Shown: one piece after another, positions 1 to 64,000 of the stretch | How positions within the stretch are numbered: the first letter of the stretch is position 1 | How the letters are laid out: each line of letters begins with the position of its first letter | The notes under the pieces: generated by a model | The model's input: only the letters and a program-made list of their open reading frames with translations | What the model was told of the DNA's origin: nothing | Database searches by the model: none | DNA from: an uncultured Verrucomicrobiae bacterium | Lineage (GTDB): Bacteria; Chlamydiota; Chlamydiia; Chlamydiales; Rhabdochlamydiaceae | Direction of reading: 5' to 3' | DNA: 64,000 nt | Assembly: GCA_963813135.1 (NCBI GenBank) | Contig: CAWEXY010000021.1 | Coordinates: 32,001-96,000 of the forward strand | Translations under genes and position numbers: made by a program

Positions 1-26
1 TGAAGAAGATAAATATCTTTTCCTTG

Positions 27-3000
27 TTAACGCAGTCCATAACTAGGCTTGTCGGCCGTCCCACGCACCGTGAGGGCGAAGGGCTCTCCGAGCTTGAGCG
101 CGGCATCTTGCTTCATACGCAAGTTGAGATGGAGCTTGCCCTGCCAATCGATATAGGAAGGCTCGAAATCGGAGGCGAGGAAAAATTGTGAGCGCCGGCC
201 TTCGCTGAAAGAATTTTCAAGCTCGGTGATATAGATGCGCCCTTCTCGGAAGAGACATTTCACATCGCCGCTTTCGGGGCGGAAAAGATCAAAGTCCAGT
301 CCAAGGTCTTTCATCATCTTCAGAGGAATGTCGAAGATGGAGCTTTCTTTTTTCTCGCGGTTTGTAAAATGGAAGCTTCCTTTGCCGCGCAGCTGTAAAA
401 TATCATCGCCTTCGCAAAATAGATCGGTGAGGACCAATGACCGGATCTCAAACGGTTTTTCTTTCGAGGGCTTTCCATCGGCGGTGCGCAGGAGGCTGGG
501 TTTAAAATGATGCCCTTTCACAAGGGGGATATCGGTATCCCACGATCCTGTGATCGATTTGCGAATGGAAATTTGCTTCAATGAAAACTGTCCCGCCGGA
601 TCTTCAATTTGCAAGTTTGAGATGACCACGGCCTTAGGGGTAATGGTCATATCGCCCTTTAGTTGATGGAGCTGGCATCCCTTCAATGTAACTTCGTCTC
701 CCTGCACCTTTCCTGCAAAATGCCAACCGGCGGGTTCTTTTTTCCATGCGCCTTCCAGTTCGAGTCCGTTCATTTCTTTAAGAAAGGACGTCTTCGAGAA
801 GGCCGATAGACGAACTCCATCCTCGATTTTGACACGCCCGGCAAACCCTATATCCTTCCTTGCGACATCGAGCGACAACCCGTGCAATGTCCCTTGGCAT
901 TTTAACTCCTTGTCCCACGAAATCCTCAGGGCATCGCCGGCTGTCTTCAAATGCGCTTGGGAGGCTGTGAGGCGGATATGCAAAGGGAGATTAAATTCTT
1001 GCCAAGCAAGCTGCGCCTCCGGAATCTCGACACTCTCTTTTTGCATCTGCGCGAGCGGAGCAGATAACCGCCCCACAACTTTTTCCCCTTCTTTCGCGAT
1101 CAAAAGAATATCACGGCATCCAGAGCCATCCCAGATAAGAGGCGTCGGCGTCGAAAAAATGATCCCTGGCATTTCCTCGGCGGCAAGAGAAGAAATAGAA
1201 TAGGATTGATTTGCTATTGATCCATTGGCTCTCATCGTGTGCCATGCCAAGTCCCACACGATTCCGGAGTCCGTGAACATACATTTCAACCAGCGGGCGT
1301 TATCAGCCGAAAGCTCAAGCCGATATTGATTGTCCGGGGGGAGATGGCCTTTGCCGCTCAGTTTGAGCCCTGGATGGCCTTTTCTGGAGATCTCCACATC
1401 AAATTCTAAGGGCTTCGTCGGAATGTTTTCTAGCTTGGCGGCAGCGCTTTTAATAACCCAGCCGCCGGCCTTTGCTTGAAATTGGGAGACCACGGCCATC
1501 TGCGCTTCCGAGTCATACTCCAATAGCCCAGTTCCTTCTTGCAGCAAGCCAAAACCGACTTCTCTTAAGTTGGTTTTTACACGCCAAAAATAGTCAGTGC
1601 CCTCTACGCTATGATGGATGCGGCATTGCAGACCTTCTCTTTCTGAATAAAATTTGCCCGAAATGCCCGAGGGAAGAGATAAATGAGGCAGGATTTTGTT
1701 GAGATCCCCCTCTGCCATTTGAGATGTGAGCCGCAGGTCCCACTCCCCCTCTTTAACAAAGAGAAGCTGCATATCGCCAAGAAACGCCAATCCATCCCAT
1801 GCGCAGCTGATGTTGTTGCCGCTGATGCAATTTTCCGTAAATGTGAACTCGCCCTCTAGTCCTTTGATCTCTAGAGAAGCCTGGCTCAGCTCTCCGTCCC
1901 GCAATAAAAATCCGCCTTGCCATGCGCCCGTTGCAGCGTTCCAAGAAAAACGGCCCTCATCAAGCTGAGAGGCCGATAGGCACGCCTCCGGGATTGTTAG
2001 CGAAGGATGATCGATAGTAAAATGGCCCTCTACATGAGGACCTTGAATTTTTCCTCGGATGGACAGCTCGCCGTCCGCGAGAGCGCCTTTTAAAAACGGT
2101 GCGTAGAGTCCTTTGGTCGCTCGCGGGATTGTAAACCATCCGTGCTCGACCCTTTGCTCTTTATCGAGGCCTAAACCAAATTCACCCCGGTCCATATCGG
2201 TTTTGAAACTGCCTGTCGTATCGAGACGCCCGTCATGAAATATTCCCGATAAATCCACGTGGAGTATCTTTTCATAGGGGTCCGGCACTGATTGATGGAG
2301 AAGCTCGGCCCAAATCCTTAAGGGGGCCTCTAAAGCCGCCTGCAGCCGCAGCGCATCTAATCGGCCTTCGACCTTGATATCGCTCTTTACGCCTTCGATT
2401 TTGCAGGTAAATGTGCTGGGCTCAATGTTGCCGTCCACCACCTTCAAAACCCCCTGAAAATCCTCCAATCGCTTTTTGTTATAACTGAGCAGGCCTTGGC
2501 TTAGGCTTAGTTCGCATTGATGGATTTGATTTCCTATGAACGATCCATTCGATGACGCCGCTCCTAAAAATCCCTGAAATTGCATTTTGGGGATTTCAAA
2601 ATAGAGATCGCGCATAGATAAATTATGCCACTCGATATAAGGGATCGTTCCTTTTTCAATCCGGCTTTCGATGCGCCCTAGCACCGTTCCTTGGACAGCC
2701 TGAACATCTTCTAGCTCAGGCATGAAATAAGACATGGCCTTTAGGGTCTCTCGAAGGGCCGCTCCTTTCCAGTTCTCTAAATCTATTTTTACCGGGAAGA
2801 TATCCCAATCGCTGCATTTAACGGCAACCGTCGCTAAAGATTCCTCGGCTTTCAATCGCATTTCCAGCCAAGGTACTTGACCCTCTTCCAGCACTCCTTT
2901 GCCTTCCACGGTAAACGACAGTCCATCACCGATCCTTCCCTCCATCTCGAAAAGAGGCTCCTCTTGCGGGCTCAAATAAATATGCCCCCTTGCGCTATGC

Positions 3001-3863
3001 AGGAACAAAGGCGCGTTCATTTTTTGCAATCGAACATGGCCCTCTTCCCATGCAGCGGCGGCCAGCATTTGCTGCCAGAGCGCACCATGTTCCCCAGAAG
3101 GATAATGCAGGATCAGCTGCAGATGCCGCGCGTTAAAAGCCCTGTCTCCTCTTTCCCAGACGGCATTTTCTATAGACAGGTCGGCTTTGAGGGACTGCAC
3201 GGTAAATTGATGGTCGATGGCGATCTGGCCATCCAACCGAAGAACTCCTCCCATTTTGATCGCAGTTAGATGCGGCATCTGAAAAAAACGGACCAGCAGA
3301 TCCCCTGCATCGCAAATATCGATATCATGCATCGAACCGCGTACTTGCATCCCCTCCGCCGTTTGACGGACTTCCGCCACGATGGTGTTGCTGATATGGA
3401 GCTTCCCGATTTCTTCTCGAGTCTCTCCTGCGCAAAAAGAAAAGGCGGACGGCTGTTCTTTGCCATGAATAAAAATCTGCCCGCCGCTGACATTTAACCG
3501 CACGCCAAAATATTTCGTCGGGAGCAGCAAAGCCGCCAAAGCTGTATTATTTTCTTCAGGATTGATCTTGAGGCGCGCGCCTTCAATATCGACTTTGGGC
3601 TCTAGGTAAAAGGGGAAAAATTGCCAATTCCAATCGATTACCGCATGCTGCGCTGCGATCCCCTCGCCCAGTCGGACATTCTCATATCGAATTTCGTTTC
3701 CATGGATCTGCCGATGTTGATAGTGCAGCTTTTCGTGAGAGACGTAAGCCAGGGCCCGCTCCAAGACGGTGGCGATAAGAACGTGGCGGCAAGCAAACAC
3801 GCCCACGCTCAATCCGAAGAACATCAGAAGGACCCACGGCCATTTAGCTCTTTTTTGTTTCAT
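27..3863 (-). CDS. Large envelope protein, AsmA/TamB-like (bridge-type lipid transport superfamily) candidate
   Basis: 1278-aa ORF with a single N-terminal hydrophobic anchor (KWPWVLLMFFGLSVGVFA), followed by long Gly-rich amphipathic beta-strand sequence. The C-terminal 'LTVRGTADKPSY' resembles the AsmA/TamB-type 'xxGTxxxP' ending. Confidence 0.5.
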   Translation of the reverse strand: MKQKRAKWPWVLLMFFGLSVGVFACRHVLIATVLERALAYVSHEKLHYQHRQIHGNEIRYENVRLGEGIAAQHAVIDWNWQFFPFYLEPKVDIEGARLKINPEENNTALAALLLPTKYFGVRLNVSGGQIFIHGKEQPSAFSFCAGETREEIGKLHISNTIVAEVRQTAEGMQVRGSMHDIDICDAGDLLVRFFQMPHLTAIKMGGVLRLDGQIAIDHQFTVQSLKADLSIENAVWERGDRAFNARHLQLILHYPSGEHGALWQQMLAAAAWEEGHVRLQKMNAPLFLHSARGHIYLSPQEEPLFEMEGRIGDGLSFTVEGKGVLEEGQVPWLEMRLKAEESLATVAVKCSDWDIFPVKIDLENWKGAALRETLKAMSYFMPELEDVQAVQGTVLGRIESRIEKGTIPYIEWHNLSMRDLYFEIPKMQFQGFLGAASSNGSFIGNQIHQCELSLSQGLLSYNKKRLEDFQGVLKVVDGNIEPSTFTCKIEGVKSDIKVEGRLDALRLQAALEAPLRIWAELLHQSVPDPYEKILHVDLSGIFHDGRLDTTGSFKTDMDRGEFGLGLDKEQRVEHGWFTIPRATKGLYAPFLKGALADGELSIRGKIQGPHVEGHFTIDHPSLTIPEACLSASQLDEGRFSWNAATGAWQGGFLLRDGELSQASLEIKGLEGEFTFTENCISGNNISCAWDGLAFLGDMQLLFVKEGEWDLRLTSQMAEGDLNKILPHLSLPSGISGKFYSEREGLQCRIHHSVEGTDYFWRVKTNLREVGFGLLQEGTGLLEYDSEAQMAVVSQFQAKAGGWVIKSAAAKLENIPTKPLEFDVEISRKGHPGLKLSGKGHLPPDNQYRLELSADNARWLKCMFTDSGIVWDLAWHTMRANGSIANQSYSISSLAAEEMPGIIFSTPTPLIWDGSGCRDILLIAKEGEKVVGRLSAPLAQMQKESVEIPEAQLAWQEFNLPLHIRLTASQAHLKTAGDALRISWDKELKCQGTLHGLSLDVARKDIGFAGRVKIEDGVRLSAFSKTSFLKEMNGLELEGAWKKEPAGWHFAGKVQGDEVTLKGCQLHQLKGDMTITPKAVVISNLQIEDPAGQFSLKQISIRKSITGSWDTDIPLVKGHHFKPSLLRTADGKPSKEKPFEIRSLVLTDLFCEGDDILQLRGKGSFHFTNREKKESSIFDIPLKMMKDLGLDFDLFRPESGDVKCLFREGRIYITELENSFSEGRRSQFFLASDFEPSYIDWQGKLHLNLRMKQDAALKLGEPFALTVRGTADKPSYGLR

Positions 3864-3977
3864 AGGTTCTAAAAAGCCCTATATTACGTACAGAGCTCAA
3901 AAAAAGTAAATGCGCGAGTTATAATTGAAAAAAACTCGGCCAAGGCATATAAAATACTCATCCAAAGGGAGAACTCT

Positions 3978-4709
3978 ATGCCAAGAATAGAACCGACTGC
4001 TGTCAAACTTCCCACGTTTCCTTTCGCCTTCAAAGCTCCTTCATTTCCCTCATTGCCATTTCCGAACTTGAATGTTGGCCGCGCGCTCACAGGGCGCAAT
4101 CTGATCATTCTAACGGCCGCAGCCGTCGGCATAGCCCTTTTCATGATCGCTTTTAAAATCCGTGATATATTACATGCGCCAGCATCTCCGCAGGCTCCAG
4201 TGCTAGGAGCTCCACAAGCTGCTGTGCGATTAGGGAATTCAATTCTTGACGGGCTCTTTAAGATTGCGAAAGAACCTAATGAAGCCACGCTTAATCAGGT
4301 ACAAAAGGACATAGAAGTTTTGAATGAACTTATACTAAAAGTAATGGGATCTATAGACTCCGCGCAGAATGATATTAAAATTGATCCTAAGCTTCTGCAA
4401 GAGGCGGATTATTGTGATTTGGCAATCGTTCTTCAAAACTTAGAAACAGCACCAAAGCCTTTATCTGATCTTGTCATCAAAAAATTCCAAGAACGCTTAA
4501 AAACTGCTTTTTCTCAACAGTTTGAAGCTGATCGCACTATTGATCAAGCAAAGACAAACCTAATACAAGCTCATGCATTCCTTGGCTTGGTAAGCTCACC
4601 AAAATCGACGCATCAGATTTTCAACCACAGAAATAGGGATGTTCAATTTGATCCCCGTACTCTTCAAATCCTATCTGAGGCTTTCTACTCTGCGCTTGAG
4701 AAGCCTTAG
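3978..4709 (+). CDS. Hypothetical protein with one TM segment (possible secreted or membrane effector)
   Basis: 243-aa ORF with RBS-like AGGGAG upstream, a Pro/Phe-rich N-terminus, a hydrophobic stretch LIILTAAAVGIALFMIAF and a helical C-terminus. It lies opposite to its neighbours. Confidence 0.6.
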   Translation: MPRIEPTAVKLPTFPFAFKAPSFPSLPFPNLNVGRALTGRNLIILTAAAVGIALFMIAFKIRDILHAPASPQAPVLGAPQAAVRLGNSILDGLFKIAKEPNEATLNQVQKDIEVLNELILKVMGSIDSAQNDIKIDPKLLQEADYCDLAIVLQNLETAPKPLSDLVIKKFQERLKTAFSQQFEADRTIDQAKTNLIQAHAFLGLVSSPKSTHQIFNHRNRDVQFDPRTLQILSEAFYSALEKP

Positions 4710-5065
4710 AAAGGCTCTCTAAGGAGCTCGACATATTGCGCCTTTGTCAGCAGGCGTTCGAGCTCCGAGGGGTCCTCGGGCGCCATCTTAAAGAGCCAGC
4801 CCGATTCCTCAGGATCCGTATTAAGAAGTGAGGGGGTGTCCTGCAGGGCATCGTTGATCGCGATGACCATCCCCGAAACAGGAGCATAGATATCAGCAGC
4901 AGCTTTGGTCGATTCAAGAACGGCCGCTTCTTTGCCTGCCGTTAATCTTGTTCCAACGGGAGGGAGTTGCACAAAGACGATATCGCCCAATTCCTTTTGC
5001 GCATGGGCTGTGATGCCTACAGTACCATCTTCTGCGATCCATTCATGGGAGTCGGTGTATTTCAT
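4706..5065 (-). CDS. gcvH: Glycine cleavage system H protein (lipoyl carrier)
   Basis: Motifs KYTDSHEW, VGITAHAQKELGDIVFV, lipoyl-Lys ESTKAAADIYAPVSG and GWLFKM. Start moved to ATG 5065, which forms an ATGA overlap with the upstream stop. Confidence 0.95.
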   Translation of the reverse strand: MKYTDSHEWIAEDGTVGITAHAQKELGDIVFVQLPPVGTRLTAGKEAAVLESTKAAADIYAPVSGMVIAINDALQDTPSLLNTDPEESGWLFKMAPEDPSELERLLTKAQYVELLREPF

Positions 5066-5688
5066 GAAGACCTCTTGAGATATATTGTGGCCCAAAGGCT
5101 GGGCTGGTGTTCGACGGCAAAAAAGAGAGAAGAGAGGGTAAGGTGCTGCGGCGGTCCGCCGGCACGGTGCAGCGTGTAGGTGAAGCCGAGGCGGTCGAAA
5201 GCGGCGGGATCAAAGCCATGGAGGACATGGGCAGGAAATAGAATTTGAAGGGCATAGCCCTTGAGGGCGAAGGTGGGCTTCACGACGATGTCATTTCCGT
5301 CCGCGAGAGGATGGGTGTCATCGGTGCGGAACCTTGTGAGTTCGAGGCATTGGACGCCTTGGACTTCTTTGGGAAGTACGAGGAAGTGATGGCAAAAGCG
5401 GGTGGGAAAGCCGGCCGTTTTAAGGTCGCGGGTGTCGAAGAAAAATTCAAACGCATCGCCGGTTTTGTAATCGGGATACACGACATCTTTTAGGGAATGT
5501 TTGACGCGCACTTCGAGAGCTATTCCTTCCCGTGTCCAGGCAAAATGGACATCGGCGAAGGCAGTTTCTCCAAAAAGCTCGGAGGTGGAAGGGAGCGATT
5601 TCCCTTTTTTTCCTTCGGGCACATCGATAGATAGCCCGAAAAAATGCATCGGAGGGGTCGGCGGTAAAGTTTCGAGAAGCTCGCTCAC
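5062..5688 (-). CDS. Hypothetical protein, CBM9/DOMON-like beta-sandwich
   Basis: 208 aa. Patterns 'FADVHFAW..EGIALEV', 'GDAFEFFFDTRD', 'GYALQILFPAHVL.GFDP' and 'PSLWATI' resemble CBM9-like proteins. Translationally coupled on both sides. Confidence 0.55.
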   Translation of the reverse strand: MSELLETLPPTPPMHFFGLSIDVPEGKKGKSLPSTSELFGETAFADVHFAWTREGIALEVRVKHSLKDVVYPDYKTGDAFEFFFDTRDLKTAGFPTRFCHHFLVLPKEVQGVQCLELTRFRTDDTHPLADGNDIVVKPTFALKGYALQILFPAHVLHGFDPAAFDRLGFTYTLHRAGGPPQHLTLSSLFFAVEHQPSLWATIYLKRSS

Positions 5689-7873
5689 ATTTTCTCCATA
5701 GAGTCGAGAATTTGCTGCATAAGGAAGCGATGGGCGTCGAGGCTGAGGATCTTTTGTCCCATGTCGACATTATCAGCGACTTGCTCGGGGGCCTCCCCAG
5801 GCTGAGCAGACGGAAAAAGCAGAGATCTCCGGTGATGGGGGTTTGGACTTGGGACCACGATCCGACAGCTGTAGCAAAAAGATCGTCGGGGGAAATCGAA
5901 TGATGCTCCGAGCGTTTAACGTCGGTAGTGCTGCGTACGAGCTTCCACTGATCGATGAGGCGATCGCCGGTCGTCTGCAGATAGGGAGAAGCCTCCCCCT
6001 GCTCACGAATGCTCTGTAGCGCAGCGCTCATATGCCCCGTAAGGCGATGCGAGCTGTAATATTCCAGGCCGACTTTCTCGGAAGTGATGGTGCCCAAAAG
6101 ATCGGCATAGACTTTGCTGCCTACGAGGTCTTTGACTTGGGCAAAGGGTTTGTAATTGCCGCCGGGCAGTTGGAAGAGAGCTGCGTCTTTGCGGCGCACA
6201 TCGGCGTAGGCATTTTCAAGCTGTTTATCGAGGAGGCGGCCCAGGTAATCGTTTTGGCTCGCTTCTTCGTAGGTCATGACTTGCTTTTCAGCGAGGGGCT
6301 CTAAGAGAGTGACGCGGTAATAAGTTTCGTTGTTGGGCGTAAACGAAAAAGTCTCGTTTAAAGAAACAGCACGCAATTTGTCGAGAAGAGGTTTGGTATC
6401 TTCGACATCCGAGAAAGGATGGACGGCGCCGCGGCCATGAAGACTGACCTCCAGTTCGGCAGCTTGTGTATTTTGGAGCTCCGCCGCTAGCCATTCGGGG
6501 CGGGCCGTTACGATACATTGGCGGGCATATTGATCGACTTTAGCGCGCTGCTGGGCCTCAAGAGCATCGACCGCGGCTGTACGCTCGTCGGGAGTTTTAG
6601 CTTTAGCGCGGCCCAGAATCGGAAATTCTTTTTGGAGGAGCTGCCACCCGGCGTCGCTGGCCTCCCATTCCCAAGTCTCTCTCAGAGAAATGCGGGCGGT
6701 GAGATCTTCCTTTTTGATTTTAGAGACGCGGAGGCGGGCCCTTGTATGGACAAGCTCAGGGCACCGTTTTTCGACTTCCTCAATGGAATAAAATTGGGCG
6801 GGAAGTTTGGGGCCGCGGGCTTTGGGCGCAACGTTATCCAAATAATATTGCAGCTTGAGGAGCGAGCGGAAATTAGACAGCCGCAGATGAGCAGGAAGCT
6901 GATAGAGCTCGACGGAGGCGCTTTCGCCGGCATAAGCGGCAATCTGTTGATAGGAGAGGGGGTCGACAAACACGCTCTGGCCCACAGCGTCGAAGAGGCG
7001 TCTATAAAGAATGACATTTTTCCAGACGGCAATGGCGCTGGGCATGTCGAGGCCGCTATAGCGGAGCTGGTACTCTAAAAATTCTTCGGCATCGGCGTAC
7101 GTCACCTCTTTTTTAGAAGCGAGGGACTGGAGGAGGGTGCGGGCGTTCTGCAAGAGATCGACACGGGTCTCTTCGGTCGAAATAGCATATCCTTTTTGCT
7201 CTGCCATGCGCGCTCCATTGATGAGAAAAATGGCGAGGCGGTTCATGAAGGCTGTCCCCAGCCAATCTTCCAGCGTCTGGAAGTTCATGAGGGCCAGCGG
7301 CTGCTCTTCGCTCAGCCTGGGGTCGGGTTGGATATTATTGTATTGTCTTTGCTGATAAAGCAGGATCCTGCGCAATACATCGGGCGAAAAGGCGGATTGG
7401 TCCAGATAAAGCTGGCAAAGCAGAGCGAAAGAGTCGGGGCTGGCCTCCATTTTTTTGAGCTGCGACAAGTGCTCGGGAAGGGTGGGGATGAATCGCTTCC
7501 AAACTTCTTCGGCGCTCAAGTAAGGGGCCTGGGGATGCTGATAAGGGCGGAATCTGCGGACTTTTTCTAAACGTGCGACGAGGTCGGGCTTGATCTCATC
7601 GAAATTGCGCTCAGCCAGCATGGTGGCCATGCCGGTAGAAAGAAAGTCTGTTTCTATTGCGCGGGGGTTCACGTGGGAGAAAAAGAGGATCATCGCGTGC
7701 ACTTCGCGGTCTGTAATCGAGGAGCCGTCGAGGGCCTTGCCGATTTTGCGCTCGGGCATAGGGGCCCTAGTGTCCATGGCGCCCGATGTTCCAAAAAACA
7801 AAAACGAGGCGATGGTGATCACCGCGATCACCAAAAACAAGATACGCTGATGCTTTCTCAAAAATGTTAACAT
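5685..7873 (-). CDS. Conserved chlamydial protein (CT283-like) with SurA/PpiD-type N-terminal anchor; 1-nt frameshift near the C-terminus
   Basis: N-terminus MLTFLRKHQRILFLVIAVITIASFLFFG is PpiD/SurA_N-like, and the gene sits between gcvH and lplA as CT283 does. Adding one base in the homopolymers at 5787-5798 gives ...EQVADNVDMGQKILSLDAHRFLMQQILDSMEKM*, ending at 5685 in a GTGA overlap with the next gene. This replaces the roughly 240-bp overlap of the called 5447..7873 ORF. Confidence 0.75.
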
Positions 7874-7899
7874 ATTATACCTGAGTTTGCGAACTGGGG

Positions 7900-7973
7900 A
7901 GAGATTTTAACGCAGAGGCTCAAAGTTGCAAAAGATATCTTAGCGTCTTTGCGCCTTTGCGTTAAAACTCTCT
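7900..7973. repeat. Intergenic imperfect palindrome (REP-like hairpin)
   Basis: Arms AGAGATTTTAACGCAGAGGCTCAAAG and CTTTGCGCCTTTGCGTTAAAACTCTCT are near-complementary (about 26 bp) and lie just downstream of proS. Confidence 0.7.
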
Positions 7974-7999
7974 CTTTGCCCCCTTCGACTTTATTCATT

Positions 8000-9505
8000 T
8001 TAATAGGCCTTTGCGAAAATTACGCGCTGATGGCTTTTTTTGCCGGTAAAGGGACATTTCCCTTCTTCTTTTTCGGCATCCAGAGGAATGCACCGGATAG
8101 TCACGCCCAAATCTTCTTTTGTTTTTTTCTCGATATCGGGATCGCCGCCCCAATGTGCAAGCGCAAATCCCCCATGGATCTCGGGATTTTCTGCATTTTT
8201 GGGGGTGAAAAACCGATAAAACTCTTCCTTGCTGTCGATTTTGACCGTGTTCGCATCGCGGTATTTCTCGGCCCGGGCATAAAGATTGTCTTGGATATCT
8301 TGAAGGATATCGGAGATGGCGGCGACGAGCTGTCCGCGGGAGAGCTGGGCTTTTTCGCTCGGAGCCTTGTCACGGCGGGCCACAGGGAATTTATCATTGG
8401 CGATATCGCGGGGGCCGACCTCGATCCGAACAGGAACGCCCTTCTTGATCCAGCCCCACATCTTATCGCCGCCGCGCATATCGCGCTCATCGACGATCAC
8501 GTTGAGGGGTTTTCCATCGAAAAGAACGTGGCGGAGTTCGCCGGCGAGCGCATGGCAAAAATGGATCACTTCGGCGCGCGTCTCTTCTTTATGGATGACC
8601 GGGAGGAGAACAATGTGAGACGAAGCAATTTTAGGAGGAAGAACGAGGCCGTCGTCATCGCTATGGGTCATAACGAGCGCGCCGATAAGACGGGTGGTCG
8701 AGCCCCAGGACGTCGTCCAAACAAGCGACTCTTGCCCGTCTGCGCCGCGGAACTTGATATTTGATGCTTTGGCAAAATTTTGGCCTAAAAAATGGGACGT
8801 CCCGCACTGGAGCGCTTTGCGATCTTGCATCATCCCTTCAATCGTAAAGGTGCTCACTGCGCCCGGGAATCTCTCCGTCGGCGTCTTCTCCCCGCGGATC
8901 ACCGGGAGCGCCAATGACTTTTTAGCAAACTCTTCATAGACCATGAGCATGCGCATCGTCTCTTCGAGCGCCTCTTCAGCCGTCGCATGGGCGGTATGCC
9001 CTTCTTGCCAAAGGAATTCCGTCGTCCGCAAAAAAAGACGCGTCCGCAGTTCCCATCTGACGATATTGGCCCATTGATTGATGAGAAGAGGCAGATCGCG
9101 ATAAGAGGTGATCCACTTGGAAAACATCTCGCCGATGATCGTCTCCGATGTGGGGCGGATGATGAGAGGCTCTTCGAGCTCTCCGGCCGGTACCAGCTTG
9201 CCATCTTTGCCGGCTTCTAGCCGGTGGTGGGTGACGACGGCGCATTCTTTGGCAAACCCCTCCACGTGCTCGGCTTCTCTCTCTAGATAACTGAGCGGAA
9301 TAAACAGCGGGAAATAAGCATTCTGATGTCCCGTTTCTTTAAACCGCTGATCGAGGATCCTCTGCATATTCTCCCAGATCGCATAACCCCAAGGCTTGAT
9401 GACCATACAGCCGCGCACAGGCGAGTGCTCGGCGAGATCCTTCACCACCTCTTGGTACCAATCAGGATAATTCTCATCGCGTCTTGGGCTAATCGCAGTT
9501 TTCAT
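8000..9505 (-). CDS. proS: Proline--tRNA ligase, archaeal/eukaryotic-like type
   Basis: Motifs PWGYAIWE, HVEGFAKE, IRPTSET, NQWANIVRWE, FLRTTEFLWQEGHT, GTSHFLGQNFAKA and SWGSTTRLIG, C-terminal FAKAY, and no INS editing domain. Confidence 0.97.
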   Translation of the reverse strand: MKTAISPRRDENYPDWYQEVVKDLAEHSPVRGCMVIKPWGYAIWENMQRILDQRFKETGHQNAYFPLFIPLSYLEREAEHVEGFAKECAVVTHHRLEAGKDGKLVPAGELEEPLIIRPTSETIIGEMFSKWITSYRDLPLLINQWANIVRWELRTRLFLRTTEFLWQEGHTAHATAEEALEETMRMLMVYEEFAKKSLALPVIRGEKTPTERFPGAVSTFTIEGMMQDRKALQCGTSHFLGQNFAKASNIKFRGADGQESLVWTTSWGSTTRLIGALVMTHSDDDGLVLPPKIASSHIVLLPVIHKEETRAEVIHFCHALAGELRHVLFDGKPLNVIVDERDMRGGDKMWGWIKKGVPVRIEVGPRDIANDKFPVARRDKAPSEKAQLSRGQLVAAISDILQDIQDNLYARAEKYRDANTVKIDSKEEFYRFFTPKNAENPEIHGGFALAHWGGDPDIEKKTKEDLGVTIRCIPLDAEKEEGKCPFTGKKSHQRVIFAKAY

Positions 9506-10202
9506 CGATAAATTCTTTTCTCAAATGTTGTTTTAATTCGTTTCTAGCTTCTTGTAGGCTTTTTGGGCCCATCAAGGGATACGTGTGCGCCATCATCGCT
9601 GCGGCGATTCCCCCGTCGTGGAGAACATCTCTCAAAATGTCCATCTCCGGCATCATGAGCGCGATCGTCCCCTGGTGCAAAAAACCCTGTCTCGTTTTGC
9701 GCTGTGCGGCGCCGGCGATCTTCCGCCCTTGCAGCACCACATCATATTTCGTCGGCTGGGCCATACAAAATCGCTTGCAGTCTTCCATCGCTGCCGCGTG
9801 GTCCGTGGGCGTCAAAGAAAACTCTTTTTCCTCTCCCAAAAATTTTTGGACAGCGCGCAAAACGGCCTGGTTCACAAAAGCATAATTGTCCAAGGTATTT
9901 AAGGAAAAGAAGTTCGATTGCGCCGGCACCAACACCGAAAAGGCCAAATCCCACAGATGGAAGACGATCCCCCCTCCCGTGGGGCGCCGAGCGCAATCGA
10001 TCCCCCGCGCCTCGGCGGACGATAAATTCAAAAATTTACTTGGCTCGATAAAATGGCCATACGTGATGCTGGGCCGCTCCCACTCATAGAAATGCAAGAT
10101 CGGCTGCTGAACCTTCTCTAACATCTCGGCATCGAGGCGCATATTTTTCTCCGCAGAAGCCGCGCCCGTATCGATTTCTAACCATTGCATCCCGCCCATC
10201 AT
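9489..10202 (-). CDS. lplA: Lipoate-protein ligase A / LipM-like biotin-lipoate ligase family
   Basis: Motifs NMRLD, RRPTGGGIVFH, KIAGAAQRK and LHQGTI. Syntenic with gcvH and clpC. Confidence 0.85.
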   Translation of the reverse strand: MMGGMQWLEIDTGAASAEKNMRLDAEMLEKVQQPILHFYEWERPSITYGHFIEPSKFLNLSSAEARGIDCARRPTGGGIVFHLWDLAFSVLVPAQSNFFSLNTLDNYAFVNQAVLRAVQKFLGEEKEFSLTPTDHAAAMEDCKRFCMAQPTKYDVVLQGRKIAGAAQRKTRQGFLHQGTIALMMPEMDILRDVLHDGGIAAAMMAHTYPLMGPKSLQEARNELKQHLRKEFIDENCD

Positions 10203-10296
10203 ATATTACAGTACATTAAAAAAAAACTTGCTATTCTCGCGCAAATTTGCCAATAAAAGGCTTAACACATAAAATAGGCCACGGGGGACGTTCATT

Positions 10297-12843
10297 ATGT
10301 TCGATAAATTTACTAATCGCGCAAAACAAGTCATCAAGCTCGCTAAGAAAGAAGCCCAACGCCTCAATCACAATTATCTTGGCACAGAGCATGTACTCCT
10401 CGGGCTCCTCAAGCTCGGGCAAGGGATCGCCGTCAATGTACTGCGCAACCTCAACCTCGACTATGAAACTGTCCGCCAAGAGGTCGAACGGCTCGTCGGA
10501 TTCGGACCTGAGATCCAAGTCTATGGCGACCCCGCCCTCACCGCCAAGGTTAAAAAAGTCTTCGAGTTCGCCAATGAAGAAGCCGCCAGCCTCGGTCATA
10601 ATTATGTCGGCACCGAACATCTCCTCCTCGCCCTCCTTAGAGAAACCGACGGCGTCGCCGCCCAAGTCCTCGAAAACCTCAATATCAACCTCAAAGACGT
10701 CCGCAAAGAAGTCCTCAAAGAACTCGAGACCTTCAACCTGCAGCTTCCCCCCATGGGCATGGGGACCCCTCCTCCCGCAGCTGGAGGCCCATCTCCTGGC
10801 AAAGTGCCCGAGAAGGGAGGCCTCTCCGCCGATAAAATGCCCGCGCTGAAGGCCTATGGCCATGACCTTACCGAACTTTGCCGCGAAGGCAAACTCGACC
10901 CCGTCATCGGACGCAAGGAAGAAGTCGAACGCCTCATCCTCATCCTCTGCCGCCGCCGCAAAAACAACCCCGTCCTCATCGGAGAAGCCGGCGTTGGTAA
11001 GACCGCCATCGTCGAAGGCCTCGCCCATGCGATCGTCAAAGGCGAAGTTCCCGACAATCTCGCCAAGAAAAAGCTCATTTCCCTCGATCTCACGCTCATG
11101 ATCGCCGGAACGAAATACCGCGGCCAATTTGAAGAGCGCATCAAAGCCGTCATGGACGAGATCAAAAAGAGCGGCAACGTCCTCATGTTCATCGACGAGC
11201 TCCACACCATCGTGGGAGCCGGCGCCGCAGAAGGCGCCATCGACGCTTCCAACATCTTAAAGCCAGCCCTCGCTCGCGGAGAAATCCAGTGCATTGGCGC
11301 GACAACCCTCGATGAATACCGCAAACACATCGAAAAAGATGCCGCTCTTGAGCGCCGCTTCCAAAAAATCCTCGTCGCTCCCCCCTCCATCGAAGAGAGC
11401 ATCCAGATCCTCATGGGCCTCAAACCCAAGTACGAGCAGCACCACCGCTGCTTCTATACCGATGCCGCTGTTAAAGCCGCCGCCTACCTTTCTGACCGTT
11501 ACATCACCGGCCGGTTCCTGCCCGATAAGGCCATCGACCTCATGGACGAGGCCGGCGCGAAAGCCCGCATCGCCTCCATGCACCAGCCGCAAGATATCAC
11601 CAAATACGAGACAGAGATCGAAGAAGTGCGCCTGGCCAAAGAAGACGCCATCGCCAAGCAAGAGTATGAAAAGGCCGCCAAACTGCGCGACAAAGAGAAA
11701 AACCTCCGCGACGAGCTCCAAAATCAAATCCATCAATGGGAAAACCGCAAAGACGAACAGCAAGTCATCGTCGATGAAGAAGAGATCGCGTTCATCGTCG
11801 CTAAACAAACCGGCGTTCCGCTCACCCGCCTCACAGAAGGTGAGACAACGAAAGTCCTCAAGATGGAAGAAGAGCTCAAACAAGCCATCATCGGTCAAGA
11901 CGATGCCGTCCGCACCGTCTGCAGCTCCATCCGCCGCAGCCGTGCCGACATTAAAGATCCTAACCGCCCCATTGGCGCGTTCCTGTTCCTAGGCCCCACA
12001 GGCGTTGGCAAAACGCTCCTCGCCAAACAGCTCGCCATCCACATGTTCGGCGGCGAAGACGCCCTCATCCAAGTCGACATGTCCGAGTACATGGAGAAAT
12101 TTGCCGTCAGCCGCATGACCGGCTCTCCTCCCGGCTATGTCGGTTACGAAGAAGGCGGACAACTCACCGAGCAAGTCCGTCAGCGCCCCTATTGCGTCGT
12201 CCTCTTTGACGAAATCGAAAAAGCCCATCGCGATGTGATGAACCTCCTCCTGCAAGTCCTCGAAGAAGGACGCCTCACCGACGCGTTTGGCCGCAAGATC
12301 GATTTCCGCAATACGATCATCATCATGACCTCCAACCTCGGCGCCGACCTCATCCGCGGTCAAACCGAAGTCGGGTTTGGCGCATCTCAAGCAGTCCTTG
12401 ATGAGAAGAAAATGAGAGCGACGATCAAAAAAGCCTCTGAAAAACACTTCCCGCCCGAATTCCTCAACCGCCTTGACGGCCTCGTCATCTTCAAACCTCT
12501 CGACAAAGTCGAACTCCTCAAAGTCATCGACCTCGAGATGAAGAAAGTGCAAGAGCGTCTGACACGCAAGCACCTCCTTCTCACGCTCGATCAGTCAGCC
12601 AAAGACTTCCTCGTCCTCAAAGGATACGAGCCCGAGTTCGGCGCCCGCCCGATCCGCCGCGCGATCGAGCGGTATATCGAAGAGCCCCTCTCGGAATGGA
12701 TCCTACGCAACCCCAATAAGCAAGGAACGCTCCTTTGCTCAGTGAAAGGCGAAGAAGTCTCGTTCCAAGAGCAAGATATGCCAAGCGACGCGAAAGCGCC
12801 CCTGGCGCTTGCGGGGCCTGCGGGACAACAAGAGAAGAAATAG
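10297..12843 (+). CDS. clpC: ATP-dependent Clp protease ATP-binding subunit ClpC
   Basis: Two Clp_N repeats ([18 protein letters not shown]), two Walker A motifs ([16 protein letters not shown]), a UVR coiled coil ([11 protein letters not shown]) and the GSPPGYVGY pore loop. Confidence 0.98.
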
Positions 12844-12846
12844 CCG

Positions 12847-13152
12847 TTAATCGTTGACGGCTCTATTTTTTAAAGCAATGAGCGCGATGTCGTAGCATTG
12901 GGCTGCGTTATTGAGATATTCTTCTTCCTTTTCCAGGCCGTCTCCGTCGATGACCTTTGCAGCCATTTCTGTCCAAAGTTCTGCCGCATAGAATATCGAG
13001 CGAATTTCTAGACAGTTGTTCAATTGTTTGCTTTCAGTGCTGAGCGGGGTCATTAACTTAGCGGCAGTATAGAGATCGCCATCCCGTTCAAATTTCTTTG
13101 CTAGTTGGTATATAGCGACTTGTTGCGCAGTCGAATCAATTATCGAAACCAT
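12847..13152 (-). CDS. Small helical hypothetical protein
   Basis: 101-aa ORF with a GGAGGG RBS upstream and a TPR-like helical pattern, convergent with clpC. Confidence 0.5.
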   Translation of the reverse strand: MVSIIDSTAQQVAIYQLAKKFERDGDLYTAAKLMTPLSTESKQLNNCLEIRSIFYAAELWTEMAAKVIDGDGLEKEEEYLNNAAQCYDIALIALKNRAVND

Positions 13153-13277
13153 CCAACCCTCCTACCTTTGCAGAAAAGCATACCGTTTTTTCTCGATATA
13201 CAAATAGCAAAAGAATGTGTAGCAATCCTTACAAAAATGCTTTTCCGTTTTCAGCTTCATGAAGTAAACTCTGTTGC

Positions 13278-16200
13278 ATGCGTTGGTATCTTCTAGCTCT
13301 TTTCTTCTCTGCGCAACTCTTCTCGGATAGTTCTTATACTCTGGCAGTGACTGAAGGCGAACCGTCCTCTCTCGTCGAAGGAATGGTCAGCGCCATTACG
13401 GGCGACCTTTATATATCCCACGAAGACACCTTTGTTCAAGGAGCTGTACCGCTGCAGCTTGTTCGGCATTATATAAGTGGCGATGGCAGAGGGAAGTTCG
13501 CAGGATGGACCTTTTTTAATTACTTCGAAGCCACCTACCAAAGCACTGATGGCCCACCGATTATTACTATCCGAGATATGAATGGAACGCTTTGCCAATA
13601 CAAAGGTTCTGCTGAAGAAGTGAAAAAGCATTACGAAAGGCGCAAAAAGACAAATGGGAATCTTGCAAAAAGCAGATTTTCTAGCGCCGCGACTCAAATG
13701 CCCGGATTCACCAATACATCTCGCGGGCAACTCTCCGCTCTAACTAATCTTAAAAATGGCCATGTTCTCTTAGATGCAGACGCCGGATATTTTACTGTAT
13801 TCTCAGCAGATGGAACGCAAAGGTGCTATGGGAAAGCCCCTCATCAAGAAGACTTTGTTGCCGTTATTACGAATACAACGAATGAATCATTGAAATACCT
13901 CATCCAATGGGAACGCTTACCAACAGGGCCCATCATTTTTTATGGTTACAACAAGAAAAACTCGATCAATTCCATTCGCATCACCAGCCCCGATCATTCC
14001 AAAAATTATGCCTCCATTAGCTTCAATTACACAAAAAAGGATGAAAAAGAAGATTGCGAGGCCCACACCAGCGATGGGAAAAAAATCGAATACCGCTACA
14101 AGAACCGTCAAAAAGACATTGACAAAGCCGATTCTTTTTGTCTCCGTCACGTTAGTTCTTCAACAACACCTCCAAATGGCCTTGATTATTACGAGATGCA
14201 CACTTATTGCGGCCCTCTCTTACGCCATTACGGCACAGCAGCCAATCGTTTCTTTAACATCGACTATTATCGTCCCCACCATAATGACGTTGGGGGCGTG
14301 GGTGTCCATATCTCGAAACACGACTCTCGCATCACTCGCGTCAAAACATTAAGCGCCCCTGTGGGCACGGATGCCACCCCCCATGTGACGCATCGTTTTT
14401 TTTATGACATGGGAAATCGCTGCACTGATGTTCGCCAAATCGACAACACGCTCACACGCTATTACTACTCCCCGAGCTGCGCCTCAACACGATCCAACGT
14501 TTTGGGAAAAATGACGCTCACATCCATAGCGAGACCTTCCTTTGGGGAGGCGATGGAACTCTTTTTTGCCGAAGCTTTTTAGATTCTAAAAACAAGCCGT
14601 ATTTTTCCCGGCGTTTCATCTATGATGGCAGCGGCAATGTTCTCGAAGAAAGATTTTATGGCAATTTCTCCGGCACATCTTCGGGCCCGACAATGGGGAA
14701 CGACGGTTATCCCTTAGAAAATACGAGCGAAGTCTGTGTCACTAAATTTGAATATTCGCAAGACGGCCGCAACCTTCTCATCCGCAAACAAGAGTCCAAC
14801 GGCCAAGTTACACTCTTCTCCTATCTTTCGAATGCGACCCTTCTTTCTTCTAAATTTATCTGTGACGGCGACCAGATAAAAATTCGTCAATTCTACGAAT
14901 ATAATAACGATCTCATCTTGACCCGGGAGGTCATCGACAATGGCAGCTCCCCTGATCCTGCTAATCTCTCAGGCGTCACAGTACGAAAAATTAAAACGAT
15001 CATTCCTATCAGCAGCGGGACGTTCGTCAACATGCCCTATGTCATCGAAGAAAAGTACTGGAATGGCTCTGGAGAAGTTCTGCTCAATAAAATCGGCTTT
15101 ATCTATGACGGCCAGGGCCGTATCTCCCAAAAACATATCTATGACAGCCAAGGAAACTTTTGTTATGCACTTAAAACCTCCTACGATGGGCACGGCAATC
15201 CCGTCGAAGAGACCAACGCCATAGGCCAAGCCGCCAAATATGCGTATGATGAAGTCGACAACTGCATCTTTTCCCAAGATGCTAGTGGAAAGAAGTCTAT
15301 GCGCATGTCCTATGACTTTTCTAATCGCCTCATTCAAACAGAAGAGGCCGGCATCGATGGGACGAAGCGCATCACTCAGCATCGCTATGACGGCAAGCAT
15401 AATAAAATTGCCTCTATCGATCCTTATGGGAACGAAACCCGCTATGTCCACGACAACCTTGGCCATATCCTTGAAACCCACCTTCCTTCGTCCACCGATC
15501 TTCATCCCGTTCTCTACTCGAGTTATGACGACGCAGGAAGAGAGATAGCCCAAATTGATGCCAACGGGAACACCACGACCAAACAATACAATGCCCGCAA
15601 TCAGGTAATGTCTGTCACGCATCCCGATGGCACAGAAGAACACTTTATTTACAATATCGATGGCACACTCAAAACCCGCATCGATGCCCTCGGAACAACC
15701 ACCGGCTACACGTACGATTATTTAGGCCGTCAAACATCCATCACAACCTCCTTTCAAGGCGATATTCTCACCCAAGAGCACTTTACCTATGATGGATTCA
15801 ATCTCCTTTCAAAAACCGATGCCGAGGGCAATACCACCTATTATTTCTACGATGGCGCAGGCCGTAAAATTGCTGAAGAGCTCGATGGAGAACGCATCAA
15901 CTACAGTTACGACTCCCTTGGGCGCCTTCATATCGTCCAAAAGGGCGATCTTCTTTCGATCACCGAATATGATCTTCTCAACCAAGTCATCGAAGAAAGA
16001 AACGAAGATACTTCGGGCACTCTTCTCACCAAAACCCTCTACGCCTATGATGAAGCTGGCAACCGCTCTTCCATTACAACCTATCCGCATAACAAAGAAG
16101 CTAAAGAACACTTCCTCTACGACGCCTTCAACAGGCTCATCCAACAAGTAGATGCCCTAGGCCATACTACCTCTATCGCCTACAACGACCACTACCGGAA

Positions 16201-18691
16201 TACGCAAGGACAATATGTCCTGCAAAAAACAACCACCGACCCCGTGGGCCTCCAAACCATCGAAACCTTCGACGTTTACGGCAGACTCGCGGCGACAGAA
16301 GTGTGTAATTCTTTCGGAGAGCTCATCAAACACGAAGAGCAAGCGTTCGATGCAAATGGCAACACCATCTACCATCGAGATTCTCGCCAAGTTGCCACTC
16401 TATGGGAATACGATTCGATGAACCGCCCCATTTCTTTGGCTGAAGCTGCCAACACCCCCTCTCAAAAAATCACGCGCTATTCCTACACCCCCATAGGCCA
16501 ACTGGATCAAACCATCAAACCCGATGGCACGCTCATTCAAAATATCTACGATCCCCTCGGACTCCTCATCGAACTCAAATCCTCCGATATTCATTATTCG
16601 TTCCGATATAACCGCCTAGGCCAAGAAATTGAAAGCCGCGATATGCACACCAAGGCCACCGTCCTCCGTACCTACGATTCCCATGGTCGCACCCTCTCAG
16701 AGACCCTTCCCCATAATCTAACCATTTCAAAAACCTATGACGACCAAGGGCGGCGCGCGCGCCTTAACTTACCTGACGGCTCCTCCGTCCAATATCTCTA
16801 TGACGCCCTCTACACTCGCTCCATCCACCGCCTCTCATCCCGAGGAAAGACTCTCTACTCTCACTACTACACAGACTATGACCTCAGCAGCAACCTCCTA
16901 AAGCAGCAACTCATTGGAAATGCCGGCACGCTCACAACGACAATCGACCCCCTCCACCGTACCATTGCCACGCACTCCTCTCACTTCTTACAGCAAATCA
17001 CCGCCTTTGACGCCATCGGCAACATTCTCGCACTCTCTACCCAAAATACTTCGCAGTCCTTTACCTATGACCATCTCTACCAACTCATTTCCGAAAATGC
17101 TCACATCTACGCTTATGACTCCCACTCCAACCGCCTACAAAAGGATAACGAACCCTACACCCTTAACGTTCTCAACCAGATTCCCTCCCACTATCAATAC
17201 GACGACAACGGAAACCCCATCGCTGACCTCGATAACCATTATCAATACGACTCCCTAGACCGTCTAATTTCTGTACAAACGCCGTACCACCGCGTCACCT
17301 TTACCTACGACGCCCATCACCGCCGTCTCACTAAAACAACCTACATTTTCGCTGATGCTCCCATGTATGATTGGATTGAACGAGAAACGATCCATTTCCT
17401 CTATGATGATGACAAAGAGATCGGTGCAGCCGATGCACACGGCAGCCTCCTCCAATTCCGCGTCCTTCATCCCGATGCCTTATCCGAGCGCGGCGCTGCT
17501 ATCGCTCTTGAACTCAACCAAAAAACCTATGCTCCCCTCCACGATCTTTTTGGCAATATCATCTCGCTCATTTCCCTTACTGGCGCCCCGATAGAAACCT
17601 ACTCTTACACCGCCTTTGGCGAGGAACAGATCTTCGATAAAAGAGGCTATTCCCTCAACGTCAGCTATGCCCACAATCCTTGGAGATATGCTTCCAAACG
17701 CATCGATGAAGAAACAGGTCTCATCTTCTTTGGCCGTCGTTACTATACGCCCCTGCATGGCCGCTGGTTCACTCCGGACCCCGCAGGCTACGTAGATGGT
17801 TACAATCTATACTCCTTCGTCGCTAACAACCCCTTTCTCAACATCGATCTCTACGGTCTTGCCATCGAGCGCTCCTTCGGCCTCAACCCCGACGGTTCCT
17901 TTGAAATCCGACAATTCGATCCCATCAAAACTCTGGACCACCAGCCGCCCTCCTACTCCTTGAGCAATTCCTCTTACTCCTATCAGCAGGATTCTCGAGA
18001 TAATGACTCCAGTTCGCGAGATATTTCACATGTCAAAAATCTAGCTGTTGCCTCATTAGATGCCGCTGGCCGCAGCCTGCGCAATACAAATTCTTTTTTC
18101 ACTAGCTTAGCTCCCATTTCAAACACTCCTTGGTCCAAGAAAATTAATGTATTTGAGGGCGCTTTTGAATATTGTCATTCTCTGCATCAGAAGCAATTGC
18201 ATAAAGTCTTGCCAGAGGAAGAGCGTGCCTCTTATTACGACACTGTGGTTTTGGGTGAATCCTTGGTTTTGGATCTAGTTATCGCTAGAAAGGCATCTGG
18301 TGAATTGGCATCAGGAGGATTGCGGCATTATATTGGAAAGGCTTTGAACTTTATCCAAGGGCGAAAAATCAACGGGCCTGCTTGCAGCTCTGTTAACGCA
18401 TTAAAGTTAAAAAATTCTCTCATATCAAAGGAAATATCAGGAGGACATGCTTTTACAAAACATGTCATCACCAGAAATGAATTTGGCGGATTCTCACAAT
18501 TTGAATTTGAGCAGCACATTAGGAATATAATAAACAATCCAACAGAAATGAAAATATTAACAAGAGGTCGTACAGCCTACTGGCATCAAGAAAGCAGAAC
18601 AGTCGTAATACGCGATCCCCTTCATCGCGATGGAGGAACAGCTTTTCGACCGACATTAGGGAAAAAATATTACGACGAGGTATTAAAATAA
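13278..18691 (+). CDS. RHS/YD-repeat polymorphic toxin with Sec signal peptide, split by a 1-nt frameshift at 14470-14473 (about 1804 aa when restored)
   Basis: Signal peptide MRWYLLALFFSAQLFS, many YD repeats, and RHS core end 'PWRYASKRIDEETGLIFFGRRYY..GRWFTPDPAG...NLYSFVANNPFLNIDLYGL' finishing at 17860, followed by an AT-richer variable C-terminus. The frame of ORF 14693 is open back to the CCCC run at 14470 (PELRLNTIQRFGKND...RRFIYDGSGNVLEERFYG). Confidence 0.9.
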
Positions 18692-18697
18692 GGAAAC

Positions 18698-19027
18698 ATG
18701 GAAAATAAAACCTTCAAAGTGAATCTTGAAAAAGATCGTCCAATAATTAACATTCTCGGCGAGATCTGTTGGGGTTTTCAAATAGAAAACTTTGAAAAGA
18801 AAATAGGCGTAAAGAAAGAAATCGCTGAAGCTTTACTAGAAAAGTTGTTAAAAGAAGAAAAAACAGGAGTCGTTGAAGTATTCCTCACCGAAAGTGATGT
18901 TAACATTATCAAAAGAGCTTTTACAGAGGTCTCCAGGGAGATCGAGAAATGGGAATTCCCTATACGGCTAGGCATTTCTCTAGAAGAGGCATCACAAATT
19001 GAAATTTTAAAACCAGAAAACAACTAA
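18698..19027 (+). CDS. Putative cognate immunity protein of the RHS toxin
   Basis: Acidic 109-aa ORF starting 6 bp after the toxin stop, with RBS AAGGA. It has an internally repeated pattern (ILGEICWGFQIENFEKKIG / AFTEVSREIEKWEFPIRLG). Confidence 0.75.
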   Translation: MENKTFKVNLEKDRPIINILGEICWGFQIENFEKKIGVKKEIAEALLEKLLKEEKTGVVEVFLTESDVNIIKRAFTEVSREIEKWEFPIRLGISLEEASQIEILKPENN

Positions 19028-19161
19028 CAAACTAAAGCTAGCAAATAAAATAATTTTGCAACAAAAAAAGATATAATACTGCTAACATCTCACCTGGAAA
19101 ATTGCCTCAATCATTCCTACATCTACAAAAAAAGCACAAAAGTTAATGAAGGCCATTAAAA

Positions 19162-19425
19162 ATGAAACTGATTAAATTAAATGAAGATGAATTTAAATAC
19201 ATATCTTCCGCTTCATTTTTATCTGAAAAATTACGTAAAAATCTAACTCAAGGTCTTCAGAACAATAGTCCCCCTTATTTATTGAATCTTTCCGAAGATA
19301 TTGCAGATGAATATAGAGATCTTTTCGGAGAACAACTCCAAATAAATGAGTTTGATGAAAATTATGAACTCACTAAAGAGGGAGCCATCCTTGAATCGTT
19401 AATTGATAAATTTTTTTGTGGATGA
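19162..19425 (+). CDS. Putative orphan immunity protein
   Basis: Acidic, AT-rich 87-aa ORF downstream of the first immunity gene. The ending 'FDENYELTKEGAILESLIDKF' resembles CdiI-type immunity proteins. Confidence 0.6.
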   Translation: MKLIKLNEDEFKYISSASFLSEKLRKNLTQGLQNNSPPYLLNLSEDIADEYRDLFGEQLQINEFDENYELTKEGAILESLIDKFFCG

Positions 19426-19465
19426 GACCTTTTTTTTCTCACACATAATGCCAATTAAGGAGCCT

Positions 19466-20410
19466 CTAGCAAGCTGTTTCTAGGACGAATTTTACAACCG
19501 ACGCGATGTTCCATATTTCTTTTTCAAATGCCTTAAATTTATGGCACAAATTATCGCTGTCAGTGACATAAGTTTTCATCTCTTTCGCGGCCATTTCAGA
19601 TAAAGCTTCGCAGCTTAATTGAGAAGTCTCAGAGGATTTTTCAGAGCCTTCTGATGGCAAAGGAAGAAAATATATGTTATAGTCCGTAAAACCCCGTGTG
19701 TATTTTCGAACATTTGCTTCTAAACTCTTAGGATCTATGGCTTGTCCACTGAAAAATGTTTCCACAAAAGCCTTTTGCCTATAAGCCCGAAGTTGGATGT
19801 TAGCTGGTTCTGGCGTCATAGGATCTATTTCTTTTAATACATCCTCTTTGACCTGATTGATAATCGCCCGGTCATATCCTTCGAGCCTTATCCGCTTTGT
19901 TATCTTTAGATGAGTAATTAATACTCCTTCTTTATCGTATGCTTGATTAGCGCTTGTGCCGATAATATCCCTTTCGTCAAAATAGAGAGAAACAAAATTG
20001 GCCATATGTTTTGGAATCGCAATTCCTCCGAACAAATAAACGTTCAATTTTCTCTGTTCTTCAGGATTTAGCTTTATTAAAGCCAGCCTTGTGATTTCCG
20101 TTCCATGGCTATGAGCAAATAACGCCACACGCGATTTTAATTGCAATTTCAAACGGATTTGTTCGACCAAGAAATTCGCTAGAGCAGCTTCGCTTTCGAC
20201 TTGAGCAGCAGAGCCAAAATTGAAGTATCCCGACACCTTTGTAAAATTATATACAATTGTTACAACACGCTCATTGAACGCCTTTGAAATGAGGCTCGCC
20301 TGTTCCATGGCTTGTTCTTGTGAAGATTCAATCCCATTACAATACATCAGCTGGAATTGTGCTGGTGTGGCTGGATGCTTTCCAATATCAAAAACCGCTA
20401 AATTACTCAT
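19466..20410 (-). CDS. Hypothetical alpha/beta-hydrolase-like protein (DUF687-like)
   Basis: Pattern 'YCNGI.....A......IS......V..VYN', nucleophile-elbow-like 'ALFAHSHG' and a later 'RDII'. Confidence 0.5.
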   Translation of the reverse strand: MSNLAVFDIGKHPATPAQFQLMYCNGIESSQEQAMEQASLISKAFNERVVTIVYNFTKVSGYFNFGSAAQVESEAALANFLVEQIRLKLQLKSRVALFAHSHGTEITRLALIKLNPEEQRKLNVYLFGGIAIPKHMANFVSLYFDERDIIGTSANQAYDKEGVLITHLKITKRIRLEGYDRAIINQVKEDVLKEIDPMTPEPANIQLRAYRQKAFVETFFSGQAIDPKSLEANVRKYTRGFTDYNIYFLPLPSEGSEKSSETSQLSCEALSEMAAKEMKTYVTDSDNLCHKFKAFEKEIWNIASVVKFVLETAC

Positions 20411-20568
20411 AAACCCTGCCTTTGGCTAAAATGAAAGACAATACTAGCAGAATCTATACCTATAACTAAAGTAAAGAAATTATTTTAATAGCAGCTCAAA
20501 GCGCCTATGTGCATGGTCATAACATTCTCATGATGAAAGACTTGGAGTTAAAACACAACTCGCTGATT

Positions 20569-21189
20569 CTAAGTGGCTAAATACTTCACAAACCAGAGCT
20601 CTGCAAGCCTTGCCGCTTGCTCCAGCGTTCCCGCTTCTTCGAATAGATGCGTCGCCCCCGGAATAATCTGCATATCTTTCACGCAGCTCAGAAGCTCGTA
20701 AGCTTCTCTGTTCATCTCTATCACGGGAGCATCATCGCCGCCTACGATGAGAAGCGTCGGCGCTTTTACCCTGGGCAAAGCCTTTGCTGCCAGATCAGGA
20801 CGTCCACCCCTCGATACCACCGCCCCAATCTTCGGATCTCCTGCAGCAGCGATCAGCGCCGCGGCAGCGCCGGTGCTCGCCCCAAAATACCCGATCTTCA
20901 GTCCCCTCGCCTCCGGCTGTTTTCGCAGCCATTCCGTAATCCCCACCAGTCTTTTCGCCAAAAGTTCGATGTTAAATCTTTCTTCGACTTTATCTTCTTT
21001 AGGCACGAGCAAATCAATGAGCAGCGTTCCTAAATCGCTTTCCCTGAGGTGCTCAGCGACAAATTGATTTCTTGGGCTTAAGCGGCTGCTTCCGCTCCCA
21101 TGAGCAAAAATGACAACCCCTTTAGCCCCTGGAGGGATTAAAAGATTTCCTTCTAAGGTGACATCTTGAAGCTGGACTTTCATCGTCAT
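20569..21189 (-). CDS. Dienelactone hydrolase family alpha/beta hydrolase
   Basis: Motifs FAHGSGSSRLSPRN, GYFGASTGAAAAL, VSRGGRPDLA and IPGATHLFEE. Confidence 0.9.
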   Translation of the reverse strand: MTMKVQLQDVTLEGNLLIPPGAKGVVIFAHGSGSSRLSPRNQFVAEHLRESDLGTLLIDLLVPKEDKVEERFNIELLAKRLVGITEWLRKQPEARGLKIGYFGASTGAAAALIAAAGDPKIGAVVSRGGRPDLAAKALPRVKAPTLLIVGGDDAPVIEMNREAYELLSCVKDMQIIPGATHLFEEAGTLEQAARLAELWFVKYLAT

Positions 21190-21225
21190 AGAATTATTAC
21201 ATAATATCCTTTATAATTCTTTCCT

Positions 21226-22272
21226 ATGAAAAGAGTAATTGTCGGCATGTCGGGAGGAGTTGATTCTTCGGTATCAGCCCTGCTTCTTAAGCAGCAGGGA
21301 TACGAAGTCACAGGCCTCTTCATGAAAAATTGGGAAGAGACGGGTCCCGATGGACAATGCCACGCCACCCAAGATTACGAAGATGTCGCCAAAGTCTGCG
21401 ATCAGATCGGCATTCCCTACTACACTGTCAACTTTGCTCAGGAATATTGGGACCGCGTTTTTTCGCTTTTCATCGAAGAGCTTAAACTCGGATATACTCC
21501 CAACCCCGATGTTCTCTGCAATCGCGAGATCAAGTTTAAAGCCTTTTTTGAAAAGGCCCTCACCCTCGGCGCCGATTATATCGCGACAGGCCACTATGCC
21601 CAAACAAAAGACGGCCGCCTTCTTTGCAGCACCGATAATGATAAAGATCAGACCTATTTTCTCTATACCGTCAAAGACCGCATTCTTTCTCAAACGCTTT
21701 TTCCGATCGGCCACTTGACCAAGCCCGAGGTCCGCGCCCTAGCATTAGCGCACAACCTTCCTACCGCTGAGAAAAAAGACAGCACCGGCATCTGCTTTAT
21801 CGGCGAGCGTAAGTTCAGCACCTTTCTCAATCGCTACATCGCCTATCAGACCGGCCCCTTTCAGACCATGGACGGCCGCACCGTGGGCGAGCATAAGGGC
21901 GTTGCCTATTATACGATCGGCCAGCGCAAAGGTCTTGCCATCGGAGGGCCCGGCGATGCGTGGTTCGTTGTCGCTAAAGACACAGCGCGCAACATCGTCT
22001 TTGTCGAGCAAGGCGCCGATCATCCCGCCCTCTATCGCGACCATCTTACCGCAACCGACATCAGCTGGGTCCATGCACCGCCCTCGCTTCCGCTGACCTG
22101 TACCGCAAAAATCCGCTACCGCCAGCCCAGCCAGGAGTGCACGATTGAAAAAATGGAAGACGGCCGTCTTTTTGTGAAGTTTCCCTCGCCGCAGCGTGCA
22201 GTTACTCCACGCCAATCCATCGTCTTTTACGACGAGAGGATCTGCCTCGGAGGAGCTATCATCGAAGAATAA
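21226..22272 (+). CDS. mnmA: tRNA-specific 2-thiouridylase MnmA
   Basis: PP-loop GMSGGVDSS, plus [37 protein letters not shown] and YTIGQRKGL. Confidence 0.98.
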
Positions 22273-22310
22273 AACCTTGTATCTTTGATTATCATAAGGA
22301 GAGTCAACTC

Positions 22311-22853
22311 ATGATCAATACAACTCAAACACAAGTTCAGAAAAAAGTAAAAAGACCCTTCACAATCGAAGCCCTAATCCTGATGTTCAATAGCATTCAA
22401 TTGCATATTGACAAGGCCTCTGGTGCAGCAACCGCTCTAGATTTGCGATTACGCGCGATTGCTCAATTAGAACCTAAGGTGCAGGCTGCATTAAAAAAGA
22501 AAAAAAGGCCACCTTATCATCAAGCAAAACTTTCCCACTTGATTGAAGCTATTCTCGAGGTTTTCCCAGACCAACTTAGTCTAACTGAGCAGGCCAAACT
22601 CCAGAATTGTCGACAACCAAGAAATAAAGCCACCCATGGGAGCTTTGCTGAACTAATGATTGAATTAAATGGAAAAGCTCCCAGCAGAGAAATTGATCGC
22701 AAAACTCTGAAACCAAAACCACTAGCTGAAGATGATATAATTGAAGGAGCAATATGCATAGAACGGAATGGTGGTCTTGAAGATTTTTCTCGCAGAGCAA
22801 AAGAAGCAATTGAAATTCTTGAAAAGAAAGTTATGCGTTCTCTTCAGCCATAG
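22311..22853 (+). CDS. Hypothetical protein with HEPN-like Rx4H motif
   Basis: 180-aa helical, AT-rich ORF with RBS AGGAG. It contains RNKATH (22620-22637) in a position typical of HEPN domains. Confidence 0.5.
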   Translation: MINTTQTQVQKKVKRPFTIEALILMFNSIQLHIDKASGAATALDLRLRAIAQLEPKVQAALKKKKRPPYHQAKLSHLIEAILEVFPDQLSLTEQAKLQNCRQPRNKATHGSFAELMIELNGKAPSREIDRKTLKPKPLAEDDIIEGAICIERNGGLEDFSRRAKEAIEILEKKVMRSLQP

Positions 22854-22862
22854 GAGTAATAC

Positions 22863-23543
22863 ATGAGCAGTGAAAAATTGATCAATTTAATGGAATCTTC
22901 CCAAACTTCCACAAAGAGTCCATGGGAATGGCTTTGTAGTACAGAAGCTGCTAATTTTGCCATGGTATTACTTGCAATATTTGCTGTTGTCGCTTTTTTC
23001 TATGGCCCATATTTGATTAGAAGATGGAGAGCAGAAAAATCTGCAGAAAAAATGAGTGACATTGCCGAATATGGATTAAATAATTTGCATGTATTTTTAG
23101 ACGAAATTAAGAACTGGATTATATTTGGAGAGAGCTTTGTTTATAGTAAGAACTCTCAAGCAAACATTCAGAAAAAAGAAATGCTCCCTGAAAAAGAGAA
23201 GAAAGAGTTCATAGAGTCTCTAAACAATGATCCTTTAGAAGTAAATAATTACTGCAAGTCAGGGATTAAAATTGTAAAAATATTACGCGAAATAATATAC
23301 CGCGTAAAACGCTTATCAAATCCCCAAATCGATGAAACTCTCCAAAGTTTAGAGAAATATACAAGCCAGTTACCTACTCAGCTATTTAATGCACACTCTT
23401 CTACCAGCCCTCTTGAATCCAAGGAGAAGTCAATTGAGTACCTAAGAAGTGCTCCAAGCAAGATCGAAAAAGATTGTTCATTGATCCATGATATGCTCAT
23501 TGACTATCTTATGTTTAGAAAAAGAAAAAAATCGAAATCATAA
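22863..23543 (+). CDS. Hypothetical single-pass membrane protein
   Basis: 226 aa, RBS AGGAG, starts 9 bp after the previous stop. TM segment FAMVLLAIFAVVAFFYG is followed by a helical domain. Confidence 0.65.
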   Translation: MSSEKLINLMESSQTSTKSPWEWLCSTEAANFAMVLLAIFAVVAFFYGPYLIRRWRAEKSAEKMSDIAEYGLNNLHVFLDEIKNWIIFGESFVYSKNSQANIQKKEMLPEKEKKEFIESLNNDPLEVNNYCKSGIKIVKILREIIYRVKRLSNPQIDETLQSLEKYTSQLPTQLFNAHSSTSPLESKEKSIEYLRSAPSKIEKDCSLIHDMLIDYLMFRKRKKSKS

Positions 23544-23545
23544 TT

Positions 23546-23585
23546 AAAAATAAAGAAAACTCCGCCGAGTAGAGCCCTCGGCGGA
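23546..23585 (-). terminator. Rho-independent terminator of the permease operon (possibly bidirectional)
   Basis: Perfect 9-bp stem TCCGCCGAG (23561-23569) / CTCGGCGGA (23577-23585), followed on the minus strand by a U-rich tract, between convergent genes. Confidence 0.8.
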
Positions 23586-23593
23586 AACGATGT

Positions 23594-25045
23594 TTAACCG
23601 TTGCGCACTTTGCTGTGGTGGCGGCCATAGTAATAATATATGAAACAGCCGATCACCATCCAGATGATGAACTGCATCCAGGTAACGCCTGGAAGCGCGA
23701 TCATCTGAGCCACGGTGAAGATCGTGCCCAGTAACGGAACCCAGGGCATCCACGGCGTCTTGAACGGACGGTGGAGGGTCGGCTGCGTAAAGCGCAGGAC
23801 CAACACGCCAAAGCACACGAGTGCAAAGGCGAGGAGCGCGCCCATCGAGGTCAATGTTCCCAGCAGCCCGACTGGTAAAAATCCGCTCATCACCATGGCA
23901 ATGAGGGTCACAACGATCGTCGCAAAGAACGGCGTACGGAACTTGGCATGGATCTTTCCGAATGCTTTCGGAATAAGTCCATCGTGCGCCATCGTATAGA
24001 AGATCCGCGCTTGGCCCATGGCCATGATCAAAATGACCGAAGTAAAGGCAGCGAGGATGGCTATTTTTGCAACGTAGCGCAGCCACACAAAGTTGGGTCC
24101 GAGCGCATCGACCGCAACAGCGACGGGGTCGCTGACGCCGAGCATCTTGTAGCTCACAATGCCAGTGAGGAGGAGCGAGAAGATAACGTAGACGACTGTT
24201 GAAATCGACAGCGATCCGAGCATCCCGATAGGAATGTCTTTCTGGGGATTTTTCGCTTCTTGCGACATCGTCGCAACGGCATCAAATCCTAAGAACGCAA
24301 AGAAGACGATCCCAGCGCCGCGTAAAATACCGCTGATGCCGAACTCTCCGAAGACGCCTGTATTGGGAGGAATGAACGGTGTCCAGTTGTCTGTTTTAAC
24401 AAAAGCCACCGTGCAAGCGATGAACAGCACGATGATGCCGAGTTTAACGACAACGAGAATATTGTTGAGGAATGCCGCCATTTGTACGCCGCGGGCAATG
24501 AGGATGCCGAGCAAGGCGATGATGACCATGGCTGGAAGGTTCATGATCCCTTCTGTGCCTATCCATCCAGTCTGTACGCTATGAGCGATAGGCGCTGCGG
24601 AAATAGCTGCAGGAAGGGTTATTCCAAAGTCTTTGAGGAGGCTTGCTAGATACCCCGACCAGCCGCTGGCAACGGTTGCGACAGAAAATAAAAACTCGAG
24701 GGACAGCCCCCATCCGATAATCCAAGCGACAAACTCGCCCATCGTAGCGTAAGCATACGTGTAAGCGCTTCCAGCAATCGGGATCAGAGCAGCAAACTCG
24801 GCATAGCATAGCGCGGCAAAAAAGCAGCTGATCGCAGCGATGATGAAAGATATAACAACAGCGGGGCCCGCAGCGTTCGCTGCAGCCTCACCTGTCAAGA
24901 CGAATAGACCGGCGCCGATAATGGCTCCAATGCCGATCGCAGTCAAGTTCATCGGACCTAAAGTACGTTTAAGACCGTTTTTGTTATCGGAAGCTTCTTT
25001 TAGAAGCGACGCGATTGATTTTCTTGCGAAAAGTCCTTTTTTCAT
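23594..25045 (-). CDS. APC-family amino acid permease
   Basis: Motifs GIGAIIGAGLF, ALCYAEFAA.IP.AGSAYTY and FFAFLGFDAVATMSQEAKNPQKDIP, with about 12 TM segments. Confidence 0.93.
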   Translation of the reverse strand: MKKGLFARKSIASLLKEASDNKNGLKRTLGPMNLTAIGIGAIIGAGLFVLTGEAAANAAGPAVVISFIIAAISCFFAALCYAEFAALIPIAGSAYTYAYATMGEFVAWIIGWGLSLEFLFSVATVASGWSGYLASLLKDFGITLPAAISAAPIAHSVQTGWIGTEGIMNLPAMVIIALLGILIARGVQMAAFLNNILVVVKLGIIVLFIACTVAFVKTDNWTPFIPPNTGVFGEFGISGILRGAGIVFFAFLGFDAVATMSQEAKNPQKDIPIGMLGSLSISTVVYVIFSLLLTGIVSYKMLGVSDPVAVAVDALGPNFVWLRYVAKIAILAAFTSVILIMAMGQARIFYTMAHDGLIPKAFGKIHAKFRTPFFATIVVTLIAMVMSGFLPVGLLGTLTSMGALLAFALVCFGVLVLRFTQPTLHRPFKTPWMPWVPLLGTIFTVAQMIALPGVTWMQFIIWMVIGCFIYYYYGRHHSKVRNG

Positions 25046-25051
25046 ATTTCC

Positions 25052-25750
25052 TTATTGTGTGATAGTCGCTTCCCACTCTTTAACATAAGAGAGAAGCTCC
25101 GAAGAATGGGGTTTTTTTTGAAGATAGGCCAAGTTTTTTTCTTGGCTGCTGAAATGGGCAATTTTAGCTAGCAAATGAAGATGGCTTTTGTCCGATGAGG
25201 AAAAAAGGAAAAAGAGCGTGTGGACTTTTTTTCCATCGAGGGCGCCATAGTCTAAAGGATTTTTAGGGAAGACGGTGATGATCACGTCTGCGCCTGGATG
25301 CTCGAGCACCGGATCCCGGGGATGCGGCACGGCAATGCCGTTGTTGAGCGCTGTCGGCATCATCTCTTCGCGATCCAGGAGAAGATCAGCGATCACTTCG
25401 GCATCGAGGCCGACGCGTGTGGCGATCTCTTTGGAGACGGCTGTAATCACTTCTTCTTTTGTTTTTCCCGGCACGTCGATGATTGCGCCGCCTTTGTGCA
25501 TGGCCCGATAAAAACTGAACTGCTGCGATCCAGTGGCCGGTGGGTAAATCTGTTTTTCTTCAAACGGCGTGAACCCGTCTTGGTTCATCTGCAGTTTGCA
25601 GCGCATCATCCAATCTTCGATCTCGCTTTTATCGAATCGATATTGATGGTTGAGCAGGTAAGCAGGGATTTTACGATCTTTGAGCCATCTGCGGATAGTT
25701 GTTTGAGAGACGTTGAGGAGCTCGGCTACATCTTTGATCTTCAGGTCCAT
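25052..25750 (-). CDS. ptsN: PTS IIA (Ntr-type) protein with N-terminal excisionase-like HTH
   Basis: HTH 'LKIKDVAELLNVSQTTIRRW' and EIIA phospho-His motif 'REEMMPTALNNGIAVPHPR'. Confidence 0.9.
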   Translation of the reverse strand: MDLKIKDVAELLNVSQTTIRRWLKDRKIPAYLLNHQYRFDKSEIEDWMMRCKLQMNQDGFTPFEEKQIYPPATGSQQFSFYRAMHKGGAIIDVPGKTKEEVITAVSKEIATRVGLDAEVIADLLLDREEMMPTALNNGIAVPHPRDPVLEHPGADVIITVFPKNPLDYGALDGKKVHTLFFLFSSSDKSHLHLLAKIAHFSSQEKNLAYLQKKPHSSELLSYVKEWEATITQ

Positions 25751-25756
25751 AATTTT

Positions 25757-26206
25757 TTAGCATCCTTGAAAAAGAGCAATCACTTGACTTGCAGACGTCG
25801 CCTTGAGAAGGTTAGCGCGTCTTTCAGGATCTTTGATCGCCGCTGTGAGACGCGATAAGATCTTTAAGTACTCTGTCTGCCTATTATCAGGCCCCCCGAT
25901 CATAAAAATCAAATGCGCAGGCAGTCCGTCTATGGCGTTCCACTCGATGCCGCGTCCGCTTTGGATACCGATGGCGATAAAAAAGTCATCATAGCCTTGA
26001 AGTTTTGCGTGAGGGACCGCAACGCCGAGGCCGATGCCTGTTGAAACAAGTTTCTCCCGTTGTAAGATCGCCTGTTTGAAAGCCTCTTTTTCTTTGAGCT
26101 TATGGGATTGATCGAGGGCGTCGATGAGGGCATTGATTGCTTCTTCTTGTGTCGTAACATCTAAAAAGACCACTTGCCGGTCATCGAGATAGTCGGCGAT
26201 GGACAT
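25757..26206 (-). CDS. ptsN: PTS IIA (Ntr-type) protein
   Basis: Motif REKLVSTGIGLGVAVPHAK. Start placed at ATG 26206 (MSIADYLD) behind a purine-rich RBS. Confidence 0.9.
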   Translation of the reverse strand: MSIADYLDDRQVVFLDVTTQEEAINALIDALDQSHKLKEKEAFKQAILQREKLVSTGIGLGVAVPHAKLQGYDDFFIAIGIQSGRGIEWNAIDGLPAHLIFMIGGPDNRQTEYLKILSRLTAAIKDPERRANLLKATSASQVIALFQGC

Positions 26207-26252
26207 CTCTTTTCCTTTTCTGAATAAATTTCGAAGCTCTACGAGAAGATGA

Positions 26253-26702
26253 TTAATGCGTTCCAGTATGGCCAAATCCACTCTCCCCTCTTGCCGTTAC
26301 AGCAAGGTTCTCTTTCGTCACAAAAAACGCACGATAGACCGGCGCCAAAACAATTTGCGCGATACGCATGCCTGGAGTGATCGTGAGAGGCTCTTTTCCA
26401 TGATTAATTAAGATAACACCGAGCTCGCCTCGATAATCTGCATCGATAGTGCCGGGAGAATTGATAACAGTGATACCGTGCTTCAACGCAAGTCCGCTGC
26501 GAGGTCTTACTTGAATCTCAAAACCGGCAGGAATTTCAAAACGCAGTCCCGTGGGAATGAGCGCTCGTTCCCCGGGCTGCACGACAATTTCTTTGTCGAG
26601 ATGCGCCCTCACATCCGCTCCTGCGGCCAAAGATGAAGCATACTCAGGTATCGCTCCACCTTCTTCAACTTTGATCGGTACTTCTAACTGTTCAAGTGAC
26701 AT
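26253..26702 (-). CDS. dut: dUTP diphosphatase
   Basis: dUTPase motifs [26 protein letters not shown] and [10 protein letters not shown]. Confidence 0.98.
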
Positions 26703-27636
26703 GTGTTAACTCTTGCTCGGAAAAGTCCAGCAGTTCCTTAAACTTTTGAGGCAATTTTGCGAGAGGCTCCAAATCTGATTCATCTAAAAACTCTCGTTCG
26801 TTGTCCATCAAAAAGCTCAAGAAAAATGATAACTTATCTTTTAGCTGATGTCGATTTAAAATGCAATCGATCATCCCTTTTTCGAGTAAGAATTCAGATT
26901 TTTGCGCTTTCGGGGGTAGTTTCTGTCCAATTGTCTGTTCCACGATGCGGGGTCCGGCAAAGCCGATCAAGGCATCCGGCTCTGCGATGATCACATCGCC
27001 TAGCGATGCGAAAGAGGCTGTGACTCCTCCGAGGGTCGGATTCGTCAGCACGGAAATAAAAGGCAATCCAGCTTCATGCAATTTCGCCAAGGCCGCCGAC
27101 GTCTTGGCCATCTGCATCAGAGACAGCACCGATTCTTGCATCCGCGCCCCACCCGATGCCGATACGATCACAACAGGCATGCGGCGTCTAATCGCCAGCT
27201 CAACGAGCGACGTCAGCCTTTCGCCGACGACCGATCCCATCGATCCTGCCATAAAACCAAAGTCGAGTACGCCCAAAGCTGTGGGCCTTCCATTGATCTT
27301 GCAAGTCCCCACAGCCACAGCCTCATCGCGGCCGGTCGTCTTTTTCGCCTTCTCCAATCTCTTGGTATAGGGCTGCTCATCGACGAATGTGAGAGGATCG
27401 ACTGCCTTAAACTCGGTAAATTTTTCTTCAAACGAGCCTTCGTCCGCTAACATCTCTACTCTTTGAAGGGCCGACAAGCGGTAATGATAACCACATTTTG
27501 TACAGCACTGAAGGTTCTTTTCCACCTCGTTCACATGGATCATTTCGGTGCATTCAGGACACTTGATCCAGCCGCTGTAGCCGTCCCGCTTCGACTGAAT
27601 TTTAATTTTTGGTCTGTTCCAAGAAAATAATGCCAT
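26692..27636 (-). CDS. accD: Acetyl-CoA carboxylase carboxyltransferase beta subunit
   Basis: Zn finger CPEC..CTKC, plus [28 protein letters not shown] and [10 protein letters not shown]. Confidence 0.98.
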
Positions 27637-27691
27637 AATTTGTGCCCTACTATATCAAAGTTTAAGATAGAAAACAACCGCTGCAAAATAT

Positions 27692-28282
27692 TTACTTTGC
27701 ACCAGCATACCTTTCTTCGACGTTTTTCCAGTTCACAATTTTCCAAATATTTTTTACATAGTCAGCTCTAACATTCTTATACTGAAGATAATAGGCATGC
27801 TCCCATACATCGATGCCCAAAAGAGGCACTAACCCCGTTGTACTCAAGGGATCCTGGTTGCTGCAGGCAGCGATCGCGAGCCTTCCTTTTGCCTTATCAT
27901 AGCCTAGCCAGCCCCATCCAGAACCCTGTATCGCCACCGTTGAGGAGCTCATCACTTCGATCAATTTATCCAATGATCCAAATTCTTTCTTGATAGCCTC
28001 GAGAAGATCGCCCTTAGGTTCGCCGCCCTTCGGGGTTAAGTTTGTCCAAAAAATCGAGTGGTTCACATGACCGCCCCCGTTGAACCGGATCGCCGGCTGC
28101 AGCGCGATCATCGCTGCGACATCGCCTTTTTTCTCTGCTTCGACATATTTTTCCAACGCAGCGTTCAAATTATTGACATACGCTTGGTGGTGTTTGGTGT
28201 AATGGAGTTCCATGATTTGGCCCGAGATAACGGGTTCGAGAGCTCCAAAATCGTAGGGGAGCTCAGGGAGCTTGTATTGCAT
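27692..28282 (-). CDS. sodA: Superoxide dismutase, Mn/Fe family (Mn-type signatures)
   Basis: Motifs [31 protein letters not shown] and DVWEHAYY. Confidence 0.93.
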
Positions 28283-28369
28283 AAGGCCTCCTTAAAACTT
28301 GTAACCTTCAGCATATCCGAACCCCCAAAAAAAGAGGAAGGTAAAGTTCCTAATGGCTATAATCCAAAC

Positions 28370-30694
28370 ATGCTTTGTCGGATTATTCTATCCATCTGCC
28401 TTCCCTTCTTCCTCATGGCCTCGCCGGCCCCTGAATGGGCCCATCCTGCAGACTTTGCCCTGCATCCCGTCCCCATCGATCCTTCTCAAAACAGCCTTCA
28501 ATGCCTTCTCAAAGAAAGACAGCAGCACAAAGAAGAACATACGACCTTCGCCCACTTTGCTATTAAAATTCTCTCTTCCAGCGGGGTCCATCAAATCTCG
28601 CAGCTTAATTTTGACTACGATCCCGCCTTCCAAAAAGTGGACGTGCACACCCTCCGCATCTATCGCGACGGAGAGTGGCTCGATCGCCTAGAAACATCCC
28701 GCCATAACACTATTCAGCGCGAAGAAAACCTCGATCAAAACCAATACAACGGCAACCTTTCGCTCGTCTATTTTATCGATGACATCCGCGAAGGCGACAT
28801 CCTTGAATACGCCTATTCCACCATTGGAGAATCTCCCATTTTTTCATCCCATCTCTACACGATCTTCAAACTCCAGCACGAACAGGCCATCGAAAAAACC
28901 TCATATAAAATTCTGGCCCCTCCTGATACGCCTCTCCGCTTCAAAAACTTTAACACCTCCCTAGAACCCACGGTTACAGATCTCTCCCCCGACCTTCGCG
29001 AGTGGGCATGGCAAACAAACACTTCGGCTCCCTATTCATTAGAGCCCTCTCTTCCCGATTGGTATTTTCCGATGGCCCATGTCGAAGTCAGCGAGTATAA
29101 CAATTGGCAAGAACTGGCCCAGACAATCGCTCCCCTTTATGCCCTTCCAGAGCTCGCCTCGCCCGAGATGAGCGCGCTCACGGAAAAATGGAAGTCCGCC
29201 GCTGCGCATCCCGCTAAGCGCGCCCTTCTAGCTCTCCGATTTGTGCAAGACGAAGTTCGTTATCTGGGCTTTGAAGAAGGCGTCGGCGCCTTCAAGCCCG
29301 CCGATCCCTCCGTCACCCTCCAACGGCGCTTTGGAGACTGTAAAGATAAGACCTTTCTCCTCCACGCTCTTTTACACCAAATGGGCATCGAGTCCATTCC
29401 CTTGTTAGTCCACTCCCGCCAGGGCAAAAGCCTTCCCGAGTCTCTTCCGCTGCCCGGACTATTCGATCATATTATTTTGCAGATCAAAATCGGAGAAGCC
29501 GCTTACAACGTCGATCCCACCCTCAACCTCCAAGGCGGCTCCCTCGAAAGCACCATTTGCCCCCTCTACCACTTTGGCCTTTTGACCAGTCCGGATACAA
29601 CAGACCTCACCCCCATCCCCGAGCGCCCCCGAAAACCCGAAGAAATCGATACCTCCATCACCCTTGTTTCTGAAGACACCGCGCATCTCACCATCCGCCA
29701 GACCTTCCACACCTCGCGCGCTGACATGTACCGCGACATGCTCAACTGGAAAGGCATCAAAAAAGTCTCCGATGACGATCTCCATGAGATCCAAGAAATT
29801 TATGGCGGCGGATCCGAGCTGAGCCCTCTCACCTTTACCGACGATCGGGAAAAAAACATTCTCACCATCACCAAGTCCTACATCATCCCCACACGCCATA
29901 GCGCAGGACAAAAAGTCCTCGATATCTTTTCCTTTACCTTGCGCGATTATCTCCTCACTGGAATCAACCCTGCCCGCTCCTCTCCTCACGCCCTAGCCTA
30001 TCCCCTTTGGGTCCAAGAACACATCCACATCGATAACCCCTACCACACCTATCACTCAGCTTCACAGCACAGCCGCTCTGACCACGATTCCTTTTTCTAT
30101 AATTACTCCTACAACTTTGCGGGCCACACCGCCGACTATCGCCACGAACTCAAGAACCTGCGCGACCACATAGCTCCTGACCACCTGCGCGACTACTGGG
30201 AACAAACCCGCGGCATCACGCGCAATATGTTTATTGAACAGACCATCGCCGCACCCCAACCCTCCTTGTCCCACCTTTGGAGCGCTTTCTTCTTTTTACT
30301 ATGGATCGCCTTAGTGTTTTTTTCCCGCCACAGCCCCTCCACGCTCGAACTCCACCTCCAAAGAGCCTGGAGGTTCTACTCCCTTTTCATGTTCATTTTC
30401 CTTTACAACATCACCCCCAATGCCGGGCTCTACACCATCTCTATCCTTGCCCTCCTCCTATGCGGAAAACTCTTCCAGCAGCGCATCTTCAACAAAAAAT
30501 CTTCCCAAGACATCGCCCTCGCTCTCGTTGCCTTAGCCCTGCACATCGGACTCGTTGCTTACCTTGTCTATCCCTCATCCTGGGAACGCGCCGGCCCCAT
30601 TATTTTGACCCTGCTCTACCTTGGCGCAGCCGCGCGCCACCTCCTCCTCGCCCGTAAATTCCTCTCGCAGGACATCGAGATCCTTAGCGCATAA
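28370..30694 (+). CDS. DUF3857/transglutaminase-like exported protein with C-terminal TM helices
   Basis: Probable start ATG 28370 gives signal peptide MLCRIILSICLPFFLMA. Motifs 'D.REGDILEYAYS', 'FVQDEVRY', catalytic-type GDCKDK, FDHII and VDPT, then several hydrophobic C-terminal helices. Confidence 0.8.
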   Translation: MLCRIILSICLPFFLMASPAPEWAHPADFALHPVPIDPSQNSLQCLLKERQQHKEEHTTFAHFAIKILSSSGVHQISQLNFDYDPAFQKVDVHTLRIYRDGEWLDRLETSRHNTIQREENLDQNQYNGNLSLVYFIDDIREGDILEYAYSTIGESPIFSSHLYTIFKLQHEQAIEKTSYKILAPPDTPLRFKNFNTSLEPTVTDLSPDLREWAWQTNTSAPYSLEPSLPDWYFPMAHVEVSEYNNWQELAQTIAPLYALPELASPEMSALTEKWKSAAAHPAKRALLALRFVQDEVRYLGFEEGVGAFKPADPSVTLQRRFGDCKDKTFLLHALLHQMGIESIPLLVHSRQGKSLPESLPLPGLFDHIILQIKIGEAAYNVDPTLNLQGGSLESTICPLYHFGLLTSPDTTDLTPIPERPRKPEEIDTSITLVSEDTAHLTIRQTFHTSRADMYRDMLNWKGIKKVSDDDLHEIQEIYGGGSELSPLTFTDDREKNILTITKSYIIPTRHSAGQKVLDIFSFTLRDYLLTGINPARSSPHALAYPLWVQEHIHIDNPYHTYHSASQHSRSDHDSFFYNYSYNFAGHTADYRHELKNLRDHIAPDHLRDYWEQTRGITRNMFIEQTIAAPQPSLSHLWSAFFFLLWIALVFFSRHSPSTLELHLQRAWRFYSLFMFIFLYNITPNAGLYTISILALLLCGKLFQQRIFNKKSSQDIALALVALALHIGLVAYLVYPSSWERAGPIILTLLYLGAAARHLLLARKFLSQDIEILSA

Positions 30695-30723
30695 ATTGCA
30701 AAATTCTTTCTACTTAGATATCC

Positions 30724-31686
30724 TTGCACAAAGCAGGAGTCATCTTGAGAATCTTTTTAGCCATCCTTTTTTTTCTCATCACCCTTCTCCAATCCCTCTT
30801 CTCCGCAGAAGATCGCGTCAACTACGAACCGCTCTACGCTGGATCCCTCCTCGCCTTCTTTCCCAACAACATTCCCCCGGGGCACCTCTCCATTCAACCC
30901 TATATCTACTACACCCGCACCAACGCCATCTATAATCACCACTGGTCTCCTCAAACCATCAAAAACGTCGACCTCGCAACTCTTTCCGTTTCTTTAGAAA
31001 CCGGGATCACCCCCTATCTTGATTTCACCCTCATCCTCAATGACACCTACAATCGCTCCGGAAGCCGCCATACACTTCTTTGCGCGGATACCGAAGCCTA
31101 TTTGGGCTTCCAAGTCACCACTAATAAAAAAGGAACCCTCGTCCCCGACTTCCGAGTTCTCTTAGGCGAAAGCTTTCCTACCGGCAAATATAAAAACCTC
31201 AACCCCAAAAAACTGGGAAGCGACATTTCTGGAACAGGCTCTTATGAAACAATCCTCCTCGTCGTCGTCCGCAAAATATTCTACGTTCCCAAACATCCCT
31301 TCGACATCAACCTCAACCTCTTCTACGTCCTTCCCGCTAAAACCCATGTCGACAACCTCAGCGTCTATCTCGGCGGCCCTGGCACACACGGCACCGTCCG
31401 GCCTGGCAATGAGTTCATCGTCAACCTCGCCATCGATTACAGCCTCACCCGCTACTGGGCCCTCGGGCTCGACGCGCACTATGTTCATCAAAATCGTTCC
31501 CGCTTCTCTGGAAAGACCCTTCTCCCCGCCGGCCTGCCCTCCTCAGAAATCTTTAGCCTGGCCCCCTGCCTCGAGTATAGTTATTCCGACGACTTTAGCT
31601 TAGCGGGAGGATTTTGGTTCTCCGTCGCCGGCCGCAACGCCGTCCAGTTCCGCAGCGCCGTCTTCAACGTCTATTATTTTTTCTAA
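30724..31686 (+). CDS. Putative outer-membrane beta-barrel channel (transporter / MetA-pathway-like family)
   Basis: Signal-like N-terminus, motif 'FPTGKY...GSG', amphipathic strands and aromatic C-terminus NVYYFF. The start codon is uncertain. Confidence 0.65.
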   Translation: MHKAGVILRIFLAILFFLITLLQSLFSAEDRVNYEPLYAGSLLAFFPNNIPPGHLSIQPYIYYTRTNAIYNHHWSPQTIKNVDLATLSVSLETGITPYLDFTLILNDTYNRSGSRHTLLCADTEAYLGFQVTTNKKGTLVPDFRVLLGESFPTGKYKNLNPKKLGSDISGTGSYETILLVVVRKIFYVPKHPFDINLNLFYVLPAKTHVDNLSVYLGGPGTHGTVRPGNEFIVNLAIDYSLTRYWALGLDAHYVHQNRSRFSGKTLLPAGLPSSEIFSLAPCLEYSYSDDFSLAGGFWFSVAGRNAVQFRSAVFNVYYFF

Positions 31687-31781
31687 CACAAAATTTATCC
31701 ATCCTTTACATTGCGTAAAATACTTCGATTTAATAAAATTAGTCTGACTTCATTTTAAAAGTTTTTAAATCAGGATTATCG

Positions 31782-32933
31782 ATGCGTCGATTTATATTTG
31801 TTATTTCAATAATTCTTAGCGTATTTTTTATAGTCAACCAGCTGCAAATTCGAAACGTTAAAAAAAGACTTGTCAATCATCGAAAAACCGTAAAGAAGCA
31901 AGAAGTCGCCCGCAACGAACCTACGCCCAAATACTCCAAAATAACTCTCCCTCCCCAACTACAAGCCCTCCCCTTGGCCGATGAGTCGGGCATCGTTCTC
32001 GGAGTGAAGAACATCTCTGTCCCCGGCATCAACGCCCCCTATAATCCCTCGATTATAAAATACAAAGATCATTACGCGATGGTATTCCGCTACGATGTTT
32101 TGGATAAAAAATGTAAGCAACCCTTTTATACTTATGTAGGCTGCACCGAACTAGATAAAAATTTTTACAACATAAGCAAACAGCCTAAAAAGATCGATAC
32201 CGGCAGCAAATTTTCAGAAGATGCCCGCATCATCCAGTTAAAAGATGACTATTATCTCATCTTTAATGATCTTTCGCCTGCGCCCAACAATTACTACTGC
32301 CGCACCATGCGGATGGCCCAAGTTGATTTAAGCACAGGCCAAACGAAAAATGCATCTAACTACGACCTTCACTTTAAACCCATAGAAAAGAATTGGGCCC
32401 CTTTTGTCTACAACGACTCCATCCATTTTGAGTATTCCCTAAACCCCCATAAAATATTAGAAGTCCCAGATCCTAAGAAAAGCGATCTTGCCCATTTGAC
32501 CTTTCCCAACAACCCCTATTTCCAGCATTTCTCCTGGCCGAGCACTTGGGGCGAGATGCGTGGAGGGTCCCCCGCCCAGCTCATAGATGGACAATATGTA
32601 GGGTTTTTCCACAGCTTCTTTCGAGATAAAGATAATTTTGCTTGGTATGTCATGGGCGCCTACACCTTTGAGCCCACACCCCCCTTCCGCATCACCGCAG
32701 TATCCAGCCATCCCATCTTGTTTCAGGGAATCTACGAAACTTCAAGGCGCAACACAGGCAATCCGCGCCACCATGTGATCTACCCCGGCAGTTTCGTAGT
32801 CGAAGAAACAGCCGACCGCAAACTGATCCACCTCGCCTGCGGGGAAAATGACAGCACAATAAAAATCGTCACCCTCGATAAAGAAAAATTGCTCAACAGC
32901 CTAAAGCCCGTTGCTCCCAAAGGGAAGTCTTAA
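31782..32933 (+). CDS. Membrane-anchored five-bladed beta-propeller glycosidase-like protein (GH130/GH43-like)
   Basis: N-terminal anchor and motifs YNPSII, SEDARI, EKNWAPF, MRGGSP, FFHS and GENDS. Confidence 0.65.
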   Translation: MRRFIFVISIILSVFFIVNQLQIRNVKKRLVNHRKTVKKQEVARNEPTPKYSKITLPPQLQALPLADESGIVLGVKNISVPGINAPYNPSIIKYKDHYAMVFRYDVLDKKCKQPFYTYVGCTELDKNFYNISKQPKKIDTGSKFSEDARIIQLKDDYYLIFNDLSPAPNNYYCRTMRMAQVDLSTGQTKNASNYDLHFKPIEKNWAPFVYNDSIHFEYSLNPHKILEVPDPKKSDLAHLTFPNNPYFQHFSWPSTWGEMRGGSPAQLIDGQYVGFFHSFFRDKDNFAWYVMGAYTFEPTPPFRITAVSSHPILFQGIYETSRRNTGNPRHHVIYPGSFVVEETADRKLIHLACGENDSTIKIVTLDKEKLLNSLKPVAPKGKS

Positions 32934-34184
32934 ATGCCCCGAGCGCGCTTGAGCATCATCGCCTCCCTCATTTGCTGCTTCGTATTCCTATCCTCGTTTT
33001 TCTTGGACAAACAGCCCGACCTGACCATCTTCGGCTTCTGCAACATGGCCGATGGCGTCGGCAGGCAATCCCCGGAACTCATCGAAGCATTTAAAGAAGA
33101 ACTCTCCATCAATTTTATTCCCACTCGTCAGAGCAAGCTCACCGACGTTCCCAAAAGCATCAAAAAAATCCTCAAAGGCAAAAATCAGGACCTGGGAAAA
33201 GTCATCCTCTTTGAAGATCTTATTTGGTGGCCCGGCGAAGAGAAATTTCGCAAGCTGGATTTGCCCGAGGCTAAAAAAAGCATCAAGATTGCTTACTCGA
33301 TGTTCGAGTCCACCCAAATCCCGCCCGAATGGGTCATCATCCTCAACAACTATTTTGACGCCGTTGCAGTTCCCGACCGATTTCTGATCGATGTTTATGA
33401 GAAAAGCGGCGTTAAGATCCCCATATTCGAACTTCCCCTCGCCCTCAACCTTGACAGATACCTCGCAAAACCCCTCAAAACCCATCGCCGCTCGCCCCTC
33501 GTCTTCGCCAACTTTAGCGCCAGCAGCGATCGAAAAAACCAGCTCCTTCTCATCCGCGCCTTTGCTAAAGCTTTTGGCGACCGCGCCGACGTCCTCCTCC
33601 GCATCAATAGCCGGTCCGGAGAACCCCATGTACGCGAAGCCATCACCAAAGAAATCGCCGAGCTCAACGCCACGAACATCGTCTTCACCCAGTTTAACTT
33701 ATCTCAAGAAGAGTATCTTAACCTCTTCGACCAGGTCGATTGCTACGTCAGCCTTTCCAAGGGAGAAGGATTTTCCATCCAACCCCGAGAGGCCATGGCG
33801 CTCGGCATCCCCGTTATCGCCACCGATAACACCGGACAAAGCACCATCTGTCAAAGCGGCCTTGTCAAGTCCGTCGACTCTCCTCATCAACAACCCGCCC
33901 TCTATCCTTGGGGCGATTACTATGGCTATTCCTTTAACTGCTCCCTAACCGATGCCGCCGATGCCCTGCGTGACATGTACGACCATTATGACGACTACCT
34001 AAACAAGGCCCCCATGTCCCGGACCTGGGCGAAGCAATATCAATACGAAGCCCTCAAGCCCCTCTACCGTTCTCTTCTCCATCCCCAAAAAGTCCTCCTC
34101 GGGCCCGTGAACCAGCTCACGCCCGACGGCTTGATAACCACCTCACCCGAACTCGCCGCAAAGTACCAAAGTCTGTTTCCTTAA
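32934..34184 (+). CDS. Glycosyltransferase family 4 (GT-B)
   Basis: Motifs 'DRKNQ.LLI.AF' and 'DCYVSLSKGEGFSIQPREAMALGIPVIATD' (Ex7E). Begins immediately after the upstream stop. Confidence 0.88.
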   Translation: MPRARLSIIASLICCFVFLSSFFLDKQPDLTIFGFCNMADGVGRQSPELIEAFKEELSINFIPTRQSKLTDVPKSIKKILKGKNQDLGKVILFEDLIWWPGEEKFRKLDLPEAKKSIKIAYSMFESTQIPPEWVIILNNYFDAVAVPDRFLIDVYEKSGVKIPIFELPLALNLDRYLAKPLKTHRRSPLVFANFSASSDRKNQLLLIRAFAKAFGDRADVLLRINSRSGEPHVREAITKEIAELNATNIVFTQFNLSQEEYLNLFDQVDCYVSLSKGEGFSIQPREAMALGIPVIATDNTGQSTICQSGLVKSVDSPHQQPALYPWGDYYGYSFNCSLTDAADALRDMYDHYDDYLNKAPMSRTWAKQYQYEALKPLYRSLLHPQKVLLGPVNQLTPDGLITTSPELAAKYQSLFP

Positions 34185-34226
34185 CATTTGTTATTATTTC
34201 TAGCGATCCCTTACAATCGCTTCCAT

Positions 34227-37124
34227 ATGACGCAGAGGTTGCAAGGATCGACACTTTCCCAGCACCACAAAGCCGCTGCCGCAGAAGCTGACAGCGAGCT
34301 TACCCGCTGGTTTGAGCGTTTTCCGCAAGGCCGCGATTCTCGCCTGTTAGAAAATTTCCCCATTCTCTTCCTTTTCGCCAGCACGGAATTTCTCGACCAT
34401 CGGGAACCTCACCATCTTTTCCGGCTCATTCTTTCTCTTCACGTCATTGAACAAAAGTTAGGCCGATGCCTGACCCAATCTCCTGAGAGCCGGCACATAG
34501 AATTTAAAATCTTCCCCGCAACTCTTTTTTATCCCTTTTCTTCCAAAAAAGTCCTCGGCTGCACCGTAGGAGCTTATCTTCCCGATCCCAATGACCGCTT
34601 CGATGAACAATCCCTTTTTGCCGCGATACAGAAAATCATCGGACCCGTCCACTTTATCTCAGAAAGCATCTACCGCCATCCTGTCAAAAATAAAAACTTT
34701 CATCTCCTTTATCTCGAATTGGAAAAAAGAGACGCCCCTTTCACCCTCTATCATCGAAAATCTCTCCAAGCAAACCTCAAACAACAGCTGCTGCACACCA
34801 TCCCCAAACTTTTTCCCGCCGTCTTCATGCGCCGCAACCAAGAAGAAGTATTTAAGAACATCCTGCTCCTAAGCCAGCAAATAAACTCTGCTCACGATTT
34901 GCCCCAGGTCATGATTTCATTGGAAGAACAAACTTCTGAAGAGATTATTTTTTTGATTACCCTTGTCACAGTAGAAAAACCTCTTTTCTTTGACCCCAAT
35001 CTCATCATTGAGCGCCAACAAGTCGTGCGAAACTTACCCTCCGGCGAAAGCCTAAGGGCTTACCTTCTGCGTCTATCCCTTCCGCGCGAACCCTCTCTTT
35101 TTCGATCCAATGGATCATTGAATTTCTATTCAGCTCGAGAAAAAGCCTCCAAAAAACTCCAATCCTTCCTTGGAGATTTTCGCGATTGCAACGGAGGCCT
35201 CCTCATCAAGCAAAGCGAACACTTGCAAAACCTTAGAGAGGCTTTTCCCTCTGTAGACGCCGAGCTAATAGAGACATTTTTTTATTCCTTATCTCCCTTA
35301 GAAAAGCAAGCGACCATTCCAACTCCCGCCCTATCGCAATTTTTTGCCTTCTTCCTAGAAGGAACACAGCTCCCCCCCTCCGAAACTTATCAAATCCGCT
35401 CCTCTGAGTCCCATGAGCTTTTCTTTGCCTCCATCCAAAGCATATTTTCTATGAACAAAGATATGCTCTCCCTCCCTTCTCATCCTTCTCTAATCGATAA
35501 AGAAGTCATCTCAAGCTGCACAACTGTTGGAGGCATGACATATGTCAGTTACATGATCCTCAGGCCCCAGCCCCACGATTGTACTAATCTCCTTGATCTC
35601 ATCCGCGAAACAGCCCAGTCATGGCACCACCAGCTTGCCAGCCAGAAAATCGTTCGTGTCGCCCTCGAAGACAAAATTTCCTCCCTTGACCCGCGCATAG
35701 GGGGAGACAACGCCTCTCCACCCATCCTCAAAATGCTCTTTGAAGGACTAATGAGGCTCGATCGAGAAGGAAAGATCCAACCCGCCATCGCACGTGATGT
35801 TTCAATTTCAAACGATGCAAAAAAATATACCTTCCATCTTCGTCCCTCGGTTTGGAACGATAAAACATCCCTCACCGCACATGATTTCGAATACTCCTGG
35901 AAAACACTCCTCTCTCCTCACTCTCAGACAGCTTTTGATTATTTCTTTCATCCCATTCTTTTTGCTAAAGAAGTAAAAAACGGAGTCCTCTCTCTAGATC
36001 AACTAGGCGTTCGCGCCCTTGATGACCTTACTCTCGAAGTCAAACTTGTCTTTCCCACACCCTATTTCCTCCAACTCACTGCCCACCCCCTCTACTCCCC
36101 TATCCATCGCCAAATAGATCAGCGATCCCCCGAATGGCCAAGTCAATCGGGTAAAGCGTACCCCTGCAACGGCCCTTATGAGCTCAAATTAAATCATCCT
36201 AACACCGGCTACCAACTCATAAAAAATCCCCTCTACTGGGATAGTGAAAATACACAAATCGACAAATTTGTTTTAACACATGTTCCATCTTCTCAAATGA
36301 CAAAGCTCTTCCAAAAAGGCGAGATCGATCTCATTAGCACCCCCTTAACATCGTACCATACTTTCCATTCTATAGAAAAAGATGCGAACAGTGTCTTAAT
36401 GTCTCAAAATATAGTTTGTTGGTGCGCCATCAATACCCAACAACCCTTTTTTTCTTCTCTTTCCACTAGACTAGCTTTAATGCGGGCTATTGATAAATCT
36501 GCTTTGGCAAATTCTCTTCCATTCCAGGCAATTCCTGCCCACTCGCCCATAGAATTTTCCCATAGCTCCATCAAGGAAGAAGTTAAAACACAATTTCAAC
36601 AAATGTCGAATTTATCGCTACCCCATCAGTTAGAACTAATCTATGACTCACAATCAGAGAAAGTCGTTTACTCTTTACAAAAAATGTGGAGAGATTCCTT
36701 GGGAATCGAATGTGATCTTAAACCTTTATCATGGGCTACTTTCTTTCATCATGTAACGGAAGGAAAATTTCAGTTAGCAGTCATTTCATGGACTTCATGG
36801 ATTGATGATCCTATTTACACCCTCAACGCTTTCCGGCACGCCCATGATAAAATTAATTTTTCCAATTGGGAAGATCCCTCTTTTCAAGCCTTGCTTGACC
36901 TAGCAGACCAAGAAATCAACCCCCATATGCGCAATCAATATCTTGCCAAGGCTGAGCTTATTTTGGCTCAAGAAATACCTGTGATTCCTCTCTACTATTA
37001 CAATAGCCAATCTTTCATGAGAAATGGCATCAAGATAGAATATCATCCGTCTCATGGTTTTTTTAATTTTATGAGAACGATCCAAACAAAAAGAGGTGCT
37101 TATGAGTTTCGTAACCAAAAATGA
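34227..37124 (+). CDS. Fusion of an unknown N-terminal domain (about 470 aa) with an OppA-like (SBP family 5) peptide-binding domain; no signal peptide
   Basis: From about 35646 the OppA motifs appear: SLDPR, LFEGLMR, YTFHLR..WND...TAHDFEYSW, GVRALDDLTLEV.L..PTPYF, NGPY.L, KNPLYWD and AELILAQEIPVIPLY. The N-terminus is hydrophilic with no lipobox. Confidence 0.85.
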   Translation: MTQRLQGSTLSQHHKAAAAEADSELTRWFERFPQGRDSRLLENFPILFLFASTEFLDHREPHHLFRLILSLHVIEQKLGRCLTQSPESRHIEFKIFPATLFYPFSSKKVLGCTVGAYLPDPNDRFDEQSLFAAIQKIIGPVHFISESIYRHPVKNKNFHLLYLELEKRDAPFTLYHRKSLQANLKQQLLHTIPKLFPAVFMRRNQEEVFKNILLLSQQINSAHDLPQVMISLEEQTSEEIIFLITLVTVEKPLFFDPNLIIERQQVVRNLPSGESLRAYLLRLSLPREPSLFRSNGSLNFYSAREKASKKLQSFLGDFRDCNGGLLIKQSEHLQNLREAFPSVDAELIETFFYSLSPLEKQATIPTPALSQFFAFFLEGTQLPPSETYQIRSSESHELFFASIQSIFSMNKDMLSLPSHPSLIDKEVISSCTTVGGMTYVSYMILRPQPHDCTNLLDLIRETAQSWHHQLASQKIVRVALEDKISSLDPRIGGDNASPPILKMLFEGLMRLDREGKIQPAIARDVSISNDAKKYTFHLRPSVWNDKTSLTAHDFEYSWKTLLSPHSQTAFDYFFHPILFAKEVKNGVLSLDQLGVRALDDLTLEVKLVFPTPYFLQLTAHPLYSPIHRQIDQRSPEWPSQSGKAYPCNGPYELKLNHPNTGYQLIKNPLYWDSENTQIDKFVLTHVPSSQMTKLFQKGEIDLISTPLTSYHTFHSIEKDANSVLMSQNIVCWCAINTQQPFFSSLSTRLALMRAIDKSALANSLPFQAIPAHSPIEFSHSSIKEEVKTQFQQMSNLSLPHQLELIYDSQSEKVVYSLQKMWRDSLGIECDLKPLSWATFFHHVTEGKFQLAVISWTSWIDDPIYTLNAFRHAHDKINFSNWEDPSFQALLDLADQEINPHMRNQYLAKAELILAQEIPVIPLYYYNSQSFMRNGIKIEYHPSHGFFNFMRTIQTKRGAYEFRNQK

Positions 37125-37461
37125 AATTCAGTATTTTCCTATTATCGAACAAATAGAGTCCCATATTGCTTGGCATGGGAATATTACCGGCTTAGAAACA
37201 GAAGACCTGCTTCAAGGAAAGAATCCCTTTACCTTTGTAATACGCAAAGGGGAAAAGCTTATGAATTATTATGTTTCCTTTGTTCAAAAAAATGGATCTT
37301 TTAAACATCAGCCCCTCCTCATACGAGTAACCGCTGAAGGATGGTTCTATCGCAATACGTTGAATAGCCTACCCTCCTATCGTCCATTTGTGGATTTTCT
37401 CCATCGTATCATCCATTGCGACGAAGGAGAGTGCCAGCCATTACCCTGCGCACACAAATAA
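37102..37461 (+). CDS. Stand-alone SH2-domain protein
   Basis: AWHGNITGLETEDLLQGKNPFTFVIRKGE...YYVSFV...GSFKHQ follows the SH2 consensus W(Y/F)HG.I.R.EAE.LL....GTFLVR.S...Y.LSV.....VKHY. ATG 37102 has a GAGG RBS and overlaps the upstream gene. Confidence 0.75.
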   Translation: MSFVTKNEIQYFPIIEQIESHIAWHGNITGLETEDLLQGKNPFTFVIRKGEKLMNYYVSFVQKNGSFKHQPLLIRVTAEGWFYRNTLNSLPSYRPFVDFLHRIIHCDEGECQPLPCAHK

Positions 37462-38802
37462 ATGTCTCCAACATCTCATTCGTGGAGGAGTTATCTCCTC
37501 CTTTATCTTCCTATAGCCGGAACATCGTTCCTTTCGGCGCTTTTTCCTTTTTTGGAAAAGATCCTCCTCGGACGTTTTTCTACGCAATCCCTCGAAGCTA
37601 TCGTGGGTGCAACCACTGTTTTACTTATTTTTCAATTCTCCTGCATTAGCATCGCCGCCCTAACGCAAGTCGATATCGCCCGCTATGCCGGAGCCGGCCA
37701 AACCCAGCGCATAGGCCCCTGCATTTGGCAAATGATCTGGTTTTCCCTCCTTTCCATGATCATCACCGTTCCCGTAAGCCTCCTCTATGGCCATTATTAC
37801 TTCGCAAATACATCCCTCCGCGATCTTGCCCTGCCCTACCTCCACCTCATGATCGCTACGAATTTTCTTCTTCCTTTGGGCGCTGCCCTTTCCGCGCTTT
37901 TTCTTGGAACCCGCCGCGGCAAAGAACTCTTCAAAATCAACCTCCTCGTTCAAACCATCGGATTCTTCCTATCTCTCGTTCTCATCTTCGGACTTCCCCC
38001 ACTCATCCCACCCCTCGGCCTTATCGGAGCTGGCATCGCCTTCATCGCAACCCAGGTCCTTATCTGCCTTATCCTCCTATATAAATTTTTCAGCCTCCCA
38101 CCCACTTTTGCTACAACTGCATGGAAATTCCATCCCTCCCTTTTCTGGAGCTATATCCGCCCCGGCCTTGTCCGTTCCTTTATGCGCAGCTCTGTCGCAA
38201 CCGCATGGTCTCTCATATTCCTTGTTATCCTCCGAAAAGGCGAAGATTTTCTCCTTATCTTCACCGTCGGAGGCACCCTGTGGCCTATATTCAGCATCGT
38301 CGCCAATGGTATGCAGCAACTCTTAATCACCGAAGTTTCTCATACTGCTAACAGTCCTTATTCACTATCCAACACCTTGCGCCAAGGCCTCATTCTCAGC
38401 GCTCTCATCATTGTAGCTTCGGCTATTCCCTTTCTGCTATTTCCTAAGCAACTCTTCTATTTCTGCATTTCAACTCCCCTTGACTTTCCCCAAACTATTG
38501 GACTCGGGCTCTGGCTTTGCCTTTCCTTTAACATTTTCTTCGGTGTCGCAAATGCATATATTCTTGCTTTCAAAGACATTTTTCAGCTCCTTGTCTTAGG
38601 GAGCATCACATGGATACTTGATCTCGCATTACCTTACCTAATTTTCACCTACCTTCCCATCGCTGCTCCCCAACTTTGGCTTGTGCTCGCCTTTAGTATT
38701 TTTCTCACCGCCGCTATCAACAGCCTTCGCGCCCGTTTTCTCATACGCAAAGTCCTATCCCCAAAATCTCCATTAGATTCCATACCGATAATCCTTGATT
38801 GA
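37462..38802 (+). CDS. MATE-family efflux transporter
   Basis: 446 aa, about 12 TM segments. MATE-like patterns 'LLLYLPI', 'IARYAGAG' and 'LIFG..LIPPLGLIGAGIA'. Directly abuts the SH2 stop (TAA|ATG). Confidence 0.8.
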   Translation: MSPTSHSWRSYLLLYLPIAGTSFLSALFPFLEKILLGRFSTQSLEAIVGATTVLLIFQFSCISIAALTQVDIARYAGAGQTQRIGPCIWQMIWFSLLSMIITVPVSLLYGHYYFANTSLRDLALPYLHLMIATNFLLPLGAALSALFLGTRRGKELFKINLLVQTIGFFLSLVLIFGLPPLIPPLGLIGAGIAFIATQVLICLILLYKFFSLPPTFATTAWKFHPSLFWSYIRPGLVRSFMRSSVATAWSLIFLVILRKGEDFLLIFTVGGTLWPIFSIVANGMQQLLITEVSHTANSPYSLSNTLRQGLILSALIIVASAIPFLLFPKQLFYFCISTPLDFPQTIGLGLWLCLSFNIFFGVANAYILAFKDIFQLLVLGSITWILDLALPYLIFTYLPIAAPQLWLVLAFSIFLTAAINSLRARFLIRKVLSPKSPLDSIPIILD

Positions 38803-38839
38803 CCTTCCAACAATCTCGTACAATCCCCTTCTCAAATAA

Positions 38840-40225
38840 ATGAAAACGAGCAATTCCCTCTCTTTAGATCCTAAAATAGGAAGCATCAAACACCTCTTAT
38901 TTCTGTATTTTCCCTTAGTCGGCGTCGCCCTTCTCTCGACACTTTTTCCCTTTTTAGAAAAAATCCTTCTCGGCCGCTTTTCATTAGAGGCCATGGAAGC
39001 CGTCATCGCAGCCTCCACCGTATGCAATGTCGTAAAAATCCCCTGTATTACCGCTGCATTTATCGCTCAAGTTCATATCAGCCGCTTCGCGGGCGCCAAT
39101 ACCCCAGAACATATGGGCCCCTGCATTTGGCAGATGATCTGGTTTTCTTTCCTCTCCATGATCATCACCGTTCCAATAACCCTCATTTATGGGCATTACT
39201 ATTTTGCAGGAACCACCATTCGCGACCTTGCCCTTCCCTATCTTTACATCATGACAGCCGGCAATTTCCTCTTCCCCTTAGGCGCTGCTCTTTCCTGCTT
39301 CTATCTCGGAAATAGAAGAGGAAAAGAACTCCTTAAAATCACCTTCCTCGTCCAGTCCCTAGGCCTTTGCCTCGCCTGCGTTCTTATCTTTGGAATATCC
39401 ATTATCCCACCCCTCGGCCTCATAGGCGCTGCGCTCGCTTTCATCTCTACCCAGCTTCTGTTCTGCCTCATACTCTTCCGCAACTTTTCCAAATCCTCCC
39501 CCATCTATGCGCCCTCTTCCTGGAAGCTCCGTCCTTCTCTCCTATGGGAGTACCTGCGCACAGGGATAATCCGCGCCTTTTCCACCACGTCCACTCTATT
39601 TGCTTGGTCCGTGATATCGTTTTTTGTTATTCACAAAGGAGATGACTTTCTCCTTATCCTAACTCTGGGAGGCGCCCTTTGGGAAATCTTCTCCGTCCTG
39701 ACAGAAGGCCTGCTGCAATTGCTCACAACAGAAGCCTCCCAAATTATTGGAGGCCAGCAAAGATCCCTCATTGAGAAACCCTTTCGCATAGGACTCCTCT
39801 TCAGCCTGGGAATCTCAGTAGCTCAGGCCATCCCCCTGCTCCTATTTCCTCAACAGCTCTTCCACATCTGCTTTTCAACGCTCACGCTTTCCTCCACTTC
39901 GCTCAGCATCCTAGCCCTAGGTCTTTGGACATGTTTCACCCTGGATGCGCTCAACGTTGTCGGAGTTGGGTACATCCTTTCATTCAAAGACACATTTCAG
40001 TTCATCCTGCGAGGAATCCTCTGCTGGATTTTTGAAGTCGGCTGTACATATCTTATTCTCCATAACTTTTCCATCGAGGCTCCGCAGCTTTGGCTTGCCA
40101 TCAGCGCTGGCCACCTACTCGTGGCCATGGTGGCCCTCCTCCGCGGCCGCTTCCTTGCAAAGCGGTATGCCTCTTCCATAGACTTTCAAGATCAGCGTTC
40201 ATTGGAAGCTGAAATCCAACACTGA
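38840..40225 (+). CDS. MATE-family efflux transporter (tandem paralog)
   Basis: 461 aa. Shares LFPFLEKILLGRFS, GPCIWQMIWFS, RDLALPYL, PPLGLIGA and APQLWL with the preceding gene. Confidence 0.8.
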   Translation: MKTSNSLSLDPKIGSIKHLLFLYFPLVGVALLSTLFPFLEKILLGRFSLEAMEAVIAASTVCNVVKIPCITAAFIAQVHISRFAGANTPEHMGPCIWQMIWFSFLSMIITVPITLIYGHYYFAGTTIRDLALPYLYIMTAGNFLFPLGAALSCFYLGNRRGKELLKITFLVQSLGLCLACVLIFGISIIPPLGLIGAALAFISTQLLFCLILFRNFSKSSPIYAPSSWKLRPSLLWEYLRTGIIRAFSTTSTLFAWSVISFFVIHKGDDFLLILTLGGALWEIFSVLTEGLLQLLTTEASQIIGGQQRSLIEKPFRIGLLFSLGISVAQAIPLLLFPQQLFHICFSTLTLSSTSLSILALGLWTCFTLDALNVVGVGYILSFKDTFQFILRGILCWIFEVGCTYLILHNFSIEAPQLWLAISAGHLLVAMVALLRGRFLAKRYASSIDFQDQRSLEAEIQH

Positions 40226-40312
40226 TAAAAAAGTAGACCGCAGAAATCGTGTTAAAAGGAAATTGTCAAAACCGCATGCAAATTCTTGCCGCGGGTGTTT
40301 TCTCTTATGCCC

Positions 40313-41518
40313 TTACCAGATGGTAATTCCCCCGCGCACTGTGACAGCCGCGTCCAAGGATTCGCCGGGAAGGAACCCTTTTGTTTTCCCCCCAACTTGG
40401 AGAAAAAGCGAACCCGAAGAACTGAATTGCCTTCTCAACATAATCGAAGCTGCAACTCCGACTTTTGGATCATAGGGTGAGGATGGAAAAGCCTCTTGCA
40501 GCTCCCATTTCTCTCTAAGGCTTTTGTAGGAATACTTTTTATCTTTGAACGCTGTATGCGGTTGATACCAACCATCGAAGCGAACGCCCACTGCTGTTTT
40601 TTCGTCATGCCAAAGCAAAGAGGGATGCTCGAGGCCAATGCCTGGGTAGACGTGTCCCGAATGACGGCCATATCGCAAATAAGCATAGATAGGCTCATTC
40701 CCTTTCAGGAGATAATTTTCCAAATAGTATTCCGGACCAAAAGGAGTAAGGCCAAGACGCAGACCTGGAAGGTATCCATATTCCCCTACGGGAATCATAG
40801 GAACTGGCCTCTGATTGCCTCGGACAATGTAATCTCCCCAGCTATACATGGCAAGATACGTGAAGGGGTCTAAGAGATTGATCCAAGCCTGCCGCTTGAG
40901 GGATTTGATAGACAGATGATCATCTGAATAGACCTCGTTAAGCAGATCGACATAATGCTTAACATCTCCTACATCATACACAGAATCTCTCGTATGATGG
41001 GTATACCACGTCAAATCATGCTGCGAAGATAGGTAAAGGACCGTTGATCGTGGATCGAGGTTTTCATTTTTAAGCCAACTGAGTTTAAGGCGATTTGCGA
41101 GAACAGCGGTTCCTTCCATTCCTGCGGAATCAATTGCCAAACTTTGAAACGGGGTCCATTTGGGAGAACGCTGAAACATCGTATATCCCCCGCCATTGGC
41201 ATAGGGGAAAGGAACTCCAACGCCATACTTCAAAACATGTCCATGCAGGCTTCGAACACGATAACCATGCCCAAAAACTTCATGCTGCGCTGTAGACGCA
41301 TATCTGCCAAGCGGATCCCAGAAACCAATTTGTGTGAACAGGCGCTCATACCAAGGCGGCGATGCGCTACGAGCATCTAGTGCCCACTCGGCAACATGAA
41401 ATCCTTCGATGATATCTTCACCTCCCGCATAAGGCGAAAAATGGGGATCCATGATGAAGTTAAAATGATCCTCAGCGAAAAGAGCACCGCAGCACAGAAA
41501 TAAGCAAATGGTTTTCAT
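40313..41518 (-). CDS. Exported protein with HExxGH motif and probable C-terminal beta-barrel (paralog of 49177..50400)
   Basis: Start ATG 41518 gives signal peptide MKTICLFLCCGALFA. Contains QHEVFGHG, and amphipathic strands ending RGGITIW. Confidence 0.65.
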   Translation of the reverse strand: MKTICLFLCCGALFAEDHFNFIMDPHFSPYAGGEDIIEGFHVAEWALDARSASPPWYERLFTQIGFWDPLGRYASTAQHEVFGHGYRVRSLHGHVLKYGVGVPFPYANGGGYTMFQRSPKWTPFQSLAIDSAGMEGTAVLANRLKLSWLKNENLDPRSTVLYLSSQHDLTWYTHHTRDSVYDVGDVKHYVDLLNEVYSDDHLSIKSLKRQAWINLLDPFTYLAMYSWGDYIVRGNQRPVPMIPVGEYGYLPGLRLGLTPFGPEYYLENYLLKGNEPIYAYLRYGRHSGHVYPGIGLEHPSLLWHDEKTAVGVRFDGWYQPHTAFKDKKYSYKSLREKWELQEAFPSSPYDPKVGVAASIMLRRQFSSSGSLFLQVGGKTKGFLPGESLDAAVTVRGGITIW

Positions 41519-42000
41519 GGTTATTCTCCGAAAGAAAAACCATGATCGCAAAACAACAAGCAACTATCAATGTAAAACAATGTGTATAAAATCAATTATA
41601 TTATTAATTCCTAATACGCAAATCACCTAGCATAAGCCAAGAAGGCGGAATCATGTGTTCGAGTGATTCATATTACTTTTCAATTTAAGTTTTATATGAA
41701 CATTTGTTTTAAATGCACTGATTTATGGAAAACAGGTCACATATCCGTTCTGCCAACTCCAAATCCACAATTTTCGAACTAATAGAATATAATTTAAAAA
41801 ATTACTAAAAAATTACACAAAACATAAAAAACCAAAAACTTACTGAAAAAATCAAAATAAACACATTTAAAATAAATTAATTTTTTGTCATCAAGCCACA
41901 CTTAAGCCTGTTAAAATATCTTGAAAATTGTTAACATCGTCGATGACAAAAGAAAAAATTAGCCAGTTTACTGAGTTCAGTTAAGGAGTAGGAGCGAAAA

Positions 42001-42477
42001 ATGAGCTATAAAAAAGACGGAAAATGTCATTGTGACGCTACATTGCTCACTGTTATCATAGGTTCATTTCGGAAGCATTTAGGAGAAATCATTAAACTTA
42101 AACAACAATTAGAGGATCGCCATGTAGCGGTGCTTTCTCCTATAGATGAAGATGTGGTTAACCCGAATGATGAATTTATCATTTTTAATTCTGACCCTGT
42201 CTCAGATCCAAAGCTTTTACAAGATTCTGTTTTCGCCAAAATTAAACGCTCTACTTTCGTCATAGTAGCTAACATAGATGGTTACCTGGGACGAGCAGCT
42301 ATCCTCGAAATCGGCTATGCTTTAGCTCTTGGAATAAGCATCTATACCTTAGAGCCTGTTGAAGACCCTCATCTTGTACCATATTGTAGGCTTCTAAGCA
42401 GTATCTTTCCTGATATAGAGATTGATACTACTTCAGACCAAGATTTGCAATTTGCTATAAGCGAAATGACCAATTGA
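42001..42477 (+). CDS. Nucleoside 2-deoxyribosyltransferase-like protein
   Basis: Pattern 'IIGSFRK', 'VLSP', 'KIKRSTFVIVANIDGYLGRAAILEIGYALALGISIY' matches the NDT-like Rossmannoid fold (ExGYA Glu). RBS AGGAG. Confidence 0.7.
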   Translation: MSYKKDGKCHCDATLLTVIIGSFRKHLGEIIKLKQQLEDRHVAVLSPIDEDVVNPNDEFIIFNSDPVSDPKLLQDSVFAKIKRSTFVIVANIDGYLGRAAILEIGYALALGISIYTLEPVEDPHLVPYCRLLSSIFPDIEIDTTSDQDLQFAISEMTN

Positions 42478-42490
42478 GACAAGGATAACC

Positions 42491-43165
42491 ATGGAAACAA
42501 GCCAACAATATAATAGTTTTGCAGAAAAATATTCTGAAATTTTTATTAAGCATAATGAAGAGAGCATTAAGGCTTATTTTCGGTGCTTGGAAATGGATCT
42601 GTCTATGAAAAATGTCTTAGATCTCGGATGCGGAGACGGGTATGATCTATCGATAATAAAGAATAAGGGAGCGCTTATTTATGGCGTGGATAGTTCCAAA
42701 GAAATGGTGCAGCTTGCTCGACGAAGGAATCCGGAAGGTAAAATAGAAATAGGCTCCTTTGAAAAAACACCTTTTGAAAACAGCAAGTTTGATCTTGTAA
42801 TTAGTAAGTGGGCGTTACAGACGGCTTCGCTAATCGATCCAATTTACCTAGAAATGGCCCGCATCTTAAAACCCGAAGGAAAGCTGATTTTTTTAGTCTG
42901 TCATCCAATTCGACAGTTTATTGAAAAAAAGAAAAAGGGGAAAAATTACTTCGAAAAGGAAATAGTTAAATCTGTTTTCTTTGATGGCCAAATCACAGCC
43001 TTTGAGCCCTCACATACATTAGGCGAGTATCTAAGTCCTACATTTTTTAACTATTTTACGTTAGAAGCTTTTGAGGAAGGGCTGGACGCTGCAGCTGAAA
43101 AAATTGAGGGTGATGTTTATCCTAGTTATTTTATTATAAAAGCTAGCCGCAAAAAGGCTTTCTAG
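42491..43165 (+). CDS. Class I SAM-dependent methyltransferase
   Basis: Motifs VLDLGCGDG, GVDSS..MV, PFENSKFDLV and RILKPEGKL. Confidence 0.9.
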   Translation: METSQQYNSFAEKYSEIFIKHNEESIKAYFRCLEMDLSMKNVLDLGCGDGYDLSIIKNKGALIYGVDSSKEMVQLARRRNPEGKIEIGSFEKTPFENSKFDLVISKWALQTASLIDPIYLEMARILKPEGKLIFLVCHPIRQFIEKKKKGKNYFEKEIVKSVFFDGQITAFEPSHTLGEYLSPTFFNYFTLEAFEEGLDAAAEKIEGDVYPSYFIIKASRKKAF

Positions 43166-44439
43166 GCTTCTTGCATTAAATGCAACCTTCTTTCTTTAAT
43201 AAAAAGAAAGGTTATCAATGAAATTACAGCAGAACTTGCAATAAGCAAAACAAAAGTAGCGATATCACCTATATGGTTAGTAAGAAACAGAGCAAGTAAT
43301 GGAGTGAACCCACCAATTACACTATCACATAGATTGAAACTCATTCCAAGACCAGTATAACGTGTTGAGGTTGGGAACAGCTCTGCAAGCAGGCAAGGCA
43401 ACAATGCAAACTGAATGTTTAATAAAAGCATGAGTATTAACTCAAATATAGTAGTAAACAAGACTGACGACTGAGATGCGGCAAAATAAAAAGGAAATGA
43501 ACAGGCCATCATGCCAACAGCGCTTCCAATTAGTAGCTTCTTGACTTTGTACTTATCACCTAATCTCCCTAGTAATGGTAAGGTTATTGTTGACAACGCC
43601 ATTGCGGAAGTAGCTATTAACAAATTTTCTGACAAACTAATTTTAAGAACCTTATTAAAATAGATACCTAAAAAAACAGAAAACATATAAAAACCAACTA
43701 CATCGAGAAATGAGGCAAAAAAGCCAAAAGAGATCTCCTTTTTATGCCTCAATATAGATTCAATAATTGGCTTATGCAAAACTCTTCTTTTTTCTTCTAA
43801 ACGTTTAAACGCCGGGGTTTCTTTAAGCTTATGCCGAATAAAATAACCAAACAAACCGAGTAGACCTCCAATAATAAAAGAAAGTCGCCACCCCCAGCTT
43901 AGCAGAGCCTCGTGAGGTATATATTTTTCAAAAAAATAACACTCAAGCATGCTAATAATCACACCAATCTGTGGGCCAAAAAACGAAAAGCTACACACGT
44001 ATGATCGCCTTCCGGGAGGCGCACATTCCGCTAAGTAGCACATCGCACCTGGTAACTCCCCTCCCGCAGGAAGCCCTTGCAGAAATCGTAATATACAGAG
44101 GATGATAGGAGCTGCTATCCCCATTTCGTAAGATGGAACCATTCCCATAGCAAAGCTAGGTAAGATCATTAGAGTGATAGACCTAATGAAAGATGTTTTT
44201 CTTCCATATTTATCACCGATATGACCAAATATAAGACCACCTATCGGACGTGCAAGAAATCCAACAAAAAACACAAAAAGAGTTTTCATTAAAGAGACTG
44301 TTTCTGAGTCAGAACTAAAGAAAAGCTTAGAAATTAATGGTGCCCAATACACATACAAAAAAAGTTCATACCACTCTATAACTCCACCAATTGTGGTAGC
44401 CATTATAACAAATGCCTGATCTCTCTTGGAGTGTGTCAA
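43162..44439 (-). CDS. MFS transporter, MHS (ProP-like) family
   Basis: Motifs GGVIEWYE, RPIGGLIFGHIGDKYGRK, RFLQG..GGE, WGWRL.F, ETPAF and ELFPT..RYTG. TTG start after a GGGG RBS. Confidence 0.92.
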   Translation of the reverse strand: MTHSKRDQAFVIMATTIGGVIEWYELFLYVYWAPLISKLFFSSDSETVSLMKTLFVFFVGFLARPIGGLIFGHIGDKYGRKTSFIRSITLMILPSFAMGMVPSYEMGIAAPIILCILRFLQGLPAGGELPGAMCYLAECAPPGRRSYVCSFSFFGPQIGVIISMLECYFFEKYIPHEALLSWGWRLSFIIGGLLGLFGYFIRHKLKETPAFKRLEEKRRVLHKPIIESILRHKKEISFGFFASFLDVVGFYMFSVFLGIYFNKVLKISLSENLLIATSAMALSTITLPLLGRLGDKYKVKKLLIGSAVGMMACSFPFYFAASQSSVLFTTIFELILMLLLNIQFALLPCLLAELFPTSTRYTGLGMSFNLCDSVIGGFTPLLALFLTNHIGDIATFVLLIASSAVISLITFLFIKERRLHLMQEA

Positions 44440-44610
44440 TTAACCCCGCTTTTCATTTGCTGGACGCCTGAGTATTACTAATATTTGGTCAACAATATAT
44501 TGTCGACGTTTTTTAGAAATTGAAGCGCAGCATGCAATGTCAGCCTCAGACGACAACTGTTTTTCGCATTATGAATGGACTGAAATAGGAGCTAGCTCAA
44601 TTGGAATAAA

Positions 44611-45420
44611 TCAGAATCGGAATATGAATTCCAACCGCGAACCTACGTTAAAGAAAGACCCTTTTATATCCAGACGTTGGTAATAGGGTTGGAATTGAAC
44701 ATCCCAATTGCCCGTATCGCCTACATGCCAAGTCATAGGCATTCCTATTTCATAGCCCCAAAAATTGTCGAGATGCCACGATTTGTTGTGCTTAGCATCA
44801 ATCCTCTGATAGGTCTTTGCATGAAATGCATAATTGACCTTCGCATTCAAGCCCAAGTCAAAACCGCTTGTGATTTGCTGGTTTGCACGAAGTCCCACAG
44901 TCGTATAATACCAGTTGGTATGTAAATCGACTTTCGCGCAGGGTTGCAAATAAGAAAAGCCGATTCCAGCAAAAGGTGTTAAAGAGAACGTGCTGCAGTT
45001 AAAAGCATAGCCTAATCGACTTTCTCCGTTTCCATAGATACCCGTTGCATCTCTCCCACGAAGCTTCGTTCTTTTTTTAGGTATTTTGTGCTTGGGCCTT
45101 TCCGGCATTGGGGCATACCACTTTTCACTAAATCTTGAAGGCCCTATGGCATAGACACCATCAATACCGAAGTAGACAGAATCAGGAGTGAAATACTCAT
45201 AGCCGATCTGAGGCCCCGCTAAGAGACTCTTGTATGTCTGTTTATGAGATGCATCCTTGATGTAAAATCGTTGCAACAAAATATCAGCTCCCGCACGAAA
45301 ATGGTGAGGACTTTCCATCGGGCTGGTTTCTGATGTTTCGCTATCTGCAAATGCTGCGGATACAAGAACCGTTGATAGAATTGCTAAACGTTTCACAAGC
45401 TTCTCCTTTTTTATAGACAT
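44611..45420 (-). CDS. Outer-membrane beta-barrel protein
   Basis: Signal peptide ending AAFA, alternating beta-strand pattern (ESRLGYAF, LTPFAGIGFSY, WGYEIGMP) and C-terminal Phe (LEFIFRF). Confidence 0.75.
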   Translation of the reverse strand: MSIKKEKLVKRLAILSTVLVSAAFADSETSETSPMESPHHFRAGADILLQRFYIKDASHKQTYKSLLAGPQIGYEYFTPDSVYFGIDGVYAIGPSRFSEKWYAPMPERPKHKIPKKRTKLRGRDATGIYGNGESRLGYAFNCSTFSLTPFAGIGFSYLQPCAKVDLHTNWYYTTVGLRANQQITSGFDLGLNAKVNYAFHAKTYQRIDAKHNKSWHLDNFWGYEIGMPMTWHVGDTGNWDVQFQPYYQRLDIKGSFFNVGSRLEFIFRF

Positions 45421-45499
45421 GAAGGCAGAAGCTTACATCAACCCAATCAATTAATCATCTTAACAAATAAATTGATATAAAATAATAAATGATTTTAAT

Positions 45500-45640
45500 A
45501 AAACCTCGAAAGGATAACATTCCTTTAATAATTTCTTCTTCGATGCTCACCATTATTTCCTGTAAACAAAGCCTTCAGGAGGAATATGGGCCACATGAGA
45601 AAAATCGGGCACAGGGTTACCAAAATTTACTCATCAAGAA
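45500..45640 (-). pseudogene. Decayed orphan toxin C-terminus plus immunity-gene stub
   Basis: The minus strand reads FLDE/(frameshift)/NFGNPVPDFSHVAHIPPEGFVYRK*. Its TAA overlaps an ATG (TAATG, 45551-45555) that begins MVSIEEEIIKGMLSF and then runs into AT-rich DNA. Confidence 0.45.
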
Positions 45641-45643
45641 AAT

Positions 45644-45835
45644 CTAAACAGCTACAAATTGTTTGCTCGAAACACCGTATTTTTCTTGCGCCATCTCAAA
45701 AGCTTCAGCCAAAGAATCGAGCAAATAATCAGCAGACGATTTTGATAAAGTCGGATTTTTGTAAATGATCAGATAAAAACCCACCAAATCTTCCTTTATA
45801 ACTAACTTAATTGAACTGCTTTCAAAAATATACAC
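45644..45835 (-). CDS. Putative orphan immunity protein (start uncertain or 5'-eroded)
   Basis: Small ORF with pattern 'GFYLIIY...DYLLDSLAEAFEMAQEKYGV', of a type seen beside polymorphic toxins. It lies downstream of a toxin/immunity pair. Confidence 0.5.
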   Translation of the reverse strand: MYIFESSSIKLVIKEDLVGFYLIIYKNPTLSKSSADYLLDSLAEAFEMAQEKYGVSSKQFVAV

Positions 45836-46005
45836 TTTAATACTTGTTAATCTTAACGATTTTCGGCCCTTTATTTTTGACTATGTCAAAACCTAGCTCA
45901 AGAGAAACTGATTTTTCGCATTAAGAATAGACCGAAAATGAAGGCTAGCTCATTGACGCAAGCCTCTATTTGTAAAAGGACTGATCTATAGTGAGCAGGT
46001 CACTC

Positions 46006-46245
46006 TTATTCGTCTTTGATAATAAGTTTCTGCACACGAGGACTAAAGTTTTTGACATTTTCTTCATTATAAATACATAACGTGATTTCTTTTTTATAAT
46101 CTTCGCTGGAAAGATGATGATGATCTGCTGATGGATTTTCAATAAGCTGCTTAGCGTAACCAATCAACTGCTTCAATTCTTCTTTTGTAAAGAAGAGCGT
46201 TACCATATCTAGTTTACCGCCTGATTCATCGTTTAATATACGCAT
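46006..46245 (-). CDS. Putative cognate immunity protein (Imm32-like)
   Basis: 79-aa ORF (MRILNDES...) starting 11 bp after the toxin stop, with 'FTKEELKQL..Y..QLI...DHHHLSSEDY.KEIT'. Confidence 0.65.
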   Translation of the reverse strand: MRILNDESGGKLDMVTLFFTKEELKQLIGYAKQLIENPSADHHHLSSEDYKKEITLCIYNEENVKNFSPRVQKLIIKDE

Positions 46246-46256
46246 AAAATTAACTC

Positions 46257-47822
46257 TCAATTGTGTGGTACATCAAAGGGATATATTTGACCAGATCCTA
46301 TCCAGTCGCCATTAACATATTTCTCAACGTGCATATGAGGATTATTATGTGGATCTGGCCTGTTAAAATCAAATCTAACTCTTCTATTACCATCCTTAGA
46401 TAAAAAAACAGGATCTCCAGCATTATTTTTGATTAGCTGAGAACCTTCTCCCAGATAGGAATTAATCGCCTTCTCGGCCTCCAACAATTTTGTGCTATTG
46501 GCCCGCAATGCTGGGTTTTGCACAAGCAATTCGGATAAAGCAGTTTGGCCAACTTTGCCAACCTCTATGGCGGTAGCTCCAGCCTGCTCAGTACGCCAGA
46601 AACTCGTCACTCGACCCCAAAGTGTCAATTGCTGGACTGGTGCTTGTTGAGGAAGAATAGGAAGCTCGAGTTTGGTTAATTGAATTGGAGGATGCTCTCT
46701 ACGAGCTTGCTCAGCTTCCGGTGTATATTCTGGAGCTTTGTTCGTTGAGTAAATTGCATCGACTTTTTTATGCCCCGCTTGAGAATCCTCTTCCCACTTT
46801 TGGCCCGCCGCTTCAGATTTTTTGGCTAAATCATCGCTGACTACTGCTCCGATGGTTTCGCCTGTTTTGTAAAATGAGGAAACATACTTGCTTAGGCCAT
46901 CCCAAAAATCATGGACTGTTCGCGAAAAAAAATGAGTAAGAAATCCCTTTGTTTCTGGTGGAGGATCATTGGTCTTTGCATTCTCTTCTTGTTTCTCTAG
47001 AGGTAAGGAGGGGCGTTCATCGCCTAAATCCAACAAAGATGGATGGCTCAACTTATCAATTATCGGCTGGTTTGAGGATGTGCCCCCTGCAAAGCTGGTA
47101 GGGAGAACGGGCTGCGAAGGCATAAAATGTCCAGTATTTTCGGGAGAAAAATTATATTTCTGGTGATGAGGAAAGGGCGAAGGCTCCTGATTTTGAGGAA
47201 ATAAATTTTGGTGAGGTTGCGACAGATTGCTAAAGGAAGGAGTCGAGGGTGCAGGCTGCACATAATGGGTTTTGGGAGGAGACGATGGAGCGAAATAGGG
47301 GTGGGGATTGGGATTCGAACCTTGAAGCTGCTGCGCAAAGCTAGGGGTAGGTGCTCCGCCTCCAACTATCGGGATATGCACTTCATTGCCACCACCTCCA
47401 ATTCCGCTGTGGGTATTGTTTTTGAACCATTTTCTAGTTTTATGGTAAATTCGTTTAACTCCTTTTTTTGTTTTTTTCCACAAACTCTTTTCTACAACAA
47501 CTATTTTGGAATAAGTACCGGATATCGGATCATAATGACGCGAAATATCGATCGACTCATCGACATCATCGTCATCTGCAAATAGGTCTTCAAGATCGTT
47601 AAGAATTTCAGCTTTGAGTAAAGTGGCGTGTTCGGGATTTGACCGATCAATTGCTTGGAAAGCGAAGGCTGCCTCTTGTATGAGGCGTATTCGAAAATCA
47701 TCGTAAACTTGGCTGATGTTTCTTCCGCGCCACTCCACTCCTAACTTATCAAGTTCGATGAGGTCTTCTGCTGTAAAACCTAAATCATAATAAACATCTG
47801 ATCCAATGCTCTCTGTAGACAT
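46257..47822 (-). CDS. Putative polymorphic toxin with a His-rich C-terminal nuclease-like tip
   Basis: Strong RBS GGAGG. Acidic N-terminus, basic patch, P/S/Q-rich linker, and C-terminal 'YLGEG..IKNNAGDPVFLSKDGNRRVRFDFNRPDPHNNPHMHVE' typical of RHS/CdiA toxin tips. Followed by a small immunity-like gene. Confidence 0.7.
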   Translation of the reverse strand: MSTESIGSDVYYDLGFTAEDLIELDKLGVEWRGRNISQVYDDFRIRLIQEAAFAFQAIDRSNPEHATLLKAEILNDLEDLFADDDDVDESIDISRHYDPISGTYSKIVVVEKSLWKKTKKGVKRIYHKTRKWFKNNTHSGIGGGGNEVHIPIVGGGAPTPSFAQQLQGSNPNPHPYFAPSSPPKTHYVQPAPSTPSFSNLSQPHQNLFPQNQEPSPFPHHQKYNFSPENTGHFMPSQPVLPTSFAGGTSSNQPIIDKLSHPSLLDLGDERPSLPLEKQEENAKTNDPPPETKGFLTHFFSRTVHDFWDGLSKYVSSFYKTGETIGAVVSDDLAKKSEAAGQKWEEDSQAGHKKVDAIYSTNKAPEYTPEAEQARREHPPIQLTKLELPILPQQAPVQQLTLWGRVTSFWRTEQAGATAIEVGKVGQTALSELLVQNPALRANSTKLLEAEKAINSYLGEGSQLIKNNAGDPVFLSKDGNRRVRFDFNRPDPHNNPHMHVEKYVNGDWIGSGQIYPFDVPHN

Positions 47823-47835
47823 ACTACCTCCAAAT

Positions 47836-49116
47836 TTATAAACTTCCTAAACTATCTTCTAATTGGGTTTTCATCAAAAAGCTTTCAAATAGCTGCATTC
47901 CTTGTTGAAATTTATCCAACGTAATGGCTCTAAGGAAATCCTCGATAAGGATTCGATCGAAAGCAGACCCGCCCTGTAAAAAGTAGGTTCTATAAGTTGT
48001 TATAAGGCTTTCATAAAGAAACTCAGGAGGCTGCTGGGCCAGGCTTTCGTTAATTTCTGCTTTCAATTGATCCAGTTGCTGTTGGGTTATCGCAGAAAAG
48101 TCAAGCTTCTTAAAAATGCTTTTCAGCTCGTTTAGCGACTTTTCATAATTGGTATCGGGAAGGGTGAAAGTTAAGCGCAATATCGAAGGAAAAGATATCG
48201 TTTCGATGGAGGGATCGCTCAAAGATGTTTCCTGGGTTGCCTGTTGAAGGGACTTTAGAAAATATCTAATTCCCATCGAAAATACGAACTGTTCTTCGGC
48301 TGTCATTTTGGGAAGAAAATACGAAAGAGAGAGCTGTGGCATCTTAAGAAGAGGACTTTGATACCCGAATATGAACACATCAGAAGTCTCAAGTTGGGGA
48401 ATAAAATCGACACAAGATCCTAAAGGGATGTCTACAAATAGCTTTTGTATGAGCTGTTGCGTTTCCTCCAAATCAACGTTACCTATAACCACAACGGCCG
48501 CGCGCTGCGGTTGATACCACGTGCGATGAAAATCCATTATTTGATCAACGGTTGCCCCGGAAATGTCTTGAACATCGCCAATGAGATGTTTGTCTTGGTA
48601 AGGAGAGTATTCGCTTGAAAGCCGCTCACGCTCAAATTTTTGTGAGGGATCCTCTTCATAGATCTCTTCGAAGATCTCTTTTTTCTCTGCTTGGAGAGTA
48701 TCCGGCATGATCTTGATGCTTTGAGGAATGTCAGAGAGCATAAGAAGGCCCGCAGCTAAATCAGGCGGGGGTATTTCGAAATGAAATTGCGTGTATTCGT
48801 AGGAAGAAAAAGCACTGTGATTAGCAGTTGGCCTCCATATAAGACAGTATTCGTTTTGTACTTCTACACCCTTGAATTTGAGACTGCGGCCAACTAAATG
48901 CTCCGTTAAGTGCGCAAATCCTTTTTCACCATCCCGTTCATAAGCTGAGCCTGCTCTAACGATGTAATCGATCGTGATGTATCTATGAAGAGAGGGGACG
49001 CGATGGATATAGTAAGTCAGGCCGTTCGGTAAATTCCCTACAAAAACAGACTGTTCTTCTGCATAAAGAGTAGCAAAGAGAAAGAAGAATATTCGCGCTA
49101 ACCTTAAGTTGACCAT
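47836..49116 (-). CDS. Exported M16 (insulinase/PqqL-like) zinc peptidase, half-size
   Basis: ATG 49116 with GAGG RBS gives signal peptide MVNLRLARIFFFLFATLYA. Motifs G.LPNGLTYYI, AGSAYE, inverted zinc motif GFAHLTEHL (HxxEH) and FHRTWYQP...VVVIGN. Confidence 0.8.
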   Translation of the reverse strand: MVNLRLARIFFFLFATLYAEEQSVFVGNLPNGLTYYIHRVPSLHRYITIDYIVRAGSAYERDGEKGFAHLTEHLVGRSLKFKGVEVQNEYCLIWRPTANHSAFSSYEYTQFHFEIPPPDLAAGLLMLSDIPQSIKIMPDTLQAEKKEIFEEIYEEDPSQKFERERLSSEYSPYQDKHLIGDVQDISGATVDQIMDFHRTWYQPQRAAVVVIGNVDLEETQQLIQKLFVDIPLGSCVDFIPQLETSDVFIFGYQSPLLKMPQLSLSYFLPKMTAEEQFVFSMGIRYFLKSLQQATQETSLSDPSIETISFPSILRLTFTLPDTNYEKSLNELKSIFKKLDFSAITQQQLDQLKAEINESLAQQPPEFLYESLITTYRTYFLQGGSAFDRILIEDFLRAITLDKFQQGMQLFESFLMKTQLEDSLGSL

Positions 49117-49176
49117 GGTCGACCTCAATTTGTCTGTCGACTGTACTTCTTCAAGCAAAATATTTGCTACAATTTT

Positions 49177-50400
49177 TTATCGGAAGGACAAGCCTATGCG
49201 CACAATGGCTGCTGGCTGTAAAGGCTCTCCAGGTAGAAATCCGATAGTTTTGCCGCCTAATTGAAAATACGCGGCTGTATGCGGCGACATCTTAATTTGT
49301 CCAATCAGAGAAAGCGCCATTCCGACATGGGTTTTATGTGGTTGGTGATCGAAATGATGTTCGGTCTCGAGTTTTTTGACTGAATAATGAAGATCTCGGA
49401 AGGCAGCATGGGGCTGATACCAAAGATCAAGACGAAGGCCCCAAGGAAGAGCTTGGATATTCCAAAGATAGGCGTGTTCTACCCCCGCACCGATAAAATT
49501 TTGATGCGAGTAATTTCCTGCCCGGAAATAAAAATAGATGGGCTTGCGATCTTTCACAAGGTAGTTATCGAGATAATATTCTGGACCAAAGGGAGTGAGC
49601 CCGAGTCTAACGCTGGGCAAGTATTTATAAGATCTGATGGGAATCATGGGAATGTGTGTGTGTTTCCCGCATACTACAAAGCGCCACCACGCATAAACAG
49701 AATAGTAGGTTAACGGGTCAAGAAGGCTAAATAGAGCTCGCTGACGGAGGGTTTTTACTTTGATGTGGCTTTTGTTGTATGTCTTATTGAGCAGATGGAC
49801 ATAGTGAGATACATCGCCGCCATCTTCGTTTTCCGATAACATGCTATAGACGGTCAAATCTTGCTGGGCATCGAAATAAAGCATGCTTTCTCGTGCGTCT
49901 ATATATCCCCTCTGAAACCATTTGAGAGCTAGCCTATTGGCGAGGATGGCTGTGGCCTCTACTCCGCCGCTTACCATACTTAGTTCTTCAAATACGGTTG
50001 TTTGACTTTCTCTTTCGCTGAAATGGGTTACGCCTCCTCCATCGCCATATGGAGATGGCAGATCAATCTTATAGCCGTGAACTTTTGCGCCATATGAATG
50101 CAGGCTTCTTATGCGAAACCCATGCCCGAAGACTTCATGCTGTGTCGTGACCCCTACAGCATCAATGGGATCCCAGAAAAGAAACAACTCTGCAAACCGG
50201 CCCAGCCCCGACCAGAAGTTTTGTTTCGTATCTTTGTGAAACTTAATGACGTCGTCTTGAAGATATTCCAGGCCGCGCTGAGCTGATATAATATTTTCAG
50301 CCCCTATGTAAGGAGAGAAGTATCTATCAACGATGGCCTCGTATTGAACATCTCCCAATAGAGAGCCTGTATAGAACAGAACGGGGATCCAACGCTTCAT
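49177..50400 (-). CDS. Exported protein with HExxGH motif and probable C-terminal beta-barrel (paralog of 40313..41518)
   Basis: Signal-like N-terminus. Shares FSPY.G.E, QHEVFGHG.R.RSL, TA.LANRL.L.W, RLGLTPFGPEYYL.NYL and Q.GGKT.GFLPGE with its paralog. Confidence 0.65.
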   Translation of the reverse strand: MKRWIPVLFYTGSLLGDVQYEAIVDRYFSPYIGAENIISAQRGLEYLQDDVIKFHKDTKQNFWSGLGRFAELFLFWDPIDAVGVTTQHEVFGHGFRIRSLHSYGAKVHGYKIDLPSPYGDGGGVTHFSERESQTTVFEELSMVSGGVEATAILANRLALKWFQRGYIDARESMLYFDAQQDLTVYSMLSENEDGGDVSHYVHLLNKTYNKSHIKVKTLRQRALFSLLDPLTYYSVYAWWRFVVCGKHTHIPMIPIRSYKYLPSVRLGLTPFGPEYYLDNYLVKDRKPIYFYFRAGNYSHQNFIGAGVEHAYLWNIQALPWGLRLDLWYQPHAAFRDLHYSVKKLETEHHFDHQPHKTHVGMALSLIGQIKMSPHTAAYFQLGGKTIGFLPGEPLQPAAIVRIGLSFR

Positions 50401-50582
50401 AAGATTTTCTTCTTGTGTTTCAAGAAGAATTCACGCGCAGAGATAAAATTGCAAGACTTATATTAAAGCTGGAAAATTCAAACTCGAAAGGATCGTAAGA
50501 GATTTACTTCCAAAAATCTCTCGCGTTTCATAAGATGCTTCTTTAACAGTCTTCGCAGCCAAAGTTCAGAGAGGAGGGATCT

Positions 50583-50826
50583 ATGGATATTGATGGAGTT
50601 TCTTTTGACGAGGTTCTAAGCTCATTGTCGGATGTGTCTAGCCGATATGGTGAAAAAGAAGTAGATTGGCGTGGAAGACGCATTCAATCCCATTTACCTA
50701 TAAACGCCTGCTCCTTTAATAACGGAAAAGGAAGGGAATTCCAGTTCCAAGACTACTCCAACTCATTCCAACCTTCTCAGCCATCATCTAGTCCTCTTGA
50801 TTTACCTCCCCCTCCGTCTTCAACAA
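50583..50826 (+). pseudogene. 5' part of a gene truncated by IS256
   Basis: GGAGG RBS and an ORF that runs into the IS left end at 50827. Its stop codon (TAG 50829-50831) is supplied by the IS terminus. Confidence 0.6.
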
Positions 50827-52248
50827 GGTAGTGTAACATTCAGTCTGTAAATTCAACTTCTCTATGCAAATGAGGAGTTGAAGAAAAAAGTTTGAGATCA
50901 CATTCTCTTAAGTTCGCAACAAAGGAGAAGTATGATCTCAAACAGCACGTTTGCCCCAGTTATTAACGCACTTATCGAGGAGCTTGCTCATCAAGGATTA
51001 GATGGACTAAGCGAACTCTTAAGCCGGCTCTTTAATGAGCTTATGAAGGCCGAAAGAGAACACGCTATCCAGGCAGCCTCTTATGAGCGCACCGAGGCAA
51101 GAAAAGGATATGCTAACGGATTTAAGGATAAAACTGTACAGAGCCGATTTGGAAAGCTGCAGCTGAGCGTCCCCAAAACGAGAGGAATCGCCTTCTACCC
51201 GCAATGTCTGGAGAAGGGAGAGCGCTCTGAAAGGGCACTCAAGCTGGCGATCGCAGAAATGTACGTACAAGGCGTATCGACTCGGCGAGTAGGAGCGATA
51301 GCGGAAGAACTTTGTGGCTTTGACCTCAGCTCGACCCAAGTCTCTAGAGTGGCGACGCTCTTAGACGAAGAGCTCGAGAAGTTCCGCCAGAGACCCCTAG
51401 ATGCCATAGTTTATCTTTATTTAGATGCTCACTATGAAAAGGTGCGTCACAATGGGCAGGTGAGAAGTCTGGCTGTGTTGAAGGCAGTGGGAGTGAACAA
51501 GCAAGGGCAGCGAGAGGTTCTAGGAGTATCATGCAGCCTATCTGAAGCAGAAGTACACTGGAGGACGTTCTTGGAAAGCCTTCTGAAGAGAGTGCTAAAA
51601 GGAGTAGAGTTGATCATCAGCGATGATCACTCCGGGCTGAAAGCTGCGCTACGAGCAACGCTTCCATCAGTCCCATGGCAGCGATGCCTGTTCCATCTGG
51701 CTCAAAATGCTCAAAGCTATGCGCCCAATCAGAGTATGCGAGAAGAGATCGGGCAAACTGTGAGAGATATTTATCAGGCACTGGATAGGCCGGAAGCCCA
51801 AAGGCGGGTCAAAGAAGCTGTTGGAAGGTATAGTCAAAAAGCGCCGAGGTTCTGTGAATGGCTAGAGGAGAATGCAGCAGAGGCGATGGCTTACTATAGC
51901 TTCCCTCGGGAGCACTGGAAAAAGATAAGAACGGTCAATGTCGTCGAAAGGTTAAATGAGGAGATCCGAAGGCGAACACGCGTGGCCCGCCTGTTCCCGA
52001 ATGAGGCCTCTTGTGAAAGACTCGTAACAGCCGTGGTATGTGAAATACACGAAGAGTGGGTCAGTGGAAAGAGGTATGTGACGTTCGAATAAAGCTTAAA
52101 AAGTAGGCTTATAAAAACAATAAGCGCCGGGACAGGCCGAGCAGCCCGCCAGGCAGCTCGGCGCAGGCCTGCCAGGCACGCAAAAAAGTGAAAAACTAGA
52201 GCTTGGGAGAAAAAATCTCAAATTTTACAGAAAAGATGTTGCTTAATC
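50827..52248 (+). mobile_element. IS256-family insertion sequence (1422 bp)
   Basis: Imperfect terminal IRs GGTAGTGTAACATTCAGTCTGTAAA (left) and GATTAAGCAACATCTTTTCTGTAAA (right, reverse complement) enclose a mutator-type transposase. No target duplication is visible. Confidence 0.9.
50932..52092 (+). CDS. IS256-family DDE transposase
   Basis: Motifs YANG, EMYVQGVSTRRV, YLYLDA.YEKVR, G.REVLG, ISDDHSGL, WQRC.FH and RTVNVVERLNEEIRRRT. Confidence 0.97.
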   Translation: MISNSTFAPVINALIEELAHQGLDGLSELLSRLFNELMKAEREHAIQAASYERTEARKGYANGFKDKTVQSRFGKLQLSVPKTRGIAFYPQCLEKGERSERALKLAIAEMYVQGVSTRRVGAIAEELCGFDLSSTQVSRVATLLDEELEKFRQRPLDAIVYLYLDAHYEKVRHNGQVRSLAVLKAVGVNKQGQREVLGVSCSLSEAEVHWRTFLESLLKRVLKGVELIISDDHSGLKAALRATLPSVPWQRCLFHLAQNAQSYAPNQSMREEIGQTVRDIYQALDRPEAQRRVKEAVGRYSQKAPRFCEWLEENAAEAMAYYSFPREHWKKIRTVNVVERLNEEIRRRTRVARLFPNEASCERLVTAVVCEIHEEWVSGKRYVTFE

Positions 52249-52370
52249 GTGCTGTTTGAGATCATACTTCTCCTTTGTTGCGAACTTAAGAGAATGTGAT
52301 CTCAAACTTTTTTCTTCAACTCCTCATTTGCATAGAGAGGTTAAATTTACAGACTGAATGTTACACTACC
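52248..52370 (-). repeat. Inverted 123-bp copy of the IS256 left end
   Basis: Reverse complement of 50827..50949 (left IR, leader and first six transposase codons) with two mismatches. It abuts the right IR. Confidence 0.92.
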
Positions 52371-52615
52371 AAGCAAAGAAAACAATTACCCACGAACAAC
52401 ATATGGAATACCTATTAAAACATGGTATAGATTTGATCGGAGGGGGTCTTGACGAGGCGCCGCAGGCCTATAAGCCTATTAACACTGTGATGGAAGAACA
52501 AAAAGATTTAGTTGATGTGTTAGGTAAGTTCCAACCTAAAATCGTGCGTATGGCCGCTGAAGAAAGTTTAGATCAGCCCTCAACATTGCCTCAGGGAGTC
52601 GTCGAAGGGGAATAG
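52371..52615 (+). pseudogene. rtcB: C-terminal fragment of an RtcB-family RNA ligase
   Basis: 'GIDLIGGGLDEAPQAYKPINTVMEEQKDLVDVLGKFQPKIVRMA' is the RtcB C-terminal signature (DEAP.AYK). The 5' portion is replaced by the IS end. Confidence 0.8.
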
Positions 52616-52617
52616 CT

Positions 52618-52650
52618 GTCAACCTAAACCATATCGATTTAGGTTTTGAC
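52618..52650. terminator. Possible hairpin/terminator between convergent genes
   Basis: Imperfect inverted repeat GTCAACCTAAA ... TTTAGGTTTTGAC directly after the rtcB fragment stop. Confidence 0.4.
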
Positions 52651-52680
52651 TAGGTCTTTCCGTGCCGCTCGATGGGTAAG

Positions 52681-55600
52681 TTAGACGGTTACTAATAAAT
52701 CTACCATTTGTTCTTTTCCTTGAAAGTCGCCCCTTTTCAGCGCTTGCAAAATTGATTGCCCGGATTTATTTTTATGACCCATATCGGCTCCGGCTCTAAT
52801 TAGAATGCGCGTTAACAAAACACTGCGTAAAACCAAACAAGCATTCCATAAAGGCGTTTGTCCAAGATCGTCTTGGGCTTCAATATCGGCTCCGTGTGAA
52901 AGCAAAATTCGTATAATTGGAATGCTTCCAACCTCAACTGCTATGTGCAGAGCCGTTTTCCCGCCTGCTATACTTTGATTCACATCGGCACCAAGGCACA
53001 GAACCTTTACCGCCTCTATAATTTTTGCTTTAATAGCGCAATGCAGTAAACTCTCCTTTTCATGCGCCGTTGTTTTAATCCCGCTATATTTATCTATCAA
53101 TTCGATAATGTCCGGCTTGACTGACAATTCTCGAGCCGTTTTTTCAGCAAAAAAAGTTTTTTTCGTATAGTCAGCCCCACAGCCAATTAATAACCCGACA
53201 ATATCCAAACGACCCTTTTTCGCGGCGGCATGTAGCGGCGTTTCGCCTGCCTGATCTGCTATTTCTAAGGAAGCACCCTGACTAATAAGAATCATGGAGT
53301 GAGCCAAATTACCCGCTTTCACAGCAATGTTCAAGAGCGTTTCCCCTCTGTCGTTTATCTCATCGATGTTTGGTTCCATTCTAACAAGCATTTGCCAAAA
53401 CTGATCAACGGAGTGATTTGCAGCTGCAATCTCAATGGCTTTTTGTCCTTTTCGATTAGGAATATCGAAGTCTGCACCTTGGTTCAATAAAAAATGAGTT
53501 GCGCGCATAGATCCTATCTTGCAGGCAAGATGTAACCCTGTCTGGCCATCCACGATATCATCATTGATGGGAATGCCTAGCTGATAAAGCATTGCGAGGG
53601 AGTCTACACGATCGCTTAGAATGGCCGTAATAATAGCAGGATATATGTGGCTTGGATCCTGAGATAGTTGATATTGTTTAAAAATATCCATCAAAAATAC
53701 GCCATTTGGTTGAGCCACACCGGACAATACACTGTCATAATTATTAAATTTTGATTCTGGATTGGCGTGACGGTTCAATAACCATTGGACAGTCTCAACT
53801 TTTCCAGCCATAGAGGCAAAATGAATGGGTTTAGCATCCTTCATTGTAAGTGCCTTTTTGGGTGGCTTAATGCGGTTTTGAGGCAAAATTGTCATGGTTT
53901 CTAATGATATAGCTTCCGAAGAAAGCAGCTCTAAAACTTTATTTTTGCCTTGCTGGGCTGCCAGATGTATCGGATAGATGCCTTGGGCATTCGGCTCGCA
54001 AAGTGAAATTCCCTTACTTGACAAGAAGCGCAATACACTGCTCTTACCTGTTCGAGCTGCAGAATGAGCAATCGAAGAACCTCCTCGAGTCTTGGTAGAA
54101 CAATCTGCTCCTTTCATCATAAGATAAAGACTGATTTCATCGCTTTCATGTTCAAGCGAAATAAACAGCGGCGTCACCTGCTCAACTGTGCCACGCTTAT
54201 TAATATCCGCCCCTGCCCGGAGCAATTGCCGAATTGCAGGGAAAAATCCTTCTTGGCATGCTATCAATAAAGGCGTATTTAGGTTAAGAGCACAGTGATT
54301 CGGATTCGCACCTTGGGCAAGCAAGAATTTTATGTTCTCTATTTTCTTTGCTAGAATCGCGTGAAAAAGAGGTGTCATTCCCTCCTTATCGGGGGTATTG
54401 ATCACATTTTTAGCGTCGCTGGTTTTAAAAAGCTCTTCTAAAAATATTTCATCGCAGAATTTTGCTGCATAATGTAAAGGCGTCTTTCCATCATATTCGA
54501 CGACATTTAATGTTAAGTTCTTTGGTTGTATGTTGGCCCTGACAAGCAAATGGGCATAGGAACAACCTTCGCTGTCGCGCAGTTGCAAGTCGAGCTGTCG
54601 ATTTTGTAATAGAGTAACGACGATGGCTCGAATAGGGATTGATCGACGCATTAAACGCAAAAATAAATGCAATAAAGTGCCTGACACTTTCACATTAAGC
54701 CATGGAATAGTGATGATTTCATTGATTGGCAGAACATTAAGCATCTTTTGAATTGCCTCGGCACTACCCTCACTCAAAGCCTGAGTGAATTGACCGATCT
54801 TTTTGGCATAAACCTTATTTTCGATACTCAGAGCCGCTAAAGCGCCGATAGAATGTTGCGCAAGAATCGTAGGATGTTTACCGTCTGCATTGGGTTGGGA
54901 GGTTGAGAATCCTGCTAAAACTAGTAATTTAATACATTCCGCATGCCCCTTCTTGCTGGCTAGGTGCAGGGCGGTATCGCCCTTATAGGTCCTTCGATCC
55001 ACGCATCCTTGCCGTAAAATGATTTCCAGCATGCCATGCTGGCCCGTATCGCTCGTTAAAAGTGTAGGAGTCCACCCTTCCGCATTGGTACAATCTGGGT
55101 TAGCACTGGCTTGGATTAGTCTATTGAAAGCATCATAATCATGATGTTTCACAGCCAGAAGAAGAGGCGTGTCTTGAGTATGAGGAGATTTTATATTAAC
55201 ATTGGCCCCTGCTTCTAATAATAAATTCGATATGTCTGCCTTCGAAAAAGCAAGGTAGAGGGCTTCGGGGGTAATTTTACAGCCTTTTGAAAGTAAAAAT
55301 TTAACGGCACGTGTACTGTAGCATTGGACTGCATAATAAAGAGGTGTTTTTCCATCCGTATCTTCTTGGTCGCAAAGGGCGCCTTGATTATGCAGAAATT
55401 GCAAAATTTCTCTAGATCCGATTTTAGCTGCCAGATGCGCGGCGGTTGTCCCTTTTCCATCGAGATCACATTTAAATAATGAGGGATCTTTTATAGAGTC
55501 GTGCAGCAAATGCACCCCATTCAGGTCTCCGCGTTCTATAATAGCGTAAGCTAGATGACGGGTTTGATAATGGTTATCCAACGAGATATTATTCTTAAGC

Positions 55601-58600
55601 ATTTGAGCAAGCAAAAACTTCAAGCAGCTCCAGCTCCCATTTTCAGCAGCCAGATAAGCCAATGTTTTACCACCTTCTGCAGCAATGCGATTAAGAGGGT
55701 CCCGGGTTTTCAAAATACGCTGTCTCAAGAGATAAATCCCGTCTGATTTAGCAAGATAATGTTCGATTTTCCATCCCTTGGGACTGTTTAAGGCATCAAG
55801 ATTCACTTGCATTGGCACCAACAGCATGGAAATTATAATATGCTGTCCGGCTTCTGCGGCCTCTAAAAGCAGTTCTTGCAAGTCTGCTCTGCTCAATTTT
55901 TGTTTGGATAGATAGTCTGTTAAGAACGGACTTATGTCAAAACGGCACAGGCTCTTTAAAAGTTGCATCGGCCGGATGATAGCTCCCTTTTGGATCATTG
56001 CCTCAATAAGGTCGACAAAACCGCAATCCATGCTTAAACTAATTGCCGATTCTTTAAAGACGTTTTCTACGCCAAGATCGGCTGGATTTTGGGTTAGGCT
56101 TAATATGTGCAACGCGGCGGGCATGTTTGCAAACCGTACGGCTAAAACGAGTGGAGTATCTTTGGCATAATTGCGATAAGCTAAAAAACTCGGCCTGGCA
56201 GCGAATAGTTTCAGAATATCAAGGGAACTTTCTTTAACAGTAATTTCGATCGTGTAATCGGACAAAGTTGAATGGGGGAATAGGATTTCACAAACCGGAA
56301 GACAATTTCTCTTAACAGCGATATCAAGTGCAATTATTCCGTCCTTGCGGGCGGCTTTGGGATCGGCCTTTTTCTTGAGAAGCTCCTTGACAAGTTTTTC
56401 CGAGTCGAGCTCGCAGGCAAGCATCAGCGGGGTCACCCCTTCCTCTGTCGACTTGTTCACATCCACTTCCGGTTGTTCCAATAAAGCCAAAGCAAGGTTT
56501 TCATGGCCATGATGTAAAGCGCAATGCAGCGGCGTATAGCCTTCGGATGTAACCGTGTTACAGACAGCTTTTCGTGCAAGCAAAAATCGCGCCATAACCT
56601 CCTGGCCGTTTTGAATTGCAACGATTAGCGGAGTTGACTTATTATCGCTCTCTGCATTGATAAAATGAGGATTAGCATTCAGTAAAAGGGCTGCAACCTC
56701 TTCGTTTCCATACATTGCTGCATAATGGATCGGCAAATATTTTTCTTTATCTTGTATATTGGCCGATAGCCCTTTGTTAAGCAGCGTCGTAATATAAAAA
56801 GGATTTTTTCGCATTGCCGCTAAATGAATGAGCGTTGCTCCATTATTATTGCGCATAAGGTTCAATTCTTGATCTTTAATTAGCTCAATAAAACCCTTCT
56901 CATCTTCTTCTCGTATAGCGTTGCCAATCTCCTGCATATCAAGAGAGCGCTGAGCCGCCTCTTGGCTGGATCCGATGAATACATTCTCCATCCAGGAATA
57001 GTCTTCGTCCATCCCTGGCGGCAAATCTTCAAACATTAATTTAAAGATAGCCCCTTGGGTTTCATTGCTTTTCCCATCTCCTATTTTAGTCCACTTCTCT
57101 AGATCCACTTGTTGCACTGCAGACCAGTGCTCTTGAAGTATCCTCTCCCCTTTCCGAGAAGGGATTACTTTCATCGGCGTTAATGTCATGCCGCACCCAC
57201 CGACGATCCTTTTACCTTTTTCTATCGTTGTAGAGGAAACTTCCGATAATAAGTGCAAAGCATTAACTGATAAAGATTGTTGTCGATCTACCAGTTGGTC
57301 TTCAAAAAGCGTTGGAAAGATGTTATCAATAATATAGCCCGGTAAATCCTGTTCTTCCAAATTCTGAAGAAGCGGGAGTTGACTATTGGTCTTTATAGCA
57401 ATAGCTTTCAATTCTTCATATTCGCTAGATGACATTTGTCTAATTTTAATCAAATGATCAGCAGTCTCGCTACTAACAGTTTTAATAATATTATTAAATT
57501 GAGATGGGGACATTTTTCTTATTTCATTTTCTACATCAAATCCTTCCTGCATTTCTTCACTTGTTTGCATTGACACTTGTTTTGACTCTCGGATCTCCTT
57601 TTTTGATTGGAGAAACCCTTTTCTTAGATTATCGAGTAGGCCTTTCGATTCTTTAACTATGTCATTCTGGATGATATCAGGGTGATTTTTAAGATGCCTA
57701 TGCATAACTGCCGAACAAGATGCCAAGATGCTGTTCCTAAATATCGGTGTTAATGCCTGGATGAGAATTGAAGCTGTTTGATCAGAGGGTTGCAACAGAT
57801 ATTGCATTAATTCAGCCCTGTGCGATGAACAAATCTCTTTCGTAATGGCAGCAAAATTCACTTTGAGCTTTTCTTCTTTGAAATGCTCAAGAGGTAAATG
57901 GGGAAACAAGACGGGACTGCCGTAATTCTGGGTAGGCTGAAGGAGAGGAAAAATAGGAACTTTGCGGCGGTTCTTCAAAGTCATCATATAACTGCAAAAG
58001 AAATTGATCACACCCAGCATAGCAAAATACTTGGAGCAGATAGGCAGCTTAACCATGTGATCATGAATGGCTTCTCTCTTTTTTTCATAAGCTTCAACCA
58101 TTAATTGATAGGAAGCGGGAGGCTGGTCATGGATTTTCTGATATTCTGCCAGTGCGTTTTTATAAGCGGGAGCTGGTTCTATTGTATAAAAAACATCAAA
58201 ATCGGCATCGAGTACAAATAAATTGTCTGCTTTCTGAATACTCCTTTGCTTGGCAATAATTCTAAAAGAATTAGAAAAAAGGGTGTTATCGCTGAAAATG
58301 GGCGGTTCAACACCGGAAATACTGCCAATCTTTTGGCCAACTGCTTCTTCCACACGCGCTAATAATTCAGGATTTGTGCTTATATCTAAAATCGCACGCA
58401 ATGAAGTGTATTTTTTATCAGCTCCGGTCAGGTTCTTTTGGCAATAAGTTTTGAAGTCAATTATCTCTTGTAGAACCGATTCTTTTTTTCTCTCCCAGTT
58501 AGGATCTTCTGCCCATTTTTTGATGAACTCTTCCTTAAAGATGCCTCCATTGAGATAACCTTTCATAAAATAATCTAGAAGGCTGATCACTTGTCCCACC

Positions 58601-59838
58601 AAGGTATTTTGATAAGCCGGATGAATAACAGGGTAAAGATCGGAGTTCTGGTTGAAATGCAGGCTAAAAAAAGGAACTGTATCATGGACATAAATGCCGA
58701 TGGCAAGCTCCCGCAAAATTTGGCGTAGTTCATCGTCTGTCATAGGAAGCTGGCCATCACCGAAAGTAGGCAAAAAGAACAAGTGTGTATTTTCAAACAA
58801 AGCGTCGGGCGTATCGAACAACCCTTGAATTAATTCTGTCCTGCCTCCGACACCGCCTATTTCACCGCCCATGGCTCCTTTAGGAGATATGGGATGTTCG
58901 GGGTGGTCTTTATTATAGGAGGTTGTAAGACCTAGTTTTTGGATAAGTTGTTGAAACTTTGTTAACCCGGGCATGGGTGGGAGTTTTCCTCCCAATATCC
59001 TGCCCTCGCCAAGGCCCCTGCCGCGGGGCTTCAACAAGGCTTTTTGGTCCGGATGATTTAATTTATTAACGCCATACCTATAATGCTTATAATTCAATTG
59101 CATCGCCACATTGGCATATTTCAACAAATTTTCCGATTTTGAAAGCTCTGACTTTAGTTGCTGTTGTTCGTGTTCTGGCAAATGAGGCTTATTTAACCTA
59201 TCTTTTACTAAAGCAGTATGCTTAGTAAGCCCCTTCGTTAGGTTCTCAACTTTTTTTTGATGATTATAAGGCACCCCTTTTGAGTTGTATTTTACGTCTT
59301 CTTTATTTTTTTCTCTTATCGCTGCACTAAAAGTCTTTGTATCAAGTTCTCTTAGGTATGTGTTTACCTGTCCTATATCTCCATTTTTTGTATCTCTATT
59401 TCTTGGGCCTCCATCTTTCCCAGCAGCCACTAAAACAGGCCATATGATTAGCTCCTTTTGGAGCGGATTAAATACGATCGACCAACGTCGCAAACCACAA
59501 GTTTCAAGCCGTTCTATAAGATTGTCTTTCTGAGCGTCTGAACTTAAAGGGTTAATAATTTTAGAAGATCGAATGACTTTTATATGGCCCGATCGATCCA
59601 TAACAGAACCAATTAATCCGTATTTTTCGATTTTCCAAAGTTGTATGATGTTTTCATGTGAATCCATATTAGGCAGGGTAAGAGGAACTAATTGTTTATA
59701 AAGCCATATTGCCCGTTGGATGTTAATGTCATTTCTATTTGGGATGCACACTGTGTTATTATTTTCAATAAAGTCGGAATTTTGCGACCCTTGCAATTTA
59801 GGGATATTCGATTGGCTATTAGCAGGTACATGTTGCAT
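52681..59838 (-). CDS. Giant ankyrin-repeat protein with an N-proximal Ntox28-like toxin module
   Basis: 2385 aa, with numerous ankyrin repeats (G.TPLH.A...G....V..LL..GA) from about aa 1000 to the end. Residues ~155-243 (LDTKTFSAAIRE..EDVKYNSKGVPYNHQKKVENLTKGL...RLNKPHL...LKSELSKSENLLKY) resemble Ntox28. An unassigned central domain lies between GEIGGVG and RIVGGCG. Confidence 0.85.
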   Translation of the reverse strand: MQHVPANSQSNIPKLQGSQNSDFIENNNTVCIPNRNDINIQRAIWLYKQLVPLTLPNMDSHENIIQLWKIEKYGLIGSVMDRSGHIKVIRSSKIINPLSSDAQKDNLIERLETCGLRRWSIVFNPLQKELIIWPVLVAAGKDGGPRNRDTKNGDIGQVNTYLRELDTKTFSAAIREKNKEDVKYNSKGVPYNHQKKVENLTKGLTKHTALVKDRLNKPHLPEHEQQQLKSELSKSENLLKYANVAMQLNYKHYRYGVNKLNHPDQKALLKPRGRGLGEGRILGGKLPPMPGLTKFQQLIQKLGLTTSYNKDHPEHPISPKGAMGGEIGGVGGRTELIQGLFDTPDALFENTHLFFLPTFGDGQLPMTDDELRQILRELAIGIYVHDTVPFFSLHFNQNSDLYPVIHPAYQNTLVGQVISLLDYFMKGYLNGGIFKEEFIKKWAEDPNWERKKESVLQEIIDFKTYCQKNLTGADKKYTSLRAILDISTNPELLARVEEAVGQKIGSISGVEPPIFSDNTLFSNSFRIIAKQRSIQKADNLFVLDADFDVFYTIEPAPAYKNALAEYQKIHDQPPASYQLMVEAYEKKREAIHDHMVKLPICSKYFAMLGVINFFCSYMMTLKNRRKVPIFPLLQPTQNYGSPVLFPHLPLEHFKEEKLKVNFAAITKEICSSHRAELMQYLLQPSDQTASILIQALTPIFRNSILASCSAVMHRHLKNHPDIIQNDIVKESKGLLDNLRKGFLQSKKEIRESKQVSMQTSEEMQEGFDVENEIRKMSPSQFNNIIKTVSSETADHLIKIRQMSSSEYEELKAIAIKTNSQLPLLQNLEEQDLPGYIIDNIFPTLFEDQLVDRQQSLSVNALHLLSEVSSTTIEKGKRIVGGCGMTLTPMKVIPSRKGERILQEHWSAVQQVDLEKWTKIGDGKSNETQGAIFKLMFEDLPPGMDEDYSWMENVFIGSSQEAAQRSLDMQEIGNAIREEDEKGFIELIKDQELNLMRNNNGATLIHLAAMRKNPFYITTLLNKGLSANIQDKEKYLPIHYAAMYGNEEVAALLLNANPHFINAESDNKSTPLIVAIQNGQEVMARFLLARKAVCNTVTSEGYTPLHCALHHGHENLALALLEQPEVDVNKSTEEGVTPLMLACELDSEKLVKELLKKKADPKAARKDGIIALDIAVKRNCLPVCEILFPHSTLSDYTIEITVKESSLDILKLFAARPSFLAYRNYAKDTPLVLAVRFANMPAALHILSLTQNPADLGVENVFKESAISLSMDCGFVDLIEAMIQKGAIIRPMQLLKSLCRFDISPFLTDYLSKQKLSRADLQELLLEAAEAGQHIIISMLLVPMQVNLDALNSPKGWKIEHYLAKSDGIYLLRQRILKTRDPLNRIAAEGGKTLAYLAAENGSWSCLKFLLAQMLKNNISLDNHYQTRHLAYAIIERGDLNGVHLLHDSIKDPSLFKCDLDGKGTTAAHLAAKIGSREILQFLHNQGALCDQEDTDGKTPLYYAVQCYSTRAVKFLLSKGCKITPEALYLAFSKADISNLLLEAGANVNIKSPHTQDTPLLLAVKHHDYDAFNRLIQASANPDCTNAEGWTPTLLTSDTGQHGMLEIILRQGCVDRRTYKGDTALHLASKKGHAECIKLLVLAGFSTSQPNADGKHPTILAQHSIGALAALSIENKVYAKKIGQFTQALSEGSAEAIQKMLNVLPINEIITIPWLNVKVSGTLLHLFLRLMRRSIPIRAIVVTLLQNRQLDLQLRDSEGCSYAHLLVRANIQPKNLTLNVVEYDGKTPLHYAAKFCDEIFLEELFKTSDAKNVINTPDKEGMTPLFHAILAKKIENIKFLLAQGANPNHCALNLNTPLLIACQEGFFPAIRQLLRAGADINKRGTVEQVTPLFISLEHESDEISLYLMMKGADCSTKTRGGSSIAHSAARTGKSSVLRFLSSKGISLCEPNAQGIYPIHLAAQQGKNKVLELLSSEAISLETMTILPQNRIKPPKKALTMKDAKPIHFASMAGKVETVQWLLNRHANPESKFNNYDSVLSGVAQPNGVFLMDIFKQYQLSQDPSHIYPAIITAILSDRVDSLAMLYQLGIPINDDIVDGQTGLHLACKIGSMRATHFLLNQGADFDIPNRKGQKAIEIAAANHSVDQFWQMLVRMEPNIDEINDRGETLLNIAVKAGNLAHSMILISQGASLEIADQAGETPLHAAAKKGRLDIVGLLIGCGADYTKKTFFAEKTARELSVKPDIIELIDKYSGIKTTAHEKESLLHCAIKAKIIEAVKVLCLGADVNQSIAGGKTALHIAVEVGSIPIIRILLSHGADIEAQDDLGQTPLWNACLVLRSVLLTRILIRAGADMGHKNKSGQSILQALKRGDFQGKEQMVDLLVTV

Positions 59839-59858
59839 GTAGATCTCTCTTTATAAAT

Positions 59859-61052
59859 TTATTTTTTTGCAAGTAATTCATAGGCTTTTGCTATTGTTTC
59901 TTGAGCCATTAAATTTTGAGGATACGTATCGATATCGACCTTCTCGCGATCCTTCCAATCTTTGCCAAGAGCTAAAGAAATCATCTCATAAGCAAGTTCG
60001 CGTATATCTTTTGGTTCCCGTTCGTTCTTAAATATTTCAAGCAATATTTCTAAACATTCTTTATCACCGGTCTTTTTTATATATTCCCCACTAATACATA
60101 TTGCTCTAATACGTACGTCCATACCTGTATCCCATTCGACTCCTCTCATAAAGGACTTAATCTGACTAATATACTTAGACGTCAGGCCCCAATCTTCACA
60201 CAAGATTTCTAGCGCCTTAGCTGAAACCATGGGACCTTCAGGAAAAATGATAAATTTTTCAATGAGTCCTTTATATTCATCTATAATCGACGATCGGCAA
60301 AAACAGCCTGCATAACCGATTATTTTCAATAAAAAATAGAGATCTCCTTCGGGGTGTTCGTTATATTTTTGAATTCGATCTATGACATAGGCAATTTCAT
60401 TAGCTTGAATTTTACCATCATATGCCTTATCTACTAGCTCATCTATGTCTATAGGCCAGGTTAGAGTTAGATCTTCGTTTATTGTATTTCTAAGATGTTC
60501 ATAAGTTTTTGCTAGTGTTTCTAGAGTCATTAAATTTTGAGGATTCGTTTCGATCTCTTTGCTAAGAGCTATATAGATGGACTCATAAGCAAGTTGGCGT
60601 ATATCTCTTCGTTCCCGTTCGTTCTTGAATATTTCGAGCAATATTTCTAAACATTCTTTGTCACCGGTCTCACTTATATATCTCCCAACAATAGATATCG
60701 CTTTAACACGCACGACTCTATCTTTATCCCATTCAACTCCCCTCAGAAATGACTTGAGCTGGCTGATATACTCAGACGTTAGGTTCCAATCATCACACAA
60801 GACACAAAGTGCCGTAACGGAAACCATGGGATCTTTCGGGAAAATGATAAATTTTGCAATCAGTCCTTTATATTCATTTATAATCGACGACTGGCAAAAA
60901 CGGCTTGCATAGCTGATTGTTTGTAATAATGAATGAATATTTTCTTCATTGGGATGCTCGTAATATTTTTGAATTCGATCTATGACATAGGCAATCTCAT
61001 TAGATTGAATTTTACCTTCACGGGCCCTATCTACTAGCTCTTTTATGTCCAT
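59859..61052 (-). CDS. Two-unit HEAT-like repeat protein, putative immunity protein
   Basis: Two units of about 200 aa, each with 'EYKGLI.KFI.FP..PMVS..AL..LC.DW.LT..Y...F.RGVEWD...VR..AI...G.YI..TGDKECLEILL.IF.NE.E...IR.LAY'. Confidence 0.75.
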   Translation of the reverse strand: MDIKELVDRAREGKIQSNEIAYVIDRIQKYYEHPNEENIHSLLQTISYASRFCQSSIINEYKGLIAKFIIFPKDPMVSVTALCVLCDDWNLTSEYISQLKSFLRGVEWDKDRVVRVKAISIVGRYISETGDKECLEILLEIFKNERERRDIRQLAYESIYIALSKEIETNPQNLMTLETLAKTYEHLRNTINEDLTLTWPIDIDELVDKAYDGKIQANEIAYVIDRIQKYNEHPEGDLYFLLKIIGYAGCFCRSSIIDEYKGLIEKFIIFPEGPMVSAKALEILCEDWGLTSKYISQIKSFMRGVEWDTGMDVRIRAICISGEYIKKTGDKECLEILLEIFKNEREPKDIRELAYEMISLALGKDWKDREKVDIDTYPQNLMAQETIAKAYELLAKK

Positions 61053-61055
61053 AGG

Positions 61056-64000: not shown

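What the first reader, a model, noticed from the sequence alone, without database searches (positions are those of the whole stretch)
34227..40225. Coupled operon: cytoplasmic OppA-fusion + SH2 protein + two MATE exporters
Seen: the OppA-like domain has no signal peptide or lipobox, is fused behind an unknown ~470-aa domain, and has no oppBCDF genes nearby. Its stop overlaps the SH2 gene, whose stop abuts MATE1, and MATE2 follows 37 bp later. Knowledge: SBP family 5 domains serve as cytoplasmic ligand sensors in SgrR-type regulators, SH2 domains bind phosphotyrosine, and MATEs export small molecules. Inference: this may be an undescribed sensing/export or signalling module (ligand sensor, adaptor, exporters) rather than a peptide uptake system.
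Basis: partly seen in the sequence, partly recalled or inferred. Interest (0 to 1): 0.8.

Follow-up and report, generated by a model that had tools for sequence, protein, structure and literature searches.

The report
Chlamydial SH2, binding-protein and exporter operon
Many environmental chlamydiae carry a tightly packed operon that joins a signal-less peptide-binding-type protein, a small SH2 domain protein of the kind animals use to read phosphotyrosine, and MATE-type membrane exporters; no paper found here describes the combination and its function is unknown.

Summary
The genes are a 965-aa fusion (unknown 478-aa N-domain plus a complete OppA-type SBP_bac_5 domain, no signal peptide), a 119-aa SH2 protein and two MATE paralogues, with the junctions as described.

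The set is conserved. Of 91 SH2 matches in 70 Chlamydiota genomes, 81 lie within 6 kb of an N-domain gene. MATE follows in 26 of 29 foreign loci. One database protein joins fusion and SH2 in one frame.

The core pair is fusion plus MATE. Close orthologues without SH2 put MATE directly after the fusion in 8 of 13 loci, so SH2 is an optional insert.

The SH2 call is solid: Pfam above threshold, an SH2 fold by Foldseek, and invariant FLVR arginine and βD4 histidine.

The N-domain is a chlamydia-centred family without a Pfam model. It is built of ACT-like units and resembles the regulatory arm of large glutamate dehydrogenase.

In the SBP domain, the three residues aligned to OppA's ligand-contacting H371, R413 and D419 are Ser, Val and Trp, so a free-ended peptide ligand is unlikely.

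The most likely reading is a cytoplasmic ligand sensor or feeder coupled to a MATE exporter, with SH2 as a phospho-dependent accessory. Physical contact, ligand, substrate and phosphorylation remain untested.

The parts
34227..37124 (+). Gene for the 965-aa fusion protein (N-domain + OppA-type SBP domain). An alternative TTG start lies at 34188.
   Evidence: ORF. Homologues of the same architecture (43 of 54 carry PF00496). pI 6.7 and no hydrophobic segment.
34227..35660 (+). N-domain (aa 1-478). It is a chlamydia-centred family with no Pfam model. The predicted layout is a helical lead, a ββαββα unit, an α-β4-α unit, helices, then a second ββαββα unit.
   Evidence: No Pfam hit at E <= 1. AlphaFold model with pLDDT 86.8. 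Best structural matches are the large glutamate dehydrogenase N-terminal arm: Foldseek E 1.7e-5; VIA Z 7.5 and 8.1. Invariant residues include Y162, E164, E206, D224, R293, S297, R304, G316, R319, D320, N322, G323, G324. 887 representative clusters at E <= 1e-3 among 1.84 billion proteins.
35664..37058 (+). Complete OppA-type (SBP_bac_5, cluster C) solute-binding domain, with no signal peptide.
   Evidence: Pfam E 1.8e-52. Best solved relative is OppA 8are, E 1.5e-67, covering chain residues 26-515 of 525. The residues aligned to OppA H371, R413 and D419 (1b05) are S, V and W. Far below the NCBIfam OppA cut-off: 170.7 against 947 bits.
37091..37096 (+). AAGAGG Shine-Dalgarno-like hexamer, 5 nt before the SH2 start and inside the end of the fusion gene.
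   Evidence: Read directly from the sequence.
37102..37461 (+). Gene for a 119-aa stand-alone SH2 domain protein. It overlaps the fusion gene by 23 nt, and its stop directly abuts the MATE1 start.
   Evidence: Pfam SH2 24.4 bits against 21. PDB sequence hits are SH2 proteins only. Model pLDDT 85.8. Foldseek gives 117 PDB hits at E <= 1e-3, and all 40 rows shown are SH2 domains. R48 and H69 are invariant in 32 family members.
37462..38802 (+). MATE1, a 446-aa divergent MATE-family membrane transporter.
   Evidence: Pfam MatE 29.5 bits against 24.9. TIGR00797 66.3 bits, below its cut-off of 147.4. Multiple hydrophobic segments and pI 9.6.
38840..40225 (+). MATE2, 461 aa, a tandem paralogue 50% identical to MATE1.
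   Evidence: Pfam MatE 35.8 bits. 50% identity to MATE1. Best solved relative is the MATE Aq128, E 3.4e-6. In the ESM Atlas, 27 of 30 hits are MatE clusters at 0.99.

Best explanation
This is a conserved operon of Chlamydiota outside the small-genome family f4.

Core pair:
- A cytoplasmic two-part ligand-binding protein. It consists of an ACT-like N-domain followed by an OppA-type clamshell that has lost the residues which hold free peptide ends.
- A MATE-family secondary transporter encoded directly downstream.

Proposed action (inferred): the soluble protein senses, or captures, a cytoplasmic small molecule or modified peptide. It then either gates the MATE exporter or hands the compound to it.

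Role of SH2. In about a fifth of the genomes sampled, this one included, a bare SH2 domain protein is inserted between the two genes and is translationally coupled to both. It keeps the phosphate-binding arginine and histidine. It is therefore inferred to act as an accessory subunit that ties the pair to a phosphorylated, or otherwise acidic, motif.

Shown: gene order, conservation, co-inheritance, domain identities, absence of export signals, the altered pocket.

Inferred: cytoplasmic location, physical complex, direction of transport, phospho-dependence.
For: Gene linkage:
- 81 of 91 SH2 matches (E <= 5e-5, 70 genomes) have an N-domain gene within 6 kb. In 69 it is upstream on the same strand; in 12 it is on the opposite strand.
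- Of 29 foreign SH2 loci, 23 have the fusion's SBP end directly upstream and 26 have MATE directly downstream.
- Of 13 SH2-less orthologous loci, 8 have MATE within about 150 nt of the fusion's stop.
- Pairwise distances of the three proteins are correlated over 23 loci: fusion-MATE r 0.91, fusion-SH2 r 0.69, with 0 of 2000 permutations as high.
- One database protein (P0055, 1134 aa) carries N-domain, SBP and SH2 in a single frame.
- Start and stop codons overlap or abut (and in other genomes).

No export signal: and 0 of 200 family members.

Ligand pocket: the residues aligned to OppA H371, R413 and D419 are S, V and W, whereas Asp is kept in OppA 8are, DppE and MppA.

N-domain:
- Its best structural matches are an ACT-type regulatory arm.
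- In one cluster it is fused behind an amino-acid kinase domain, where aspartokinases carry ACT domains (the aspartokinase comparison is recalled).

SH2: the fold and the invariant R48 and H69.
Against: - No experiment or prediction here shows contact between any two of the proteins.
- No residue set distinguishes SH2-linked from SH2-less fusions or MATEs: 1, 3 and 0 positions respectively. SH2 therefore leaves no visible imprint on its presumed partners.
- No bacterial tyrosine kinase of the BY type was found above cut-off in this 82%-complete genome.
- The strong eukaryote-like kinases of this genome do not track SH2 across the phylum.
- 4 of 13 SH2-less fusion loci have no MATE nearby.
- The ACT-like assignment rests on middling structural scores (Z 7.5-8.1, TM 0.18-0.20). 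There is no sequence support.
- A type III secretion signal cannot be excluded from sequence.
Confidence: 0.5

Rival explanations
1. Host-directed effector reading. The SH2 protein, and possibly the large fusion, is secreted by the chlamydial type III system and binds phosphotyrosine proteins of the amoebal or animal host, as proposed for Legionella SH2 proteins. The neighbouring MATE is then only co-regulated.
For: - The SH2 is eukaryote-like. Its best sequence and structure matches are animal and fungal SH2 domains.
- The phosphate-binding Arg and His are invariant.
- No BY-type tyrosine kinase was found above cut-off in the genome.
- The genome carries six strong eukaryote-like PK_Tyr_Ser-Thr kinase genes, which suggests host-directed phospho-signalling.
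- Legionella SH2 proteins are reported to bind phosphotyrosine (passages of PMC7542358).
Against: - An effector would not be expected to keep one fixed place between two bacterial genes in 69-81 of 91 cases over many families.
- It would also not be expected to be translationally coupled to a membrane transporter gene, nor to occur fused to the SBP protein.
- SH2 presence does not follow the eukaryote-like kinases. These occur in 8 of 401 genomes; the same-genus genome G275 has SH2 but none of them.
Confidence: 0.15
2. Metabolic co-operon without a complex. The fusion is a stand-alone cytoplasmic sensor or enzyme-like regulator of peptide or amino-acid metabolism. The MATE merely exports a related product. 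The proteins share regulation but never touch, and SH2 modulates only the fusion.
For: - N-domain proteins also exist without an SBP domain, and N-domain genes occur without a MATE nearby. About 100 of 200 family members are 600-800 aa. Loci L049-L052 hold an N-domain gene with no SBP part and no MATE.
- 4 of 13 SH2-less fusion loci lack MATE.
- No partner-specific residues were found.
Against: - The overlapping or abutting stop-start arrangement and the r 0.91 distance correlation of fusion and MATE fit stoichiometric co-production. They do not prove it.
- No catalytic or DNA-binding domain is detectable in the fusion.
Confidence: 0.25
3. Ordinary peptide uptake. The OppA-like domain is exported by an unrecognised route and serves a distant OppBCDF importer.
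For: The SBP domain is complete and most like OppA, DppE and MppA. The genome has ABC permease genes on other contigs.
Against: - No signal peptide or lipobox here or in 200 relatives.
- A 478-aa soluble domain precedes the SBP domain.
- The residues aligned to OppA H371, R413 and D419 are replaced.
- Four normal-length OppA-type genes are available for the importer.
- The conserved neighbour is a MATE, not an ABC permease.
Confidence: 0.04
4. Chance neighbourhood or annotation artefact. The genes are unrelated, or the small ORF is not a real SH2 gene.
For: The Pfam SH2 score is only 3 bits above threshold. Most database copies are labelled hypothetical.
Against: - 164 family clusters exist with conserved core residues.
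- The model is confident and its top hits are exclusively SH2 folds.
- Synteny is recurrent.
Confidence: 0.02

Closest known systems
Legionella SH2-domain proteins (Kaneko et al. 2018, PMC6208348)
   Same: Both are bacterial proteins of an intracellular, amoeba-associated lineage that carry an SH2 fold and retain the phosphate-binding arginine.
   Different: - The chlamydial proteins are bare ~115-145-aa SH2 domains locked in an operon between a bacterial binding protein and a MATE transporter.
- Their listed sequence and fold matches are eukaryotic SH2 domains; no Legionella entry is among the listed hits.
- The 2018 paper holds no word starting with 'chlamyd'.
SgrR-type cytoplasmic regulators (winged-helix domain + SBP_bac_5 domain; recalled)
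   Same: An SBP family 5 domain without a signal peptide, used inside the cell behind another domain.
   Different: No DNA-binding domain is detectable. The N-terminal part is a 478-aa ACT-like array with no Pfam match. The conserved partner is a transporter gene.
Binding-protein-dependent secondary transporters (TRAP and TTT systems; recalled)
   Same: A solute-binding protein is genetically paired with a secondary, non-ABC membrane transporter.
   Different: In those systems the binding protein is extracytoplasmic and feeds an importer. Here it has no export signal, belongs to SBP family 5, and is paired with a MATE-fold protein, a family known for export.
OppA/MppA/DppE peptide-binding proteins of ABC importers
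   Same: The full two-lobe SBP_bac_5 fold is present. The best match is OppA 8are, E 1.5e-67, over nearly the whole chain.
   Different: - No signal peptide, and no adjacent permease.
- The residues aligned to OppA H371, R413 and D419 are S, V and W.
- The score is far below NCBIfam's OppA cut-off.
N-terminal regulatory arm (ACT-like domains and helical motifs) of the 180-kDa glutamate dehydrogenase of Mycobacterium smegmatis (PDB 7jsr, 7a1d, 9hv6)
   Same: It is the best structural match of the N-domain in three searches: Foldseek E 1.7e-5 at probability 0.95-0.99; VIA Z 7.5 and 8.1 over 101-140 residues, about 3 Z units above the next unrelated rows. ESM Atlas named leads are the same GDH families.
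   Different: No sequence similarity is detectable. TM-scores are low (0.18-0.20), and no dehydrogenase domain follows.

Membership tests
SH2 domain (PF00017) | Match to the family profile above the curated threshold | tested here: met
   24.4 bits against 21 and 24.6 bits in the genome scan. Only 4 of 120 listed relatives carry a precomputed PF00017 hit, so the family sits at the edge of the model.
SH2 domain (PF00017) | SH2 fold (helix A, central antiparallel sheet, helix B) | tested here: met
   Model pLDDT 85.8, pTM 0.77, with H30-37, strands 44-92 and H96-104. Foldseek PDB gives 117 hits at E <= 1e-3. All 40 rows shown are SH2 domains, probability 1.00, TM 0.45-0.71.
SH2 domain (PF00017) | Arginine βB5 of the FLVR motif, the main phosphate ligand (role recalled) | tested here: met
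   R48 is invariant in 32 of 32 family members. It aligns to the R of 'tflvRes' in the p85 SH2.
SH2 domain (PF00017) | Histidine βD4 (role recalled) | tested here: met
   H69 is invariant in 32 of 32. It aligns to the H of 'evkH' in p85.
SH2 domain (PF00017) | Arginine αA2, the second phosphate ligand of many SH2 domains (recalled) | tested here: not met
   The position is Gly30, nearly invariant. The aligned SHP-2 SH2 segment 'nitGveae' also has Gly there, so this does not exclude the family.
SH2 domain (PF00017) | Binding of phosphotyrosine peptides | not testable with these tools
   Needs a binding assay.
OppA-type substrate-binding protein of an ABC peptide importer | SBP_bac_5 domain | tested here: met
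   E 1.8e-52. OppA 8are E 1.5e-67.
OppA-type substrate-binding protein of an ABC peptide importer | Signal peptide or lipobox for export | tested here: not met
   Highest hydropathy in the first 60 aa is 0.93, with no TM-like segment. 0 of 200 relatives have a hydrophobic N-terminus by a crude hydropathy test.
OppA-type substrate-binding protein of an ABC peptide importer | Residues that hold the peptide's free ends (OppA D419, R413, H371; roles recalled) | tested here: not met
   They align to W, V and S. The Asp is kept in 8are, DppE and MppA.
OppA-type substrate-binding protein of an ABC peptide importer | Cognate permease and ATPase genes nearby | tested here: not met
   PF00528 matches are only on contigs C9 and C7. 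The conserved neighbour is MATE.
OppA-type substrate-binding protein of an ABC peptide importer | NCBIfam OppA equivalog score | tested here: not met
   170.7 bits against a cut-off of 947.
MATE transporters (PF01554 / TIGR00797) | Pfam MatE above threshold | tested here: met
   29.5 and 35.8 bits against 24.9. No other MOP-superfamily model matches at E <= 5.
MATE transporters (PF01554 / TIGR00797) | TIGR00797 subfamily cut-off | tested here: not met
   66.3 and 74.1 bits against 147.4. These are divergent members.
MATE transporters (PF01554 / TIGR00797) | Polytopic membrane protein of about 12 helices | tested here: inconclusive
   A hydropathy scan gives 10-16 overlapping segments. No dedicated topology predictor was available. 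Similarity to the solved MATE Aq128 is E 3.4e-6. 27 of 30 Atlas hits are MatE.
SgrR-type regulators | N-terminal DNA-binding domain | tested here: not met
   No Pfam family on aa 1-478 at E <= 1 in the window protein. No DNA-binding family appears among 40 relatives.
ACT / GDH_ACT regulatory domains | Sequence match to an ACT or GDH_ACT profile | tested here: not met
   None at E <= 1. PF21076 was found in 0 of 151 Chlamydiota genomes, which do contain N-domain genes. The family profile against PDB sequences has a best E of 0.087.
ACT / GDH_ACT regulatory domains | ββαββα fold resembling solved ACT-type domains | tested here: inconclusive
   Large GDH: Z 7.5 (rmsd 2.8, 101 aligned) and Z 8.1 (rmsd 4.1, 140 aligned). 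Aspartokinase regulatory domain: Z 6.3. Plant ACT-like domains: Z 5.0-5.1. The tool states that Z under 8 can be a common arrangement.
Binding-protein-dependent secondary transporters (TRAP/TTT) | Extracytoplasmic binding protein and DctQM- or TctAB-type membrane parts (recalled) | tested here: not met
   There is no export signal, and the membrane partner is MatE.

The most novel reading that the evidence does not exclude
An SH2 domain works inside a bacterial cell as part of the bacterium's own machinery. Together with a cytoplasmic ACT-like/OppA-like binding protein, it forms a phospho-regulated, binding-protein-assisted MATE export system. This would be an inside-out counterpart of binding-protein-dependent import. 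The module occurs in many chlamydial families, which would make it an old bacterial use of SH2 rather than a recent host-mimicking effector.
Probability: 0.2. Interest if true: 0.85.

Novelty: new variant of a known kind. Interest (0 to 1): 0.68.

Why it matters
SH2 domains are regarded as a hallmark of eukaryotic phosphotyrosine signalling. In bacteria they have been described as Legionella proteins thought to act on the host (passages of PMC7542358).

Here an SH2 family of at least 164 sequence clusters, almost all labelled hypothetical, is fixed in a bacterial operon between a signal-less solute-binding protein and a MATE transporter.

If the three proteins work together, three things follow:
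- A prokaryotic, cell-internal use of SH2 would be shown.
- A solute-binding protein would be shown to serve an exporter from the cytoplasmic side.
- A 478-aa domain family found in 360 of 400 sampled Chlamydiota genomes, with no Pfam model, would gain a first functional handle.

The finding also corrects the routine annotation 'peptide ABC transporter substrate-binding protein' given to these ~1000-aa proteins (names).

Tried and rejected
- Co-fold of fusion residues 62-952 with SH2 residues 9-116: no answer (score 0.00, below the mark; controls not run). This is not evidence either way. SH2 with MATE, and fusion with MATE, could not be tried because the cap is one job.
- Expression: no RNA holder is listed. 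Only small-share DNA metagenome runs appear.
- Apparent in-frame fusion-SH2 read-throughs in L017, L020 and L027 were artefacts of my script. The ORF listing shows stops and separate genes.
- The fusion's C-terminal 'GAYEF' as a possible SH2 ligand is not conserved in orthologues.
- Residues specific to SH2-linked copies: only 1 (SBP), 3 (N-domain) and 0 (MATE) positions. This is no guide to a contact surface, and the groups are confounded by phylogeny.
- Link to the eukaryote-like kinases: strong PK_Tyr_Ser-Thr matches occur in 8 of 401 genomes against SH2 in 82 of 400, so they do not track each other.
- BY-kinase model TIGR01007: one match at 52.5 bits, below the 108-bit cut-off, in an 82%-complete genome.
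- Pfam GDH_ACT2 was found in 0 of 151 Chlamydiota genomes, so no large-GDH sequences were available for a profile-profile test.
- N-domain profile against PDB sequences: best E 0.087, a 25-residue local match to M. tuberculosis OmamC, judged to be chance.
- Promoter and terminator scans are at shuffle level: 6 found against 7.6 expected, and 7 against 6.4.
- Earlier findings of this scan: nothing by place, sequence or words.
- Literature: the listings show no paper on chlamydial SH2 proteins or on this operon. In one search, all 15 listed papers on environmental chlamydiae have 0 occurrences of 'SH2'. Supplements were not consulted.
- One search was a script error, corrected.

Full report
**What is there**

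The window is part of contig C21 of a 1.83-Mb, 31-contig, 82%-complete genome. The named relatives of its proteins are Chlamydiales and Parachlamydiales.

Four genes lie on the + strand:
- a 965-aa protein, 34227-37124
- a 119-aa protein, 37102-37461
- two membrane proteins of 446 aa (37462-38802) and 461 aa (38840-40225)

- The small gene starts 23 nt before the large gene's stop, behind an AAGAGG hexamer.
- Its TAA is followed at once by the next ATG.
- 37 nt separate the two membrane-protein genes.

Pfam gives SBP_bac_5 (E 1.8e-52) on the C-terminal half of the large protein. It gives SH2 (24.4 bits against a threshold of 21) on the small one. It gives MatE (29.5 and 35.8 bits against 24.9) on the membrane proteins.

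The first 478 aa match no Pfam family even at E <= 1. The large protein has no hydrophobic N-terminus and no TM-like segment. The genome's ABC permease genes lie on other contigs. Seven SBP_bac_5 genes exist in the genome: four of ordinary length (539-557 aa open frames) and three long ones.

**Is the gene set conserved?**

Yes.

*Distribution of the parts.* A six-frame search of 400 Chlamydiota genomes with the SH2 protein found matches in 82 (E <= 0.01). They are spread over many families: f1 32/90, f7 18/69, f9 17/35, f6 4/46 and others. The N-domain was found in 360 of 400 genomes. It was found in 0 of 29 of family f4, whose genomes are 1.0-1.2 Mb.

*SH2 next to the N-domain.* There are 91 SH2 matches at E <= 5e-5 outside the window locus, in 70 genomes.
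- 81 have a listed N-domain match within 6 kb.
- In 69 of these the N-domain is upstream on the same strand, at the distance expected for an intervening SBP domain.
- In 12 it is on the opposite strand.
- This is a floor, because only 149 of 696 foreign N-domain matches were listed.

*The 29 foreign loci fetched with 1.5-kb flanks.*
- 23 have the fusion's SBP end directly upstream. 4 have a divergent N-domain gene. 2 have neither.
- 26 have a MATE gene directly downstream. One locus is cut by a contig end, and two show none.
- One locus has three SH2 genes in tandem before the MATE.

*SH2 is not obligatory.* I examined 13 loci chosen for high N-domain scores but lacking an SH2 match.
- In 8 the fusion is followed within about 150 nt by a MATE gene.
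- In 1 the MATE follows after 1.7 kb.
- In 4 no MATE is nearby.
- Four loci that hold an N-domain gene with no SBP part have no MATE.

So fusion plus MATE is the core pair, and SH2 is an insert in a subset.

*Co-inheritance.* Pairwise distances of the three proteins over 23 loci are correlated: fusion-MATE r 0.91, fusion-SH2 r 0.69, SH2-MATE r 0.58, with 0 of 2000 permutations as high. This fits inheritance as a unit but does not show contact.

*A fused form.* A profile search among longer proteins found one protein, P0055 (1134 aa, one contig), in which N-domain, SBP and SH2 are one reading frame. The SH2's own Met lies eight residues after the usual end of the fusion.

**The SH2 protein**

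- Sequence searches of the Protein Data Bank return only SH2-containing proteins. The best is p85 at E 2.2e-4 with the single sequence. With the 32-member family profile, 16 of 16 hits are SH2-containing, best E 1.6e-4.
- The AlphaFold model (pLDDT 85.8, pTM 0.77) has the helix-sheet-helix order of SH2.
- Foldseek gives 117 PDB hits at E <= 1e-3. All 40 rows shown are SH2 domains: PLCγ, SOCS, LNK, Src, Spt6 and others, at probability 1.00.
- In the family alignment R48, G50, H69 and W81 are invariant.
- R48 aligns with the FLVR arginine and H69 with the βD4 histidine. Their roles are recalled knowledge.
- The αA2 arginine is a glycine, as in the aligned SHP-2 segment.
- The family comprises 164 clusters at 90% identity. 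Every name given is 'hypothetical protein', and only 4 of 120 listed carry a precomputed SH2 hit.

**The fusion protein**

*SBP half.* It aligns with nearly the whole of OppA (8are, E 1.5e-67, chain residues 26-515). It also aligns with DppE, Salmonella and E. coli OppA, and MppA.

In the alignment to 1b05, the residues that correspond to H371, R413 and D419 are Ser, Val and Trp. In OppA these three contact the ends of the bound peptide (recalled). The Asp is kept in 8are, DppE and MppA. The family consensus keeps this Trp. A ligand with a free amino terminus is therefore unlikely.

*N-domain.* It modelled well (pLDDT 86.8; pTM 0.53, as expected for several sub-domains). The order is a helical lead, a ββαββα unit, an α-β4-α unit, helices, and a second ββαββα unit.

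Structural comparisons agree on one best match:
- Foldseek's two best PDB hits are the 180-kDa glutamate dehydrogenase of M. smegmatis (E 1.7e-5 and 2.5e-5, probability 0.95-0.99, TM only 0.18-0.20). PAS-type sensors follow.
- VIA-align ranks the same enzyme first in the wide search: Z 7.5, rmsd 2.8, 101 residues.
- It also ranks it first in the second look: Z 8.1, rmsd 4.1, 140 residues. The next unrelated rows are at 5.0.
- Aspartokinase regulatory and plant ACT-like domains score Z 5.0-6.3.
- The ESM Atlas's named leads are the GDH_ACT, GDH_HM1 and GDH_2nd families at 0.75-0.85, below the level the tool trusts.

There is no sequence support for this resemblance. I therefore describe the domain as ACT-like by fold only.

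*Size and shape of the family.* A profile of the N-domain alone found 887 representative clusters among 1.84 billion proteins; 636 are at E <= 1e-30. Among the listed hits there are three main architectures:
- N-domain + SBP, about 1000 aa
- an extra ~165-aa lead + N-domain, about 640-700 aa
- the lead + N-domain + SBP, about 1120-1180 aa

One cluster has an amino-acid kinase domain in front. None of 200 members has a hydrophobic N-terminus by a crude hydropathy test.

**The transporters**

MATE1 and MATE2 are 50% identical.
- They match only MatE among Pfam families at E <= 5.
- They fall below the TIGR00797 cut-off.
- They resemble the solved MATE Aq128 (E 3.4e-6).
- They give MatE clusters in 27 of 30 Atlas hits.

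**Mechanism**

What is shown:
- A signal-less, two-part ligand-binding-type protein is genetically and evolutionarily tied to a MATE transporter.
- In a subset of genomes it is also tied to an SH2 protein that keeps its phosphate-binding residues.

What is inferred:
- The soluble protein binds a cytoplasmic compound. It either gates the exporter or hands the compound to it.
- SH2 adds a phospho-dependent link.

Evidence against, or missing:
- No contact has been shown.
- No SH2-specific imprint appears on the partners.
- No BY-type kinase was found above cut-off.
- The genome's six strong eukaryote-like kinase genes are a rarity in the phylum (8 of 401 genomes) and do not follow SH2.

The main rival is that SH2 is a secreted effector aimed at host phosphotyrosine. 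Sequence cannot exclude this. It fits poorly with the fixed operon position and the single-frame form P0055.

**Comparison and novelty**

- Legionella SH2 proteins share the fold and the life style but not the operon context. The 2018 survey does not mention chlamydiae.
- SgrR-type regulators share the cytoplasmic use of SBP family 5 but have a DNA-binding domain, which is absent here.
- TRAP and TTT systems share the pairing of a binding protein with a secondary transporter, but on the other side of the membrane and with other families.

Three full-text searches listed no paper on chlamydial SH2 proteins or on this operon. I saw only listings and abstract starts, except for passages of PMC7542358 and a term search of PMC6208348. 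No supplements were consulted.

I rate it a new variant of known kinds, built from known folds in an undescribed combination. Its function is still open.

Noticed in passing
L032 (G000:C11:114000-132000), about 7856-12537 on the - strand: The genome holds a second copy of the whole module: fusion, SH2 (47% identical) and MATE. This copy looks decayed. The fusion is split into 875-aa and 100-aa frames, and the MATE into 174-aa and 284-aa frames, while the 116-aa SH2 gene is intact. Assembly errors in a draft genome are not excluded.
   Followed up: partly
G000 contigs C11:153583-156443, C15:19994-20734, C19:28033-28785, C23:2060-2797, C6:18088-18822: Six genes match Pfam PK_Tyr_Ser-Thr at 195-211 bits over the full profile, in open frames of 599-929 aa. 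Matches of that strength (E <= 1e-40) occur in only 8 of 401 Chlamydiota genomes sampled. They look like eukaryote-like kinases and may be host-directed.
   Followed up: partly
window 28000-40225: The 12-kb run of co-directional + strand genes has a strongly negative GC skew (-0.24 to -0.38 per 2 kb) and 43-52% GC. The 40-64 kb stretch has a skew near 0 and 36-47% GC. The cause is unexplained.
   Followed up: no
window 28058-34184, + strand: Upstream genes: an 878-aa DUF3857 protein with a hydrophobic tail, a 320-aa porin-like protein (Phenol_MetA_deg/BBP2), a 383-aa protein with a faint mannoside-phosphorylase-like hit, and a GT4 glycosyltransferase. None was found beside the module in the other loci searched.
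   Followed up: partly
L019 (G118:C58) 1471-2812; G358:C55:6630-7410: The SH2 gene is amplified in tandem in some genomes. There are three copies between the fusion and the MATE in L019, and two in G358.
   Followed up: no
rows such as G313:C11:57747-57929, G320:C124:7950-8147, G301:C8:215072-215263: Weak SH2-like matches (E 3e-4 to 8e-3) fall in open frames of 254-297 aa in several family-f7 genomes. This may be a second, longer SH2-like protein family.
   Followed up: no
P0178 (825 aa): One representative protein carries an amino-acid kinase domain (PF00696, E 2e-47, aa 3-228) in front of the N-domain (aa 358-819). It could be a real fusion or a gene-calling join.
   Followed up: no
window 40313-41563, - strand: A convergent 416-aa ORF with an N-terminal hydrophobic stretch. 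It has only a sub-threshold Pfam hit: Tox-REase-5, 21.1 bits against a cut-off of 25.
   Followed up: no
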